Of a stretch of DNA of 64,000 nt, positions 1 to 64,000 are shown piece by piece. The notes under the pieces were generated by a model. That model saw only the letters and a program-made list of their open reading frames with translations. It had not been told where the DNA came from and ran no database searches. The DNA is from an uncultured Rickettsiaceae bacterium (GTDB lineage: Bacteria > Pseudomonadota > Alphaproteobacteria > Rickettsiales > Rickettsiaceae): NCBI GenBank assembly GCA_964409505.1, contig CAYPDK010000024.1, positions 396-64,395 of the forward strand, given 5' to 3'. Position 1 is the first letter of the stretch. Each line of letters begins with the position of its first letter. The position numbers were made by a program, and so were the translations under genes.

Positions 1-1056
1 AAAAAAGGAGAAACAGTGCTATGGTCGATGATAGATTCAGCAGAGCAAATAGCATTATTTAAGCATCTAATCGATATACGATTAATTACTCCAGAGATAC
101 TTCAAATTAAAAACGAAAAAGGAGAAACAGTGCTATGGTCAATGATGAATTCAGAAAAAAGAATTGAAATTTTTGATAGAATTTTTGATAGTCTTATTAA
201 TAAAGGTCTTATCAGTAGGGAACTAATTGAATTTCAAGATTCTGCAGGACAAGTATTTTTATCGGTTATTTCTGGAGATGAAAGAGTAGATTTTATGATA
301 AAATTACTAGGGAAAGGTGTTATATCTAAAAAATTACTTGAAGTGCGAAATGATGTTGACAACAAAAGTTGCTTAGAACAAATAAAAGATGTATATGCGG
401 AGCTTGGAGAGTTACTGGCACAATTTATTAATACAAATGAAGAAAATCAATTCCTTCATGAACAGATTGTATTATGTGTACACTCTATAGAAGGATTGAG
501 GTTCTTATATGGGTTGAATAACTTAGCACAAAATAAAGAGATAGAAATTTCAGGACTAGATAAAAATGATAATTTATATCACAAAAAGGTCAGAGATACA
601 TTAACTAATATTGAATTTCAAGAAGTCAAAAAAATTTTTGCCATGATACCGGATACACTTGAAAGAATAATTAACTGGTTTGGTGAGACGCTAAAAGCAG
701 AAAATGCTCCTTATCTATTAAAAGTAGTTTTAAAAGACATCATAAATAGTTATATATACAAGGGTGATTCAGACATAACTTATAAAATTTCAGTAACTTT
801 GGAAAAACACTTATCAAGTGAGCAAATCAAGGAAATATTTACGTCTATACATAGTACTCTGTTAGTAGAAAGATTTGAAGATATTACACCAAAACAAAAT
901 TTAGGCTTCTTGTTTAATGTCTTTTTTGATTCAGAAAATGTACAAACATTAAATGCACTACAAGATGTGTTGATAAGATCAGGAGTAGAAGATGCTCAAG
1001 ATTCAGTAGTCTTAGCAGCAGCAGGAGATCATGAGGATCACAACGCATTTGTATAA
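1..1056 (+). CDS. Repeat-containing hypothetical protein, 5' end outside the window; degenerate ankyrin-like 38-42 aa repeats; candidate secreted effector
   Basis: Frame 1 is open from base 1 (KKGET precedes the GTG at 16 used by the ORF track). KGETVLWSM(I/M)(D/N)S recurs exactly 38 codons apart (nt 4-32 vs 118-146, 28/29 identical). A weaker third unit AGQVFLSVISGDERVDFMIKLLGKG follows. The G-x-T-x-L ... LLxxG spacing recalls the ANK consensus, but the period is longer than 33 aa. No catalytic motif recognised. Confidence 0.6.
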   Translation, partial: KKGETVLWSMIDSAEQIALFKHLIDIRLITPEILQIKNEKGETVLWSMMNSEKRIEIFDRIFDSLINKGLISRELIEFQDSAGQVFLSVISGDERVDFMIKLLGKGVISKKLLEVRNDVDNKSCLEQIKDVYAELGELLAQFINTNEENQFLHEQIVLCVHSIEGLRFLYGLNNLAQNKEIEISGLDKNDNLYHKKVRDTLTNIEFQEVKKIFAMIPDTLERIINWFGETLKAENAPYLLKVVLKDIINSYIYKGDSDITYKISVTLEKHLSSEQIKEIFTSIHSTLLVERFEDITPKQNLGFLFNVFFDSENVQTLNALQDVLIRSGVEDAQDSVVLAAAGDHEDHNAFV

Positions 1057-1350
1057 TTATAACAACTGCTGTGTTCAAATATGTAATTATAAAGAGCTAT
1101 GGAATATAGAGATTTTTAACTAGGATACAGAGACAAAAGAAGTGCATTAAGATGTATGGGTATTATTCGGTTTTGTTGATTGGATGATTTCTCTGAAAGT
1201 TTTCTTAGGATACTAAAAGTTCTATACTAAATAAGGGTAGTTGTCCGAGTGATATATGATATCATAAAAAATTAGCTGGAAATTTACATATATAGATATA
1301 ATCAACTGAGAATCTGGGTTATTCAGGTCTTATCGATTTTTTGGTATTTT

Positions 1351-2568
1351 CTATAATTCTAGAAGTAATTTTTCAGGATTTTCTATCAATTTTTTTATAT
1401 TACTTAAAAATGCAACTGCGTCTTTTCCATCTACTACCCTGTGATCATATGATAGAGCAACGTACATCATAGGTCTTAGCAATATTTCTCCTGCAAACTC
1501 GACAGGTCTTTTTTGTATAGAATGTAATCCTAATATTGCCGTTTGAGGTGGATTAATAATAGGGGTTGAAAAAAGAGATCCGTATACTCCCCCGTTAGTG
1601 ATAGAAAATGTTCCGTCATGAAAATCTTGCATAACGAGCTTACCATTTCGTGCTTTATCTGCAAGTTCTAGTAAATTTTTCTCTACTTCATGAAAGGACA
1701 TAGTGTCCGCATTTTTTATTACAGGTACTACAAGGCCTTGTTCGGTACCTATAGCAACGGCTATGTTATAATATTTTTTGTATAATATGAACTCATCTTG
1801 TATTTCAGTATTGATGGATGCTATCTCCTTTAGAGCAGCTACAGAAGCCTTTATGAAAAAAGACATAAAGCCTAATTTTACAGAATGCTTTTTTTGAAAC
1901 TCTTCTTTATACTTATTTCTTAAAGAGATTACATTCCCCATATCAATTTCATTGAACGTAGATAATATTGCGGCTGTGTTTTGAGAGTCTTTTAGTCTTT
2001 TTGCTATAGTTTTTCTAATGCGAGAAAATTTTACATATTCAATTTTTCTTTCCTGAGAACTATCCTGAGAAGTCGTTTTGATATTTTGAGAGTTATTTTC
2101 TTTTTTTGATTCATCAGTACTTAATGAATCAAGTAGATCTGCTTTCGTAATCCTGTTTTTTAATCCTGTTGCTTTTACATGGGATAAATCTATTTCTTTC
2201 TCACTTAAGATTCTTTTTGCGGCTGGGCCAACATCTTCTAAATTTAATCCTGTTTCTTCTTTAGCTGAGTCATATTTTCGAGTAGGTTCTTTTGGAGTCA
2301 AATCTTGAGTTTGTTTTATAGTGCTATTAGCATTTTCTGCTATGTGACCAAGAATATTGCCTACATTTACACTTTCTCCTTCAGGTTTTAATATTTTTTG
2401 TAAAATTCCACTCTCAGGAGCAGTAACCTCAAGTGCTACCTTTTCTGTTTCAAGTTCTAATAATATCTCATCTTTGGTAATAAGATTCCCCTCTTTTTTA
2501 TACCATTTGGATATAGTTGCCTCAGAAATCGATTCTCCTAAATTAGGAACTATAATGTTAGTGCTCAT
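1351..2568 (-). CDS. sucB: 2-oxoglutarate dehydrogenase E2, dihydrolipoyllysine-residue succinyltransferase
   Basis: 405 aa. N-terminal lipoyl domain with lipoyl-lysine context LELETEKVALEV, a charged linker, and the C-terminal acyltransferase catalytic motif SYDHRVVDG. Lies 24 nt downstream of sucA on the same strand. Confidence 0.93.
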   Translation of the reverse strand: MSTNIIVPNLGESISEATISKWYKKEGNLITKDEILLELETEKVALEVTAPESGILQKILKPEGESVNVGNILGHIAENANSTIKQTQDLTPKEPTRKYDSAKEETGLNLEDVGPAAKRILSEKEIDLSHVKATGLKNRITKADLLDSLSTDESKKENNSQNIKTTSQDSSQERKIEYVKFSRIRKTIAKRLKDSQNTAAILSTFNEIDMGNVISLRNKYKEEFQKKHSVKLGFMSFFIKASVAALKEIASINTEIQDEFILYKKYYNIAVAIGTEQGLVVPVIKNADTMSFHEVEKNLLELADKARNGKLVMQDFHDGTFSITNGGVYGSLFSTPIINPPQTAILGLHSIQKRPVEFAGEILLRPMMYVALSYDHRVVDGKDAVAFLSNIKKLIENPEKLLLEL

Positions 2569-2592
2569 ATTATTTTTTCCAAAAATTTTTAA

Positions 2593-5412
2593 TTAATCAA
2601 AAGCATTCTTGAGAATTTTTTCCTGCTCTATAGAATGTATGTTCATATAGCCAATAGCTGGTGATGCAGCCTCATCTCTTCCAATATATTCTAATTTTTG
2701 TCTGAAAGATAGGTTTTTTAATACCAGGATGAATTTGTCCTTTATAAAATTCCATACCCCCATGTTCATAGGTTCCTCTTGAACCCAAGCCAGTTTAACA
2801 TTTTTATTATAACCTTCCAAAATATTTGATAACATGTTTTGTTTAAACGGATATAGTTGTTCTATTCTTATTATAGATACATGATTTGATTTTGAGAGAT
2901 CTTTTTTTTGTAATAGATCAAAGAATATTTTACCACTACAAAAGAGTATTTTTGATATAGAATTTTTCTTCTGAGGAGTTGTTTGATCAATTATTGGTAA
3001 AAAATTAGTACCTTGTTCTATTTCTGCAATATTTGATATTGCTAATTTATTTCTCAGTAAGGATTTAGGTGAAAATATTATTAAAGGTTTTCTTATATTA
3101 TTTTTTGCTTGGCGTTGCAGGGCATGAAAGATATTTGCTGGAGTTGTTGGATATATCACTTGTAGGTTTTGTTGAGCTGATAATTGTAAGAATCTTTCAA
3201 TTCTTGCAGAACTATGCTCAGGTCCTTGTCCTTCAAGTCCATGAGGAAGCAGTACAATTATATTGCTCTGTATTAACCATTTTTGTTCTGCAGATGAGAT
3301 AAATTGATCGAAGATAATCTGTGCTCCATTTGCAAAATCTCCATATTGAGCTTCCCATATGACAAGATTTTTAGTCTGATCTGAAAGAGAGTAGCCATAT
3401 TCAAATCCAAGTGCTCCATATTCGGACAAATTACTGTTATAGATTCTAAATTTTCCTTGGTCTTTAGAAATATTATTTAATGGAATATATGTGGGGTGTG
3501 TTTCTAATATTTGGTCATGTAGAACTGCATGTCTTTGAGAAAATGTTCCTCTTTGGGAATCTTGTCCAGAAAATCTTATATTAAATCCATTCTTTAGCAG
3601 AACTGCTAAAGAAAGTTGTTCTGCTAGAGGCCAATCTAATCTACCAGTAAGAAAATTCTCTAGGCGTTTTTGGAATAAAAGTTTTAATTTAGGGTTCAGA
3701 TTGAAATTTTTATCAATGTTTAATAATTTTTGAGCTACAGTATCTAGAATTTTTTTTTCGATTCCTGTAGCAATTTCAGTAGTACTTTTTTCATCTATAT
3801 ACTTAACAGCTGCATTAAAAGGGGAGCCTAAAATTTCTTTTAAGGATATTTTTTGTTCTTTTTTACTAAATTCTAAGTCTAATTTTTGTTTGAAAGACTC
3901 TTGAATTTTTTTTAAATAATCATCAGTAATAGCTTTTTCTAGTAAGAGTTTTTTATTATATAATATATGAGCTCTTTCTTTTTTATCTATAATTTGATAC
4001 ATATAATTTTGTGTAAATCTTGGCTCATCTCCCTCATTGTGACCATGTCTTCTGTATCCTACAATATCTATGACAATATCACTAGCAAATTTTTGTCTGT
4101 ATTTTGAGGCTAGCTCAGCAGCAAAAACTACAGACTCAACGTCGTCTGTGTTTATGTGTATTACAGGTAAATTTGCAATTTTAGCAACATCAGTACAATA
4201 TCTACTATTGCTAATCTCATTCTTGGTAGTTGTAAATCCTATTTGGTTATTTATTACTATATGTATAGCACCCCTTACTTCGTACTGGGGTAGCGTCGAC
4301 ATTAGTAAATTTTCAGCCGCAACCCCTTGCCCAGAAAAAGCAGAATCTCCGTGTACAATAATGCCAATAGACCTATTATTTGCCTCCTGGTCTTGCTTAC
4401 ATCGTACAAGTCCACAAGTAATGCTATTAGTAGCTTCTAAATGTGATGGATTGGATATCATATGTAGAAACAATCTCTTATTTTTAACCGTTTTATAACA
4501 TGAATAACCCATGTGATATTTTACATCTCCTGCAAGTCCTGACTCTATAAACGGAGGATTTTTAGAGATAAATTCCGAAAATAATACCCTAGGTTGTTTT
4601 TCTAGAATATGGACTAATGAAGACAATCTTCCTCTGTGAGCAAGAGAAAAGGTAAAATTATCTACTTCGTAAGAAGAACTTACTTCTAAAATACGTTTTA
4701 GACATATTATAAAACTATCACATCCCTCTATTGAGAATCTTTTTCCTCCTACGAATTTTTTGTGTAGATAATCTTCAAAATCATTTACCTCAGTTAAATT
4801 TTTTAAAATTTCTTTTTTTTCATCTATACTAAGAGTAAAATTATGCTCTCTCATTTCAAATTCCTGGTATAACCAATTTTGTTTTTCTTCATCGTTTATG
4901 TAAGAGCATTCAAGTGCTATTTTTGAAGAGTAAATTTTTTCTAACTTATGGATTAAATCTCCTAATTTTAAAGATGTTGATTTTGTATAAAACAATTTTC
5001 TTGGATCAATAATTTGTTCTAGGTCAGAAATTTGTATATCAAATTTTTTTAATTCAAGATTTAATTCTTCTTTAGACCAATTTCTTTCTAAATTGAGAGG
5101 ATCTAATTTTGATAAAAAATGACCTTTTTCTCTGTATTTTTTTACTAAGTTTTTTACTTTTAGGTATAGGAACTCTAAGGATAAATTTGTTTCTTGTACT
5201 TTCGTATTGTTATTACTATCTTTTTCTTGTAATGGGAATGTTTCTATAGGACTAGATGAGTCGTGATTTTTAAAGAAATTTTGCCAACTAATATCTACTG
5301 TATTTGGATTTTTAAGATATCTTTGGTACATTTGCTCTATAAAAGCTGAGTTAGATGCAAATAGTGATTCTTCTTGAAGAATGTTTTGTACAGAGATTTT
5401 TTTTGTACTCAT
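2593..5412 (-). CDS. sucA: 2-oxoglutarate dehydrogenase E1 component
   Basis: The ORF runs to 5490, but I place the start at ATG 5412 (MSTKKISVQNILQEE...). The 26 upstream codons are hydrophobic read-through of AT-rich spacer. E1o hallmarks: AHRGRLSSLVHIL, HGDSAFSGQGVAAE (ThDP site), GYRRHGHNEGDEPRFTQ. Confidence 0.93.
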   Translation of the reverse strand: MSTKKISVQNILQEESLFASNSAFIEQMYQRYLKNPNTVDISWQNFFKNHDSSSPIETFPLQEKDSNNNTKVQETNLSLEFLYLKVKNLVKKYREKGHFLSKLDPLNLERNWSKEELNLELKKFDIQISDLEQIIDPRKLFYTKSTSLKLGDLIHKLEKIYSSKIALECSYINDEEKQNWLYQEFEMREHNFTLSIDEKKEILKNLTEVNDFEDYLHKKFVGGKRFSIEGCDSFIICLKRILEVSSSYEVDNFTFSLAHRGRLSSLVHILEKQPRVLFSEFISKNPPFIESGLAGDVKYHMGYSCYKTVKNKRLFLHMISNPSHLEATNSITCGLVRCKQDQEANNRSIGIIVHGDSAFSGQGVAAENLLMSTLPQYEVRGAIHIVINNQIGFTTTKNEISNSRYCTDVAKIANLPVIHINTDDVESVVFAAELASKYRQKFASDIVIDIVGYRRHGHNEGDEPRFTQNYMYQIIDKKERAHILYNKKLLLEKAITDDYLKKIQESFKQKLDLEFSKKEQKISLKEILGSPFNAAVKYIDEKSTTEIATGIEKKILDTVAQKLLNIDKNFNLNPKLKLLFQKRLENFLTGRLDWPLAEQLSLAVLLKNGFNIRFSGQDSQRGTFSQRHAVLHDQILETHPTYIPLNNISKDQGKFRIYNSNLSEYGALGFEYGYSLSDQTKNLVIWEAQYGDFANGAQIIFDQFISSAEQKWLIQSNIIVLLPHGLEGQGPEHSSARIERFLQLSAQQNLQVIYPTTPANIFHALQRQAKNNIRKPLIIFSPKSLLRNKLAISNIAEIEQGTNFLPIIDQTTPQKKNSISKILFCSGKIFFDLLQKKDLSKSNHVSIIRIEQLYPFKQNMLSNILEGYNKNVKLAWVQEEPMNMGVWNFIKDKFILVLKNLSFRQKLEYIGRDEAASPAIGYMNIHSIEQEKILKNAFD

Positions 5413-5745
5413 AACATAGAATAGACTGATAAAAGAAAAACAATATATATTAATTAAGCTAACAAAATTTTCTAAAATATGCATCATCAAATTTCAATTA
5501 ATCACATTTTTCTATTGGAGTAGTTTATTGGCTGTTACTTAAATTGTATTTTCACTATTTGCTTTTTAGCAAAGTAATATTTTTTATCAAGTATAAAAAT
5601 CACTTTTGGTAAAAAATATTTTGATTTTATACTGTTAAAAACAATTGCAATTTTAATATGTATGATTTTATGAAATAATGGAGTTGTTATACTTATAAAG
5701 ACAACAATTAAAATGAGATAGATATTTTCCATTAGTACTCTTGAA

Positions 5746-6417
5746 ATGCAGGATAAAATGAAGAGTGAATCAGAAAAAAATAAAAAGGTTGCTAGTACAT
5801 GGTTTAACGATAAATATGAAAATGTTCTAATACAACGCAATATATTAGCTATTTTTTCATTTGTTTGTATTTTGTTAGTTATGGTTAGCGTTTTAGCCGT
5901 TATTTATATCAACAGTATCAAAGAGATAGAACCATTTGTGATTGAAGTAAATAAAAAAACAGGACAGAATATTTTACTAAAACAAGCCTCTGAATCCTCT
6001 CTTAATCAAAATGAATCACTGGCTCAATTCTTTCTAAAACAATATATCTCTGCAAGAGAAACTTATAATCATGTTGATTTTGAAGGGCTTGCACGAGAAA
6101 AAATAAGATTGTTCTCATCATATGATGTCTATAGACAATATCTTGGATACATTAGGAATATGGAAATAAGTCCAGTTGTAAAATACTCTACTTCAAATTC
6201 AACTTATTTAATTATAAAATCTTGGTCTAAAATGTCTAGTAGCCACTACATTGTTAGGTTTTCTATTAACGAAACTACAGGAGCTATGGCAAAATTTAAT
6301 AGAATTGCAGTGATTAAGTTTGAATATCAACAAAGACAGTTAACTGAAAAAGAATTAGAGATAAATCCTGTAGGTTTTACTGTCACAGCTTATAGAGTGG
6401 ACTCAGATGAGAGTTAA
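5746..6417 (+). CDS. virB8: Type IV secretion system protein VirB8 (RvhB8-like)
   Basis: 223 aa, bitopic. Short cytoplasmic N-terminus (WFNDKYENV), one TM (ILAIFSFVCILLVMVSVLAVIYI), then a periplasmic VirB8-like domain (EPFVIEVNKKTG, YISARETYN). First gene of a B8-B9-B10-B11-D4 string; overlaps virB9 by 11 nt. Confidence 0.88.
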   Translation: MQDKMKSESEKNKKVASTWFNDKYENVLIQRNILAIFSFVCILLVMVSVLAVIYINSIKEIEPFVIEVNKKTGQNILLKQASESSLNQNESLAQFFLKQYISARETYNHVDFEGLAREKIRLFSSYDVYRQYLGYIRNMEISPVVKYSTSNSTYLIIKSWSKMSSSHYIVRFSINETTGAMAKFNRIAVIKFEYQQRQLTEKELEINPVGFTVTAYRVDSDES

Positions 6418-6850
6418 ACTTATTACCATTCTTAACGTGTTTGTGATTTTTATAAGTATATGTTTTGCTACTCTTTTTTCAGGTCATGGGCTAAAAGCAG
6501 AAGAGCATCACTATGATGATATGTATATTACAAATGATTATCGAGTTAAAACTTATGTCTATAATCCTAATGAGGTGTACTTACTTGTTATACATTATGG
6601 CTTTCAATCTTACGTAGAATTTGCTAAAGGCGAAATCATTAAAACAATTACTTTAGGGGATACATATTCTTGGAACATTAACTCTGTTGATAATAGATTA
6701 TTTGTTAAGGCATTAGAAAAATACATTCAAACAAATATGACAATTATTACTAATAAAAGAATATATCAATTTGATCTTGTCTCTAAAGAACTTGATGAAT
6801 ACTCTGATAGAGATTTGGTCTATGTTATAAGATTCAATTACATTGGTTAA
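6407..6850 (+). CDS. virB9: Type IV secretion system protein VirB9, N-terminal domain only (147 aa)
   Basis: Signal-peptide-like N-terminus, then the VirB9 N-domain pattern (VKTYVYNPNEVYLLVIHYGFQSYVEFAKGEII, LGDTYSWNI, LFVKALE, TNMTIITNKRIYQFDL, VYVIRFNY). The ORF stops right after the FNY motif. virB10 starts 6 nt later, leaving no room for the C-terminal domain. Confidence 0.85.
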   Translation: MRVKLITILNVFVIFISICFATLFSGHGLKAEEHHYDDMYITNDYRVKTYVYNPNEVYLLVIHYGFQSYVEFAKGEIIKTITLGDTYSWNINSVDNRLFVKALEKYIQTNMTIITNKRIYQFDLVSKELDEYSDRDLVYVIRFNYIG

Positions 6851-6856
6851 ATTTAT

Positions 6857-8461
6857 ATGAGTACTAATGAAGAAGAAAAAGTAGATTCTAAAGAATTTAA
6901 AGAAGAAGTCGAATCTCCTGAAATAGAGGAAGAAATATCTCAAGTCTCTACAAATAAAACTAGAAACATAATTCTCTTATTGATAGTAGTTGTTGGAATA
7001 GTTGGATGTATATATTTTTTCTTTATTAAAGATAGTGATAGCGATTCGGTAGAGGAGCAAGATATTGTAAGTACACCAATTGAATTGCCAGAACTAAAAT
7101 CTTTTAATTCTAATGATATTTCTTATGTTCAAACTCAAAAAAAAACTACAACAGTACCAACACTTTCAAGTATTAAAACACGAGCCGAACAAAGGTTAGA
7201 AGATGAAAAAAAAGCTCAAGAAGAAAAGGAAAAAAGAGAACAAGAACAGAGGGAAAAAGAACAGAGGGAAAAAGAACAGAAGGAGAAAGAACAGAGAGAC
7301 AAATCAGAACTCATAGAAAGAGAACTATTAGAAAATAGTAAAATAGCGACTGGTCCTCAAATAGAAAGTTTACTTACTCCTCCAGGTGCAAAACAAAAAG
7401 CCCCAGATCCTAAAACTTTAGCAGAAATAGAAAGAAGACGAAAAGCTCCTATGATTCTGATAAAAAATAGTGATAGTAGTACAGAAAGTTCGGAGGGGAA
7501 TATAAAATCCTCTGTAGAAAATGTTGATGGAAAATTTATAAAACCATCTAATATGTATCTTACTATGAGTAAAGGAAAGCATATAGATGCTGTGATAGAA
7601 AATTCTCTTAATACAGATTTTGGCGGCAATATTCGAGCTGTTATTACCAGTAATGTATATTCTGAATGGGGAAAAAATATCTTGATTCCTCAGGGCTCTA
7701 AAATATTTGGTACTTATAATTTAGGGTTTCAGGATAAACACGGAAGGGTGTTTATTAATTGGAATCGAATTGATTTGGCAAATGGATACAAAATTACTTT
7801 TAATGAAATTGCAGCAGATAACTTAGGATTAAAAGGAGTCCAAGGAGACATTGATTATAAGGTGAAAGAACAATTAGCTAATGCTGTGTTGCTATCTTCT
7901 TTCAATATTTTAGTAGCTCTTGGACTTGATCGTATAGTAAAACCTGTTCAATTCTCATCAGATACTACTACTAGGTCGCTCCAAGTAGAAGCCCTAAGGA
8001 AGGATATGAATTCTATTTCCAAGAATAATCCATCAAATCCACAACAAGCAATTTCAGAATTATGTACGGGTGTTTTAGCAAAAGTTTCTTCTATTGAAAA
8101 TTTAGATTTATCTAGTGGTGCATATAATGATATGTCTAATAAATGTAAATCTGTTCAAAGTTCTCCTGGAACCAGTGCTGCACAAGATTTGTCTGGAGTA
8201 ATAGAAGTTTTTAATCGAGGATTAGATAGTTTACTTATACTAAATAATCAAAATGTTGAAGAAACTCAAGCACAAAAAGCCTCTAGGGATGCTTTTGAAG
8301 ATCTATCTGATACGGCAGAAGATGTCTTATTTGGAACAAAAAATTGGGAACCTACTATAAATGTTGATCAAGGGGCTCCCATTAGGATCTATATAAATAA
8401 TGATTATGTATTTCCTCAAGAAATTTTTAATTCTATAGAACTAGAAAGAAAAATATTTTAA
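6857..8461 (+). CDS. virB10: Type IV secretion system protein VirB10
   Basis: 534 aa. Acidic cytoplasmic N-terminus, one TM (IILLLIVVVGIVGCIYFFFI), a charged EQREK-repeat linker, and a C-terminal TrbI/VirB10 barrel (PQGSKIFGTYN, HGRVFINWNRIDLANGYKI, DNLGLKGVQGDIDYK, QGAPIRIYINNDYVFP). Confidence 0.9.
   Translation: MSTNEEEKVDSKEFKEEVESPEIEEEISQVSTNKTRNIILLLIVVVGIVGCIYFFFIKDSDSDSVEEQDIVSTPIELPELKSFNSNDISYVQTQKKTTTVPTLSSIKTRAEQRLEDEKKAQEEKEKREQEQREKEQREKEQKEKEQRDKSELIERELLENSKIATGPQIESLLTPPGAKQKAPDPKTLAEIERRRKAPMILIKNSDSSTESSEGNIKSSVENVDGKFIKPSNMYLTMSKGKHIDAVIENSLNTDFGGNIRAVITSNVYSEWGKNILIPQGSKIFGTYNLGFQDKHGRVFINWNRIDLANGYKITFNEIAADNLGLKGVQGDIDYKVKEQLANAVLLSSFNILVALGLDRIVKPVQFSSDTTTRSLQVEALRKDMNSISKNNPSNPQQAISELCTGVLAKVSSIENLDLSSGAYNDMSNKCKSVQSSPGTSAAQDLSGVIEVFNRGLDSLLILNNQNVEETQAQKASRDAFEDLSDTAEDVLFGTKNWEPTINVDQGAPIRIYINNDYVFPQEIFNSIELERKIF
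7244..7303 (+). repeat. Four tandem 15-nt units (gaacagagggaaaaa; peptide EQREK/EQKEK/EQRDK) inside virB10
   Basis: 7244-7258 and 7259-7273 are identical. 7274-7288 and 7289-7303 differ at 2-3 positions each. Confidence 0.9.
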
Positions 8462-8464
8462 AAA

Positions 8465-9448
8465 ATGACACTTAGTACAACAGCTCTTGAAACATATCTT
8501 TTACCATTTAAAAGAATCCTTTCTCAAGAAGGAGTAAATGAAATTTTGGTTAATACAACTCATGAGTTTTGGGTTGAAAAACATGGAGAAACTATATTGC
8601 AAGAAGCTCCTGAACTGACCTTCGAGCACCTCACTTCTTTAGGACAACTCATCGCTCAATTTACAAAGCAGGTCATTTCATCAGAATATCCATTATTGTC
8701 AGCCACATTACCTAGTGGTTATAGGGTTCAAGTAGTTTTTCCTCCTGTCGTACAAACTAATACTGTCGCTTTTGCCATTCGAAAAAGTGCTACCAAAATT
8801 ATGACTCTTGAAGAATATAACGAAAATGGAGCTCTTAGTAATGTGCTTATTAAAGCCGTAGAGAATAAAGATAAGGAAATTTTAGCTCAGCACTTAGAAA
8901 AAAATGAAATTTTAGAATTTATTAAATATGCAATTTTGAGTAAAAAAAACATTATTATTAGTGGAGGAACTTCAAGTGGAAAAACAACTTTTACTAATTC
9001 TGCTCTTAGTACCATTCCTAAACACGAAAGAATTATTACTATCGAAGATGCAAGAGAAATCGTTCTAAATAATCACAAAAATAAATTACATTTAGTTGCT
9101 TCTAAAGGGGGGCAGGGATTATCTAAAGTTAATACTCAGGATTTAATTGAGACTTGTCTGAGACTAAGACCTGACAGAATAATAGTCGGAGAGTTACGCG
9201 GAAAAGAAGCATTTAGTTTTTTACGAGCTGTCAATACAGGTCATCCAGGATCTATCGCGACTCTACATGCAGATACTCCGCTAATGGCAATAGAACAACT
9301 AAAGCTAATGGTTATACAAGCAGGTCTTGGTATACCTACAGATGAAATAGTGCATTATATCAAACAAATTATACACATAATAATTCAGCTGAAGCGAGGA
9401 GAAAAGGGACTGAGATATGTTTCAGAGATTTATTTAAACAAAGATTAA
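8465..9448 (+). CDS. virB11: Type IV secretion system ATPase VirB11
   Basis: 327 aa. Walker A GGTSSGKTT, Asp box ITIEDARE, Walker B PDRIIVGELRG, His box NTGHPGSIATLHA. Confidence 0.94.
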   Translation: MTLSTTALETYLLPFKRILSQEGVNEILVNTTHEFWVEKHGETILQEAPELTFEHLTSLGQLIAQFTKQVISSEYPLLSATLPSGYRVQVVFPPVVQTNTVAFAIRKSATKIMTLEEYNENGALSNVLIKAVENKDKEILAQHLEKNEILEFIKYAILSKKNIIISGGTSSGKTTFTNSALSTIPKHERIITIEDAREIVLNNHKNKLHLVASKGGQGLSKVNTQDLIETCLRLRPDRIIVGELRGKEAFSFLRAVNTGHPGSIATLHADTPLMAIEQLKLMVIQAGLGIPTDEIVHYIKQIIHIIIQLKRGEKGLRYVSEIYLNKD

Positions 9449-9478
9449 TAATTTTATACTAAAAATATCTTATTCTAC

Positions 9479-11176
9479 ATGAAAAATACAATCAATTCTA
9501 TCGTTAAAAAAATTTTAATAGCTCTTTACTTATATGCTTTGATTTTACTAATCGGTAATTTACTTGGCGTATCCATGAATTATTTTGGAGGTATGGAGTA
9601 CCCATTAGGAGCAGATATGGTTGTAATAGTAAATGCTTGGAGTGTAATACAATTTTTATATTCACAATGGGATAATTTGAATCATTATGAAATATATTTT
9701 AAATTAAAAGTTGCTCTTGCTTCCTCTATTGCTGTGCCTATCATTGTTTTTGTTGTGATTTTTTTTTTACATCGAAAAAAATTGGACAAAATAGATATTT
9801 TCAAGAAAAAGGAGGAGGCATATGGATCTGCTCAATGGGCACATAAAAGTGATATTGAAAAGGCAAACTTACGCTCTAAAAAGGGTATGTTGCTTGGTGA
9901 GGATGATGATGGATATTTTGTTGCGGATGGGTTTCAACATGCTCTTTTATTTGCTCCTACTGGATCTGGTAAAGGGGTTGGTTTTGTTATACCTAATTTG
10001 TTATTTTGGGAAGATTCTCTTGTTGTTCATGACATTAAGCTTGAAAATTACGAGCTTACAAGTGGTTGGAGAAAAAAAATGGGACAAGAGGTTTTTGTAT
10101 GGGAACCTTCTAATTCTGATGGTGTAACTCATTGCTATAACCCTATTGATTGGATTAGTACTAAGCCAGGACAAATGGTTGATGATATACAGAAAATCGC
10201 TAATTTGATTATGCCAGAAAAAGAATTTTGGACTAATGAGTCTAGGAGTTTATTTTTAGGAGTAGTTCTTGCTATACTTGTTGATTCTAGCAAGGAGAAG
10301 ACTTTTGGAGAGGTTGTTCGTACTATGCGAAGTGATGATGTTGCTTATAATTTGTCTGTAATACTTGATGTGCTTGGAGATATGATACATCCAGTAGGAT
10401 ATATGAATATTTCAGCTTTCTTACAAAAGGCTGAAAAAGAACGCTCTGGTGTGATATCTACCATGAACTCTTCTCTTGAGTTGTGGGCTAATCCCTTAAT
10501 AGATAAGGCTACATCTAAGTCTGATTTTAATTTTTCAGAATTTAGAAAAAAAAGAGTCACTGTATATGTAGGTCTTACTCCCGATAACGTTAGTAGATTA
10601 CAAAAATTGATGCAAGTCTTCTATCAGCAAGCAACTGAATTCTTAACTAGAAAAATGCCAGATAAAAAACATGAACCTTACGGAGTCATGTTTTTGATGG
10701 ATGAGTTTCCTACACTTGGTAAAATGGAACAATTTAAGACTGGAATTGCATATTTTAGAGGCTATCATGTAAGATTATTTTTGATAGTGCAAGATACTCA
10801 ACAATTAAAAGGTATATATGAAGAGGCAGGAATGAATTCCTTTTTATCTAATTCAACTTATAGAATTACCTTTGCTGCAAATAATTATGAAACAGCTAAT
10901 TTGATATCACAATTATGTGGAACAAAAACCATAGAAAATGAATCATATAGTAAACCTTCATTTGGGTTGAGTCTTGCTTCTAGAAGTAAGAGTGTCTCTA
11001 ATATACAAAGAGCACTTCTTCTTCCTCAAGAAGTGATACAGTTACCAAGAGATGAACAGATTGTTCTTATCGAGTCTCATCCTCCAATAAAAAGTAAAAA
11101 GATTTTTTATTTTAAGGATAAATTTTTTACAAAAAGAATTCTTCCTCCAATTAAAGTTCCAATTCAAAAATTGTAG
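9479..11176 (+). CDS. virD4: Type IV secretion coupling protein VirD4
   Basis: 565 aa. Two N-terminal TM segments, Walker A FAPTGSGKGVGFVIPN, Walker B FLMDEFPTLGK, and the conserved LFLIVQDTQQL motif of TraG/VirD4 proteins. Confidence 0.94.
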   Translation: MKNTINSIVKKILIALYLYALILLIGNLLGVSMNYFGGMEYPLGADMVVIVNAWSVIQFLYSQWDNLNHYEIYFKLKVALASSIAVPIIVFVVIFFLHRKKLDKIDIFKKKEEAYGSAQWAHKSDIEKANLRSKKGMLLGEDDDGYFVADGFQHALLFAPTGSGKGVGFVIPNLLFWEDSLVVHDIKLENYELTSGWRKKMGQEVFVWEPSNSDGVTHCYNPIDWISTKPGQMVDDIQKIANLIMPEKEFWTNESRSLFLGVVLAILVDSSKEKTFGEVVRTMRSDDVAYNLSVILDVLGDMIHPVGYMNISAFLQKAEKERSGVISTMNSSLELWANPLIDKATSKSDFNFSEFRKKRVTVYVGLTPDNVSRLQKLMQVFYQQATEFLTRKMPDKKHEPYGVMFLMDEFPTLGKMEQFKTGIAYFRGYHVRLFLIVQDTQQLKGIYEEAGMNSFLSNSTYRITFAANNYETANLISQLCGTKTIENESYSKPSFGLSLASRSKSVSNIQRALLLPQEVIQLPRDEQIVLIESHPPIKSKKIFYFKDKFFTKRILPPIKVPIQKL

Positions 11177-11247
11177 GAGAGTGTATCAGAATCAAAAGAA
11201 TAGATTTATATCCTAATATGATTTTTCTACTTTTATTATCTTATATA

Positions 11248-11285
11248 TCAGCAACATCATCATTATTCAGCAACATCATCATTAT
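11248..11285. repeat. Perfect 19-bp tandem duplication (tcagcaacatcatcattat x2) spanning the stop codon of the 710-aa gene
   Basis: Copy 1 is 11248-11266 and copy 2 is 11267-11285, read directly. Confidence 0.95.
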
Positions 11286-13395
11286 TGTTATTTCCAACAA
11301 GGTTTAGTGAATAATCTGTATATATAGCGGATGTTATAGGTACAGTATCATCTTCACTTGCTGCAAGCGCAGTAGAGGAGGATGTTGTAGGCACATTTGT
11401 TTGTGAAGTTTTTTCTTCAGCTTGAAAAGTTATTTTTTTCAACTCTCCTAGGAGTTCTTCAAAGTGAGTATCATCTAACATTTGTTCGGTTTTTTGTACA
11501 TCTGATAACAGCTCTTGTAATTTTTCAAAAGAATCTTGATTTAATGCTTTTTTTTCCAGTGTTTTTATCAAGAATTTTTGTAATTTTTCAAGTTGGTGTG
11601 CAGTTAATACTAAATTTGTTGCTGAGAATATTAATGTTATTTGCAGTTCTTTAAATTGAATATTATTCTCTAATTCTACTAGACTTGCTAGTAAATTCAG
11701 CTGTTTTGATAGAAGTTGTTCTAAAGTCAAATTTCCTTCCTTTAATTTATTGAAAAGTGGAGCTGTTTTTTTTTGAAAAGTAACTAAATTGTCTTCTCGA
11801 GAAATTTGTTTGTTGTTTTCTATAAAAAAGGTTATTCTGATTTCATCAGGATTGAAATATTTGTCTACATTAGCTTTAATGTAACATCCATCAGGGAATA
11901 TGCCAGTAATATTTATACATTCTTTTTTTATTTTTATATATTCAGCCATATTATTTGCACATTTACTCCAAATTATTCGATCTATTGCTGTAAAGTTTTC
12001 TAGTATATATGTACCTAGTACTTTTTGAGTATCATGAAGTATGAAAGCACGTAATGTGCACAGGGTTGACTCTGTTTTTTCACATATATAATCAGAGAAC
12101 ATGCTATGCATTTCTTTGACAAGGGTTTCAAGAGTGTGTGTTTGTTTGAGTTCTTGTTTTATTTGTAAAGCAAATTTCTTATCATTTAAAGTATTTGTTA
12201 CACGATCTACCATATCTTTGAATAGTACCTCAGAATTTTTTGTATCTTTTGCCCTTAGGGCAGTTGCGTCTTGGTGGATTTTAAGGTAAGGAGCAAAAAC
12301 TTCTGCTTCTAAATTTTTAATCATTTTTTGTGCTAAGTTTTCACATAAATTATTAAATTCTGTGCTCAAGAAAAAAGGAGTTAGATTTTTATTAAACTTT
12401 TTAAGTGCTTCTACTTTTACTTTTGGTGATATTGTTTCTCTATTTTCTGGTAGCGGGGTTTGTGCATTTGGTATTTGTAAGTGTAAGTCTGTTAGTATTT
12501 TTTCTATTAATTGTTTTTCTTTTTCTAGTAATTTTTGTTCCAGTGCTATTTGTTTTCTTATTTGTTCTTTTTGTTCCTTTTTTAGTGCTTCTTCTTTCTT
12601 TTTTCGGTCTATCTCGTCTGCTAGTTGAATTTGAATTAATTTAGAAAGCTTGTCTTTTATATATAAATCATTTACTTCTTCAGCTTTTTGTATTAATTGA
12701 GTTAAAGAGTAACCTGCTAATGTATTTATTCTATTAGAAAATTCTTGTTTTTGTTGCTCAATTGTTGCAGTCTCTTTTATAAGTTTTTCTAGATGATCAA
12801 AATTTTCTATATATTGGAGATCTTGTGGTAGCATATTCTCTAATACCAGATCCTTCTTTTCTTGTTTTTTTGGGGGTAGTTCTTTTACTAGGGTTTCTAG
12901 TTGTTTTTTTTTTGTTTTTAGTATGTCTAGTTTTTCTTCTTTAGTTTTTTTTAAACTTGCTAGTCGTTCCCTTAGTGCTTCGGTAGAGTTATTGAGTATT
13001 TGTGTTTGTACTTTTTGTATGTTTTTTTCTAAATTTTTTTGTATATGATTTTCTAATTTAGGTATATCTAATTCTAATGTACGGATTTCTTTTGTCTTGC
13101 TCCGTATTTCATTATCCTCTTCTACAGATTTTATGATTTGTGTTTTAAGAGATGTTAATCGAGAATTCAATTCTCGAACTTTTTGAAAAATTTGATGGAT
13201 ATTATCTCTAGAACTAGTGAACTGTAAATTATTGTCTTTTATAAGGTTTATTGTAGACTCAAAAGTATTTAGGAACTGTTCATTATCTATTATATCTGGG
13301 TATAAATTTGGTGAAAAAAGCTTCTCTATTATTTTTTTTCTTAAAAATTCTTTTAACTCTTTAGTGAGTTGTTCTTTTTGTGTTGAATAATCCAT
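11263..13395 (-). CDS. Hypothetical 710-aa coiled-coil protein; candidate secreted effector
   Basis: Long uninterrupted ORF convergent with virD4 (86-nt gap). Strongly E/K/Q/L-rich with heptad-like stretches (e.g. KKKEEALKKEQKEQIRKQIALEQKLLEKEKQLIEK). No TM segment, signal peptide or enzyme motif recognised. Acidic tail ...DYSLNLVGNNNNDDVAE. Confidence 0.7.
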   Translation of the reverse strand: MDYSTQKEQLTKELKEFLRKKIIEKLFSPNLYPDIIDNEQFLNTFESTINLIKDNNLQFTSSRDNIHQIFQKVRELNSRLTSLKTQIIKSVEEDNEIRSKTKEIRTLELDIPKLENHIQKNLEKNIQKVQTQILNNSTEALRERLASLKKTKEEKLDILKTKKKQLETLVKELPPKKQEKKDLVLENMLPQDLQYIENFDHLEKLIKETATIEQQKQEFSNRINTLAGYSLTQLIQKAEEVNDLYIKDKLSKLIQIQLADEIDRKKKEEALKKEQKEQIRKQIALEQKLLEKEKQLIEKILTDLHLQIPNAQTPLPENRETISPKVKVEALKKFNKNLTPFFLSTEFNNLCENLAQKMIKNLEAEVFAPYLKIHQDATALRAKDTKNSEVLFKDMVDRVTNTLNDKKFALQIKQELKQTHTLETLVKEMHSMFSDYICEKTESTLCTLRAFILHDTQKVLGTYILENFTAIDRIIWSKCANNMAEYIKIKKECINITGIFPDGCYIKANVDKYFNPDEIRITFFIENNKQISREDNLVTFQKKTAPLFNKLKEGNLTLEQLLSKQLNLLASLVELENNIQFKELQITLIFSATNLVLTAHQLEKLQKFLIKTLEKKALNQDSFEKLQELLSDVQKTEQMLDDTHFEELLGELKKITFQAEEKTSQTNVPTTSSSTALAASEDDTVPITSAIYTDYSLNLVGNNNNDDVAE

Positions 13396-13553
13396 AATTC
13401 TAATAATTAAGTTAAATAAGTATCAAAGGGTTTTCCTAAAGACTTGTGTATGAAAAGACAAATCGGTACAACTCAAGCATGCAGACAGGGCGTGTAGTTC
13501 ATGAACTAATTATTTGTTGCAGAATTAATACTTCTTAAGATAATATTAACCAA

Positions 13554-13757
13554 CTATGCTTCATGTCTTCTTTTGTAGAGCATCTTTTTCAGGCGTTTTT
13601 GAGTTTCTTGCTTTTTTCTTACCTTTTTCATAGAAGGACTCTCATAAAATCTAGACATCTTCATCAACCTAAAAACTAATTCTCGTTGCATTTTTCTTTT
13701 AAGTTCTTTTAAAGCCTTTTCTCTTTCTCCTCCATGAACAATAACTTGTAACGCCAC
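13554..13757 (-). CDS. rpsU: 30S ribosomal protein S21
   Basis: 67 aa, highly basic. Matches the S21 pattern (VxV..gE..EkAlk.lKRk...E....l....fYE.PS.kk). Confidence 0.85.
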   Translation of the reverse strand: MALQVIVHGGEREKALKELKRKMQRELVFRLMKMSRFYESPSMKKVRKKQETQKRLKKMLYKRRHEA

Positions 13758-13877
13758 TAAATTTTCCTCGATATTGATTTTGTTAAATTGCTGATTATTT
13801 ACTTTATTTGAGACATTATCTTATATAAACTGTTTTAAGTCAAGCAAAATAATAAACAACTCTATGCTGTAATACAT

Positions 13878-14579
13878 ATGAAAGAAGAAATTTTAATAGA
13901 ACAAAAAAGGAAAGAAGTGTTTTTTCAAAATTTTTATGAAAATCCTGAATATGATATTTTTTTCCAAAAATTATCTCTTTACTTGATATCTTATGATATA
14001 AATGCTAAAAACTTAGATCATTTTAGTGAAATTAATTCTTCAAGCCAGATTCAGCACTGGAGAATGCTATTTTTTGATAATATTGAAAATCTTATGGAGT
14101 GTTTTGATAAATGGCAGACCCAAAGGGCATTTTATATTTTAGAAGAAAAAAATGAGAAAGAAAAACTCCTAGAAAATCTTGAGCCTAAAAGAGTATCTCT
14201 TGTGGATAAATTAGCATTGATATTACAGACAAAAATTTTATCTGTAGTCGATAAAAGAGTATTTTTAAAGCAACAAGCATTTTTTGTGTCTTCTATGAAC
14301 AAGTGCCTCTATACTAATGCTAGTAAGTATTTTTGTGACCTTGCATGGAGATATGTAGGGGATAAATCTTTAGATTTTAATTTTTATAGTAAAAGAATAT
14401 CTCTTTTTATGGTTTATAAACTATCTTGTATTTTTTATTTATCCGATTCTTCAGAGGGATTCCTAGAAACGAAGATTTTTATTCGGGACTTTCTTGGTAT
14501 GTTTGTAAATTTTGGACGTTATAAACAAAATTTTATGACAAAATTCCAAAATATCCCTATTATTAGAATGTTCTTGTAA
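13878..14579 (+). CDS. COQ9-family protein (rpsU-divergently-transcribed protein)
   Basis: The C-terminal segment DLAWRYVGDKSLDFNFYSKRISLFMVYKLSCIFYLSDSSEGFLETKIFIRDFL follows the COQ9 signature (W..aGD.S.D.N.YtKR..L..vY......l.D.S..f..T..Fl..R). Divergent arrangement with rpsU is the defining synteny of this alphaproteobacterial family. Confidence 0.65.
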   Translation: MKEEILIEQKRKEVFFQNFYENPEYDIFFQKLSLYLISYDINAKNLDHFSEINSSSQIQHWRMLFFDNIENLMECFDKWQTQRAFYILEEKNEKEKLLENLEPKRVSLVDKLALILQTKILSVVDKRVFLKQQAFFVSSMNKCLYTNASKYFCDLAWRYVGDKSLDFNFYSKRISLFMVYKLSCIFYLSDSSEGFLETKIFIRDFLGMFVNFGRYKQNFMTKFQNIPIIRMFL

Positions 14580-14674
14580 TCAAATATTTGATTTTCCATA
14601 TTGAATTGAGTAATATTTGTCGTTGAAATTCGCCTTAATTTATTCGTTAGTCAGAAAATATATTTTATTTACGT

Positions 14675-17600
14675 ATGTTATATAAACCCTTTTTAGAAAA
14701 TAGCTCTAGTACTAATGTAGTTAAAATAGAGGAACTAATTTTAAAATTTTGGAAAAAAAATAATATTTTTCAGGAATCTGTCAATCAAAGATCTAGGACT
14801 ATTAAAGGTAAAAGTAATGAGTTTATTTTTTATGATGGTCCTCCATTTGCCAATGGATTGCCCCATTATGGGCACTTGCTTACGGGTTTTATAAAAGATA
14901 CTTATGCAAGATATCAGACTATTAAGGGAAAGAGAGTTGAAAGAGTTTTTGGATGGGATTGTCATGGTCTTCCTGCAGAGCTTGGCGCAGAAAAAGACTT
15001 ACAGATTTCTGGTAGAAAGGACATAATAAATTTTGGAATTGAAAAATTTAATTCTTACTGCAAAAAATCTGTTATGTTATATGCAAATCAGTGGAGAATT
15101 TATGTTCAAAGACAAGCTCGTTGGGTAGATTTTGACAATTCTTACAAGACTATGGATATGAATTTTATGGAATCTGTCTTATGGGCCTTTAAATCTCTCT
15201 ATGATAAGGGATTAGTGTATCAAGATTTACGAGTTATGCCTTATTCTTGGGCTTGTGAGACTCCTTTATCTAATTTTGAAACTAAATTAGATAATTCTTA
15301 TAGACCGAGGGAAGACAAGACTGTGACCGTTTCTTTTTTATTAAAAAATGTCTCTGAGCGCCTAAGAGGTCTATTTGAAAAAAATATTGCTTCTTATAAA
15401 ATTTTGGTATGGACTACTACTCCTTGGACTTTGCCTTCTAATTTAGCTCTTGGAGTCGGAAAAGATATAAAATATGTGTGTATTACAGTACGAGATACAT
15501 GTTATATTTTAGCTAAATCATCTCTAAAATTTTACTATAAAGAGCTTGGAATTGAATTGAAAAATATTTCTTCTTATCCGTGCATCCTTGGTCAAGATCT
15601 TCAGGGAATGAGCTATTCTCCTTTATTTTCTTATTTTATTAATCATAAAAATGCATTTAGAGTTATATTATGTGATTTTGTTATTGAAGGTGAGGGGACT
15701 GGAATTATTCATATGGCTCCTGGTTTTGGAGAAGAAGATCGAGAGGCTTGTAAGAAAAATTCTATAGATATTGTATGTCCAGTTGATTCTAAGGGAAAAT
15801 TTACAGAGCAAGTAAGTGATTATTTTGGAGTACATGTTTTTGACTCTAATGCATTAATTATAAATTATCTTAAGAATCAGGGGTACCTTATAAAGCAGGA
15901 AAATTATATCCATAATTATCCTCATTGTTGGAGAACTGATACTGCTCTTATATATAAAGCTGTGCCTTCATGGTATATTAAAGTTACACAAATTAGGGAT
16001 CGAATGGTTGAACTGAATAAGCAAATTAATTGGATTCCACCTCATATTAAAGATGGTCTTTTTGGAAAGTGGATTCAAAACGCTAAGGATTGGTCTATCA
16101 GTAGGAATAGATTTTGGGGTACTCCTATTCCTATATGGATATCTAATGATCCTAAATATCCAAGAATTGACGTATATGGCTCTGTTGCCGATCTTGAAAA
16201 AGATTTTAATACCAAAATTGTTGATCTCCATAGAGAATTTTTAGACAAGCTCACTCGCAAAAACCCTAATGATCCTACAGGAAAGTCTTATATGATAAGA
16301 ATTGAGGATGTGTTTGATTGCTGGTTTGAAAGTGGTTCTATGCCTTATGCTCAGGTGCATTATCCTTTTGAGAATAAAGAATGGTTTTTAAACCATTTCC
16401 CAGCAGATTTTATTGTTGAATATTCAGCCCAAACTAGAGGATGGTTTTATACTTTGATGGTTTTATCTACTGCATTATTTGATAAACCTCCTTTTTTAAA
16501 TGCTATATGTCATGGAGTTATATTAGATATTAATGGTTTGAAATTATCTAAAAGACTAAATAATTACTTGGATCCCACAGAGATCTTTGATAAATATGGA
16601 GCTGATTCTTTAAGGGCTATGATGTTATCTTCTAATGTTGTCAAGGGAGAGGAGCTGTTGATTGATAAAGAAGGAAAAGTTATTTTTGAAAAATTGCGTA
16701 ATTTTATTAATCCTATCCTAAGTTCTTATAATTTTTTTTCTTTATATGCAAACTTAGATAAAATTTCTCCTGAATTTAGATTTGATTCTTCAAACTTACT
16801 TGATAGATATATTATTTCTCAGTTAAAACTTACAGTTTTAGAGATTAGTCATAATTTAGATATTTTTGACACTTATTCAGCATATCATTCGCTATATCAC
16901 TTTGTAGATGTATTGAATAATTGGTATATAAGGCGAAGTCGAGATAGATTTTGGAAAAATATCCACGATAAGGATAAATACCAGGCGTATAACACTTTAT
17001 ATAGTTGTTTGCTTGTTTTTGTAAGTAGTATATCCCCTCTACTTCCTATGGTCTCTGAGTACATATATCTTAATCTTAAGAAGATAGATATAGTTGAGTC
17101 AGAATCTAATCTTGTTAGTGTCCATTTAATAGATTTCCCTAGTTTAGACTTTATTACACTAGATCATGATTTAATCCGTTTTATGAACTTGATTCTTGAT
17201 ATTTGTACTGTATCTTTAGCACTTAGGAATAAGCATAATATTCGCATTCGTCAACCTCTGGTGTCATTAACAATTGTAATGCAAGATCAAAATCTTCTAT
17301 CACAAATAAAAAATTTTGAATATCTTATCAAGGACGAAATAAATGTCAAATCTGTTATCTATGTTTCTCAAGTTCAAAACTATGTGAAATATAAGTTGAG
17401 TATTAATTATTCTGTTTTAGCTAAAAGAATTCCTCATAAGATTAAAGATATAGTGAAAGATGTAGAACTAAATAAATGGACTCTACATACAAATGGCTCT
17501 GTTATGATATCTGGTCAATTACTTAGAGAATATGAGTTTGTTATGAGTATACTTCCTCAAAATAATAATGCTTTTGTTTTGAATCACCATCAGGGGCTTA

Positions 17601-17884
17601 TTATGCTCGATACTGATATTTCACAAGAACTATTTGAAGAAGGACTTGCTCGAGATTTAATTAGAATCATCCAAAATATCAGAAAAGATTTAGGCTTTAA
17701 GGTTTCTGATAGGATTGATATTTATATTGATACTTTGGGAGAAAAATTATTAGAAAACATCATTTCCTCTTATAAAGACTTTATTGTAAAGCAAACTTTG
17801 ACAAATTTTATAAAAAATGATTATTTTTCTTATTCTAGAAATGTTATTTTAGATAAAAAAAATATTATTATTTATGTAAATTAA
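14675..17884 (+). CDS. ileS: Isoleucine--tRNA ligase, eukaryote-like type 2
   Basis: 1069 aa. FYDGPPFANGLPHYGHLL (HIGH), GWDCHGLP, KMSKS variant KLSKRL. Length and C-terminus are of the type 2 form typical of Rickettsiales. Confidence 0.95.
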   Translation: MLYKPFLENSSSTNVVKIEELILKFWKKNNIFQESVNQRSRTIKGKSNEFIFYDGPPFANGLPHYGHLLTGFIKDTYARYQTIKGKRVERVFGWDCHGLPAELGAEKDLQISGRKDIINFGIEKFNSYCKKSVMLYANQWRIYVQRQARWVDFDNSYKTMDMNFMESVLWAFKSLYDKGLVYQDLRVMPYSWACETPLSNFETKLDNSYRPREDKTVTVSFLLKNVSERLRGLFEKNIASYKILVWTTTPWTLPSNLALGVGKDIKYVCITVRDTCYILAKSSLKFYYKELGIELKNISSYPCILGQDLQGMSYSPLFSYFINHKNAFRVILCDFVIEGEGTGIIHMAPGFGEEDREACKKNSIDIVCPVDSKGKFTEQVSDYFGVHVFDSNALIINYLKNQGYLIKQENYIHNYPHCWRTDTALIYKAVPSWYIKVTQIRDRMVELNKQINWIPPHIKDGLFGKWIQNAKDWSISRNRFWGTPIPIWISNDPKYPRIDVYGSVADLEKDFNTKIVDLHREFLDKLTRKNPNDPTGKSYMIRIEDVFDCWFESGSMPYAQVHYPFENKEWFLNHFPADFIVEYSAQTRGWFYTLMVLSTALFDKPPFLNAICHGVILDINGLKLSKRLNNYLDPTEIFDKYGADSLRAMMLSSNVVKGEELLIDKEGKVIFEKLRNFINPILSSYNFFSLYANLDKISPEFRFDSSNLLDRYIISQLKLTVLEISHNLDIFDTYSAYHSLYHFVDVLNNWYIRRSRDRFWKNIHDKDKYQAYNTLYSCLLVFVSSISPLLPMVSEYIYLNLKKIDIVESESNLVSVHLIDFPSLDFITLDHDLIRFMNLILDICTVSLALRNKHNIRIRQPLVSLTIVMQDQNLLSQIKNFEYLIKDEINVKSVIYVSQVQNYVKYKLSINYSVLAKRIPHKIKDIVKDVELNKWTLHTNGSVMISGQLLREYEFVMSILPQNNNAFVLNHHQGLIMLDTDISQELFEEGLARDLIRIIQNIRKDLGFKVSDRIDIYIDTLGEKLLENIISSYKDFIVKQTLTNFIKNDYFSYSRNVILDKKNIIIYVN

Positions 17885-17910
17885 GGCGCCTTAAATTGAT
17901 ACATTATGTT

Positions 17911-18657
17911 TTAGTACCTTATCTTAAAAAGATATAGACCTAATGCTGGAACTGTCGGACCTGCGTTATTTCTATTTTTGGAGAGTAGAATTTGCTGCAT
18001 TTTATAAGGAGGATATTTGTTTTTTCCTACTAATATTAGTGTTCCTACTATATTTCTCACCATCTTATATAGAAAGGATTTCGCCTTTACATGTATGTGA
18101 ATGGTATCATTGAATTTTTCTATATGTATTGAGTCTAGAGTTTTTATAGGTGATTTGGACTGACAACCTTTAGCTTTAAAAGCACTAAAATCGTGTTTCC
18201 CTATTAGGTAATTTGCTCCTGATTGCATGTTTTCTATGTCAAGTATTGGGTACTTTATTAGGTATTTTTGTCCACTATCTATAGCAGAAGGGCTATTTCT
18301 GTTAAGTATCTTATATAAATATTCTTTTTGTTCTACAGAAAATCTTGCATGAAAATTATTTTCTACTATTGTACATTCAAGTATCACAATTTTTTCTGGC
18401 TTTACATAATGGTTTATTGCAGTTTTTATTTTATATGGATCATAAAATTTTTCTAGCTCAAAATGAGCAACTTGACAATATGCATGTACTCCAGAATCTG
18501 TTCTACTAGCTCCAAACACATTAACCAATTCCTTGGTAAAAATAGCTATAGCTTTTTCTAGTTCAAATTGAACAGACATTTTATCTTTTTGTTTTTGCCA
18601 ACCACAAAAATTTGTTCCTACATATTCTAAGATGAGTTTATATCTTGTTTTCGACAT
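17911..18657 (-). CDS. truA: tRNA pseudouridine(38-40) synthase
   Basis: 248 aa. YKLILEYVGTNFCGWQKQ N-terminus and catalytic Asp context GASRTDSGVHA. Confidence 0.92.
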   Translation of the reverse strand: MSKTRYKLILEYVGTNFCGWQKQKDKMSVQFELEKAIAIFTKELVNVFGASRTDSGVHAYCQVAHFELEKFYDPYKIKTAINHYVKPEKIVILECTIVENNFHARFSVEQKEYLYKILNRNSPSAIDSGQKYLIKYPILDIENMQSGANYLIGKHDFSAFKAKGCQSKSPIKTLDSIHIEKFNDTIHIHVKAKSFLYKMVRNIVGTLILVGKNKYPPYKMQQILLSKNRNNAGPTVPALGLYLFKIRY

Positions 18658-19159
18658 TTTTATTTGATTGCTTGTTATCTTTTTTTATAAAAAACATTAA
18701 TAAAAAAACACTTCCTAAAGAGATACTCATATCCGCAACATTAAATACAGGAAAATAAAAATTTTTATGATGAAACCATATGAAATCAAATACAGCCCCC
18801 CTTAGTAATCGGTCAATATTATTGCCTAATCCTCCCCCAATTATAAATATAAAACTTAATTTGGAATAGATGTTATCTATTCCTTGTCTTACCAAAATAA
18901 AAGCGAAATAAAATATTATTAATGTGTTGAGTAATAAGAAAAATAAATTACTATGCTTATATTTTTGTAATATACCAAAACCTATACCATCATTCCACAT
19001 GGGGATAAAATCTAAAAAAAAATATACTTCAATAATATCTGGAGTTAAATTATTTTTAAAATAATTGATCAATATGTATTTGGTTATTTGATCTGCAAAT
19101 ACTATGGATAATATTCCGAAAAAAATATAGAAAATTGTTCTATTAGTTTGTGTATTCAT
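18638..19159 (-). CDS. lspA: Lipoprotein signal peptidase (signal peptidase II)
   Basis: 173 aa, four hydrophobic segments. Conserved NDGIGFG and FNVADMSISLG motifs. The 3' end overlaps the truA start by 20 nt. Confidence 0.9.
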   Translation of the reverse strand: MNTQTNRTIFYIFFGILSIVFADQITKYILINYFKNNLTPDIIEVYFFLDFIPMWNDGIGFGILQKYKHSNLFFLLLNTLIIFYFAFILVRQGIDNIYSKLSFIFIIGGGLGNNIDRLLRGAVFDFIWFHHKNFYFPVFNVADMSISLGSVFLLMFFIKKDNKQSNKNVENKI

Positions 19160-19388
19160 TCTATTCTTGATGAGGTGTTTATTTAATAAAATAACTTGTA
19201 TAAAATTTTTTCTTTAAGAGTTAGTATATCAAGTAACTTTGTTTGAAAATGCTCTTTCCTTATCTACAACTTATTAAAATTAGTTCAACAAAAAGTATCT
19301 GCTTAAAAAAAGCAAGTAATTTTAGATGTAAAAAACTATGTTTGTAGATGGTAACTTGTAGCTCTAAAATGAATCAAATAGTCTTGCA

Positions 19389-20186
19389 TTACCTTTTAGC
19401 CCGTTTAAATAAGTTAAAAAAATTTCTTGTTGTTAATTCACATAATTTTTCAAATTCTATTTTTAGTGTTTTTGATATATGAGTTAGTATATGCCTACAA
19501 TTAGAGGGATCATTTATCTTTCCTCTTTTGGGCTCAGGAGATAAATATGGTGAATCTGTCTCACATAATAGCCTGTCCAATGGGATATAATTTAGTAATT
19601 CGTTTAAATTTTGTGCATTTTTAAATGTAATAATTCCAGACATTGAAATATACATTCCTATGTCTAGCATAGATTTTGCAAATTCTTTTGAGCCAGTAAA
19701 GCAGTGTAGTACTCCAGAAAAATGTTGCTCTCTTTCTAGATTTAATAAAATTTTCTTTGTATCTGGCTCTGCATTTCTTGTGTGTATTATCACTGGAAGA
19801 GACGTTTTTTGTGCAGCTCTTATATGAGTTATGAGTGATTGTTGTTGTATATTCTTAATCTTAGGAACAATAGATATATTATAATAATCAAGTCCAGTTT
19901 CTCCTATAGATGTTATTTTAGAATTTGAAGCAAATTTCAATATAGTGTTTAATGTTATATCATCACTTATGTAACTCTTGCTTACTTCATTTGGATGGAT
20001 TCCTATAGAAGCAAATATTTTATCACTTTTTTTAGCTATACTTAATATTTGTTCCATGTTATTTAGGTTGATTGATATCGTTTGAAGATATTTTACTCCT
20101 GCATTGGTCGCTTTTGATAGTATTTGCTCTAAAGAGTAGTGCTTCATGAGCATGTCTAAATGGCAATGAGAGTCGACAATGTACAT
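19389..20186 (-). CDS. tatD: TatD-family metal-dependent hydrolase/DNase
   Basis: 265 aa. N-terminal VDSHCHLD metal-binding motif, GETGLDY, IHTR, and the C-terminal ETDSPYL motif. Confidence 0.9.
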   Translation of the reverse strand: MYIVDSHCHLDMLMKHYSLEQILSKATNAGVKYLQTISINLNNMEQILSIAKKSDKIFASIGIHPNEVSKSYISDDITLNTILKFASNSKITSIGETGLDYYNISIVPKIKNIQQQSLITHIRAAQKTSLPVIIHTRNAEPDTKKILLNLEREQHFSGVLHCFTGSKEFAKSMLDIGMYISMSGIITFKNAQNLNELLNYIPLDRLLCETDSPYLSPEPKRGKINDPSNCRHILTHISKTLKIEFEKLCELTTRNFFNLFKRAKR

Positions 20187-20210
20187 ACTACTAATATTGA
20201 GGAGAGAAAA

Positions 20211-21749
20211 TTAAATTATTTTATGAAAAATTGTATATGGTTTTTGTATCTCTTTATTTGGAGTAAGAGAATATTTTTTTTGTAAAAAATAAAAACTTCT
20301 TTTAGACTCTTCTATGTTTAATAAATTAAGGATTTTCTTTGCAGTGTCAGGAATAAAAGGTTGTAACATTATTCCTATATATCTTATGAGTTCTAGTAAT
20401 TGATACATAATTTGACTCATTTTGTTTATTTTTTGATTTCTTTTCAAAAACCAAGGTTCCTCTCGATCTATAAATTCATTTCCTAACTCTACTAATTTCA
20501 GTATAATTTCAAGCATTTCATTTAATTTGTACTCTTTATTATAATTAAACCAGGCTTCGACTGAATTATTTAGTGTTTGTAAAAAACTACTTTTATTATA
20601 TAAATCTTGAATTTGCTCATAGGAAATACTGGGTATAGACTTGTTACAATTTGTATAGACAAAAGAACAACTTCTGTGTACAAAATTGCCTATTTTATTT
20701 ACTAATTCATTATTGTGTAGTCTGATTACGCTCTCTTTTTTGTAGTCTCCATCATTTCCTAATTTCATGTTTCTTATCAAAAAATATCTGATTGTATCCA
20801 AGCCAAATTCTTTTATCTCATCTGATGGGTCTATTACGTTTCCTAAAGATTTAGAAATTTTTTCTCCATTATTTGTCCACCAACCATTAACTAAAATATT
20901 TTTAGGGAGAGGAAGTTTTACTGCCAATAAAAATGCAGGCCAATATATAGCATGAAACTTTAATATATCCTTCCCTATTATATGAATATTTGCAGGCCAA
21001 TATTCAAAAAACCTCTTCTCATCTTTTACATAATCTATTCCTGATAGATAAGAGCAAAGAGCATCTAACCAAACGTAGATTGTATGTTTAGGATCCCTAG
21101 GAACAGAAATTCCCCAAGGAACATTAATTCTCGAAATAGATAAATCATCTAAGCCATTTTTAATAAAATTTATTACCTCGTGTCTATATTTTGTAGGAAT
21201 AATAAATTCTTTATTTTCCTCATAAAAATCTAAAAGCTTACTCTGCCACCTAGAAAGAGCAAAAAAATAACTCTCTTCCGATATCCATTCCACCTCCGAG
21301 CCAGTAGGAGATAATCTATCTTGACTTAGTTCCTGTTCCTTATAAAAGCTCTCGTCTCTTCTGGAGTACCACCCCTCATATTTTCCTAAATATATGTTAC
21401 CTGTCTGTGCTAATTGATTCCAAATTGAGATAACGCTTTTTTCATGATGTTTTTCTGTAGTACTTATAAAAGAGACGTTATCTAAATTTAATTTTTTTGT
21501 TAATAATAAAAATTGTTCTCTATTTTTTGATATAAAGTCTTCTATTGGTTCTTTTGCTAGTTTTGCTGAGTGCTCTATTTTTGAACCATGTTCATCTGTC
21601 CCTGTTAAAAGTAAAACTTGTTTATTATTTAATTTTTGTAGCCGACAGATAATATCTGCTATAATGCTTGTATATGCGTGTCCTATGTGAGGCTTGTCGT
21701 TTACATAATATATAGGAGTTGTTATAAATATTGGTTTCTTACTATTCAT
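20211..21749 (-). CDS. metG: Methionine--tRNA ligase (short form)
   Basis: 512 aa. HIGH motif PHIGHAYT, KMSKS motif KISKSLGN. Lacks the C-terminal tRNA-binding appendix. Confidence 0.94.
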   Translation of the reverse strand: MNSKKPIFITTPIYYVNDKPHIGHAYTSIIADIICRLQKLNNKQVLLLTGTDEHGSKIEHSAKLAKEPIEDFISKNREQFLLLTKKLNLDNVSFISTTEKHHEKSVISIWNQLAQTGNIYLGKYEGWYSRRDESFYKEQELSQDRLSPTGSEVEWISEESYFFALSRWQSKLLDFYEENKEFIIPTKYRHEVINFIKNGLDDLSISRINVPWGISVPRDPKHTIYVWLDALCSYLSGIDYVKDEKRFFEYWPANIHIIGKDILKFHAIYWPAFLLAVKLPLPKNILVNGWWTNNGEKISKSLGNVIDPSDEIKEFGLDTIRYFLIRNMKLGNDGDYKKESVIRLHNNELVNKIGNFVHRSCSFVYTNCNKSIPSISYEQIQDLYNKSSFLQTLNNSVEAWFNYNKEYKLNEMLEIILKLVELGNEFIDREEPWFLKRNQKINKMSQIMYQLLELIRYIGIMLQPFIPDTAKKILNLLNIEESKRSFYFLQKKYSLTPNKEIQKPYTIFHKII

Positions 21750-21770
21750 TTTATCTTTGAAAAATTAAAT

Positions 21771-22700
21771 TTATATTAAAAAATACAGTACGACGGAGAT
21801 TGTTAAAATAGAAATGATTGTACTAAATGTAATTATACTTGACATCGTTTCTGCGTCTCCTTTGAGTTGTTTTGATAGTATGTTTGCAGTTGTAGAGCAG
21901 GGCATTGAGCTAAATAATATACCTACTAATCTTTCTTGTTCGTTAAGATTCATAAAATAAAACACTCCGTATGTAATACATGGAAAAAGTATTAACTTTA
22001 TCAGGGATGTATAAATTATTTGTGGAATATATTGGTTTATGAGTTTGAATTTTAAACTAGCACCTATTATCATTAAGCTCATTGGCAGACCTGAATCACT
22101 TAGGTGGGATATAAATTTTTCTATTCCAATATTTAGCTCTACTTCATTATACACAAATATGAATCCTATAAGGCTTGCTAATATGACTGGGTTCTTTATT
22201 ATAGAGTATATTACTAAAAACAAAGTTTTTGTTTTTGTTTTTGTATTCTCATCGCGAATATAATATGCAAATACAGCAATAGATAATATATTTACGTAAA
22301 TTACAAGATATGGGGCAAGCATAGATGCTATTCCTAAGGCTCTTCCTTGCGTCAGGGCATCACTTAAAGCTAGGAAGAGATAATTATTAAATCTAATGCA
22401 TCCTTGAAATAAAGATGTAAATTGCTTATTGTCATAGCCTATCTTTGTCTTGTATATTATCAAGGAAATTGCAACAATGCCTAAAGATATCATTAAAGAA
22501 AACATTAAGTCTAAAATTTCGGAAAATTCTACAGTGTTTTTAACAATGTTCTTAAATAATACGGCAGGAAGAAGTATGTAAAAAGATAATTTCTCTAATC
22601 CAGACCAGAACTCGTTTGATTTTAACCATCTTCTTTTTATGATGCTCCCTAAAAATGTTATTAAAAATATAGGAATTACATGATAAAAAGTACTTTGCAT
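21771..22700 (-). CDS. AEC (auxin efflux carrier) family permease
   Basis: 309 aa, about 10 hydrophobic helices in a 5+5 layout around a short polar loop (DENTKTKTK). The N-terminus IPIFLITFLGSIIKRR is typical of the family. Confidence 0.6.
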   Translation of the reverse strand: MQSTFYHVIPIFLITFLGSIIKRRWLKSNEFWSGLEKLSFYILLPAVLFKNIVKNTVEFSEILDLMFSLMISLGIVAISLIIYKTKIGYDNKQFTSLFQGCIRFNNYLFLALSDALTQGRALGIASMLAPYLVIYVNILSIAVFAYYIRDENTKTKTKTLFLVIYSIIKNPVILASLIGFIFVYNEVELNIGIEKFISHLSDSGLPMSLMIIGASLKFKLINQYIPQIIYTSLIKLILFPCITYGVFYFMNLNEQERLVGILFSSMPCSTTANILSKQLKGDAETMSSIITFSTIISILTISVVLYFLI

Positions 22701-23078
22701 GCTCTTTCATTGTTTTTTAGTGTTTGTGCAATAGCATACTACATAATTAGTCGTTTAAATGCAAGATTTTATGAGTGCTTTTGTAGTAGGGCCTGCTTAA
22801 GGTTGCCTAAAAATGGGCATATCTAATTTTAGATACTCTATGTATTTTCATTCTTTTGTGAACTTTCTTCTATAAAAAGATATTTGTAATCATCTTCATT
22901 AAATTCAGAAGAAGTTGTTTTTTTTAAATTCTTACTCTCAGTATAAATTTTTTCATTAGAATCTATAAAATTTTTCATTAAAAAATACGAAATAATCAAC
23001 ATTATACAGGAAGTTATAAACTTGTACATAAAAGTTTGTATAAAATATAAAATATATTAATATAATCTTAACATAATA

Positions 23079-24131
23079 TTATATCTTTTGTAAAACTAAT
23101 AGTAAGCTTTTTCTTTTATAAAAAGTTAAAATGTGTTTCCTTATATAAATTTTAAATTTTAATTTTTGTAAAACTTTATCTATAAAATCTTCGCTATGGA
23201 AAAAAGAAAAAGTTGTATAGTCAAATTTATTTAACTCTTTATTTTTAGGGTTACTGAGAATTATTTGAGATATAAAATGTCCCCCTTCCTCTAAATGATC
23301 GTATACATATGATAATACATGCTCAAGACTTGTATCATAATTTATCCCAAAATAATTTATTACTAAATTGTATTTTTTATTTGAATTAGAAAAAAAATTT
23401 TCTATAGAATTAGTTAAAATATTGCTGTCGTATATCTTATGACTTTCATTTATAAGGGTAGAGATCTCATGCATTTTTGGAGATATATCGAATCCATCTA
23501 TGATTAAATTTTTTATATCAGATAGGTAGTTTCTTAGTTTATAACCTAATTTACCTGTACTGTTTAGTATATCTAATATTTCGTATTTTTGTGAAGATTT
23601 GCTCTTAATTTGTTGTATTTTAACTTCTTCCTTTAAAAAAACTTCTACAGAACTTAAAAACCTAGCAACACATTTTTTATTTAAAAATTTTTTGTAAAAA
23701 AAGCTACTAACTATATCTCTATACTCTCTTTGAAACTCTGACTTTACTACCTCTATAGTTGTAATTTTTTTTATAAACATTTCTAAATCATGCCTTCCTG
23801 CATTTAAAAACATCTCAGCTGCTTGATTTTGTTTGTTACAATCTCGTAATAAATAACTCCATCCAAGATAATAATAGGCTACTTTTTTTTGCTCCTCCTT
23901 TTCTATAAAATTTAGAATTATTTTTAATCTGAAAATTGTATCTGGGATGTTACCATTTTTAAAGTGATACATTACTAAATTCATGTTAGTTTGTAGAAGA
24001 TTTTTTATCCTAAATCTTGTTTTATAAATACTGAAAATTACTGCTCTTTTTTGCAATCTGAAATATTGAGGAATGTTTATTACAAAATCTTTAAAAGTAA
24101 AAAATATTTTTTTTATACTTAAAAGTACCAT
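23079..24131 (-). CDS. COG4976-like TPR/class I methyltransferase-fold protein with divergent SAM motif I
   Basis: 350 aa. The C-terminal half follows the methyltransferase layout: YEILDILNSTGKLG (motif I position), IDGFDISPKM, KYNLVINYFGINY, LEEGGHFISQI, FFHSEDFI. The N-terminal helical part has a TPR-like AYYYLGWSYL segment. The glycine-rich loop is degenerate (NSTG instead of GCGTG). Confidence 0.5.
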   Translation of the reverse strand: MVLLSIKKIFFTFKDFVINIPQYFRLQKRAVIFSIYKTRFRIKNLLQTNMNLVMYHFKNGNIPDTIFRLKIILNFIEKEEQKKVAYYYLGWSYLLRDCNKQNQAAEMFLNAGRHDLEMFIKKITTIEVVKSEFQREYRDIVSSFFYKKFLNKKCVARFLSSVEVFLKEEVKIQQIKSKSSQKYEILDILNSTGKLGYKLRNYLSDIKNLIIDGFDISPKMHEISTLINESHKIYDSNILTNSIENFFSNSNKKYNLVINYFGINYDTSLEHVLSYVYDHLEEGGHFISQIILSNPKNKELNKFDYTTFSFFHSEDFIDKVLQKLKFKIYIRKHILTFYKRKSLLLVLQKI

Positions 24132-24321
24132 AGGGCTTTCATATGTTATATTTTATCTTATAATTAGATCTTTAAACGAAAATATATAAATTGTATTAGT
24201 ATGTGGGTAATTTTGTAATAAAAATATAAGATTGCAGTTTTATGTTCAATCTATATGTGGATTTTTTATCAAAATCTTTATGTACTAAGTCATTATTTTT
24301 AATTACAAATAAAGGGTTTTT

Positions 24322-25542
24322 ATGTCATCTTGTATCTCAAAGAGAATGCTTTCTATTAAACAATCACAAACTTTAGAAATAGCTTCTAAAACTAGAAAAA
24401 TGAAGTCTGATAATATAGATGTTATCTCTCTTGGAGTAGGAGAGAGTGAATTTGATACTCCAATACATGTGAAATATAGCGCTATTAAGTCAATAGTTGA
24501 GGGGGATACAAAATATACTGATGTGGGGGGAAAAATTGAATTAAGAGAAGCTATATGTAAAAAATTTTCTGATGATTATAACTTGTCTTACAACTCTGAC
24601 GAAGTGATAGTTAGCGCAGGGGCAAAACAAGTACTATTTAACCTTTTCTTTGTAACTTTAAATCCAGCAGAAGAAGTTATCCTAATCAAACCTTATTGGA
24701 ATTCGTATGTTGAAATGGTTAATGCTATTGGAGGAAAAGTTGTTTTCGTAGATTCTGTGCAAGAAGATAATTTTTCTCTAAATCTAACACGCTTAGAAGC
24801 ATCTATCTCCGATAAAACAAAGTGGATATTGTTAAATTACCCTAATAATCCAACAGGAAAAATTCTCCTTAAAAATGAAATAGAAGGAGTTATATTATTA
24901 CTTAAAAAATATCCGCATGTTAACCTTATTCTTGATGAAATTTATGAATATATTACTTTTAATTCTGCTGGAGAATATTGTAATTTCCAAAGTTATATGA
25001 AGAATAATTTTCTAAAAGATAGAATATTTTTTATAAATGGTGTGTCTAAAACTTATTCTATGACTGGTTGGCGTATTGGTTATGGTGTAGGAAATTCTGA
25101 TATAATCAAAGCTATGAGAATTATACAATCTCATACTACTTCTAATCCCTCCTCTATAAGCCAAGCTGCTGCTTTGAGTGCTATAGTATCTTCAAAAGAG
25201 TTTATACAGGTGCATCTTGAATCTTGGAGAAAAAAAAGAGATATCTTATTTGATGCGCTAGTATCCATAAAGGGCGTTAAGTGTTCCAAATCACAAGGGG
25301 CTTTTTATTTATTTCCAGATTTTTCATATTTTCTTGGACAACTCACGAAAGAAAAAAAAGAAATAAAGACTTCTGTAGATCTTTCTATGTATTTGCTTGA
25401 AAGTGCTAAAATATCTACAATTCCAGGAGAAGTTTTTGGAAAAAAAGAGCATCTGAGATTCTCATACGCCGTAGATGAAAAGAAATTAGACATAGCTGTA
25501 TCTAATTTATTGTTAGCAATGAAAAACTTGTCATTTAATTAA
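24322..25542 (+). CDS. aatA: Aspartate/class I aminotransferase
   Basis: 406 aa. NYPNNPTG motif and PLP-lysine context GVSKTYSMTGWRIGY. Confidence 0.9.
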   Translation: MSSCISKRMLSIKQSQTLEIASKTRKMKSDNIDVISLGVGESEFDTPIHVKYSAIKSIVEGDTKYTDVGGKIELREAICKKFSDDYNLSYNSDEVIVSAGAKQVLFNLFFVTLNPAEEVILIKPYWNSYVEMVNAIGGKVVFVDSVQEDNFSLNLTRLEASISDKTKWILLNYPNNPTGKILLKNEIEGVILLLKKYPHVNLILDEIYEYITFNSAGEYCNFQSYMKNNFLKDRIFFINGVSKTYSMTGWRIGYGVGNSDIIKAMRIIQSHTTSNPSSISQAAALSAIVSSKEFIQVHLESWRKKRDILFDALVSIKGVKCSKSQGAFYLFPDFSYFLGQLTKEKKEIKTSVDLSMYLLESAKISTIPGEVFGKKEHLRFSYAVDEKKLDIAVSNLLLAMKNLSFN

Positions 25543-25661
25543 TTTTTTTTATAAAAAAATTAAGATATAATATATAATATTAATATTAACACCTTTTTAT
25601 AATATTTTAATTTATATCAGTGAAGGTTTAATATAATTTATAATTTTAAGAGTAAAGATAA

Positions 25662-27233
25662 GTGGTAGGAGATTTTTTTCAAAAAACATGGGAATATGCT
25701 AATTTACAAAAAAATAAGTCGGTTACGTTTCTTGCACGTAAATATCCTCATTTTGTAACTAATGTATCTTTAAATCCTTGGTTTCAAAATATGTTTTTTG
25801 GAGAAATGACACAAGATGTACAAAATATTATAGATTTAAATAATACGAATGATCTCACTTCAGAAGAAACAAAATTAGAGCATAAAAATACTTTTTCTTC
25901 CTTAGTAGAAATGACTCTAGGAGCTATACTACAAGATTTCACAGATAATCAAATAACAAAAATGTTCTACTCTTTAGATCAAAATAAAAGAGAAGAAATA
26001 TTGTCTAGATATGGGTTAAAAGAGGATTTTTTTACAAATGCAGATAATGTTTTTACATTAGGTGTTACTGATACTTTAATTTCTTTGGGACGGGATATAT
26101 TTTTAGAATATTTTAAAGTGAAAATTCCTACAATAAATGCCTCAACGGTGATGAATTCTATTAATTCTTTAAATAGTCAGGATCAAAATACTTTTTTTAA
26201 TTTTTCGGGTAATTTTTTAGAAAATGCATTAAAGCAATTAAGTAAAAATGATAGTGTTACACCACAAATCTTGACAAATTCATTGTTAAATGTTTTAGAG
26301 GCCTCTTTGCATCAAAAAAATTCTAAAGAAGCTTTTAATGTAATAGTAAAAATAGCTACAGGATGTATAGATAATCCTGTAGTCCCAATAACTCCACCTA
26401 AGTCTAGGGATAGAATAAAAGATATCAAAATTGATAAAACAAAAGAGAATTTTTTGATCTCTACGTTTAAACTTTGTGTTAAGGTTATTGTAGATTTCAT
26501 GCAATTTTTAAAAAGTGCGGCTGTTGAAATGATTCTGAAATTTAGTAAAAAACATAAAAAGTTATTTGATAAATTTTTAGGAACCAACTTATTTAACAAA
26601 TTATTAGATACAAAAATGGTAAAGTCTAAAATAGACCCTTTTTCTCAAGCCTTTGGAATAGATTATGGTTGTTTGACTAAGTTTATAAAAAATTCTCCTA
26701 AGGAAACAAAAATCATGATAAAAGATGCGATTTTATATAATTCTAATACTATTAAGGCCATAAAAAGCTCTTTAGATAATTTTAAGTTGAACGATAATGT
26801 TCTATCTAATGTTATCTCAACTATAGGACAAAAAAGTACCCAGAATAAAATAGTATTTATTAAAGGGCTACATGCAATAATGTCTAGCTATACCAAATAT
26901 GCTAGAATCTCTAAGACAAATTTAAATGAAGATACTAAGAAAAAAATGACAGTTGGATTAGTATTTGATACTTTAAATCAATTGTTCGATCGTTCAAAGG
27001 ATGGAGAAGAAAAACAATTTTTTCAGATTGTTAGTGATGTTTTGTTTGAGGCACCCAAAGAATTAATACAACAAAAAGCTACAGAGCCTCAAAAAAATGA
27101 GACCTATTACATTTCAATAGCTTCTTCTGCTTTTATGAAAGTTACACAAAATGTTGTAGAGGCAGTATCTGACTTATTAAGGATTAAGACTCCTCAGAAA
27201 ACTGTACAGCCACAAACACAACTCGGCATGTAG
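25662..27233 (+). CDS. Hypothetical 523-aa protein, no recognised domain
   Basis: Single long ORF in an otherwise ORF-free 2.2-kb interval. GTG start is uncertain (downstream ATGs exist). Asn/Lys/Ser-rich with composition suggesting mostly helix (by eye). No TM segment or signal peptide. Confidence 0.55.
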   Translation: MVGDFFQKTWEYANLQKNKSVTFLARKYPHFVTNVSLNPWFQNMFFGEMTQDVQNIIDLNNTNDLTSEETKLEHKNTFSSLVEMTLGAILQDFTDNQITKMFYSLDQNKREEILSRYGLKEDFFTNADNVFTLGVTDTLISLGRDIFLEYFKVKIPTINASTVMNSINSLNSQDQNTFFNFSGNFLENALKQLSKNDSVTPQILTNSLLNVLEASLHQKNSKEAFNVIVKIATGCIDNPVVPITPPKSRDRIKDIKIDKTKENFLISTFKLCVKVIVDFMQFLKSAAVEMILKFSKKHKKLFDKFLGTNLFNKLLDTKMVKSKIDPFSQAFGIDYGCLTKFIKNSPKETKIMIKDAILYNSNTIKAIKSSLDNFKLNDNVLSNVISTIGQKSTQNKIVFIKGLHAIMSSYTKYARISKTNLNEDTKKKMTVGLVFDTLNQLFDRSKDGEEKQFFQIVSDVLFEAPKELIQQKATEPQKNETYYISIASSAFMKVTQNVVEAVSDLLRIKTPQKTVQPQTQLGM

Positions 27234-27728
27234 TATATGTAAACAACTTTTGATAGTGATTTCATTTATTCGTTAAATTCCCTTAACTCTTATTCAGAGA
27301 GTTACAAATATAATTAAACTATAGTAACATCTATTGCAGATATAATTTTATGAAAAATAAGGTCTTCAAAATAAGAATATATTCTTCAAAAGAATAGTCT
27401 AAACTTTTAAGTGATAACTTTAAGTTGTGAAAATGCTTTATAATAAGGCTTTATAGATGATGTCTTAACAATATGGATATCATTGTAAATCTGTAGTGTA
27501 GGACATTAAAAAATTTCTCTCCACTTCAAAAAATCTAGAAAATACTCTTGATGAGGAAAAAGAAAGAGATGTAAACTACTGTCATGATATGAATGATTAA
27601 GCAAGAAGGAATGATAAATATACAGGTGAAAGGCTCGGTGTTTTTGCTAGTCGAAATTATGTAAGACACTCAAAAGAGAGCGGTGCTTGTCATATTATAA
27701 GTCTGATACTTTGGGGCTTGAGAAGCGC

Positions 27729-30700
27729 TCACTTAATCTCTATTTTAGCTGTAAAGCCATTTTTGACCTTTAAAAAGACTTTTATATCAGAATTACTTAA
27801 TTCAATAGGGTCCTTAGAGTTTATATTTTCGATACAATTTATCAGGTCAGATTTATCATTTACGTGGTACTCAGAAGGAAAATTTATTTTTGTTAAATAT
27901 TCCTCTAGAGAAAAAATTTTATCAGCCATAAGTTTTTGGTTAGCTGTACGGACTCTTAAGATTACCATATTTTTTATTTTTATTAAAAATATTGATTCTT
28001 GTAGTACTTTTTCATCAAAAATATTGATTTCTTTTGTTCCTTTTAAGTCAGAAATATCAATTGTTATAAATCTACCTGTTTTTGACATTCTTGTATTTTT
28101 TTTGACTATAATACCCGATATTAGTTTGTAATTTGAGTCTTGTAAGTCTTCCTCTTGAGAAAATGAATGCTTGATTTTAGCCTTTTCCAGTAAATGTTTG
28201 TATTTATATATTGGATTATGTGTTATAAATAAACCTAAGGCATCAAATTCACTATAAGCTAACTCTGAGCTACTAAAGTCCTTCGTATTTTTACCGAATG
28301 AAAATATATCATCGTTATTTACTGATATCAAATTTAGTTGAGCAGAATTTTTATTTTCATGGTAATGTTGTGAGTACTTTATTAATCTCTCTAGATTATC
28401 TTGTAGAGATCTCTGATTTTTATGAAGCTTATAGAAGCTTCCAGCTTTTATAATATTCTCTAGGGCTTTCTTATTTAATAATTTGTTGTCTATTCTTTCT
28501 AAAAAATTTATAATGCTGAGAAATGGACCGTTTTGTTTTCGTTCTTTTTCTATTGTGTCTGCAAGTTCTGATGGCATGTTCTTAATTGCCTTTAAGGCGT
28601 ATCTTATAGAATTTTTTAATTTATCAGTTTTTATAGTCTCAATTTTAAAAAATTGATCTGATTCATTAATACAAGGGGGAAGAATTTCTATGTCAAAATT
28701 CTTCATATCATTGATTAGGTGATTTATTTTAAAGCTTTGATGTATGTCTAGATTTAGAGCAGAGCTCATAAATTCTAATGTATAATTGGCTTTTAAATAA
28801 GCAGTTTGATAAGTTATAAGACCATATGCTGAGGCATGTGATTTATTAAATCCATATCCAGCAAATTTTGCTATTGTATCAAATATGCTCTTTGCTTTTT
28901 GATACGTGATACCGTTCTCTTCTGCGCCTTGAATAAATTGTCTTTCTTGATTTAGCATTTCCTCTTTTATCTTTTTTCCCATGGCTCTTCTTAAAAGATC
29001 TGCAGAAGCAATTGTATAATTTGCTAATTTTTGAGCTATCTCCATTACCTGCTCCTGATAAATTATGATTCCGTATGTTGGAATCAAAATATCTTTTATA
29101 AGGGGATGAATATAATCTATCTCTTCTTCTTTATGTTTTCTTGCAATATATGTTTTTATGTTCTCCATAGGACCTGGTCTGTATAGTGCTCCTAGTGCTA
29201 TTATATCGTTTAGGGTATCAGGTTTTAAATTCTTAAGATAGTTCTTAACTCCTATGCTCTCAAATTGAAATATAGCACTACTAAATCCCCTGGATAGCAT
29301 TTTATAAGTCTTTGTATCATTGAGATCAATATCTAATATATCAATATGAATATCTCTTTTTTTTAGTTGGTCAAGACATTTTGAGATAAGAGTTAAGGTT
29401 TGTAATCCTAAAAAATCAAATTTTATTAATCCAGCAAGTTCACAATATTTCATCGAATATTGTACTGTGATCATCTTAGAATTAGGTTCTTTATAAATAG
29501 GTATATTTTCAAGTATTGGTTTATTTGAAATTACAATTCCTGCTGCGTGAGTAGAAAAATGTCTATTAAGCCCCTCAAGCTCAAGAGAGGCTGAAAGTAC
29601 TTCTTTTATAAGTTTTTCATTACCTTTAAATTGATTTATTTTGGATTCTTCTCCTTTATATAATTTGGATAACTCATGGACTTCTTTTACAGCCTGTTTT
29701 AAAGTAACTGGTGATACGGCATTAAATGGTATTAGCTCTGATATTTGCTCTGAGATCTCATATCTTAAGCCAAGAACCCTTGATACATCCTTTATGACGG
29801 ATTTTGCTTGTAATTTTCCGAAAGTGATGATTTGTCCAACTCTATCTTCTCCATATTTTTGAGATACATATTGAATTACCTCAGCCCGTTTTTCTTGACA
29901 AAAATCAATATCAAAATCTGGCATGGAAATACGTTCTGGATTTAAAAATCTCTCGAATAGGAGGCCGAATTTTATTGGATCTAAGTCTGTAATCATTAAT
30001 GACCATGCCACTATTGATCCGGCTCCTGAACCTCTGCCTGGTCCAACTGAAATATTGTTTTTTTTACTCCATTGAACAAAATCTGCAACAATCAAAAAAT
30101 AGCCAGCGAATTTCATTTTACAAATAACGTCTAGTTCATAAGTTAGTCTTGTTATGTAAGCTTCTTTTTTCTGAAAAGGGATTTTATGTTTTTCTAATCT
30201 GTGTTCTAGCCCTTTTTTTGCGATCAGTCTTATAATGTTTTCTTCAGATTCTAGGGCTGAATTTTCGACGAAAGAAGGAAATTTTAAATTTGTTGGCTCT
30301 GTTATAAAATAGCACCTTTGAGCTAGATATACGGTATTTTGTATTGCTGAGGGTAGATCTATAAAAAGATCTACCATTTCTTTCTTGCTTTTGAAGTAGT
30401 AATTTGCTGTATTTTCTTTACTTGATTGGTTACTTAATTTCTCTCCTTTTGAAATACATGTTAAGATTTCATGAATTTTTTTTTTTTCTTTATCATGAAA
30501 TTTTATTTTATTTGTAGCTATTAAAGCTATATTTAGGCTATTTGCTAGTTCTATATATTGACTCTCTATTTGTATTTCTTCTTGAGAATTATGTCTCATA
30601 ATTTCAAAGTAGAATCTATTTGTAAATATGGACTTTAGTTTTTGAGCTATTTCAGAAGCTGTTCTAAAATCTTTTTTTAAAAGCATTTTTCCTATTATTC

Positions 30701-31112
30701 CCTCTGTGTATGCAGATAAAAGAATTAATCCTTGGTGGTTATTTTTTAAATCTTCAAATGTAATATGGTTGTACGTGTCTGAGGTGTTTTTTATAAAACA
30801 AAAACTCAATAGCTTTAATAGATTTTGAAAGCCTAATTTATTTTGTGCTATGAGTAAAATTTCACTGAATTGAGATAATTCTGGAAAAAAAATATTCATA
30901 ATACAACCTTGAATAGGCTGTATTTTTGCATTTTTGCATAATATAGCAAATTCTAATGCTCCACATAAATTTTCTCTGTCTGTAAGACAGATACTTTGCA
31001 TCTTATTCTTTTTCGTAAGATTTATTATATCTGAAGGAGTTATAATGCTTTCTAATATAGAAAAAGAGCTTTGTGATCTAAAATGTACAAAATTGTTTGA
31101 ATTTATATCCAT
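27729..31112 (-). CDS. dnaE: DNA polymerase III alpha subunit
   Basis: 1127 aa. N-terminal PHP domain (FVHFRSQSSFSILES), polymerase core GPGRGSGAGSIVAWSL and PDFDIDF, plus HhH and OB-fold regions. Confidence 0.96.
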   Translation of the reverse strand: MDINSNNFVHFRSQSSFSILESIITPSDIINLTKKNKMQSICLTDRENLCGALEFAILCKNAKIQPIQGCIMNIFFPELSQFSEILLIAQNKLGFQNLLKLLSFCFIKNTSDTYNHITFEDLKNNHQGLILLSAYTEGIIGKMLLKKDFRTASEIAQKLKSIFTNRFYFEIMRHNSQEEIQIESQYIELANSLNIALIATNKIKFHDKEKKKIHEILTCISKGEKLSNQSSKENTANYYFKSKKEMVDLFIDLPSAIQNTVYLAQRCYFITEPTNLKFPSFVENSALESEENIIRLIAKKGLEHRLEKHKIPFQKKEAYITRLTYELDVICKMKFAGYFLIVADFVQWSKKNNISVGPGRGSGAGSIVAWSLMITDLDPIKFGLLFERFLNPERISMPDFDIDFCQEKRAEVIQYVSQKYGEDRVGQIITFGKLQAKSVIKDVSRVLGLRYEISEQISELIPFNAVSPVTLKQAVKEVHELSKLYKGEESKINQFKGNEKLIKEVLSASLELEGLNRHFSTHAAGIVISNKPILENIPIYKEPNSKMITVQYSMKYCELAGLIKFDFLGLQTLTLISKCLDQLKKRDIHIDILDIDLNDTKTYKMLSRGFSSAIFQFESIGVKNYLKNLKPDTLNDIIALGALYRPGPMENIKTYIARKHKEEEIDYIHPLIKDILIPTYGIIIYQEQVMEIAQKLANYTIASADLLRRAMGKKIKEEMLNQERQFIQGAEENGITYQKAKSIFDTIAKFAGYGFNKSHASAYGLITYQTAYLKANYTLEFMSSALNLDIHQSFKINHLINDMKNFDIEILPPCINESDQFFKIETIKTDKLKNSIRYALKAIKNMPSELADTIEKERKQNGPFLSIINFLERIDNKLLNKKALENIIKAGSFYKLHKNQRSLQDNLERLIKYSQHYHENKNSAQLNLISVNNDDIFSFGKNTKDFSSSELAYSEFDALGLFITHNPIYKYKHLLEKAKIKHSFSQEEDLQDSNYKLISGIIVKKNTRMSKTGRFITIDISDLKGTKEINIFDEKVLQESIFLIKIKNMVILRVRTANQKLMADKIFSLEEYLTKINFPSEYHVNDKSDLINCIENINSKDPIELSNSDIKVFLKVKNGFTAKIEIK

Positions 31113-31323
31113 TTTATAAAATAATATATTTAGGGTGTTTTTTTATTTTATATCAGATAAATGAATTTTTACAACTTAGTTAAGTAATTTCTCTAATATA
31201 ATGTCTTTTTTGGGGGAATTTTGTATTCTATTATTGATTATATAGATAAATTGTGATCTTATGTGACTCGGCTATTCAATATATATTTATTTGATAAGTA
31301 ATATTAGGGTTTTTATATTAGTT

Positions 31324-31677
31324 ATGAGTGCGAAAAAAATTTATTTTTATCTTTCTGTTTTAGTATTTTTTTTTATTGTTGCTTGGGGAGTAAATTGGTT
31401 TTTGGACAAGAATTATTTTTTTCTTAACAAAAATATTGACAATTTGGAAATAACATTATACACAAAACAGGATTGTGTTTTTTGTAAAAAAGCAGAAACT
31501 TTGCTAAAAAATAAAAATATCAAATTTACTATAATTGATATTACTAATAAACCAGAAATTCATCTAGCTTTGGTTAAAGAAACAAAACAATATACTGTTC
31601 CTGTTGTGTTTGTTAATCATAAATTTTTGGGTGGATATCGAGAATTAAAAGCTTTTTTAAGAAAAGCATCAACCTAA
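31324..31677 (+). CDS. Glutaredoxin-like protein with N-terminal membrane anchor
   Basis: The track ORF starts at TTG 31291; I prefer ATG 31324 (MSAKKIYF...). Hydrophobic helix YFYLSVLVFFFIVAWGVNWFL, then a Grx fold: LYTKQDCVFCKKAETLL (CxxC), TVPVVFVNHKFLGGYREL. Confidence 0.7.
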   Translation: MSAKKIYFYLSVLVFFFIVAWGVNWFLDKNYFFLNKNIDNLEITLYTKQDCVFCKKAETLLKNKNIKFTIIDITNKPEIHLALVKETKQYTVPVVFVNHKFLGGYRELKAFLRKAST

Positions 31678-32022
31678 AAATAAATTTTACAATTTTTAGC
31701 TTATCAAAATCTTTATTTTGTCCTTAAAGTGTTAAAAATTTAATATTTCTGAATCAAATGGCGAGATTTATTAATTCTAAACAGACTCAAAGTAGATTGT
31801 ATTGAGATATATATGTACTAAAGTGATGTAAATTTGATGCAATTTAGATAAAATTGAAAAAAAACTTAGCAAATAACAAATACTTTGAACTCAGCTCTTG
31901 CACTTGAGCTGTATGTTGCTATATTCTAAAGAAAATTTGCTATTGATATAAATCTATAAATAGTTAAGTGTAGGTGTTTGATAGCTTGAATAATTTTTAA
32001 TAATTTTATAAAAGGTATTGTT

Positions 32023-32295
32023 ATGAACAAAGGAGATTTAGTAACTGTAATTGCAGAAAGGGCGGACTGTACTAAAATTGTTGCAGAAAAATTTTTGCAA
32101 TCTGTTATGGATGGTATTGTAGATAGTTTGAGTCAAGGGAAAGAAATCAATTTAATTGGATTTGGAGCATTTTATGTGAAAGAAAGAAAATCTAGAATAG
32201 GTCGTAATCCTAAAACAGGAGAAAAAATGGTCTTGCCAGCTTATAATCAGCCCTCTTTTAGAGCGGGTAAAAAATTGAAAGATGCTTGTAACTAA
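32023..32295 (+). CDS. hup: DNA-binding protein HU
   Basis: 90 aa. MNKGDL...GFGAFYVKERKSRIGRNPKTGEKMVLPA...FRAGKKLKD is canonical HU/IHF fold sequence. Confidence 0.92.
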   Translation: MNKGDLVTVIAERADCTKIVAEKFLQSVMDGIVDSLSQGKEINLIGFGAFYVKERKSRIGRNPKTGEKMVLPAYNQPSFRAGKKLKDACN

Positions 32296-32572
32296 GTTTA
32301 TACCAATATTTACACCAATATAATTTTTGCTCGTCTTTTAAAGACTCAAGGAAAAATAATATTCTCTTAGTCTTTAGAATAATGGGATATCTCTTGCTTG
32401 TAGAATTTTTTTATAAGCTTTAGGTGACTGCTTTGAAGATTTAGTAGTTAGTTATGTAAAGAAATTTATATCAGTGTTTTTTTTGCAAATGTTGTAAATA
32501 AATGTTATAAGTTATTATAAGTTTTTAATTAAAATAGATTATTTTGATTCATAGTACAATTGTCAATTGTGA

Positions 32573-33187
32573 GTGATAGTTATGAGTAATTATATACCAA
32601 TAGTAGTAGAGCAGACGTCTAGAGGCGAAAGAGCTTACGATATTTATTCTAGACTTTTAAAGGAAAGAATAGTTTTTGTGTGTGGAGCCATAGAGGATTA
32701 TATGTCAAATTTGATAGTGGCTCAATTGTTGTTTCTGGAAGCAGAAAACCCTGACAAAAAAATATACATGTACATTAATTCTCCTGGAGGAGTTATTACA
32801 TCGGGTCTTGCGATTTATGATACTATGCAATACATAAAGCCTCAAGTTGCTACTTTATGTATAGGGCAGGCTTGTTCTATGGGGGCTACCCTGCTTTTAG
32901 CGGGTGCAAAAGGGTTGCGTTATGCTTTGCCCAATTCTAGAGTTATGATTCATCAGCCTATAGGAGGTTTTAGAGGACAGGCTACGGATATTGAAATTCA
33001 TGCTAAAGAGACTCTTAAGGTAAAAAAATTGATAAATGATATTTATGCTAAACATACGGAAAAATCTGTCTCTCATATTAGAGAACATACTGATAGAGAC
33101 TTCTTTATGTCTGCACAAGAAGCAAAAGAATTTGGTATTGTTGATGAAATAATAACTGATAGAGAAAAAATAGACACAAATAAATAA
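32573..33187 (+). CDS. clpP: ATP-dependent Clp protease proteolytic subunit
   Basis: Start is either GTG 32573 or, more likely, ATG 32582 ([26 protein letters not shown]). Catalytic Ser context [11 protein letters not shown]; His context MIHQP. Confidence 0.95.
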
Positions 33188-33224
33188 AAAATACAAGATT
33201 GATTTTATAATTTGTATCTTTTAC

Positions 33225-33256
33225 TATTAGACAGAAAAATTATTAGACAGAAAAAT
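33225..33256. repeat. Perfect 16-bp tandem duplication (tattagacagaaaaat x2) in the clpP-clpX spacer
   Basis: 33225-33240 equals 33241-33256. Confidence 0.95.
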
Positions 33257-33345
33257 GTGAATGTTAGGTTCTATTTTTCTTGATTTGTATAAAAACTTAG
33301 CTTTACCGCTGTAGTTTGCAACTTTTAATTTAATTAAATAAAATA

Positions 33346-34677
33346 ATGGAAAATAAAAAAAATAATGAAATTTTGCGTTGTTCATTTTGTAACAAAGATC
33401 AGTATGACGTGAAAAATCTCATAGCAGGAGTAAATGTGTTTATTTGTGATGAGTGTGTCTCTATTTGTGTAGATATTATAAAAGATAGACCAAATGTATT
33501 AACACCTAAATCTTTCCTATTAGGTCCAGAAGAGATACATCAAAAGCTAGACCAATACGTTATAGGACAGGAAAATGCTAAGAAAATTTTGTCTGTGGCT
33601 GTTTATAATCATTATAAACGTCTTGAATATCTTGGTAAGAAAAAGGATGATATAGAACTTACAAAATCAAATATTCTTCTTGTGGGCTCAACTGGATCAG
33701 GAAAAACTCTCTTAGCTCAAACATTAGCAAAAATTTTAGACGTCCCGTTTGCCATAGCAGATGCTACTTCACTTACAGAAGCTGGTTATGTTGGAGAGGA
33801 TGTAGAGGTTGTACTTTTAAGATTGCTTCAAGCTGCTGATTTTAATGTAGAAACTGCTCAAAAAGGTATAATTTATATTGACGAAATTGATAAAATTGCG
33901 AAAAAATCAGAAAATGTTTCTATAACTCGCGATGTGTCAGGAGAGGGAGTACAGCAGGCATTGCTTAAAATAATAGAGGGAACAACTGCTTATATCGCTC
34001 CTCAAAGCAAGAGAAAGCACCCACAGCAAGAACTTATACAAATAAATACATCTAATATTCTGTTTATTTGTGGTGGAGCTTTTTTAGGATTACAGGATAT
34101 TATTTCAAAAAGAGTTTCTAGTAGTTCTATTGGCTTTGGAGCAAATATGAAAAGTGTAGATATTGAGGAAAGTGATGTTCAAAATAATGCATTACTTGAA
34201 AAACTTATATTGGCAGATTTAATAAAATTTGGTATGATACCTGAATTTATAGGACGACTACCGGTAATATCAACCCTTAACGCTTTAGATAAGGAATCGC
34301 TAAAAAATATACTTACTTTGCCTAAGAATGCTATATTGAAGCAGTATAAAAAGCTATTTGAGATTAATGGAGCAGAGTTAGTTTTTTCTGATGATGCTGT
34401 AGAAGCTATATCTACTCAGGCTTTAAAGAAAAGAACAGGCGCAAGAGGCTTAAGGTCTATTATTGAGAATGCTTTGCTTGATTTGATGTATTCTTTTAAA
34501 TCTTTGAAAGGTAGAAAAATTGTGATTGATGCTGGTATGATAGATGGTAATTCTAAGCCTGTGATTTCTATGATTTCTAAAGGAGATAATGATGGTGAGG
34601 ATAGTCAAAGTGTTAAACACAAGAAAGACAAAGTCTTTAAGAAGTCTAATAAAAACTTTAACATGATGGCTTTGTAG
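33346..34677 (+). CDS. clpX: ATP-dependent Clp protease ATP-binding subunit ClpX
   Basis: 443 aa. C4 zinc finger CSFCNK...CDEC, Walker A GSTGSGKT, Walker [18 protein letters not shown] sensor motif. Confidence 0.95.
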
Positions 34678-34737
34678 AGGATTTTTATGGTTCAATATGT
34701 ATTTAGCCATTATATGTTGGATTATGTTGTATCAAAA

Positions 34738-34763
34738 AAAGTGTTTGTTAAAAGTGTTTGTTA
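34738..34763. repeat. Perfect 13-bp tandem duplication (aaagtgtttgtta x2) downstream of clpX
   Basis: 34738-34750 equals 34751-34763. Confidence 0.95.
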
Positions 34764-35701
34764 AATATAAAATATAAAAAAGCTCTGATAGATTTGAAAT
34801 AATATATCAAATGTATTTTTGCCTAAAACTAAATAACACAAGATAATAAGGACAGAGGGTTCTGTTAGGGGGAGGGGGTTCACAGTTTATAGATTTTGTA
34901 ACAATAAATATACAAAGATCAATTTTTGATTGATATTACAGAGGGGCTCTCCTTTTACTATATTTGTTTTATGAAAATAGATATTCAATTATTGGATGGA
35001 AAGTAGTAGGTTAATGTTTGAATGTGTGTGGTGACTTTTGTGTAGGTTGGGGGCATTTTAGAGTTCTTGTATAATGTGTGTGTGTAGTAAGATCCTAAAT
35101 TCATTGACATGATAGGCTCTTTAATAGAAAGTAAGGTTACACTCAGATTACTAAAGTTTAAGAATCTTGTTTTATATCAAGGGAAGAATAGAATATTATA
35201 TGTAGGTTTGCCTATTCCAATTGATATAGTCAAAATTTTATAGTTCTAAAATTGAGGATAATGATTTTTGGCTGTAGAAATTTTGTAATTATGAAAGAAA
35301 ATAAAAAGGTTATTGCCTTACAGAAGGGATGCTTCTTGCAGAAGACATAAAAGACTGGCAGAAGTAAATTAGAAATTCTGTGCGTGGACGTAGAGCGAAT
35401 TCCTTGTAATCAAGATATGTATTTTAAAGGCTTTTTGAGATTTCTCAAAAGATACTTATATCTCTATAATTGTGTTTCTTTTCTAAGAAAGTTTTAAGGT
35501 ATCTTAATTTTTTTATGCTTTCGATCTCTAAAGGAGAAGAAACTCTTAATTGTTCCTTAATTTTTAAAAAGGAAAAACATGCTAATTTTTTACTATTTAG
35601 GGTACTATAAGGAATATTTTATTTATAAATCATTTTCTTTTTTTTTACATTTTTATTCAGGTAATCATAAATTTTTATAAATAAAAAACTAACAGCAAAA
35701 G

Positions 35702-35785
35702 TTGTGATAATTTTACATCAGTTGTAAACAATTGTGATAAATTATTCATACTTATATGGATAATTGTGATAATAATATATCACAA
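35702..35785 (+). promoter_or_regulatory. Phased TTGTGATAA motif array ending in a perfect palindrome TTGTGATA-N6-TATCACAA; candidate operator or tandem extended -10 promoters
   Basis: TTGTGATAA occurs at 35702-35710, 35732-35740 and 35764-35772 (spacing 30 and 32 nt). An inverted copy TATCACAA lies at 35778-35785. The array sits 67-150 nt upstream of the 35852 ORF. Confidence 0.35.
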
Positions 35786-35851
35786 TGCAATTAGGTATTC
35801 AAACCAAGGGATAATTAATAATAATTTACATAGTTATTTATAGGGTATTAT

Positions 35852-37606
35852 ATGATAGTTATGACAAAAATTTCTGATCACAATTTAATAAAAGAGTTTG
35901 TAGAACAAATTTCGACTAGTAGACGACAAAATAAGAATCATTATTGGGACTTACAGAAGTTAATAGGTAAAATTTATTTTAAGCACTCTGATAAAACAAG
36001 GGTTGGTGAGGCTAAAGAAGAAAGTTTGAAGATTGATCTTCTCAGATCGTTACAACAAATCGATTTAGTTTTCCAATTGCTTACATATATAAATTATAAA
36101 GAGGATACTAGATCAAAAAAACACATATTTCTTGCTAAGCAGTTTCAAAAAAAATTTAAAGAAGAACTCAAGTCATATTTATTTAGTTATAAACCTGTAA
36201 ATCAAAAAGTACTAGAAGAAAGGGAAAAACAGAATGTGATTGAAAAGATTGATTCTTCAAATAGAGGAGCTATAAATTTTATTTATTCACAATTATCAAC
36301 TAGAGTCAATGACTCAGAAAAATTCATAGAATATAGTACAAAAATATCTAATGACTTAACACAAATCTTTGAGTCTTTATTTGATAAAAGTGCAGAGCAA
36401 AATGTACTTGCAGAGCAAAGTGCGTTTGTATCTAAAAATCTCAAGGAGTTAATAATCGATAAGATAAAAGCAGACTCAATGTCTTTAGAAGAGATAGATA
36501 CTGATATTGATCCAGAAATTTTAGATTTAGAATCCTTAAAAGAAAAATTGAAGGAACTGCAAACAAAATATTCAAATACTTTGGTATTTTACTACGATAA
36601 AGAATTAGAAACATATATAACATGTGAAGAACTTTTGCTAAAGGTTGAAAATGTTCAAAAATACTTAGAACAAATAGAAATATCAGATGAAAAAATTATT
36701 CCTAATAAAGTGGTTCGTACTTTCAAAGGTGTTAATAATAAGAATCTTCAAGAATTTAATGTAGAATTTAAGCAAGATAATGAGAGAAGAAAAAAATTGA
36801 AAGAAAATTTTCCTAAACTAATTCAGGATCTATTTGAGGATTCCAAGATTGCAAATCAGATGTTAGAATTTATCAAAGATGCGAAGAGTACAATAACGGA
36901 TTTTTCCTTTTTACCTAAAGAAGAGGACTGGGTTAGTATTTTTGAAAAGGAATTTACTCTGCCGAAACAAGATAATAGTGTTTCTAATGAGGATTTACCT
37001 AAAGAATATACTTATGTAGATGAACTAACTCCTGTTGATAGTAACACTAAGGATATTAAGACTTCGCAGCCTTCTGTTGTAGGTGGGGATAAAATCAGTA
37101 CAGTTAGTGGTGAACCTAAAAGGAGTGAGAGTTCGTCTTTCTTAAATCCAAACGATACTAAACCTAAAACTGAGGAAGGAAATATACCTAATATTAGAGA
37201 TGGGCAGGTTGTTGTTAGAGATAAAGAGGACACTGGTGTTAAAGTTTTTTGGATTGGGGGTAATACTGATAGCTCTAGTCAATTTGAGTTCAGTAGTCAG
37301 TCTTCTTTTGCGGATGAAACAATACTTAATAATGAAGAGAGGAAGGGGGATAGTGATAGTAACACTAATGGTATTGAAACTTTAGGATATGTTAACGTAA
37401 ATGGGTCTAATGTAAGTTGGGGATCTAATATAAGTAGTATATTTCAGCGTGGTATTTTAGTACTTAGTGATGTTCATGAATTTGAGACATCTAAAATACA
37501 TATTGCTGGTGATAGCTCTAGCAAACCCGAATATGATGGGGTGAGTTTGGCGGGTTACGATAAGGAGGGTTTGGAGAGTTTTATTAAATCCCTTTTCGAG
37601 GGATGA
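35852..37606 (+). CDS. Hypothetical 584-aa protein; helical/coiled-coil N-terminal two-thirds, Ser/Thr/Gly/Asp-rich C-terminal third; candidate secreted effector
   Basis: Only long ORF in a 3.2-kb interval between clpX and sucD. No TM segment, signal peptide or catalytic motif recognised. Tail ...IHIAGDSSSKPEYDGVSLAGYDKEGLESFIKSLFEG. Confidence 0.65.
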   Translation: MIVMTKISDHNLIKEFVEQISTSRRQNKNHYWDLQKLIGKIYFKHSDKTRVGEAKEESLKIDLLRSLQQIDLVFQLLTYINYKEDTRSKKHIFLAKQFQKKFKEELKSYLFSYKPVNQKVLEEREKQNVIEKIDSSNRGAINFIYSQLSTRVNDSEKFIEYSTKISNDLTQIFESLFDKSAEQNVLAEQSAFVSKNLKELIIDKIKADSMSLEEIDTDIDPEILDLESLKEKLKELQTKYSNTLVFYYDKELETYITCEELLLKVENVQKYLEQIEISDEKIIPNKVVRTFKGVNNKNLQEFNVEFKQDNERRKKLKENFPKLIQDLFEDSKIANQMLEFIKDAKSTITDFSFLPKEEDWVSIFEKEFTLPKQDNSVSNEDLPKEYTYVDELTPVDSNTKDIKTSQPSVVGGDKISTVSGEPKRSESSSFLNPNDTKPKTEEGNIPNIRDGQVVVRDKEDTGVKVFWIGGNTDSSSQFEFSSQSSFADETILNNEERKGDSDSNTNGIETLGYVNVNGSNVSWGSNISSIFQRGILVLSDVHEFETSKIHIAGDSSSKPEYDGVSLAGYDKEGLESFIKSLFEG

Positions 37607-37759
37607 TAGTTCTAGTTAATTCTAGAAATCTGTTGAGTATAATGGTTAGTAGGAGTTATGGTACAACCATAGAGTAAAAAAATTCATGCATTTATAAAAT
37701 TTATATGATATATTCGAAATATCTTAGGTAGAATTATAGATTAAATAATGATACCGGAA

Positions 37760-37781
37760 CTGACTCTTGTCTGACTCTTGT
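37760..37781. repeat. Perfect 11-bp tandem duplication (ctgactcttgt x2) in the spacer between the 584-aa gene and sucD
   Basis: 37760-37770 equals 37771-37781. Confidence 0.95.
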
Positions 37782-37854
37782 TAGTATCAGTTTTAAACTC
37801 TTATTAAATCTCTAAAATTTCTACTTTATGAGGAATATATTTTTACAACTTGTT

Positions 37855-38727
37855 TTAATTAAGGCATTCATATACCACTTTCCCTATATCTGCAGGAGAA
37901 TCTACTGTAATAACTCCTGCAGATTTGAGCTTCTCTAATTTGTCACTAGCCTTTCCAATTCCTCCATCTACTATGGCTCCAGCATGTCCCATTCTCTTGC
38001 CAGCAGGAGCGCTAATACCAGCTATAAAACCAATAATAGGCTTCTTTTTTCTAGAATTCTTAATAAATTCAGCAGCCTCCTCTTCAGCAGTTCCACCAAT
38101 CTCACCTATCATGACAATAGAATTTGTTTGATTATCATCTAAAAACATCTCTAAGCAGTCAATAAAATTCGTACCGTTGATAGGATCTCCACCTATACCA
38201 ACACAGCTAGATTGTCCGAGTCCTATATTTGTGATTTGATGGACTGCTTCATATGTTAAAGTTCCAGATCTAGATATTATGCCAACGCTCCCTTTATTAT
38301 GTATATAATAGGGCATAATACCTATTTTACACTCACCAGGAGTAATAACTCCTGGGCAATTAGGCCCTATTAGTCTAGAGTTAGAAGCTTTTAATGCATG
38401 TTTTACTCTTATCATATCTAATACGGGAATTCCTTCCGTAATACAAATTATTAATCGTATTTTTGCTTCAATTGCTTCTAAGATAGAATCTGCTGCGAAT
38501 TTTGGAGGTACATATATCACAGACGCATCTGCCTTAGTATAATATACTGCCTCTTCTACAGTATCATATACTGGTAGATTTAAGTGAGTTTGTCCTCCCT
38601 TACCAGGAGTTACTCCTCCAACTAATTTCGTACCAGCCTCAAGAGCTTGTATTGAATGAAAAGTTCCGTGTTTTCCAGTAAAGCCTTGACAAATAACTTT
38701 GGTGTTTTGATTTACTAATATTGACAT
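37855..38727 (-). CDS. sucD: Succinate--CoA ligase subunit alpha
   Basis: 290 aa. [23 protein letters not shown], phosphohistidine loop RMGHAGAI. Confidence 0.95.
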
Positions 38728-38755
38728 ATCAAATAATTTTATTTAGATTTTTTTA

Positions 38756-39922
38756 TTATATTTTACTATTATATTCTATAACCTTTTTTGCAGCATCTTC
38801 TAATTTTTCAAAAACTTGTAACTTTAATCCTGAGTCTAATAGCATTTTTTTTCCAAGATCAAAATTAGTTCCAGATAATCTCACAACTAGAGGTATATTT
38901 ATTTTAATTTCGCGAGATGCCTGAATTACTCCTTCAGCTATAACATCGCATTTCATAATTCCTCCAAATATGTTGATTAATACCACCGTAACGGAAGAAT
39001 CAGAAATAATGATTTTTAATGCTTCAGAGACACTTTCTACACTCGCTCCTCCTCCGACATCTAGAAAATTAGCAGGCATAGCACCAAAAAGTTTTATAAT
39101 ATCCATAGTAGCCATAGCAAGCCCCGCTCCGTTTACCATGCACCCAATATTTCCTTCCATTTTAACGTAGCTAAGACCTGATTTTGAAGCTCTTAACTCT
39201 AATTTATCATACTCATTCTCATCTAAAAGAGCTCCGATATTTGGGTGTCTAAAAATAGCATTATCATCAAAATTAGCCTTAGCATCTAAAACTGTGAATT
39301 CATTTTTGTCCGTTAAGCATAAAGGATTAATCTCTATTTGCAGTGCATCATTTTGAACAAAAGCTTCATATAGTGCAAAGATAACTTTTGTAAAAGAATT
39401 AAAATTTTCCTTTGGAATACTCATACCAAGAGCTAGTTTAATACAATGAAAGCTTTTCAGTCCAAGGACAGGATCTACTGAAACTTTTACTATTTTTTTA
39501 GGAAAAAGTTTGGCTACTCTTTCAATATCTACTCCTCCGCTCTCAGAGCCGATGATCATAAGACGAGCCTCAGATCTGTCGACAATGATACTCAAGTAAT
39601 ATTCTTTTCTAATATTAGAACCAGATTCAATATAAATCCTTGTAACAGTTCTTCCGCTTTCTCCAGTCTGAGCAGTAACAAGATTCATACCATACATATT
39701 CTCAGCCAAAGAAATAGCTTCTTCTTTTGAATGAGCCTTTTTTACTCCTCCACCTTTACCCCTTCCACCAGAATGTATTTGAGCTTTTACAATATATATT
39801 TCAGAATCAAAATTTTCGATAATTTTCCTAATATCTTCTTTTTTAGAAATGACCACTCCCTCTGGAGTAGTCAAACCATAGTTTCTTAAAATAGCCTTAG
39901 CTTGATATTCGTGGATATCCAT
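38756..39922 (-). CDS. sucC: Succinate--CoA ligase subunit beta
   Basis: 388 aa. MDIHEYQAKAILRNYG ATP-grasp N-terminus, GGRGKGGGVK, GCMVNGAGLAMATMD. Confidence 0.95.
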   Translation of the reverse strand: MDIHEYQAKAILRNYGLTTPEGVVISKKEDIRKIIENFDSEIYIVKAQIHSGGRGKGGGVKKAHSKEEAISLAENMYGMNLVTAQTGESGRTVTRIYIESGSNIRKEYYLSIIVDRSEARLMIIGSESGGVDIERVAKLFPKKIVKVSVDPVLGLKSFHCIKLALGMSIPKENFNSFTKVIFALYEAFVQNDALQIEINPLCLTDKNEFTVLDAKANFDDNAIFRHPNIGALLDENEYDKLELRASKSGLSYVKMEGNIGCMVNGAGLAMATMDIIKLFGAMPANFLDVGGGASVESVSEALKIIISDSSVTVVLINIFGGIMKCDVIAEGVIQASREIKINIPLVVRLSGTNFDLGKKMLLDSGLKLQVFEKLEDAAKKVIEYNSKI

Positions 39923-40087
39923 ACAAACCTACATTTTGTTATTAATTAAAAATTTTATAGTATTTGTACAAAACACTATAAGGATAAATTGTTCTCATTT
40001 CAAAATAATTTTTTTTCTTGTATAAAGCAAGATAGTTTAAAGTAATATTTTTATATTTTACTACTATCAAATTTTTAATTATAGTGA

Positions 40088-42181
40088 TTAGATTAAATCT
40101 AAAGTTTTTATTTTAGTTTTTTGGTAAATTTCATTTTCAGACATAACAAATATATTGGGGAGCAGGGGTGCAAGTATATCTTTTACATAAGGTCTGATTT
40201 TTGGGTTAGAAAGTAACACAGGAGTATCAGAGCCTTCTTTGAGGTATTTGCTAAAAATTAAATTTACTCTTTGTATAAATTGTTGCATTTGAGAGGGTTT
40301 CATTATGAAATTTGGTCTTTTTAGAGTCTCATCTGTATGAGATATGCTGTTTAAAAAAGTATTTTCCCAGGAATCTGATAATATTATAGAGGAGATATAT
40401 CCATCTGAATTTGTGTGTGAATAGGAAATTTGACGTGAAAGTTTAAACCTTACATATTCTGTAATGGAGGTAATATCTTGGTTGTTTTTAGCAACTTCTC
40501 CTATTGCCTCGAGTATTGTGGCGAAATCTCTTATTGATATGAGTTCTTTTAGTAGGTTTTGCAGTATTTTTTGGATAGTTGCAATGGAGGCAATTTCTGG
40601 AACTACATAATTTGCTAGTGCTTTGTGTTCTTGCGGAATATTTTTTATTAATTGATCTACAACTCCATAGGATAAGAAATCCACTATATTTTCTTTAATT
40701 ACTTCTTTTATATGTGTAATTATGACAAAGTGGCTTTTAACTAAGGTGTAGTTATTTTTAATAATCTCATCTGTGTATCTTATGTCTACCCATTTAGCAT
40801 TAAATCCAAAAGCATTATCCTTAAAATCCTCACCTATAACGTTTACTTCCTTGCCTAGTGGATTAAAGACTAAATACTTATCTCGCCTTATAAATCCTTT
40901 AGCAATTTGCAATCCTTTTATTTTGATTACGTAATGGTCATATCCCAATGTTATGTTATCAACAATTCTTATAGGAGGAAATACAAAGCCATATTCTTGA
41001 GCTAATTCCTTTCTGAGTTCTTCAATAATAAATTTAAAATTTATGTTAGGATTTTTAATCATGTCAATTAATTCCAAACCTATTTCTAGACTAATATAAT
41101 CTAGTGCTAATATGTCAGAATATTTTTGTTCTTGAGACACAAAATTTGAGCTTTTATCATTTGAGTTGGATTTTTCATGTAAAGCATTAGATGTATTTTT
41201 ATCCTTTTTAAAGAAAAGACTGATGTACCAAATAAATAATATTACAGCTGAGGTCAAAGAGAATACAAAAAAAGGAAGTCCTGGTAGAAAGCCCATAATA
41301 AAGACTACAATTGAAGTAACCAGCAGAGTTTCTGGATATTTACCTAATTGTTGAAACAGTAATTTGTCAGTGGCACCTACAACACCCGCTTTTGTTACAA
41401 GTAACCCGGCTGAAAGAGAGATGATTAATGATGGTATTTGAGAGACTAATCCATCACCTATAGTAAGGAGTGAGTAAGTCTTTACCGCTATGTTGAAGGA
41501 GAGGTTTTTTTGTACAATTCCAACTATCATTCCTCCTACCAAATTGATAAAAGTAATGACCAGACCTGCGATAGCGTCTCCTCTGACAAATTTGTTAGCT
41601 CCGTCCATAGAGCCATAAAAAGATGTCTCATTTTCAAGGTTTGTGCGCTTTTTTTTAGCTTCTTCTTCTGTTAAAAGACCATTATTTAAATCAGAATCTA
41701 TAGACATTTGTTTTCCAGGCATAGCATCAAGACTAAACCTTGCTGCAACTTCCGCGATTCTTCCTGAGCCTTTTGTTATAACTATAAAATTGATTAATGT
41801 TAAAATAAGGAAAACAATAAGACCTATAACTACATTTCCTTGCATGATAAAATTCCCAAATGCCTCTATTATTCTACCTGCTGAATCTGAACCCAGATGT
41901 CCATGAGATAGTATCAGTCGTGTGGAGGCTATATTTAAAGACAATCTCAAGAGAGTGCTTATAAGTAAAATTGTTGGAAATACACTAAGCTCGAGTGGTT
42001 TTAATATAAATAAACTGCTCATTAATATAATAATTGATACTGATATTGATATTGAAAGAAAAAAATCTAAAAACCCTTTGGGTATAGGAAATATGAGTAC
42101 TAATAATATTATGAGTAGGGAAGAGGCTAACGTTATATTAGTGTACTTAGAAACCTCCTTCAGAATTTTACTAAACAGCAT
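40088..42181 (-). CDS. flhA: FHIPEP-family export gate protein, most likely flagellar FlhA (SctV homolog)
   Basis: 697 aa, full length. N-terminal polytopic domain with RFSLDAMPGKQMSIDSDL and MDGANKFVRGDAIAG. C-terminal cytoplasmic domain with GFVFPPIRIVDN, FGFNAKWV, ISIRDFATILEAI, TPVLLSNPKIRPYVK. No frameshift or internal stop. Confidence 0.85.
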   Translation of the reverse strand: MLFSKILKEVSKYTNITLASSLLIILLVLIFPIPKGFLDFFLSISISVSIIILMSSLFILKPLELSVFPTILLISTLLRLSLNIASTRLILSHGHLGSDSAGRIIEAFGNFIMQGNVVIGLIVFLILTLINFIVITKGSGRIAEVAARFSLDAMPGKQMSIDSDLNNGLLTEEEAKKKRTNLENETSFYGSMDGANKFVRGDAIAGLVITFINLVGGMIVGIVQKNLSFNIAVKTYSLLTIGDGLVSQIPSLIISLSAGLLVTKAGVVGATDKLLFQQLGKYPETLLVTSIVVFIMGFLPGLPFFVFSLTSAVILFIWYISLFFKKDKNTSNALHEKSNSNDKSSNFVSQEQKYSDILALDYISLEIGLELIDMIKNPNINFKFIIEELRKELAQEYGFVFPPIRIVDNITLGYDHYVIKIKGLQIAKGFIRRDKYLVFNPLGKEVNVIGEDFKDNAFGFNAKWVDIRYTDEIIKNNYTLVKSHFVIITHIKEVIKENIVDFLSYGVVDQLIKNIPQEHKALANYVVPEIASIATIQKILQNLLKELISIRDFATILEAIGEVAKNNQDITSITEYVRFKLSRQISYSHTNSDGYISSIILSDSWENTFLNSISHTDETLKRPNFIMKPSQMQQFIQRVNLIFSKYLKEGSDTPVLLSNPKIRPYVKDILAPLLPNIFVMSENEIYQKTKIKTLDLI

Positions 42182-42383
42182 ATCAAATTTCTTACAAGCA
42201 ATTACTAACCTAAGATGTTATACAAATAATAGTATCTAGATAATAGTATCTTTTTAAAAGTAAAATACGTATAATTTACTAAAATATACTTAATATGCAT
42301 CATATTTGTTTTACAGATATAATGTATGTTGGAGGGGTCTGACACTTTTTTCATCTTAAAAAACATAGATGGGTAGATTTTTG

Positions 42384-42412
42384 TTGACAGACAAGTCTTT
42401 TAAGTATATAGT
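42384..42412 (+). promoter_or_regulatory. Candidate sigma-70 promoter for rho
   Basis: TTGACA (42384-42389), exactly 17 nt spacer, TATAGT (42407-42412). It would give a leader of about 175-180 nt before the rho ATG at 42595. Confidence 0.35.
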
Positions 42413-42493
42413 GGGTTTGGTCTAGTAGTTTTTCTCGTAGACATTCTTACCTTCAATTGGTAACTTTTTCTTAATTTTTATTTTTCTAGGAAT

Positions 42494-42523
42494 CTAGTAA
42501 GTCCATACCTAGTAAATCCATAC
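42494..42523. repeat. 15-bp tandem duplication, 14/15 identical (ctagtaagtccatac / ctagtaaatccatac), in the rho leader
   Basis: 42494-42508 vs 42509-42523. Confidence 0.85.
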
Positions 42524-42594
42524 AATATAGTAGGGGATTAATTTTGAAAAAAAATCTGTAATTTTTAATAGAAATTAAATTAAAAAATTCTAGC

Positions 42595-43953
42595 ATGAAC
42601 AAGGTGAATAAGGATCAAAAAAATATTGATCAAAATGATCACAAGAGTGATAACTCTATTTCGCGAAATAGCTCGAGCATTGGAAATATTGTTGAAAACC
42701 ATATAACTCTCAACAGTCTCAAGTTAAAAGCGCCTCAAGAACTCCAAGAATATGCAAAAGAGCTTAAAATAGAAAATGCTCACTCTTTTTTAAAACAAGA
42801 GTTAATTTTTGCTATATTGAAAAATATAGTAAATTCTGGTGGTGTAATCAACGGAGAGGGAGTTTTAGAAATATTACCAGATGGATTTGGATTTCTAAGG
42901 TCTCCGGAAGAAAATTACTTAGCAGGGCCAGATGATATATATGTTTCTCCTAGCCAAATAAGAAGATTTGGGTTAAAAAAAGGAGATATTTTAGAAGGAC
43001 AAATAAGGGCTCCTAAATCTAGTGAGAGATACTTTGCTCTTCTTAAAATATACAGGATTAATTTTGAGGATAAGGAAAATTCTTATCGTAGGGTGCATTT
43101 TGATAATCTTACACCTATATACCCTCAAGAAAAATTTTCACTTGAGTTAACAGGAAAAAAAGATCAAAGTACTAGAATTATAGATATAATATCTCCACTT
43201 GGGAAGGGACAAAGGTCTTTGATAGTGGCTCCTCCTAGAACCGGTAAGACTGTGTTATTACAAAATATTGCACATGCAATTAGTGCAAATAATCCTGAAA
43301 CCTACTTGATTGTTTTGTTAATTGATGAAAGACCTGAAGAAGTAACAGATATGCAAAGATCCGTTAAAGGAGAAGTTGTAAGTTCAACTTTTGACGAGCC
43401 AGCAATTCGTCATGTACAACTTACTGAAATGGTTATTGAGAAATCTAAGAGATTGGTTGAGCAAAAAAAAGATGTTGTAATTTTGTTAGATTCTATCACA
43501 AGGCTTGCCAGAGCTTATAATAATGTTGTACCTTCTTCTGGCAAGGTTCTTACTGGAGGGGTTGATGCTAATGCTTTGCAAAGGCCTAAAAGGGTTTTTG
43601 GTGCAGCTCGTAATATTGAGGGTGGTGGGTCTTTGACGATTATTGCTACGGCTTTGGTAGAGACTGGTTCTCGAATGGATGAGGTGATTTTTGAAGAATT
43701 TAAGGGAACTGGTAATTCTGAGATTGTTCTTGATCGTAAGGTTGCGGACAAGAGAATTTATCCTGCTTTAGATATTAATAAATCAGGTACTAGAAAAGAT
43801 GAGTTGCTAATTGATAGAACTTATTTATCTAAAATATGGGTTCTGAGGAGAATTATTAATCCTATGTCGAGTATTGAGTCTATAGAATTTTTGTTAGATA
43901 AATTCAAAAATACAAAAACAAATCATGAATTTTTTAGTTCTATGAATTCTTGA
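42595..43953 (+). CDS. rho: Transcription termination factor Rho
   Basis: 452 aa. Asn/Ser-rich N-terminal extension of about 35 aa, RNA-binding domain [14 protein letters not shown], Walker [25 protein letters not shown], and C-terminal [10 protein letters not shown]. Confidence 0.95.
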
Positions 43954-44086
43954 TTATTAAACACTAATTTAGATTTGTTCTCTTTAGTTGTTTTTAGCCT
44001 AAATTTATGTGCTTTTCTTGTCATTGTAAAGTTTTGATTAAATTTGGATAATTCTTGGGAAGGAATAGAAATTCAAAAAAACATCT

Positions 44087-44163
44087 TGGTGAGCAGTAAA
44101 AGATTCGAACTTTCGACCTCTACGATGTCAACGTAGCGCTCTAACCAACTAAGCTAACTGCTC
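44087..44163 (-). tRNA. tRNA-Val (anticodon GAC), CCA encoded
   Basis: The reverse complement folds by hand into a cloverleaf. Acceptor GAGCAGT/ACTGCTC, D arm GCTT-AGTTGGTTA-GAGC, anticodon arm CTACG-TTGACAT-CGTAG, T arm GAAAG-TTCGAAT-CTTTT, discriminator A, CCA. Confidence 0.9.
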
Positions 44164-44484
44164 CCTAGTTCATTGACTTTAGTAACTGATTTCAGTAACT
44201 GGCTCCTTAATGAAGAGAATCTTAATTAAGATCTATGACAATAGAGTATATTTCATATTAAAAAACAATCAAGATGATTCTTTTTTTTTAGTTTTTCTAT
44301 AAAGTAGATATGAATCTTATCAATGCAAATGATTACATTTCTGTTTGATTTTTTACAAAAATAGATTATGATTTACAGGTCTTAAATTGTGATTTATTGC
44401 TTTTGTCTGTTTGGTTCAGTTAGGAATTATATCAAATTTTGAGTTTTATATTTTTATAATATATATTACATTTACATTTTATTA

Positions 44485-45174
44485 ATGAATATTGGAGATG
44501 TGAAAATTAGTAGTGGTGATATTAGTAGTGATATTTTTACAAAATTTATTATTGCTGTTGATGGGCCAGCTGCTTCTGGAAAAAGCTCTGTTGGACAAAA
44601 AATTGCTGAGATGCTGAATTTATATTATCTAGAATCTGGTTTGTTTTATAGATTTTTAGCTTTTAAATTTGAGTCTGATAGCTATGATCAAAATATGTTG
44701 AAAGTAAAATTATCTTCATTAAAATCTCAATTTTTTTTTGATGAATTATTTAAACACAATTTTGCTGAACAGGCTTTAAAAATAGATAAAATCTCTTATA
44801 TCTCATCTATGATTGCATCATATCCCTTTGTGAGAAGATTTGTTAACGAGTATTTAAAGGAATTTGTACGAAAAAAAAAGAGAGTTGTTGTTGATGGTAG
44901 AGATATAGGGAGTGTTGTCTTTCCTGAAGCGGATTTGAAGATTTATGTTACCGCTGACTTAGAAATTAGAGCCAAAAGAAGATATAATGAATTAAAATTA
45001 AAAAATGACAAATTAAGTTTTGAAGATGTGTTGAATGCTATAAAAAAAAGAGATTGTGGAGATGTTGAAAGAACTGTTTCTCCTTTAGTCCAAGCAAAGG
45101 GGGCTATTAGAGTGGATACAAGTAGTTTAACTTTAGATCAGGCGGTAAAAAAAATTTTAACCTTTGTAAAATAA
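44485..45174 (+). CDS. cmk: Cytidylate kinase
   Basis: 229 aa. P-loop IAVDGPAASGKSS and DGRDIGSVVFP. Conserved cmk-rpsA synteny. Confidence 0.9.
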   Translation: MNIGDVKISSGDISSDIFTKFIIAVDGPAASGKSSVGQKIAEMLNLYYLESGLFYRFLAFKFESDSYDQNMLKVKLSSLKSQFFFDELFKHNFAEQALKIDKISYISSMIASYPFVRRFVNEYLKEFVRKKKRVVVDGRDIGSVVFPEADLKIYVTADLEIRAKRRYNELKLKNDKLSFEDVLNAIKKRDCGDVERTVSPLVQAKGAIRVDTSSLTLDQAVKKILTFVK

Positions 45175-45199
45175 TTTTGTAAATTAAATTAAATTAATC

Positions 45200-47158
45200 A
45201 TGAAAAAAAAAAGTAATAAATTTGTCTCACATTTGTATGGTGTTAGTATAATAGAGGATGATAAGAAAAATTTGGATCAAATGATTAAATCTTCTGCTCA
45301 GGAAAAATTAGAGGGTTCTATCATAGCGGCTCGAGTTATTAAAATCGAAAAAGATTTTGTTACTGTAGATGCGAATCTTAAAAATGAGTCCAGAATACCG
45401 ATTTCTGAATTTAAGTCTAATGTAGATTCAGAATTTTCGCTTAAAGAGGGTGAGACTGTTGATGTTTTTGTTGAAAGGGTAGATAGTAAAAAAGGGACTG
45501 TTCTTAGTAGATTAAAGGTTTTAAAAGAAGAGACTTGGAAAAAAATAGAGCAAAAATTTTCTCAAGGAGAGCAAGTCTCTGGTGTTATATTTAGTAGAAT
45601 AAAGGGAGGGTTTACTGTAGATATAGATGGAGTAATTGCTTTTTTACCTGGAAGTCAAGTAGATGTAAGACCTGTGAAGGATATGGATAGTTTGCTTGGG
45701 ATAAAACAACCTTTCCAAATCCTTAAAATGGATAAAGCGTTATCAAATATTATTGTATCAAGAAAGGCTATTTTAGAAGAGTCAAGGCTTGAGGCTAAAG
45801 AACAAATGCTATCTAAAATAGACAAAGGAACTGTGCTTTCAGGTATTGTTAAAAACATTACTGATTATGGAGCATTTATAGATCTTGGAAGCATTGACGG
45901 ATTGTTACATGTGACTGATATTTCTTGGAACAGGATAAATCACCCATCAGAAGTACTTACTTTAGGAGAAGAAATTAAAGTTGTAGTAATCCAATATGAT
46001 GAAAAGACAAAAAGAGTTTCTCTTGGGAGGAAGCAGCTGGATAACAATCCGTGGCAAGAGATTGATAAAAAATTCTCTGTTAATCAAAAAATGACAGGAA
46101 AAATTACTAATATAGCCGATTATGGAATTTTTGTAAAACTTGCAGATGGAGTAGAAGGTCTTGTACATCTATCTGAGATAGCTTGGGGAAAAAATACTTA
46201 CAATCCGAAAAAAAAATTAAAAGTAGGGCAAGAGATAGAATTTATGATTATAGGTATTGATAAAGAAAAACACAGAATCTCTTTAAGCATAAAGAAATGC
46301 TCTGAAAATCCTCTAATCGAATTTGAATCAAAGCATCCGGTAGGAAGTATTGTTACGGCTCCGATTAGGCATATTACAAATTTTGGGATTTTTGTTTCTA
46401 TTAATGAGAATAATGATGCAATGATCCATGAATCTGATATTAGCTGGGAAAAAAATGGATTAGAATTAATTAAGAATTATAAAAAAGGACAGATTGTAGA
46501 AAGTAAAGTTTTAGGAATCGATATTCCAAATAATAGGGTTACTCTTGGTATCAAACAATTGACTGAAGATCCTGCTAAAAAAAGGCAAGTTGAGGTTAGT
46601 AAATTTTCAAAAAATATGGTTGTAACATGTACTGTAACTCAGGTAAAAGACGATGGCTTGGATGTCATTATTGAGGATAAGGATCATAATAGAGCAGAAG
46701 GATTTATTAAAAAATACGAACTCTCTATTAATAAATATGAACAAAATGTAAAAAATTTTGTGCAAGGTGATAAATTTGATGCTAAAATTCTCTTCTTGAA
46801 GAATAACGGAAAAGCTAATCTTTCTATAAAAGCTCTTGAGAGTGAAATTAGAGAAAGGGCTATAAAAGAATATGGGTCTGCTAGTAGTGGAGCAAGATTA
46901 GATGGAATTATTGGGGCAGCACTTGAGGAGAAAAATACAGAATTATCTTCAACAAATACTTCTAATAATAGTAGTTCAGAAGACAAGTCCTTGGAAGGAG
47001 GTAAATTAGTCAGTAAAACTTCTCAGGATAATGGTCAAGATGAGTCCTCAGAAGACAAACTGCCAAGTCCTAAACTAAAGTCAAAGAATTCTTATGACAG
47101 TAGTACTAAAGAGGATGAGTCCTTAGAAGATAAAATGGAGAAACTATCTAAATCATAA
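45200..47158 (+). CDS. rpsA: 30S ribosomal protein S1 with Ser/Asp/Glu-rich C-terminal extension
   Basis: 652 aa with six recognisable S1/OB repeats (e.g. GTVLSGIVKNITDYGAFIDLG, KMTGKITNIADYGIFVKL, GSIVTAPIRHITNFGIFVSI). The last ~85 aa are low complexity. Confidence 0.93.
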   Translation: MKKKSNKFVSHLYGVSIIEDDKKNLDQMIKSSAQEKLEGSIIAARVIKIEKDFVTVDANLKNESRIPISEFKSNVDSEFSLKEGETVDVFVERVDSKKGTVLSRLKVLKEETWKKIEQKFSQGEQVSGVIFSRIKGGFTVDIDGVIAFLPGSQVDVRPVKDMDSLLGIKQPFQILKMDKALSNIIVSRKAILEESRLEAKEQMLSKIDKGTVLSGIVKNITDYGAFIDLGSIDGLLHVTDISWNRINHPSEVLTLGEEIKVVVIQYDEKTKRVSLGRKQLDNNPWQEIDKKFSVNQKMTGKITNIADYGIFVKLADGVEGLVHLSEIAWGKNTYNPKKKLKVGQEIEFMIIGIDKEKHRISLSIKKCSENPLIEFESKHPVGSIVTAPIRHITNFGIFVSINENNDAMIHESDISWEKNGLELIKNYKKGQIVESKVLGIDIPNNRVTLGIKQLTEDPAKKRQVEVSKFSKNMVVTCTVTQVKDDGLDVIIEDKDHNRAEGFIKKYELSINKYEQNVKNFVQGDKFDAKILFLKNNGKANLSIKALESEIRERAIKEYGSASSGARLDGIIGAALEEKNTELSSTNTSNNSSSEDKSLEGGKLVSKTSQDNGQDESSEDKLPSPKLKSKNSYDSSTKEDESLEDKMEKLSKS

Positions 47159-47180
47159 TAAGTTTAAGACAACTTGTATT

Positions 47181-48449
47181 ATGGATAGTTTGATTGTAGA
47201 GGGTGACAAATCTTTAAAAGGTAATATTTTTATCTCTGGAGCCAAAAACTCTGCTCTTCCTATTATGGTATCGTCACTTTTGTTGGAGCATGGTAAATTG
47301 AAATTATTTAATATTCCTATGCTTCGGGATATTTTAACAATGCAAAAATTATTGATTTCTCTTGGATGTAATGTTGAGTTCCTTCAGAGTGAGTCTTGTA
47401 TTATTTTAGACTCTAGTAATCTCAATAATTTCCTTGCGCCTTATGATATAGTTAAGCAGATGAGAGCCTCTTTTTGGGTTTTAGCTCCTATTCTAGTTAG
47501 ATTTAAAAAAGCTAGGGTTCCTCTTCCTGGAGGATGCAGTATTGGAGCAAGACCTGTAGATCTTCACATTGAGTTACTTAAATCTATGGGAGCTTCTATT
47601 GTTATTGATAATGGCTTTGTTGTAGCTACTATTAAGGATAAAAAGCTAAAAGCTTGTCGTTTTAGATTTAACCTAATTTCTGTGGGAGCTACCATAACGG
47701 CTATATTAGCCTCTGTTATGGCTGAGGGAGTAAGTTACTTTTATAATTGTGCGATAGAGCCTGAAATAGAAGATTTATGTATTTGTCTTAATAGAATGGG
47801 AGCAAAAATTAAGGGAATTGGTACTAGAGATATTGTTATTTTTGGACAAAAACATCTAGTCTCGGCTAGCTACTCTATTATGAGTGATAGGATAGAATGT
47901 GGGACCTATATGATTGCAGCTGCTATTACTAGGGGACATGTAAGGATTTTTAATTTTAATCATATTTATTTAAAAACTTTAATTGATTCTTTAAGAAAAA
48001 TAGGATCTCAGGTCAACATTAATGATGATTTTATAGAAATTTTTCATAATGGAGAAATAGGCTCTTTAAGTATTGAAACCAATCCTTACCCGGGCTTTAG
48101 TACAGATTTACAATCTCAATTTATGAGTTTAATGAGTATTAGTAGGGGAGTTTGTTATATTAAAGAAAATATTTTTGAAAGAAGATTTTTACATGTCTCT
48201 GAACTTATTAAAATGGGTGCTAGGATTTCTATAGAGAAAAATATTGCTAAAATATCTGGAGTTCCTACTCTTACAGGTATGGAAGTAGTTTCTAGCGATC
48301 TTCGGGCCTCTGCTGCACTTTTGGTTGCTGCACTTGCTGCAAAAGGCGTAACTAAAATTTCACGAATATATCATCTTGATAGAGGGTATCAAAATTTAGA
48401 AACAAAGTTGGTTAATTGTGGAGCCTGTATTAAAAGAATTTCTGAGTAG
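47181..48449 (+). CDS. murA: UDP-N-acetylglucosamine 1-carboxyvinyltransferase
   Basis: 422 aa. ISGAKNSALPIM N-terminus and active-site Cys loop LPGGCSIGARPVDLH. Confidence 0.94.
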   Translation: MDSLIVEGDKSLKGNIFISGAKNSALPIMVSSLLLEHGKLKLFNIPMLRDILTMQKLLISLGCNVEFLQSESCIILDSSNLNNFLAPYDIVKQMRASFWVLAPILVRFKKARVPLPGGCSIGARPVDLHIELLKSMGASIVIDNGFVVATIKDKKLKACRFRFNLISVGATITAILASVMAEGVSYFYNCAIEPEIEDLCICLNRMGAKIKGIGTRDIVIFGQKHLVSASYSIMSDRIECGTYMIAAAITRGHVRIFNFNHIYLKTLIDSLRKIGSQVNINDDFIEIFHNGEIGSLSIETNPYPGFSTDLQSQFMSLMSISRGVCYIKENIFERRFLHVSELIKMGARISIEKNIAKISGVPTLTGMEVVSSDLRASAALLVAALAAKGVTKISRIYHLDRGYQNLETKLVNCGACIKRISE

Positions 48450-48557
48450 TGAAGTAGAATTTTGTCATAAAAAATTTTGTTTTTAGGCTATAATAAATTT
48501 ATTGCTTTATATAAACTATTTTTATAGTATTAGAAATTTAATTATATATTCTATAGT

Positions 48558-49160
48558 GTGATTGCTAAAATAAAGGGAATTGTAGATTCTATCTTTGAAG
48601 ATCATATATATATAACAGTTTCTGTTGGAGTGAGTTATATTGTTTTTTGTTCTAAAAAACTGATTAAGCAATTACATCTAAAGTCAGATTTAGAACTCTT
48701 TATATATTCCTATATCAGGGAGGATAAGTTTGAATTATATGGTTTTCTTAGTCTACAGGAAAAAGAAATATTTTTATTATTGAATTCTGTTAAAGGAGTT
48801 GGTAATAGAGTTGCTCTTAGCATTTTATCTCAATATAATTCTCATGATATAGAAAAAGCAGTAACGACAAAAAATAAAGATTTGTTTTTAAATGTAGTAG
48901 GCATTGGACATAAAGTTGCAGAAAGAATCCTAATAGAGCTTAAAAATAAGATTTTTGCTATTGTTAATTCTAATACATCTCAGGGAGAGGAAAATTTTGA
49001 GAGTAATAATAATGGTGGAGCTCTTATACAAGATGCTCTGGAGGCTCTTATTAGTTTAGGTCTTAATAGAAAAGATACCTATTTTAAGTTAAAAAAAATT
49101 TATATGCAAAATCCAACAATTGAACTAGATAACCTTATTAAAAAATGCTTGAAAAAATAA
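48558..49160 (+). CDS. ruvA: Holliday junction branch migration complex subunit RuvA
   Basis: 200 aa, GTG start. MIAKIKG N-terminus, HhH motifs ([29 protein letters not shown]). Immediately upstream of ruvB. Confidence 0.88.
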
Positions 49161-49173
49161 ATTTAATTTTGAT

Positions 49174-50157
49174 ATGAGTAATAGGGATTTGTTAAACAGA
49201 GAGTTAAATGCAGAGGAGGATCTTAGTTTAAGACCCCAAAAATTAAATGATTTTATAGGTCAAGAATCTATAAAATATAACTTATCTGTTTTCATTAAGG
49301 CAGCAAAGACAAGAAAAGAATCACTGGATCATGTCATATTATATTCTCCACCTGGTCTTGGTAAAACTTCTCTTGCTAGTATAATAGCCAGGGAAATGGA
49401 GGTTAATATTAAAAGTACCTCTGCTCCAATTTTGTCTAAGCCTGCAGATTTAGCCACTATTCTTACTAATTTATCACATAAAGACATATTATTTATAGAT
49501 GAAATACATAGATTAAGCACTAATGTTGAAGAAATACTGTATTCCGCTATGGAGGATTACAAAATTGACATTTTGATAGGTGAGGGAGTCTCTGCAAGAT
49601 CTATTAAGATTGATTTAGCAAAATTTACTCTTATAGGTGCGACGACTCGTATTGGCTTATTAAGTAATCCTTTGAGAGATAGGTTTTCTATACAGATAAG
49701 GCTTAATTTTTACTTGTATCATGATTTGGTCAAAATTATTAACAAAATGGCTGAACGTCTTAATTCCGAGCTCACACATCACGCCTCATCTGAGATAGCT
49801 CGTAGATCAAGGGGTACACCTAGAATAGCTCTGAGATTGTTTAGACGAGTACGAGATTATGCTTTAGTTTATGAAAAAAAGATTATTGACGAAGATATTT
49901 CAAAGCTAGCTTTGAATTACTTACTTATTGACAAATTAGGACTTGACAGTAATGATCATAGATACCTTAAATTTATACAGGAAAATTATAACGGAGGTCC
50001 CGTAGGGTTAGAGACAATATCAGCAGGACTCTCCGAGCAAAAAGATGCAATTGAAGAAACTATTGAGCCATATCTAATACAAATAGGGTTAGTCCACAAA
50101 ACTCCAAAAGGTAGAGTGATTACACAACAAGCTATTGAGCATATAAAATCTTGTTAG
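49174..50157 (+). CDS. ruvB: Holliday junction branch migration DNA helicase RuvB
   Basis: 327 aa. [12 protein letters not shown], Walker [10 protein letters not shown], Walker [11 protein letters not shown], sensor [10 protein letters not shown]. Confidence 0.95.
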
Positions 50158-50298
50158 GTTAAATAAGACATTATTTATTTCAAATTTTTCTGAAAAAGAA
50201 GCGGAAGCTTTATCTTGTAAGGTAGATATTTCTGTCTATTTTATTTTATCCGATATAGGAGAGAGTTCTAATTTTTTCAGCTTTTTTTCTTGATTATT

Positions 50299-52389
50299 TT
50301 ATTTGAGGATATGGTGAATTTCAAACTTAATATTAAGATCAGTTTTGTATTTTGTTAGATATAGTTCAAACATTTTTTTTGTAGGATATGTGTCTGATAA
50401 TGTTATGTTATAAATCATCTCTAGCACATCGTATTCTATATTATACGGAACGCAGAATATATTTATCATTATATGATCTACTAGCTTTAATATAGAATCT
50501 TTATCTAAAAAATAGGAAAAAAAATAATCGTATTTAGTTACGTATTGACAGAATTCATTTAATACTAAATCTTTAGAGTCATTTTTTAATTTCATTTGAC
50601 TATTTTGCTCTAGCAACCTTTGTATGTCTTGATACGAAGAAATACTTAATTGAGTATGATTTGTTTGAGCTTTAGGTATTTCTTGACTCACTTCACTGTT
50701 ACTTATATTAGGAAGTAGTAAAAAATTCTCATATTCGTTGCTATCTCTTTGATTACCAAGTGCTAAAGTTAGAGATTCATTATGAATGAAGCTTGAAAAT
50801 CTGATACCAGGTAATTTTTCTGAAAAAATTTTCTTTGTTGATCTAAAAAAACTATTCCATTCTAATATAATTAATCTCAATTTATAAAAATTAAACGTAT
50901 CTGAAATTTTATAACATTCTCTTACTAATTCTCCTGTAGAAAAAAACATAGTTATATTTCTACTGTAGAGTAATTCTGAAATTAGATTATAATTATCAGT
51001 TCTATGTACTATAAAACTTTTTATACCAAAAAATAAAGGTAATAAACTAAAAATTATACTATATCCAAAGCAAAAAAAATGAGTATTTAGCACTATATCA
51101 TAGTATCTTAAATCTAATTTAGATCTTACTTGTAGGATGTTTAGCTTTATTTCATAGTCTGAGATAGTACTTATATTGCTTTCTTTATATGGGGAGATAT
51201 AATAGTTGTTGTTCTCAAGGGAATTTTTGAGTAATTTACTTTTCAAAAATGTGCATTTAAAATATATATTCTCTATGAGATTTAAAAGAGTTTTTTTTTT
51301 AAAAATTCTAAATTTTGCCTCTTCTAGAAAGATAATTTGTACTTTATTCTCTTCGAGATATTTGATTAATTTTTCAAATTTGAGAGATTTTATGAAACTT
51401 TCTGAAGTTATTATTGACCCTATTTTATAATTAGATAAATTATCTATAATCCAATCTAGAGTTTTAGTATAATCTATTATAAATTTTGGCTTTTGTAGTA
51501 TAGTTAAAGCAAGAAAAATATATATATATTCAACAGAATTTGGAAGTAATATTAAAATATTCTCACTATTTAATAATTTTGTTTTGAAATATTGCGTATA
51601 CAGAATTGTTTTATTTATTATGTCTTGATATGAGAATAGTTGATATTTATCTCCTAAAATTTTCGTTTTTTTTCCGTATTTTTTTGAAGCGTATATGAGC
51701 TCTTTGAATATGTTATTATCTATGTCTAGTTCATATTTGCTAACAATCATATCACTCATTTTTTGATAGATTTGATTTGAAAGAATTTTTCTATTAGATT
51801 TTAAGTCTAGATTGGGATTTTTTATGAGGTTAAAAGGAGTGCCAATGTTAATATTTATTTTTTTTCTTATTATATTGTTTCTAAAACACTTATTTAATTT
51901 AGAAAAAACTATGAATTCTGTGCCAGATAACCTTATAGGTATAAGTGAGGCGTTAGATTTTTCTGCAAGTAAAGAGACTCCTTGATATATCTTCATTAAA
52001 GAGCCTGTAGTACTTGTTCTTCCTTCAGGAAAAATAATTATTTTTTTGCCTAATTCTATATGTTTATAGAGCCTGTTAAGAAACACTGGATTATTTGGAT
52101 CTATTGTAATAGTAGGGATTATTCTCAAAAAAGGTTTGATCCAAAAAATTTTCGAGATATGTGTATTAATTGCAAAGACTAATTCTTTATGTTGATAAGG
52201 GAGGAATAACGTCAATAGTACAGGATCTAAATAAGAACAATGGTTACATATTATTATAGATTTTTTGTTCTTATTTAGTAATAAATTACTCTTACCAGAT
52301 ATTTTAGTTCTATAAACAAGTGTTACTATAATCCTTATAATAAGAACAACAAGTCTTTTAATAAACAAAGAAAAAAGCTTACGTATCAA
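50299..52389 (-). CDS. Aas-like bifunctional protein: PlsC-type acyltransferase fused to a divergent adenylate-forming (acyl-ACP synthetase-like) domain
   Basis: 696 aa. N-terminal acyltransferase motifs NHCSYLD (HX4D) and FPEGRTS. The size and two-domain layout match Aas. I could not find the (T/S)SG(T/S)xGxPKG P-loop in the C-terminal domain. Confidence 0.65.
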   Translation of the reverse strand: MIRKLFSLFIKRLVVLIIRIIVTLVYRTKISGKSNLLLNKNKKSIIICNHCSYLDPVLLTLFLPYQHKELVFAINTHISKIFWIKPFLRIIPTITIDPNNPVFLNRLYKHIELGKKIIIFPEGRTSTTGSLMKIYQGVSLLAEKSNASLIPIRLSGTEFIVFSKLNKCFRNNIIRKKININIGTPFNLIKNPNLDLKSNRKILSNQIYQKMSDMIVSKYELDIDNNIFKELIYASKKYGKKTKILGDKYQLFSYQDIINKTILYTQYFKTKLLNSENILILLPNSVEYIYIFLALTILQKPKFIIDYTKTLDWIIDNLSNYKIGSIITSESFIKSLKFEKLIKYLEENKVQIIFLEEAKFRIFKKKTLLNLIENIYFKCTFLKSKLLKNSLENNNYYISPYKESNISTISDYEIKLNILQVRSKLDLRYYDIVLNTHFFCFGYSIIFSLLPLFFGIKSFIVHRTDNYNLISELLYSRNITMFFSTGELVRECYKISDTFNFYKLRLIILEWNSFFRSTKKIFSEKLPGIRFSSFIHNESLTLALGNQRDSNEYENFLLLPNISNSEVSQEIPKAQTNHTQLSISSYQDIQRLLEQNSQMKLKNDSKDLVLNEFCQYVTKYDYFFSYFLDKDSILKLVDHIMINIFCVPYNIEYDVLEMIYNITLSDTYPTKKMFELYLTKYKTDLNIKFEIHHILK

Positions 52390-52546
52390 TTCTATTTTGG
52401 TATAAATTTATTTTTATGAGTCCTACTCTTATAACAGAACTATAACAGAGAGCCAATTTGCTCTTTGTAGAATATATCTATGGGTTTCTAATTACTATTT
52501 TTTACAAAAAAACTAATTCATGTTTACAATTTTTTTAAATAAAACT

Positions 52547-54169
52547 CTAATTAATAGTTTTTGTATTAGACTTTGGATTTGACACAAGCCATATCATCAA
52601 TGGTATAAGAGCAACAAAGGCTATAGTTACAAATATATTGATTTTTATTAACGATAAAAATCCAGCCTCATAAATTGCTAACGATTCTGGCAGAGATAAA
52701 CCTTTTGGAACAGCAAACATTTGTCCTAAAAATATTCCCCCCAAATTTGACAAAGCAAGAAATAAAATATTAATTCCCATAAAGAACCCCTTTAAAGATT
52801 TTGGGGCTAGCTCAGTCGTTTTAGCAATAGTAAATGGAGAGATTAAAACTTCACCAATACTCATAATTACTACAGATGTAAAAGGGTAAATATAAGCGGA
52901 ATAACCCGCAAGGTCTGCATTTACGCAGCCAAGGTAAATGATTACAAAGTATATATTTACTGAAAGCAAAGCTAATAAAACTCTTAAGAAATCATATTTC
53001 TTGCCTAAATTATTTTTAAATATACCGCTTGAGAGAAAAATCCCAAAAGTCATCACAACAAAAGGGTTAATTGATTGTGACATTTCTCCAGGTATATTTA
53101 TTCCTAAAAAATTGTTATGAGTATGTCTTATAAAAAATAAATTAAATAAACTACCTGTTTGCATTTCATAAACGAAAAATACGAAATTGAAAAAAAAGAA
53201 TATAAATAGTAACATTACATTCTTTCTTTCTTGTTTTTTATCTAATGAAAATAAGAGATAGAACACAAAAAGGACTATAAGCGATATCAAAGATATTACT
53301 ATTAATTTCTTTGTACTGGTGCTTAAACTAGAAAAAAAATTTACTACTACCGTGCTTTCTTTAAGCAGTGTTGTTATCAATAACAATGTAATCACTACTC
53401 CAATAAATATAAGTACTTTTTTCCATATCAAGTTTTCTTTAGTAGCAACGCTTAATTTAGGAACTTCCCCGATTAATGCCTTTTTTTCTATCTTGTCAAA
53501 TAATTTTTTGTTGTATAGCAGTACCATTAATCCAATTAACATACCAAATCCAGCAAGTGCAAAAGCTACATGAGTTCCATAATATTCCTTACAAGCAACA
53601 CAAGCAGTAGTAGATAGAAAAGCTCCTAGATTTACTCCTACATAAAAAAGAGTAAAACCTGAATTTCTCTTTTTTTCTATTCTGCTATCAGTATCATAAA
53701 ATAGTCCAAGAATATTATTCATGTTTCCCTTAAAAAAACCTGTACCTACAGAGATCAAACCAAGTCCTAAGTATGTAAAATAATTATCTAGAAAGGATAC
53801 GGCAAGTGTACAATGACCTAAAAAAATAATGATCGCTCCTACAATAACAGATTGGCTGAACCCCCAAATTTTATCTGCAACAAAACCTCCTACCAAAGGA
53901 AGAAAATAACCCATCGATCCATATATAGAGAATAATGTATAGGCATCTGTATCTTCAAAATTTAAGAAGCTTATTAGGTAAACTACAAGTAAGGCTCTCA
54001 TTCCGTAATAACTGAACCTTTCCCACATTTCTATTAAGAATATAGAAACTAAAAATTTAGGTAAGAAAAATACTGTCTTTCTCTTAGAGGCCTCTATTAA
54101 ATCAAATTCGTCTTCTAGTTTTAGAGTCTCGTTCATCATTTTTTCATTGTTAAATAAAATATAACACAA
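52547..54169 (-). CDS. Proton-dependent oligopeptide transporter (POT/PTR2 family)
   Basis: Polytopic protein with the family signature EMWERFSYYGMRALLVVYL (ExxERFxYYG). The start may be the internal ATG at 54139 or 54136 (MMNETL). Confidence 0.85.
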   Translation of the reverse strand: MCYILFNNEKMMNETLKLEDEFDLIEASKRKTVFFLPKFLVSIFLIEMWERFSYYGMRALLVVYLISFLNFEDTDAYTLFSIYGSMGYFLPLVGGFVADKIWGFSQSVIVGAIIIFLGHCTLAVSFLDNYFTYLGLGLISVGTGFFKGNMNNILGLFYDTDSRIEKKRNSGFTLFYVGVNLGAFLSTTACVACKEYYGTHVAFALAGFGMLIGLMVLLYNKKLFDKIEKKALIGEVPKLSVATKENLIWKKVLIFIGVVITLLLITTLLKESTVVVNFFSSLSTSTKKLIVISLISLIVLFVFYLLFSLDKKQERKNVMLLFIFFFFNFVFFVYEMQTGSLFNLFFIRHTHNNFLGINIPGEMSQSINPFVVMTFGIFLSSGIFKNNLGKKYDFLRVLLALLSVNIYFVIIYLGCVNADLAGYSAYIYPFTSVVIMSIGEVLISPFTIAKTTELAPKSLKGFFMGINILFLALSNLGGIFLGQMFAVPKGLSLPESLAIYEAGFLSLIKINIFVTIAFVALIPLMIWLVSNPKSNTKTIN

Positions 54170-54231
54170 CTAAGAGCCAATTTTACAACAGTAAATAACT
54201 TTTTACAAGAGAGTTTTTTAAATTTTTGCTT

Positions 54232-55629
54232 TTATTTAAAATTTTTATTCAAGTAACTTGGGACGCAATATAAACATAAGGTTATTAGTAAAAAGCCAAA
54301 AATAACTTTAAAGTGATATGTAAATACTTTATTTTTGAAATCAAAAAATTCTCCAGAGAGTAAAAAAATTATCGTACAAAAAGATATAAGAGCAATTATT
54401 TTTAAGAAGGGCATGATGAAGACTCTTTTAGTTGTTGGGAAATCTATTCTTAATTTTATTACTATTAGCATGATGGTAAATGCATTCATAAGGCTGGAAA
54501 TGCTGGATAATTTAGCCAATTTTTCAATATCTAAGAGGAAAATTAACAAAATTACAATTAATCCAGAAATACATACAGCAATATATGGAATTTTGTATTT
54601 GTTTAACTTAAAGAAGAATTTTGGAATCAATTGGTCTTTTGCAACTGTGAACAAAATTCTTGAAAGTGCGAATAAGTTAAAAAATATAACACTTAATATG
54701 CTAAAGAACGCTCCAAAAGAAACAACAATAGCAAAAAATTTATAATTATATAATTGCATGACAAAAGATAAAATATTTGGCATGTTTAGATTCTTGTAGT
54801 GTGTAGATCCGGTTAATATAATTCCGACTGCAGAATATAGAATAATTGCTATTGAAATCGCTCCTATAGTACCTAGTGATAAATTTTTTTGTGGGTTTTT
54901 GCACTCTGAGGCTGTACTTGCGAGTAGAGAATATCCATTAAATGAATAATATAAAAAACTTGCTCCTGCGAATATACCCTTAATTCCAAAAGGAATAAAA
55001 TTTTCCCAATACACAGGGTTAAAGTGCTTTCCTATTACAAAGCAGAATAAAAAAATTACAAATATTTTAACACTAAAAAAAAGAAATGATATCTTTTTAC
55101 CTAAATTTGTTCCTAAACATAAAACACTCGTTAAAAAAAATATTATTAATAAGGCGAATAATTTTGCTTTTTCTATTTTTGTAAATGGAAAAAATAAAGT
55201 GTCGGAATTGACTCCTACAGATTCTAAAAACCCTAATAAATATCTAGCGCAGCCTAAAGTAGCGGAGGCTGCTGCAGTACTAAATTCTAAAAATATTACA
55301 AAAAAACTAATCCATGCAATAATTTCTCCAAAAGCAATGTAGGAATATGTATAAACTACGCCGGATGATGGAATCATAGATGCAAGTTCTATATACGCAA
55401 GTGCAGAGCAAAAAGACAATAAACCAGCAATAAGATATGAGAACATAATGGCAGGACCAGAATATTTAGCTGCTACAATTCCTGTAAACACAAAAACTCC
55501 TCCTCCAACAATACTCCCGACCCCAATTATAGTGATATCTAATGTTCCCAAACTTTTAGATAGTTCATTTTTAGAAGTAGTAGATTTTGCATCTTCTATT
55601 TTTTTTCTTTTAAAAAAATCTTTTTTCAT
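54232..55629 (-). CDS. Amino acid permease (APC superfamily)
   Basis: 465 aa, about 12 TM segments. The N-terminal pattern IIGVGSIVGGGVFVFTGIVAAKYSGPAIMFSYLIAGL...AYIELASMIPSSGVVYTYSY is typical of APC/CAT-type permeases. Confidence 0.85.
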   Translation of the reverse strand: MKKDFFKRKKIEDAKSTTSKNELSKSLGTLDITIIGVGSIVGGGVFVFTGIVAAKYSGPAIMFSYLIAGLLSFCSALAYIELASMIPSSGVVYTYSYIAFGEIIAWISFFVIFLEFSTAAASATLGCARYLLGFLESVGVNSDTLFFPFTKIEKAKLFALLIIFFLTSVLCLGTNLGKKISFLFFSVKIFVIFLFCFVIGKHFNPVYWENFIPFGIKGIFAGASFLYYSFNGYSLLASTASECKNPQKNLSLGTIGAISIAIILYSAVGIILTGSTHYKNLNMPNILSFVMQLYNYKFFAIVVSFGAFFSILSVIFFNLFALSRILFTVAKDQLIPKFFFKLNKYKIPYIAVCISGLIVILLIFLLDIEKLAKLSSISSLMNAFTIMLIVIKLRIDFPTTKRVFIMPFLKIIALISFCTIIFLLSGEFFDFKNKVFTYHFKVIFGFLLITLCLYCVPSYLNKNFK

Positions 55630-55686
55630 AGTTCATAGTTGTACTGTTAGTTTTTATGAATTAATTCAGAATTTAAAAATTATTAA

Positions 55687-56760
55687 TTAAGATATGTCAG
55701 ATGTAATCCATCCTCCGCCTAGAATTTGACTTTTTTTATATATAACACATCCTTGTCCTGGCGTAATTGCTTTTACAGGCTTTAGAAGTTCTACCAAAAT
55801 TTTTTTAGAATCTAACACAGTAATATATGATTCTAATTCTTCAGAAGTAGATCTAATTTTAACAGTAGATAAGTATTTTTTCTGGTTAATAATTGATTGA
55901 TCCAAAATATTTATGTTTTCAATAACGAATGTATTTTTAAATAAAGTAGATTCTGGGCCGACATGTATAACATTATTCTTGGCATCGATTTTATTTACGT
56001 ATAAAGGATATGGTAAAGAGCTAGGTATTCCTTTTCTTTGGCCTATGGTGTAATTATGTACACCGTCGTGCTCACCAAGTACATATCCGTCTGCGTGTAT
56101 CACTTTTCCTTTGAGAGCTTTTATAGATTTAGAGAAAAGATTTTTTGATAAAAAATTCCTATAATTTTTTTTTGGTATAAAACATATGTCTTGGCTATCT
56201 GGTTTCTCTGCTAAGTGTAGATTATATCTTTTGGCCATTGTTCTTGTTGTACTTTTAGAAAATTCTCCTAGAGGGAACCTTAGGTAATTTAATTGTTCTT
56301 GAGTAGTAGAAAATAAAAAATAACTTTGATCTTTTAGAGAATCTTTTGCTTTATGAAGCTCTATCATCCCATCTTTGCCTTGCAATCTTCTTACGTAGTG
56401 TCCTGTAGCTAGAGCTGTTGCTCCTAAATCTTGGGATACTTTTAATAAATCTCGGAATTTTACAGATTGGTTACATCTAACACAAGGTAGAGGGGTCTGT
56501 CCTCTCATATAAGAATTTACAAAATCATCTACAACATTTTCTGTAAACTCTTTTTGATAATTTAGTACGTAATGTTTTATACCTATCTTAGAAGCTACGC
56601 TTTTAGCGTCTTCTATGTCACTGCCACCACAACATGTACTAGATCCTTCTTCGAAATTATTCAATTTTAAAGTAATACCAATTACATCCTCCTTTTGCTC
56701 GTGAAGCATAGCGGCCACAACAGAACTATCTACTCCTCCAGACATTGCAACTACTATCAT
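55687..56760 (-). CDS. mnmA: tRNA-specific 2-thiouridylase
   Basis: The ORF extends to 56802, but the conserved N-terminus starts at ATG 56760 (MIVVAMSGGVDSSV, PP-loop). Also SYFL, CVRCN and GQRKG motifs. Confidence 0.93.
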   Translation of the reverse strand: MIVVAMSGGVDSSVVAAMLHEQKEDVIGITLKLNNFEEGSSTCCGGSDIEDAKSVASKIGIKHYVLNYQKEFTENVVDDFVNSYMRGQTPLPCVRCNQSVKFRDLLKVSQDLGATALATGHYVRRLQGKDGMIELHKAKDSLKDQSYFLFSTTQEQLNYLRFPLGEFSKSTTRTMAKRYNLHLAEKPDSQDICFIPKKNYRNFLSKNLFSKSIKALKGKVIHADGYVLGEHDGVHNYTIGQRKGIPSSLPYPLYVNKIDAKNNVIHVGPESTLFKNTFVIENINILDQSIINQKKYLSTVKIRSTSEELESYITVLDSKKILVELLKPVKAITPGQGCVIYKKSQILGGGWITSDIS

Positions 56761-57004
56761 AAAGAATTTGTTCTCAGTTTTTTTTATTAAAAGCAAGCAC
56801 AATTATATAAAGTTTTTTTAGTTAAGTAAATAATTAGTTATTTTTTATTGTTTTACATTGGATTGGATTTTTAATAGTTGGATATTTTAATTGATTTTTT
56901 TAAAGAATTAATAGTATATTACTTCTATAAACTGTAATAACTGATTTTAAAGGCCTTACATAATTATGAGTCTTGAGTTGTTTTTTACAGGTAATATAAA
57001 ATTT

Positions 57005-57081
57005 GGCGAGTGTAATTCAGTTGGTTAGAAATTCAGACTGTGACTCTGAAAGCGCCGGTTCAAGTCCGGTCATTCGCCCCA
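57005..57081 (+). tRNA. tRNA-His (anticodon GTG) with encoded G-1 and CCA
   Basis: Hand fold: G-1, acceptor GCGAGTG/CATTCGC, anticodon arm TCAGA-CTGTGAC-TCTGA, T arm GCCGG-TTCAAGT-CCGGT, discriminator C pairing with G-1, then CCA. Confidence 0.9.
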
Positions 57082-57126
57082 TATTATAAAGTTATTTTAT
57101 TCTTCAATATGACGATTCACTAAAAG

Positions 57127-58068
57127 ATGAAAGATTACCCTTTTGCACTTGAGCTTGATAAAATAGTAAAAATTTATGGTGACAAAAACAAAAAAAATTA
57201 TAAACTTGCACTAAATGACTTTACTCTAAAAGTACCAAGAGGAAAAATATTTGGACTCTTAGGGCCAAATGGAGCAGGTAAGTCAACAATGATCAATATT
57301 TTAGCAGGAATGGTTATAAAAACTTCTGGAGTGGCTAGAGTATTAGGAATTGATATAGATAAAAAACCTAAAACTGCAAGGACACTGATTGGAATTGTAC
57401 CTCAAGAAATATTAATGGATACATTTTTTCCTGTCAGGGATACCCTAGAGCTTAGTGCTGGATATTTTGGTGTTAGGCCTGAGAATAGAAAATCTGATGA
57501 AATTATAGATGCTCTTGGTCTTAGAGATAAAAAAAACAACACTCCTAAAGAGCTTTCTGGAGGTATGAGGAGAAGACTTCTAGTTGCAAAAGCAATGGTG
57601 CATTTCCCAGAAATACTTATTTTAGATGAGCCAACTGCAGGGGTCGATATACATCTTAGATCTCAGCTTTGGCAATATATTAGAATGCTTTCAAAAGAAC
57701 ATGGTAAAACAATCATTATTACAACTCATTATCTGCAAGAAGCACAGGAGCTGTGCGAAGAAGTAGCATTTATTGATGCAGGAAGGATTATACAACAAAA
57801 CTCAACTAAAAAAATGCTCCAAGATTTGGGATCGAGATACATAGTACTATCATTTCAAGATAAAATAGAGGATAAGACTATATATGCTCTAAATAAAAAG
57901 TGTAAGGTGGAAGAAAGTGGCTTTAATAAAATAAAAATTATTATTGAAGATTCAAAGCAGAATTTTAATGAATTAATACGAGAAATTGCTCAGATAGATC
58001 AAAAAATCACTAATCTTAATATTATAGAGCCAGACCTAGAAGAAGTTTTTCATAAGCTTATTAAATAA
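57127..58068 (+). CDS. ABC transporter ATP-binding protein (ABC-2/DrrA-like subfamily)
   Basis: 313 aa. Walker A GPNGAGKST, signature LSGGMRRRL, Walker B ILILDEPTAGVD, H-loop ITTHY. Confidence 0.9.
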   Translation: MKDYPFALELDKIVKIYGDKNKKNYKLALNDFTLKVPRGKIFGLLGPNGAGKSTMINILAGMVIKTSGVARVLGIDIDKKPKTARTLIGIVPQEILMDTFFPVRDTLELSAGYFGVRPENRKSDEIIDALGLRDKKNNTPKELSGGMRRRLLVAKAMVHFPEILILDEPTAGVDIHLRSQLWQYIRMLSKEHGKTIIITTHYLQEAQELCEEVAFIDAGRIIQQNSTKKMLQDLGSRYIVLSFQDKIEDKTIYALNKKCKVEESGFNKIKIIIEDSKQNFNELIREIAQIDQKITNLNIIEPDLEEVFHKLIK

Positions 58069-58083
58069 AAATTAGTACTAAGT

Positions 58084-58905
58084 ATGTATGAAATATTAAA
58101 AGACTTTTCCCTGTTACGTATAGAGGGTAAAAATGCTCAGATATTTGTTAACAGATTTACTACAAATGATTTAATTAATAATCAGTACTCTTACAATTTT
58201 TTTTTAAATAGCAAAGGAAGGTACTTGAGTGATAGTTTCATTTTTGTAGAAAATACTGATCTATTATTTCTAGAAACTCATAACTCTCAGAGAACAAGAT
58301 TAATAGAGCATTTAAATTTTTATAAATTAAATCAAAAAATTGAAATAACTGATCTCTCAAATTCATTTTTTATAATTTATTCTACAAATATGATTGAAAA
58401 AGACCTTGCTCTCTATTCAAAAAAAGATTCACGATATTATAAAATGTGCTTTAGATCTGCTGTGTATAGAGATAAAAGCTCTTCTATAGAAAAAAATAAT
58501 CTCTATGAAAAAGATTTGTATGTTCATGATAAATATCGGTACTCTATTATAGATGGATATTTGGATTTAATATACAATAAATCTATTCCGTTGGAGTTTG
58601 CAGGAGAGCAATTAAATGCTATTTCTTTTACTAAAGGTTGCTATTTGGGGCAGGAATTAATCTCTAGAGTAAAAACACAAGGAGTGATAAGAAAAAAAAT
58701 ATACCAAGTTATTTCAGATAAAGATATAACTTTTCTTGAAGTGCCATATGTTTTAAAGTATCAAGGTGAAAAAATTGGTTTACTTTGTTCTTATTATAAA
58801 AAATTAGCTATAGGATTAATGAATATTAACATATGGAACATGTGTGAGTGGATAGAAGATCCTAAAATCAGATTTAAAATAGAGAAACCTCCTTGGTTTG
58901 TATGA
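58084..58905 (+). CDS. ygfZ: YgfZ/GcvT-like folate-binding protein (Fe-S cluster maintenance)
   Basis: 273 aa. Family signature ISFTKGCYLGQELISR (K-G-C-Y-x-G-Q-E). Confidence 0.75.
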   Translation: MYEILKDFSLLRIEGKNAQIFVNRFTTNDLINNQYSYNFFLNSKGRYLSDSFIFVENTDLLFLETHNSQRTRLIEHLNFYKLNQKIEITDLSNSFFIIYSTNMIEKDLALYSKKDSRYYKMCFRSAVYRDKSSSIEKNNLYEKDLYVHDKYRYSIIDGYLDLIYNKSIPLEFAGEQLNAISFTKGCYLGQELISRVKTQGVIRKKIYQVISDKDITFLEVPYVLKYQGEKIGLLCSYYKKLAIGLMNINIWNMCEWIEDPKIRFKIEKPPWFV

Positions 58906-58935
58906 GCTTATCAATATTTTTTTAACTCTAAAGTT

Positions 58936-59166
58936 TTATTGTTCGTTTACATTATCTATTGCTTTTTGAATCTTATCTTTTGGCATATTTGATCCTCTTG
59001 CATCTTCTATGGCTTTGCGTAATCTTGGATTATTATTCGAATCCTTTCCTCCTAATTTTACTGCAGAAGAAATTTCTCTTGTTAATTTAGTAAATAACTT
59101 TGCTCTTTTTTGATCTTGAGCATTTTTTCTATGTTTTATGTTCTTTGCTTTAGAGTGTCCTGCCAT
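58936..59166 (-). pseudogene. YebC/PmpR-family gene reduced to its N-terminal domain (76 codons)
   Basis: [70 protein letters not shown] matches the first ~75 residues of the ~240-250 aa YebC family. The stop is at 58936, and only 30 nt separate it from the convergent ygfZ, so the remaining two thirds are absent. Confidence 0.55.
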
Positions 59167-59374
59167 TTTTTATAAAATTTTTAGTTAAAATACATCAATC
59201 AAATTTATTGTTAGTGCTGTTTGAGAGACATATGTATAAAACTTTGAAATATTTTTATGTTTAAACTCTTTGTTTGTATTTATCTGCATTTATGTGTAGT
59301 AAAATTCCATTTGGGTGAAACTTTAAGAAATCATTTTATTAAATTAGTTATTTACTTTATATATTAGAGAATAT

Positions 59375-62212
59375 ATGAAGAAAGTACAAAAATATCAAAT
59401 TTTTTTTTGTATATTTTTCTTACTTATAAGTAGTGTAATACATGGATCTAGCTCAGCAGGAGCTGAGTCTTTTTATATTTATAGGGAAAGTGTTAATAAT
59501 TCAAAATATAGAGAAAAAAATATAGCAGATTCTATACAACAAAAAATATCAGATCATAGTAATGTTATTTCAGAAAATTTATTAATTTCTGAGAAAGATT
59601 CTACTTTTTATTTTAATAATCCATATGATCTTACTTTAAGAGTGTCAGAAACCGGTTTAGATGGGTATTTAGTAGTTAACAGTTCTTCTAATCAAGTAAA
59701 TCTTAGCAAAACAATAGGGAAGAAATTATCTGACACAGCTACACCTCTAATGATATTACAATCTCCTGGTACAGCACCTCCTGGCAGGGAACCTCCTGGC
59801 AGGGAACCTCCTGGTACAGTACCTCCTGGCAGGGAACCTCCTGGTACAGTACCTCCTGGCGGTAAACCTCCTGGCAGGGAACCTCCTGGTACAGTACCTC
59901 CTGGCGGTAAACCTCCTGGTACAGAACCTCCTGGCATGGAACCCCCTGGTGGCAAACCTCCTGGTACAGTACCTCCTGGCATGGAACCCCCTGGAAGCAA
60001 ACCTCCTGGTACAGAACCTCCTGGCAGCGAACCTCCTGGCAGGGCACCCCCTGGTACAGTCCCTCCTGGTCGCGAACCTCCTGGCGGCGAACCTCCTGGC
60101 AGGGAACCCCCTGGTACAGTACCTCCTGGTAGCGAACCTCCTGGCGGCAAACCTCCTGGCATGGAACCCCCTGGTACAGTACCTCCTGGTAGCGAACCTC
60201 CTGGCGGCAAACCTCCTGGCATGGAACCCCCCGGTAGTGAACCCCCTGGTAGCAAATCCCCTAGTAGTGAACCACCTGGGAAAGAACCACCTGGTTCGTC
60301 TGATCTAAAATTTATTACTTGCACTAAATATGCAGGGGAAAATACTTTAGATCCAAGATATCATGATATCTTGGATCATATTGAGATTGTCTCAGAGGAT
60401 TTATACGGGTGTAATCATAATTCTACTTTTCGTTTTATGCTTTTTTATACCATTCCTCCAGAAAGTGTAGAAAATACTTCTGGTGAATATATCAAAAAAT
60501 TTTCTGGCATAGAGGGGACTTTATCAAATATAGGAGAGTCTTATTTTTTTGATCAAGATAGTTTTCATGATAGGGAAGGTACAAATATCAGTGAAAACAG
60601 TAATTTTGTACAATATAGTGAAAAATATAGTTTTGTTTCTTCTTTGTTTCATGGGTTAGAAATTAGATATTTGTCTGATCAATACGGTAATTATTTGACT
60701 ATTCCTACTGTAGATGGATGGCTTAAAATCGCTTCAAGATCTAAAAGTACTGCGGTATCAAAAGGTATTGGTGGTATTGGTTTTTCTCCTGAATCATGTA
60801 CCGGCTCTCCTATACCGGATTGTTTTGTAAACTCTGTCGGAAAAAGTCAGATTTTATATGGTAATTTGGGAACAATTATAAATTGTATGATAAATAATAT
60901 AAATTATATATTATTTCCCGTAAGGTCGCAGGATATGAATTGTATACCTAATAGTTCTGCATTTCTTAATTCATTTCCTTATTTTCAAAACTACATGAAA
61001 CAATTTGTCTTTGCTGCTTTAACACTTTATATCATGTTTTATGGTTTTCAAATTTTGCTCAATCTTAGTGATCAGAATAGAGAAGGATTATTATCTAATT
61101 CAGAAATCTTCATGGCAATTATGAAAGTGGTCTTTGTGATTTATTTATCTATAGGGTTACCTAATTTTGATATTAATAATAAAGATTCTGAAAGTGCTGA
61201 AAATGATAGAAACGGACTATCAGTATCTTTTAGGGTTAATGGTATAGAAGAATATGTTTTGCCTATTACGTTAGGATTAATTAATCAGGTTAGTGAATTT
61301 GTTTTTTCTTCTCTTTTAGTCTCAAATAATAATTTATGTAATTTTGAAAGAGGAAGATATGTTGATATAAATTACTACCTCTGGGATATAGTGGAATGTA
61401 GGATTTTATCTATTTTAGGAGTGAATTCTATAACAGATAATTTTCAGGAAGGTTTTTTGGAAGCACATAATATTAGTTTAGAGGGTACAAATTTTAGTTT
61501 AGAAAATACATTGGGGGTATTTCATAATCCTAATGCCCCTTCATCTTTAAAAGTAATGGATAATTTAAATATTTTTACAGTGATAGGGTATATGATGTTG
61601 ATACCAAATTTTTACATACATATATCAGCTAGTGTGCTATTTGCTGTAGTTGTAATATTTATTTATATTTTCTTATTTGTTACTTCTTACTTAATGTCAA
61701 TTTTTGTTATTTATTTGTCTTTATACTTAAGCCCAATATTAATTCCTAGCTTACTTTTTGATAAAACTAGACATTTATTCGAAGGTTGGTATAGGATATT
61801 GGTATCATTTGTTGTCTTACCAATTGTTACGGCTGCTTTTGTAGCTATCATTTTATTTTTTTATGATCAAATTCTTTCTCCTGGTTGCTCTTATTCAAGA
61901 CAGGATTATATTTATGAACCCTCATCTGAGGATATACATATCCCCTCTCAAAAATTTAGTACTTTTAAAATAGGATATAATTTTACGGAGAAACAATGTT
62001 CAGATAGTATCTTGTACCAGCTTATAGAGTATTATTACGGTCATAACTGGTCAAAATATAAATTTTTATTTATATTTTCTTTTCCTAAACTAACACATTT
62101 ATCATCTCTTATGACCAATCTTTTTCAATTGCTGTATGTAAATATTTTATTTGCTTTATTATCTACAAGATTTTTAGGATTTTTAAAGGGATTTTTAAAT
62201 ATTGAAATGTAG
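59375..62212 (+). CDS. virB6: VirB6-like type IV secretion protein (RvhB6 paralog) with N-terminal signal peptide and PPG pentapeptide-repeat region
   Basis: 945 aa. Signal-peptide-like MKKVQKYQIFFCIFFLLISSVIHG, the repeat block at residues 131-307, a soluble domain of about 300 aa, then a TrbL/VirB6 polytopic domain (ALTLYIMFYGFQILL, LSPILIPSLLFDKTRHLFEGWYRILVSF with the conserved Trp). Confidence 0.85.
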   Translation: MKKVQKYQIFFCIFFLLISSVIHGSSSAGAESFYIYRESVNNSKYREKNIADSIQQKISDHSNVISENLLISEKDSTFYFNNPYDLTLRVSETGLDGYLVVNSSSNQVNLSKTIGKKLSDTATPLMILQSPGTAPPGREPPGREPPGTVPPGREPPGTVPPGGKPPGREPPGTVPPGGKPPGTEPPGMEPPGGKPPGTVPPGMEPPGSKPPGTEPPGSEPPGRAPPGTVPPGREPPGGEPPGREPPGTVPPGSEPPGGKPPGMEPPGTVPPGSEPPGGKPPGMEPPGSEPPGSKSPSSEPPGKEPPGSSDLKFITCTKYAGENTLDPRYHDILDHIEIVSEDLYGCNHNSTFRFMLFYTIPPESVENTSGEYIKKFSGIEGTLSNIGESYFFDQDSFHDREGTNISENSNFVQYSEKYSFVSSLFHGLEIRYLSDQYGNYLTIPTVDGWLKIASRSKSTAVSKGIGGIGFSPESCTGSPIPDCFVNSVGKSQILYGNLGTIINCMINNINYILFPVRSQDMNCIPNSSAFLNSFPYFQNYMKQFVFAALTLYIMFYGFQILLNLSDQNREGLLSNSEIFMAIMKVVFVIYLSIGLPNFDINNKDSESAENDRNGLSVSFRVNGIEEYVLPITLGLINQVSEFVFSSLLVSNNNLCNFERGRYVDINYYLWDIVECRILSILGVNSITDNFQEGFLEAHNISLEGTNFSLENTLGVFHNPNAPSSLKVMDNLNIFTVIGYMMLIPNFYIHISASVLFAVVVIFIYIFLFVTSYLMSIFVIYLSLYLSPILIPSLLFDKTRHLFEGWYRILVSFVVLPIVTAAFVAIILFFYDQILSPGCSYSRQDYIYEPSSEDIHIPSQKFSTFKIGYNFTEKQCSDSILYQLIEYYYGHNWSKYKFLFIFSFPKLTHLSSLMTNLFQLLYVNILFALLSTRFLGFLKGFLNIEM
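59765..60295 (+). repeat. 15-nt (pentapeptide x-x-P-P-G) tandem repeat, about 35 units, GC-rich, with 60-nt higher-order units
   Basis: Direct reading: ccwcctggn + 6 nt repeated without interruption. 60111-60170 and 60171-60230 are identical; 60051-60110 is a diverged copy. Confidence 0.97.
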
Positions 62213-62223
62213 AGATGGTATAA

Positions 62224-64000
62224 AATGTCATCAAAATTATTTTCTAAAATAGGTACAGATGCTAAAAACGCAGCAAAGGGGGCTGCTAGTGGAGTAAGTA
62301 ACAGTGCTAAACAACATGCTGACAAATTACTAAATCCAGAACACAAATCTCAAGACCATTATCATTTTTTTATACTTATCTTAATTGGGTCTTTGATTGT
62401 TAGTTGTGTTTTATTTTGTGCGGGTTGGGTGATTTCTCTTATTGATGGAGGTTGTAAATTTAGATACGCTGTTGATACAGAAGGTAAGCTAAACAATAAG
62501 GACTACATTTCTACACAAAATATCGTTCTTGCAGGAAATGGAGCAGATAAAATTTTTGCTCCATCAGGAGTAGTACCAGAATCAGGAGAAAATGTTGATA
62601 TTCCAGTACCTTTGAAGTATTTTCAGTGGCTTAATACAGGACAATATATAGATGAAGTTACAGGTGGTTCTGAAAAGTCTTATTCTCCTGCAGAGATTGA
62701 TTTCACTATTGGGGGTGAGATCAGTTTGGCTCGAGTATCCTTACATCAAAATAATATCGAGGGAAATTTCGAGGAAAAGAAGATCAAAATTCCACAAGTA
62801 GGTAGTTCAGAGGTCTTGTCCTTAATTTTTAAAGCCTCACAGAAGACAAAAATATTGCTAAAACTTAATTCAGGTGATTCATTTTTGGTAAAAATACATA
62901 GAGAAAGAAAACCTACAGAAGAGCTCGAATATATACCATATATGCATGTAAGTCCTATTAGTGGAAATATTGAGATGATGTGTAATAAGATTAATAATAA
63001 CTTTGATAGCGTTTGTGGGAGATATTATACTGATATTTTTAGTGAAAATTTGATAAGAGGAGAAAATATTTTTTCTCCTGATAATAAGCCTAATGAAGAT
63101 AATAAAATTGATATTAGGCTTAAATATGAATTTGTAACTCCAGGTTTTTTGTGGGGTGTTTTTACCGACAATGAAAGTGGTACTGTTATACCTGGAGTAT
63201 CAGCTGATAAAGTAATACCTGTTAGTTTTTTAAAAGACGACCCTACTGAAGAGGAGCCAGGTCTTCTTATAAATAATATGAATGAAGGACATAATGGTGA
63301 TTTAAAGATTTACTTTGATACAGAGGGTTCAGGGGATTTGGGAGGAGGCTATATATTTGATATTCAGCAAACAGCCTTTAAAGTTAATCCTAAATCAGGA
63401 TTAGAGATGTGGGGAAATGGTATGATAGAATATGTCATATCTGATGATGATCCTAATGAATTGCCAGAAGAGGAGCTAAAACCTACGTTAATGCAAGTTG
63501 AAGACGGAGAAGAAGGACAATTTGCTTATAAATTAGTGCCAGATAATAAAGGTTTTGTTTGGATTAGGGTGAAAGTGGGAGAACCTTTTAAAAGTAGTCC
63601 AGAAGAAATTGTAGGAGAATATAATATATCTTGGACTGGCTTAGTTAAAGGAAAGGATTTTTTAGAAAATTTTGTAGGGCCCATTATAGATTTTATTCCT
63701 AATACAGTAAATGTTAAAATTGTTGATTTTTTTAAAAAAATGACTTGCTATGTAGAGCCTAACGATGATCCAACAAGTGTTGATAGAGAGAGATGTACAA
63801 ATTTTTTCCTAATTATAAGAGCTGTTCTTGCATTATACATAATCATTTATGGTTTTATGTTTTTGACAGGTGTTGTGACAATTAGTAATTTAGATTTGGT
63901 TGTGAGAATCATCAAAATTACTCTTGTAGCAGGTATAATTAACGGGGGAACATTTGTTTTTTTTAATGATTATATTTTTCCTCTAGTTCAAAACTTTACC
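62224..64000 (+). CDS. virB6: Second VirB6-like protein (RvhB6 paralog), 3' end outside the window
   Basis: Not in the ORF track because no stop is reached. I translated from ATG 62224 (MSSKLFSKIGTDAKNAAKG...) to base 64000 and met no stop (592 codons). One TM (FFILILIGSLIVSCVLFCAGWVISL), a large soluble domain, then the onset of the VirB6 membrane domain FFLIIRAVLALYIIIYGFMFLTGV...IIKITLVAGIINGG. This parallels ALTLYIMFYGFQILL...IMKVVFVIYLSIG of the upstream paralog. Confidence 0.8.

What the first reader, a model, noticed from the sequence alone, without database searches (positions are those of the whole stretch)
59765..60295. GC-rich block of 35 x-x-P-P-G pentapeptide repeats inside a VirB6-like T4SS protein, with signs of recent expansion
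Seen: residues 131-307 of the 945-aa ORF are 35 consecutive pentads (TAPPG REPPG REPPG TVPPG ... GKPPG MEPPG ... SEPPG KEPPG). That is a strict 15-nt period over 531 nt. The block is visibly far more G+C-rich than the AT-rich flanks. It is stop-free in several frames on both strands, which produces three spurious track ORFs. A 60-nt super-unit (TVPPG-SEPPG-GKPPG-MEPPG) occurs as two identical copies (60111-60170, 60171-60230) after a diverged copy (60051-60110). This implies recent slippage or unequal recombination and predicts length polymorphism. Established: the C-terminal half carries the TrbL/VirB6 polytopic domain, including LFDKTRHLFEGW. Inference: the period is 5, not 3, so this is not collagen. 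The closest analogies are elastin-like VPGxG or silk GPGGx pentapeptides, or Pro-rich periplasm-spanning spacers such as in TonB. The block would place an extended or elastic, possibly variable, spacer between a small secreted N-terminal domain and the channel subunit. I do not recognise this repeat from described Rickettsiales VirB6 extensions, but I cannot search.
Basis: partly seen in the sequence, partly recalled or inferred. Interest (0 to 1): 0.7.

Follow-up and report, generated by a model that had tools for sequence, protein, structure and literature searches.

The report
Proline-glycine repeat spacer in a VirB6 protein
One channel protein of a type IV secretion system, in an AT-rich Rickettsia-like bacterium, has gained a recently amplified run of 35 five-residue x-x-Pro-Pro-Gly units that is absent from the relatives examined; it most likely acts as a floppy periplasmic tether and should also be unusually hard for ribosomes to translate.

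Summary
ORF 59375-62212 (945 aa) contains 35 gap-free pentads, 34 of them exact x-x-P-P-G, encoded by a 15-nt repeat at 59765-60295. It includes a perfect 2x60-nt and a perfect 2x45-nt duplication.

The host protein is a real VirB6/TrbL subunit. It is the first gene of a tandem VirB6 paralogue array of a Rickettsiales-type T4SS.

What is new here:
- **Insertion.** In aligned homologues the signal peptide is followed almost at once by the first conserved cysteine. Here about 285 residues (a unique segment plus the repeat) lie between them.
- **Uniqueness.** None of 149 representative homologues or 81 related loci has such a repeat.
- **GC content.** The high G+C follows from Pro/Gly codons (0.614 observed, 0.590 expected). 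It is not a sign of foreign DNA.
- **Possible duplication.** The segment before the repeat looks like a degenerate, cysteine-less partial copy of the domain that follows it. This is suggestive only.
- **Translation.** PPG is a known EF-P-dependent ribosome-stalling motif. This gene has 34 copies; the other 37 ORFs have 2.
- **Reading frame.** An alternative frame resembling classical pentapeptide repeats was tested and rejected.

The function (disordered periplasmic spacer) is inferred. Length polymorphism could not be tested.

The parts
59375..62212 (+). Complete ORF, 945 aa: first VirB6 (RvhB6-like) paralogue of a tandem array
   Evidence: ORF list. Pfam TrbL/VirB6, E 4.9e-15. 469 HMMER homologues. 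Foldseek to TrwI/VirB6. Aligns with the first paralogue of L001 from C316 onward, 33% identity, E 9e-92.
59375..59464 (+). Predicted Sec signal peptide, aa 1-30 (MKKVQK + hydrophobic core + AGA|ES)
   Evidence: Hydropathy peak at aa 4-27. AlphaFold helix at aa 2-24. Homologues carry an equivalent N-terminal hydrophobic segment. The cleavage site is inferred from the -3/-1 rule.
59465..59764 (+). Lineage-specific N-terminal segment, aa 31-130; Ser/Asn-rich, no Cys, no confident fold
   Evidence: No Pfam hit. No homologue found. pLDDT 26-45 in the full-length model and 35 when folded alone.
59492..59614 (+). Block 1 of the putative internal duplicate (aa 40-80), similar to aa 314-354
   Evidence: BLASTP pairwise: 34% identity over 41 aa, E 9e-6. 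Smith-Waterman 62 against shuffles 31 +/- 5.9, 0 of 2000 reaching it. A natural-sequence control reached 59 at most in 163 windows.
59657..59719 (+). Block 2 of the putative internal duplicate (aa 95-115), colinear with block 1, similar to aa 445-465
   Evidence: Smith-Waterman 41 against shuffles 23.1 +/- 4.1; 5 of 2000 reach it.
59765..60295 (+). The xxPPG array: 35 pentads, 15-nt unit, no indels, 20 distinct unit sequences
59821..59910 (+). Perfect 2 x 45-nt duplication (units RE-TV-GK, twice)
   Evidence: 45/45 identical. 54-nt exact run at lag 45.
60111..60230 (+). Perfect 2 x 60-nt duplication (TVPPG-SEPPG-GKPPG-MEPPG, twice); the preceding copy 60051-60110 is 56/60 identical
60314..60436 (+). 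Start of the conserved periplasmic domain (aa 314-354, including the conserved C316); counterpart of duplicate block 1
   Evidence: Alignment A2: C316 is the first conserved Cys, a few residues after the signal peptide in all aligned homologues. Pairwise comparisons.
60707..60769 (+). aa 445-465 (VDGWLKIASRSKSTAVSKGIG), within the conserved 'MPTSxGxxPLxCR' region; counterpart of duplicate block 2
60320..61003 (+). Conserved Cys-containing periplasmic N-domain of Rickettsiales-type VirB6 (aa 316-543)
   Evidence: Nearly invariant C316, C483 and C504. Confidently modelled beta/alpha domain.
61004..62209 (+). Polytopic membrane core (aa 544-945) with the TrbL/VirB6 signature (Pfam match aa 751-835 = nt 61625-61879)
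   Evidence: Hydropathy segments at aa 544-562, 578-596, 750-768, 776-794, 808-826 and 919-937. Pfam. hmmsearch to TrwI, E 0.06. Foldseek.
62225..64000 (+). Next VirB6 paralogue (runs off the window), starting 13 nt after the stop codon
   Evidence: Translation. 35% identical (E 6e-38) to the second TrbL paralogue of L001.
59692..60324 (-). Spurious antisense ORF (PGGSL...) created by the stop-free repeat. The same applies to 59739..60047 (-) and 59949..60308 (+).
   Evidence: Codon-adaptation index is 0.22-0.46 in the other five frames and 0.59 in the ORF frame. No Pfam family for the two alternative-frame translations scanned: the +1 frame, and the reverse-strand frame of ORF 59692..60324.

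Best explanation
**What it is (shown).** The block is a lineage-specific coding minisatellite with a 15-nt unit. It is always in frame and has recently been amplified in 45- and 60-nt super-units. It encodes a Pro/Gly-rich, low-complexity segment of about 175 residues.

The segment sits in an N-terminal extension of the first VirB6 paralogue of a Rickettsiales (rvh-type) type IV secretion system. It lies after a Sec-type signal peptide and a roughly 100-residue unique segment. Nine residues after it comes the first conserved cysteine of the periplasmic domain that aligned homologues carry directly behind their signal peptide.

**How it most likely works (inferred).**
- After export, the extension lies in the periplasm.
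- The xxPPG array has no stable fold. It would behave as an extended or flexible polyproline-II/turn-rich tether, up to about 54 nm if fully extended at 0.31 nm per residue.
- That tether separates the N-terminal segment from the membrane-anchored VirB6 core. VirB6 forms the base of the periplasmic stalk in solved T4SS structures.
- The N-terminal segment is itself probably a decayed, Cys-less partial copy of the following subdomain.
- The tether length can change in 15-nt steps by slippage or unequal recombination without ever breaking the frame.

**Side effect predicted from established knowledge.** 34 PPG motifs spaced 5 codons apart should make translation of this gene slow and strongly dependent on EF-P.
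For: **Repeat anatomy and recent amplification**
-.
- Synonymous sites inside the unit are almost invariant (unit position 3 is T in 34/35 units; position 12 is A in 34/35). The homogeneity therefore reflects recent copying.
- Over-use of GGC, AGG and AGC fits propagation of a few founder units.

**Coding frame**
- The same frame runs through both flanks.
- The ORF frame has the best codon adaptation of the six frames (0.59 against 0.22-0.46).

**VirB6 identity**
- Pfam and 469 HMMER homologues.
- Confident AlphaFold core, with Foldseek top hits TrwI/VirB6 of the R388 stalk at probability 1.0 and TM 0.43-0.50.
- A tandem paralogue downstream and conserved synteny with L001.
- virB8-virB10-virB11-virD4 in the same window.

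**Insertion site**
- In alignment A2 the homologues with an intact N-terminus go from signal peptide to the first conserved Cys within about 5-10 residues.
- The closest relative has no extension: an in-frame upstream ATG gives a signal peptide followed directly by the Cys.
- The median number of residues before the C483-equivalent is 181 in 149 homologues and 482 here.

**Disorder**
- pLDDT is below 50 with no secondary structure across aa 23-311.

**Uniqueness**
- No PPG pentads in 149 homologues or in 81 loci.

**Stalling motif**
- PPG is an EF-P-alleviated stall motif (PMC4218817, citing Ude 2013 and Doerfel 2013).
- There are 34 PPG here and 2 in 16,836 residues of the other 37 ORFs.
Against: - No experimental or population data exist, so the spacer function is pure inference.
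- Low AlphaFold confidence is expected for any region with no aligned homologues. It does not prove disorder.
- The periplasmic location rests on a predicted signal peptide and on the topology of homologues.
- The array may have no function at all (see the first rival).
- The internal-duplication evidence is modest. A natural-sequence control reached 59 against the observed 62, and the family profile does not detect the copy.
- The genome itself could not be identified, and the assembly could not be checked against reads.
Confidence: 0.55

Rival explanations
1. Functionally neutral, or slightly harmful, low-complexity expansion. A slippage-prone 15-nt unit arose at a tolerant position just behind the signal peptide. 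It expanded by drift in a small-population host-associated bacterium. The protein works despite it, not because of it.
For: - Absent from every homologue examined, including the closest one.
- Predicted unstructured.
- Perfect duplicates and invariant synonymous sites indicate youth rather than long-term selection.
- The 3' units are already decaying (SKSPS, CCA codons).
- The neighbourhood shows gene decay: a yebC remnant of 76 aa.
- Other VirB6 homologues tolerate unrelated repeats and insertions.
Against: - In a 29.5% GC genome, 34 of 35 units keep an intact CC-CC-GG core, with no frameshift or stop over 531 nt.
- The array carries a likely translational cost (34 stall motifs) that selection would be expected to remove unless it is compensated.
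- Neither point is decisive if the array is very young.
Confidence: 0.28
2. A variable, host-facing module. The array is a contingency-type VNTR whose length or sequence variation alters an exposed part of the secretion machine, for antigenic or host-range variation. Comparable cases are the variable repeats of Anaplasma VirB6-3/-4 and the GGxxP region of pertactin.
For: - Strain-variable tandem repeats are documented in A. phagocytophilum VirB6-3/VirB6-4 (PMC3556328).
- Pertactin has a polymorphic GGXXP pentapeptide region (papers listed).
- The unit is always in frame, and recent super-unit duplications show the array is dynamic.
Against: - The predicted location is periplasmic, not surface-exposed.
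- No second allele was found in any collection searched.
- The Anaplasma repeats are C-terminal and unrelated in sequence.
Confidence: 0.1
3. A translational throttle. The main selected effect is on the ribosome. Thirty-four EF-P-dependent PPG stalls slow elongation after the signal peptide has emerged. This could limit the amount of this paralogue (and, through the 13-nt gap, perhaps of the next gene), or it could buy time for membrane targeting before the polytopic core is made.
For: - PPG is an established EF-P-dependent stall motif.
- The enrichment is extreme: 34 here against 2 in the rest of the window's ORFs.
- The array lies between the signal peptide and the membrane core.
- The next paralogue starts 13 nt downstream.
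Against: - There is no evidence that stalling is used for regulation here.
- A handful of motifs would be enough; 34 is excessive.
- The stalling strength of these particular sequence contexts, and the EF-P status of this organism, are unknown. No efp gene turned up among the 29 window ORFs scanned against NCBIfam or Pfam; 9 of the 38 ORFs of 150 aa or more outside the repeat were never scanned.
Confidence: 0.1
4. Artefact or wrong frame. The block could be a mis-assembled repeat or a pseudogenising insertion. Alternatively it could be DNA of a classical A-[DN]-L-x-x pentapeptide-repeat protein read off-frame, as turned out to be the case for most 'xxPPG' DNA matches in viral contigs.
For: - In IMG/VR contigs the REPPG/RGPPG/RVPPG readings are off-frame images of ADLRG/ANLQG pentapeptide-repeat genes.
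- The window's +1 frame is open across the block and reads ANLLA/GNLLV/QYLLA.
Against: - The +1 frame gets no Pentapeptide Pfam hit and has very poor codon adaptation (0.22 against 0.59).
- The flanks on both sides are in the ORF frame, and the block is an exact multiple of 3.
- The signal peptide upstream and the conserved domain downstream only make one protein in this frame.
- The longest exact repeat is 129 nt with 20 distinct units, which ordinary reads can resolve.
Confidence: 0.03

Closest known systems
Rickettsiales rvh-type VirB6 (RvhB6) paralogue arrays (Gillespie et al. 2009, PMC2653234)
   Same: - Tandemly duplicated, enlarged VirB6 proteins with a signal peptide, a Cys-containing periplasmic domain and a polytopic TrbL core.
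- All genome hits are Rickettsiaceae or Rickettsiales, at 22-32% identity.
- The other T4SS genes sit in a separate islet of the same window, virB8 to virD4.
   Different: - None of the 149 representative homologues or 81 loci has a Pro/Gly pentad array.
- Here about 285 extra residues are inserted between the signal peptide and the first conserved Cys.
Anaplasma phagocytophilum VirB6-3/VirB6-4 tandem-repeat regions (PMC3556328; PMC7648143)
   Same: - Tandem coding repeats inside VirB6 paralogues of a Rickettsiales T4SS.
- Copy number and order differ between strains.
- They show that VirB6 paralogues are a recurrent home for expanding repeats.
   Different: - The Anaplasma repeats are long units (84-405 bp), lie in the C-terminal extension and are acidic.
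- Here the unit is 15 nt, N-terminal (predicted periplasmic) and Pro/Gly-rich.
- Variation is documented in Anaplasma but untested here.
TonB-type proline-rich periplasmic spacers (own knowledge)
   Same: A Pro-rich, extended, non-globular segment in the periplasmic part of an inner-membrane-anchored envelope protein. This is the best analogy for how the block may work.
   Different: - TonB uses (Glu-Pro)n-(Lys-Pro)n dipeptides, not pentads.
- There is no sequence relationship and the protein family is different.
- The analogy is not a tested membership.
Pertactin region 1 (GGXXP)n of Bordetella (papers listed)
   Same: A Gly/Pro pentapeptide unit encoded by 15 nt, with copy-number alleles in a bacterial envelope protein.
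   Different: - Pertactin has about 3-6 units in a surface loop of an autotransporter.
- Here there are 35 units in a predicted periplasmic extension of a T4SS subunit.
Classical pentapeptide-repeat proteins (PF00805, A[DN]LxX) and plant PRP/extensin-type PPxxx repeats (PF02095)
   Same: - Period of five residues.
- The DNA of A-[DN]-L-x-G repeats reads xPPGx in another frame.
- PF02095 gives a weak compositional match.
   Different: - Neither the ORF frame nor the +1 frame matches PF00805.
- The PF02095 score is 48-54 bits, against a gathering score of 105.
EF-P-dependent polyproline stall motifs (PPP/PPG) (PMC4218817, citing Ude 2013 and Doerfel 2013)
   Same: Each unit contains the PPG tripeptide, which stalls bacterial ribosomes unless EF-P is present.
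   Different: Known bacterial targets carry one or a few motifs. An uninterrupted series of 34, spaced 5 codons apart, is extreme. Its behaviour has not been measured.

Membership tests
VirB6/TrbL (PF04610) | Match to the family profile above the curated threshold | tested here: met
   56.3 bits against a cut-off of 25.9, E 4.9e-15, aa 751-835.
VirB6/TrbL (PF04610) | Polytopic inner-membrane core with at least 5 hydrophobic helices | tested here: met
   Six hydropathy segments between aa 544 and 937. Long helices in the confident AlphaFold core.
VirB6/TrbL (PF04610) | Fold similarity to a solved VirB6 | tested here: met
   The top four Foldseek PDB hits are TrwI/VirB6 chains of the R388 stalk (7o3v, 8rt9, 8rtd), probability 0.98-1.00, TM (target) 0.39-0.50. 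E-values are only 0.015-0.04. The profile search hits TrwI at E 0.06.
VirB6/TrbL (PF04610) | Genomic association with other T4SS genes | tested here: met
   A second VirB6 paralogue lies directly downstream. VirB8, VirB10, VirB11 and VirD4 are at 5746-11176.
Rickettsiales rvh-type VirB6 paralogue array | Tandem paralogues, enlarged proteins with a signal peptide plus a conserved Cys-containing periplasmic domain, and closest relatives in Rickettsiales | tested here: met
   Alignments A2 and A4. Synteny with four TrbL genes in L001. 79 Rickettsiaceae/Rickettsiales loci.
Rickettsiales rvh-type VirB6 paralogue array | System lacks VirB5 | not testable with these tools
   Only 64 kb of the genome is available.
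Collagen-like (Gly-X-Y) repeat | Gly at every third residue | tested here: not met
   Gly recurs every 5 residues over 35 units with no indels.
Pentapeptide repeat family (PF00805, A[DN]LxX beta-helix) | Profile match in the translated frame | tested here: not met
   No hit in the ORF frame or in the ANLLx-like +1 frame at E <= 10. The +1 frame has a codon adaptation of 0.22.
Extensin-like / plant proline-rich protein repeats (PF02095) | Score above the gathering threshold | tested here: not met
   47.8-54.4 bits against 105. The match is compositional only.
Elastin-like (VPGXG) or silk (GPGGX) elastomeric repeats | Motif with a Pro-Gly turn plus a second Gly; beta-spiral or elastic behaviour | tested here: inconclusive
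   Pro-Gly is present in every unit, but the second Gly is not. AlphaFold gives no structure. Mechanical behaviour cannot be tested here.
Variable-number tandem repeat / contingency locus | Copy number differs between strains or within populations | not testable with these tools
   No second genome or metagenome copy of this gene was found. Perfect duplicates show recent change only.
EF-P-dependent stalling sequence | Contains PPG or PPP | tested here: met
   34 PPG in the ORF. The motif definition comes from PMC4218817. Actual stalling was not tested.

The most novel reading that the evidence does not exclude
Rickettsiales T4SSs lack VirB5, the protein that caps the VirB6 stalk and pilus in other systems. 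In that setting the extension might be a functional projection of the machine. The xxPPG rod, which could reach about 50 nm, would carry the N-terminal module up the stalk or channel, or even to the cell surface or host side. There the 34-fold PPG array could also mimic the eukaryotic proline-rich ligands recognised by PPG-binding modules such as GYF domains. Array length would then tune reach or host interaction.
Probability: 0.06. Interest if true: 0.75.

Novelty: new variant of a known kind. Interest (0 to 1): 0.4.

Why it matters
- **Open question.** Why Rickettsiales keep several enlarged VirB6 paralogues is unresolved; a 2025 cryo-tomography preprint calls it 'a mystery'. This gene shows that the region just behind the signal peptide can accept large insertions. 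It adds a Pro/Gly pentad tether to the repeat-bearing VirB6 forms already known from Anaplasma.
- **Natural EF-P substrate.** The gene has 34 consecutive PPG stall motifs in a bacterium with a very Pro-poor proteome. That makes it a natural extreme substrate for studying EF-P dependence.
- **Strain marker.** The block is an obvious PCR-sized marker for strain typing if the array is polymorphic.
- **Annotation caution.** DNA that reads xxPPG is often an off-frame image of classical pentapeptide-repeat genes, so the frame must be checked before such repeats are interpreted.
- **Caveat.** If the array is only a young neutral expansion, its significance is limited to these practical points.

Tried and rejected
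**Finding the genome or sister strains**
- Exact-protein look-ups found no contig.
- The cluster look-up shows a single NCBI member on a 66,318-bp contig, with no name.
- The word-index search with the C-terminal 638 aa returned only the protein itself.
- The genome scan used the pattern [SA]PIF[VI][PT][MF]xLF. This protein does not match it (it has SPILIPSLLF), so the source genome was missed and only distant Rickettsiaceae loci came back.
- The metagenome scan found one distant fragment.
- A literature search for the closest relative's accession found nothing.

**Searching with the repeat or the N-terminal segment alone**
- Neither gave a significant hit, not even the protein itself. These negatives are therefore weak.
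- The PDB sequence search with the repeat found only the Pro-rich linker of U1A, a compositional match.

**Foreign origin of the GC-rich block**
- Rejected: amino-acid composition explains the G+C.

**Off-frame pentapeptide-repeat origin**
- Rejected.

**Fold of aa 26-130**
- AlphaFold was uninformative, both with an alignment and alone.
- hhalign against the family profile was negative.

**Promoter and terminator scan**
- Nothing above background in this AT-rich DNA.

Full report
**1. The observation**

ORF 59375..62212 (+) encodes 945 aa. From residue 133 to 307 the protein is 35 consecutive pentads. Thirty-four are exact x-x-P-P-G and one, near the 3' end, has decayed to SKSPS. With the leading Pro-Gly this is aa 131-307, nt 59765-60295.

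Tandem Repeats Finder reports period 15 (31.6 copies) and period 60 (8.9 copies, score 553), both without indels. The core octamer CCTCCTGG occurs 25 times in the block and once elsewhere in 64 kb. By chance 0.46 occurrences are expected in the whole window.

G+C reaches 0.60-0.635 in the block and is 0.21-0.30 in the flanks.

The two 60-nt super-units 60111-60170 and 60171-60230 are 60/60 identical, and the preceding one is 56/60 identical to them. The array has 20 distinct 15-mers among its 35 units.

**2. Which frame is real?**

A pattern scan of viral contigs for four consecutive CCNCCNGG units found at least 120 loci. When translated, the most similar-looking ones (REPPG, RGPPG, RVPPG) proved to be off-frame images of classical A-[DN]-L-x-G pentapeptide-repeat genes. 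The longest ORFs there read ADLRGANLQG....

The window's +1 frame is also open across the block and reads ANLLA/GNLLV/QYLLA/WNPLV, so this had to be tested. The results were:
- The +1 frame gets no Pentapeptide Pfam hit.
- A codon-adaptation index built from 37 other ORFs of the window is 0.59 for the ORF frame and 0.22-0.46 for the other five frames. Window genes score 0.69 +/- 0.025.
- The sequence on both sides of the block is in the ORF frame, and only that frame joins a signal peptide to the conserved domain.

The xxPPG reading is therefore the coding one.

**3. G+C content**

With the window's own synonymous codon usage, the same peptide would be 0.590 GC; 0.614 is observed. GC3 is 0.27 in the block and 0.21 in the window genes. 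The G+C richness is thus a consequence of Pro and Gly codons and is no sign of foreign DNA. The only oddities are over-use of GGC, AGG and AGC, as expected if a few founder units were copied.

Within the unit, synonymous positions are almost invariant: position 3 is T in 34/35 units and position 12 is A in 34/35. The homogeneity of the array therefore reflects recent amplification or concerted evolution. It is not evidence for protein-level selection.

**4. The host protein**

Several lines identify it as a VirB6:
- Pfam TrbL/VirB6 matches aa 751-835 (E 4.9e-15).
- An exhaustive HMMER scan with aa 308-945 finds 469 relatives.
- The genome scan places homologues in Rickettsia, Megaira, Tisiphia, Orientia and unnamed Rickettsiaceae/Rickettsiales at 22-32% identity.
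- AlphaFold, using 75 homologues, models aa 316-945 confidently.
- Foldseek's top PDB hits are the TrwI/VirB6 chains of the R388 stalk complex (probability about 1.0, TM 0.39-0.50).

The next ORF (62225 onward) is another VirB6 paralogue. The closest relative is P0002, from GCA_015657545.1 (38% identity in the HMMER scan; 33% by BLASTP). It is likewise the first of four tandem TrbL genes, and both the first and the second genes are orthologous between the two loci.

The window also holds virB8, virB10, virB11 and virD4 at 5.7-11.2 kb, and a flagellar flhA. This fits a flagellum-encoding, AT-rich (29.5% GC) member of the Rickettsiales with a split rvh-type T4SS. The organism could not be named.

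**5. Where the repeat sits**

In alignment A2, the homologues with an intact N-terminus have an N-terminal hydrophobic signal sequence followed within about 5-10 residues by the first conserved cysteine. That cysteine is C316 here, nine residues after the last pentad.

The closest relative has an in-frame ATG 69 nt upstream of its called start. This gives a signal peptide followed directly by that cysteine. The present protein therefore carries about 285 inserted residues: aa 31-130, which are unique, and aa 131-307, the repeat.

The number of residues before the invariant C483-equivalent has a median of 181 in 149 homologues and is 482 here. Four homologues have even longer N-terminal regions, but those are helical and Lys/Glu-rich, not Pro-rich.

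None of the 149 homologues contains PPG pentads. Several have unrelated tandem repeats in their C-terminal tails. None of the 81 fetched loci, 80 of them around VirB6 homologues, contains even three consecutive units at the DNA level.

**6. The segment before the repeat**

It has no Pfam match and no detected homologue. AlphaFold gives no confident fold. It does, however, resemble the start of the domain after the repeat:
- aa 40-80 against aa 314-354: 34% identity, ungapped, pairwise E 9e-6. The Smith-Waterman score is 62 against 31 +/- 5.9 in 2000 shuffles, none of which reaches it.
- aa 95-115 against aa 445-465, colinear with the first block: score 41 against 23 +/- 4, with 5 of 2000 shuffles reaching it.

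A control using natural sequences from the same window reached 59, and the family profile does not detect the copy. I therefore rate this as suggestive, at about 60%. The extension may have begun as a partial internal duplication of the 5' part of the mature coding region that then lost its cysteines. The Pro/Gly minisatellite would have expanded at the junction.

**7. How it probably works**

Shown:
- a recently amplified, always-in-frame coding minisatellite;
- a position between a predicted Sec signal peptide and the conserved periplasmic domain of a VirB6;
- no predicted structure;
- lineage specificity.

Inferred: after export the extension is periplasmic, and the array acts as a flexible or extended Pro-rich tether. 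Fully extended as polyproline II it would measure about 54 nm, more than the width of a periplasm. As a flexible chain it would be much shorter.

In solved systems VirB6 forms the base of the periplasmic stalk under VirB5 (PDB 7o3v and 8rt9 titles). Rickettsiales lack VirB5 (PMC2653234), and the role of their VirB6 paralogues is unresolved. A tethered N-terminal module at the stalk base is therefore plausible but unproven.

One corollary rests on established knowledge. PPG is, with PPP, the classic ribosome-stalling motif relieved by EF-P (PMC4218817, citing Ude 2013 and Doerfel 2013). This ORF has 34 PPG motifs, and 16,836 residues of the 37 other ORFs have 2. Translation of this gene should be slow and strongly dependent on EF-P. 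Whether the cell exploits this is unknown.

**8. Rivals**

- Neutral young expansion: 0.28.
- Variable host-facing module, by analogy with Anaplasma VirB6-3/-4 (PMC3556328) and the pertactin GGXXP region: 0.10.
- Selected translational throttle: 0.10.
- Artefact or wrong frame: 0.03.

The first three are not mutually exclusive with the tether model.

**9. Comparison and novelty**

Tandem repeats inside Rickettsiales VirB6 paralogues are known, but they are C-terminal, have long units and are acidic. A 35-unit N-terminal xxPPG array was not seen in any homologue or locus examined.

The array fails the tests for collagen (periodicity), for PF00805 and for PF02095. The analogies to elastin, silk and TonB concern how it may behave, not family membership.

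I classify it as a new variant of a known kind: a repeat-bearing VirB6 paralogue. Interest is moderate. The anatomy is clear and unusual, but it is a low-complexity, probably young insertion. Function and polymorphism remain untested.

Noticed in passing
IMG/VR loci L190, L118, L114, L157, L125, L172, L192: DNA that reads REPPG/RGPPG/RVPPG pentads in one frame is, in these GC-rich viral contigs, an off-frame image of classical A-[DN]-L-x-G pentapeptide-repeat genes. A few AT-richer contigs have short runs of xxPPG inside long ORFs that appear real: L191 (949-aa ORF, TTPPG x7), L137 (PTPPG x7) and L181 (ETPPG x7).
   Followed up: partly
window 58936-59166 (-): Only the first 76 residues of a YebC/PmpR-family regulator (normally about 245 aa) are encoded. 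The remnant lies directly upstream of the VirB6 gene and 30 nt from the end of the ygfZ-like gene, which suggests a rearrangement or deletion at the 5' border of the VirB6 array. The closest relative has a different upstream neighbour, an amino-acid kinase.
   Followed up: partly
window 7198-7303 (+), inside the VirB10 gene 6857-8461: A second in-frame 15/30-nt tandem repeat (AGAAAAAGAACAGAG), Lys/Glu-rich, lies in the N-terminal part of VirB10. In other systems VirB10 has a Pro-rich region there.
   Followed up: no
window 5746-11176 and 40088-42181: A T4SS islet (virB8, a short gap that could hold virB9, virB10, virB11, virD4) lies 48 kb from the VirB6 array. A full-length flagellar export gene flhA (774 bits) is also present, so this Rickettsiales lineage appears to encode flagellar genes.
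   Followed up: partly
window 11263-13395 (-), 25662-27233 (+), 35852-37606 (+), 16-1056 (+): Four sizeable ORFs (710, 523, 584 and 346 aa) have no NCBIfam or Pfam match. The 710-aa one lies directly after virD4.
   Followed up: no
window 59451-59468 (+): A terminator-like hairpin (GCTCAGC-AGGA-GCTGAGT followed by CTTTTTATAT) lies inside the ORF, at the predicted signal-peptide cleavage region. It is probably coincidental.
   Followed up: no
homologues P0025, P0091, P0116, P0126, P0079; P0017, P0019, P0047, P0070: Other VirB6 homologues carry unrelated tandem repeats (periods of 3, 11, 12, 26 and 41 residues) in their C-terminal tails. Others have 400-500-residue helical, Lys/Glu-rich insertions in the N-terminal periplasmic region. 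Both ends of these proteins appear to tolerate insertions.
   Followed up: partly
window 11248-11286: A perfect 19-nt tandem duplication (TCAGCAACATCATCATTAT x2.1) overlaps the 3' end of the 710-aa ORF on the minus strand.
   Followed up: no
tool behaviour: The word-indexed protein search returned only the query's own entry, or nothing. The exhaustive HMMER scan found 469 relatives, including one at E 5.6e-78. Negatives from the word-indexed search should not be trusted for this AT-rich, divergent protein.
   Followed up: yes
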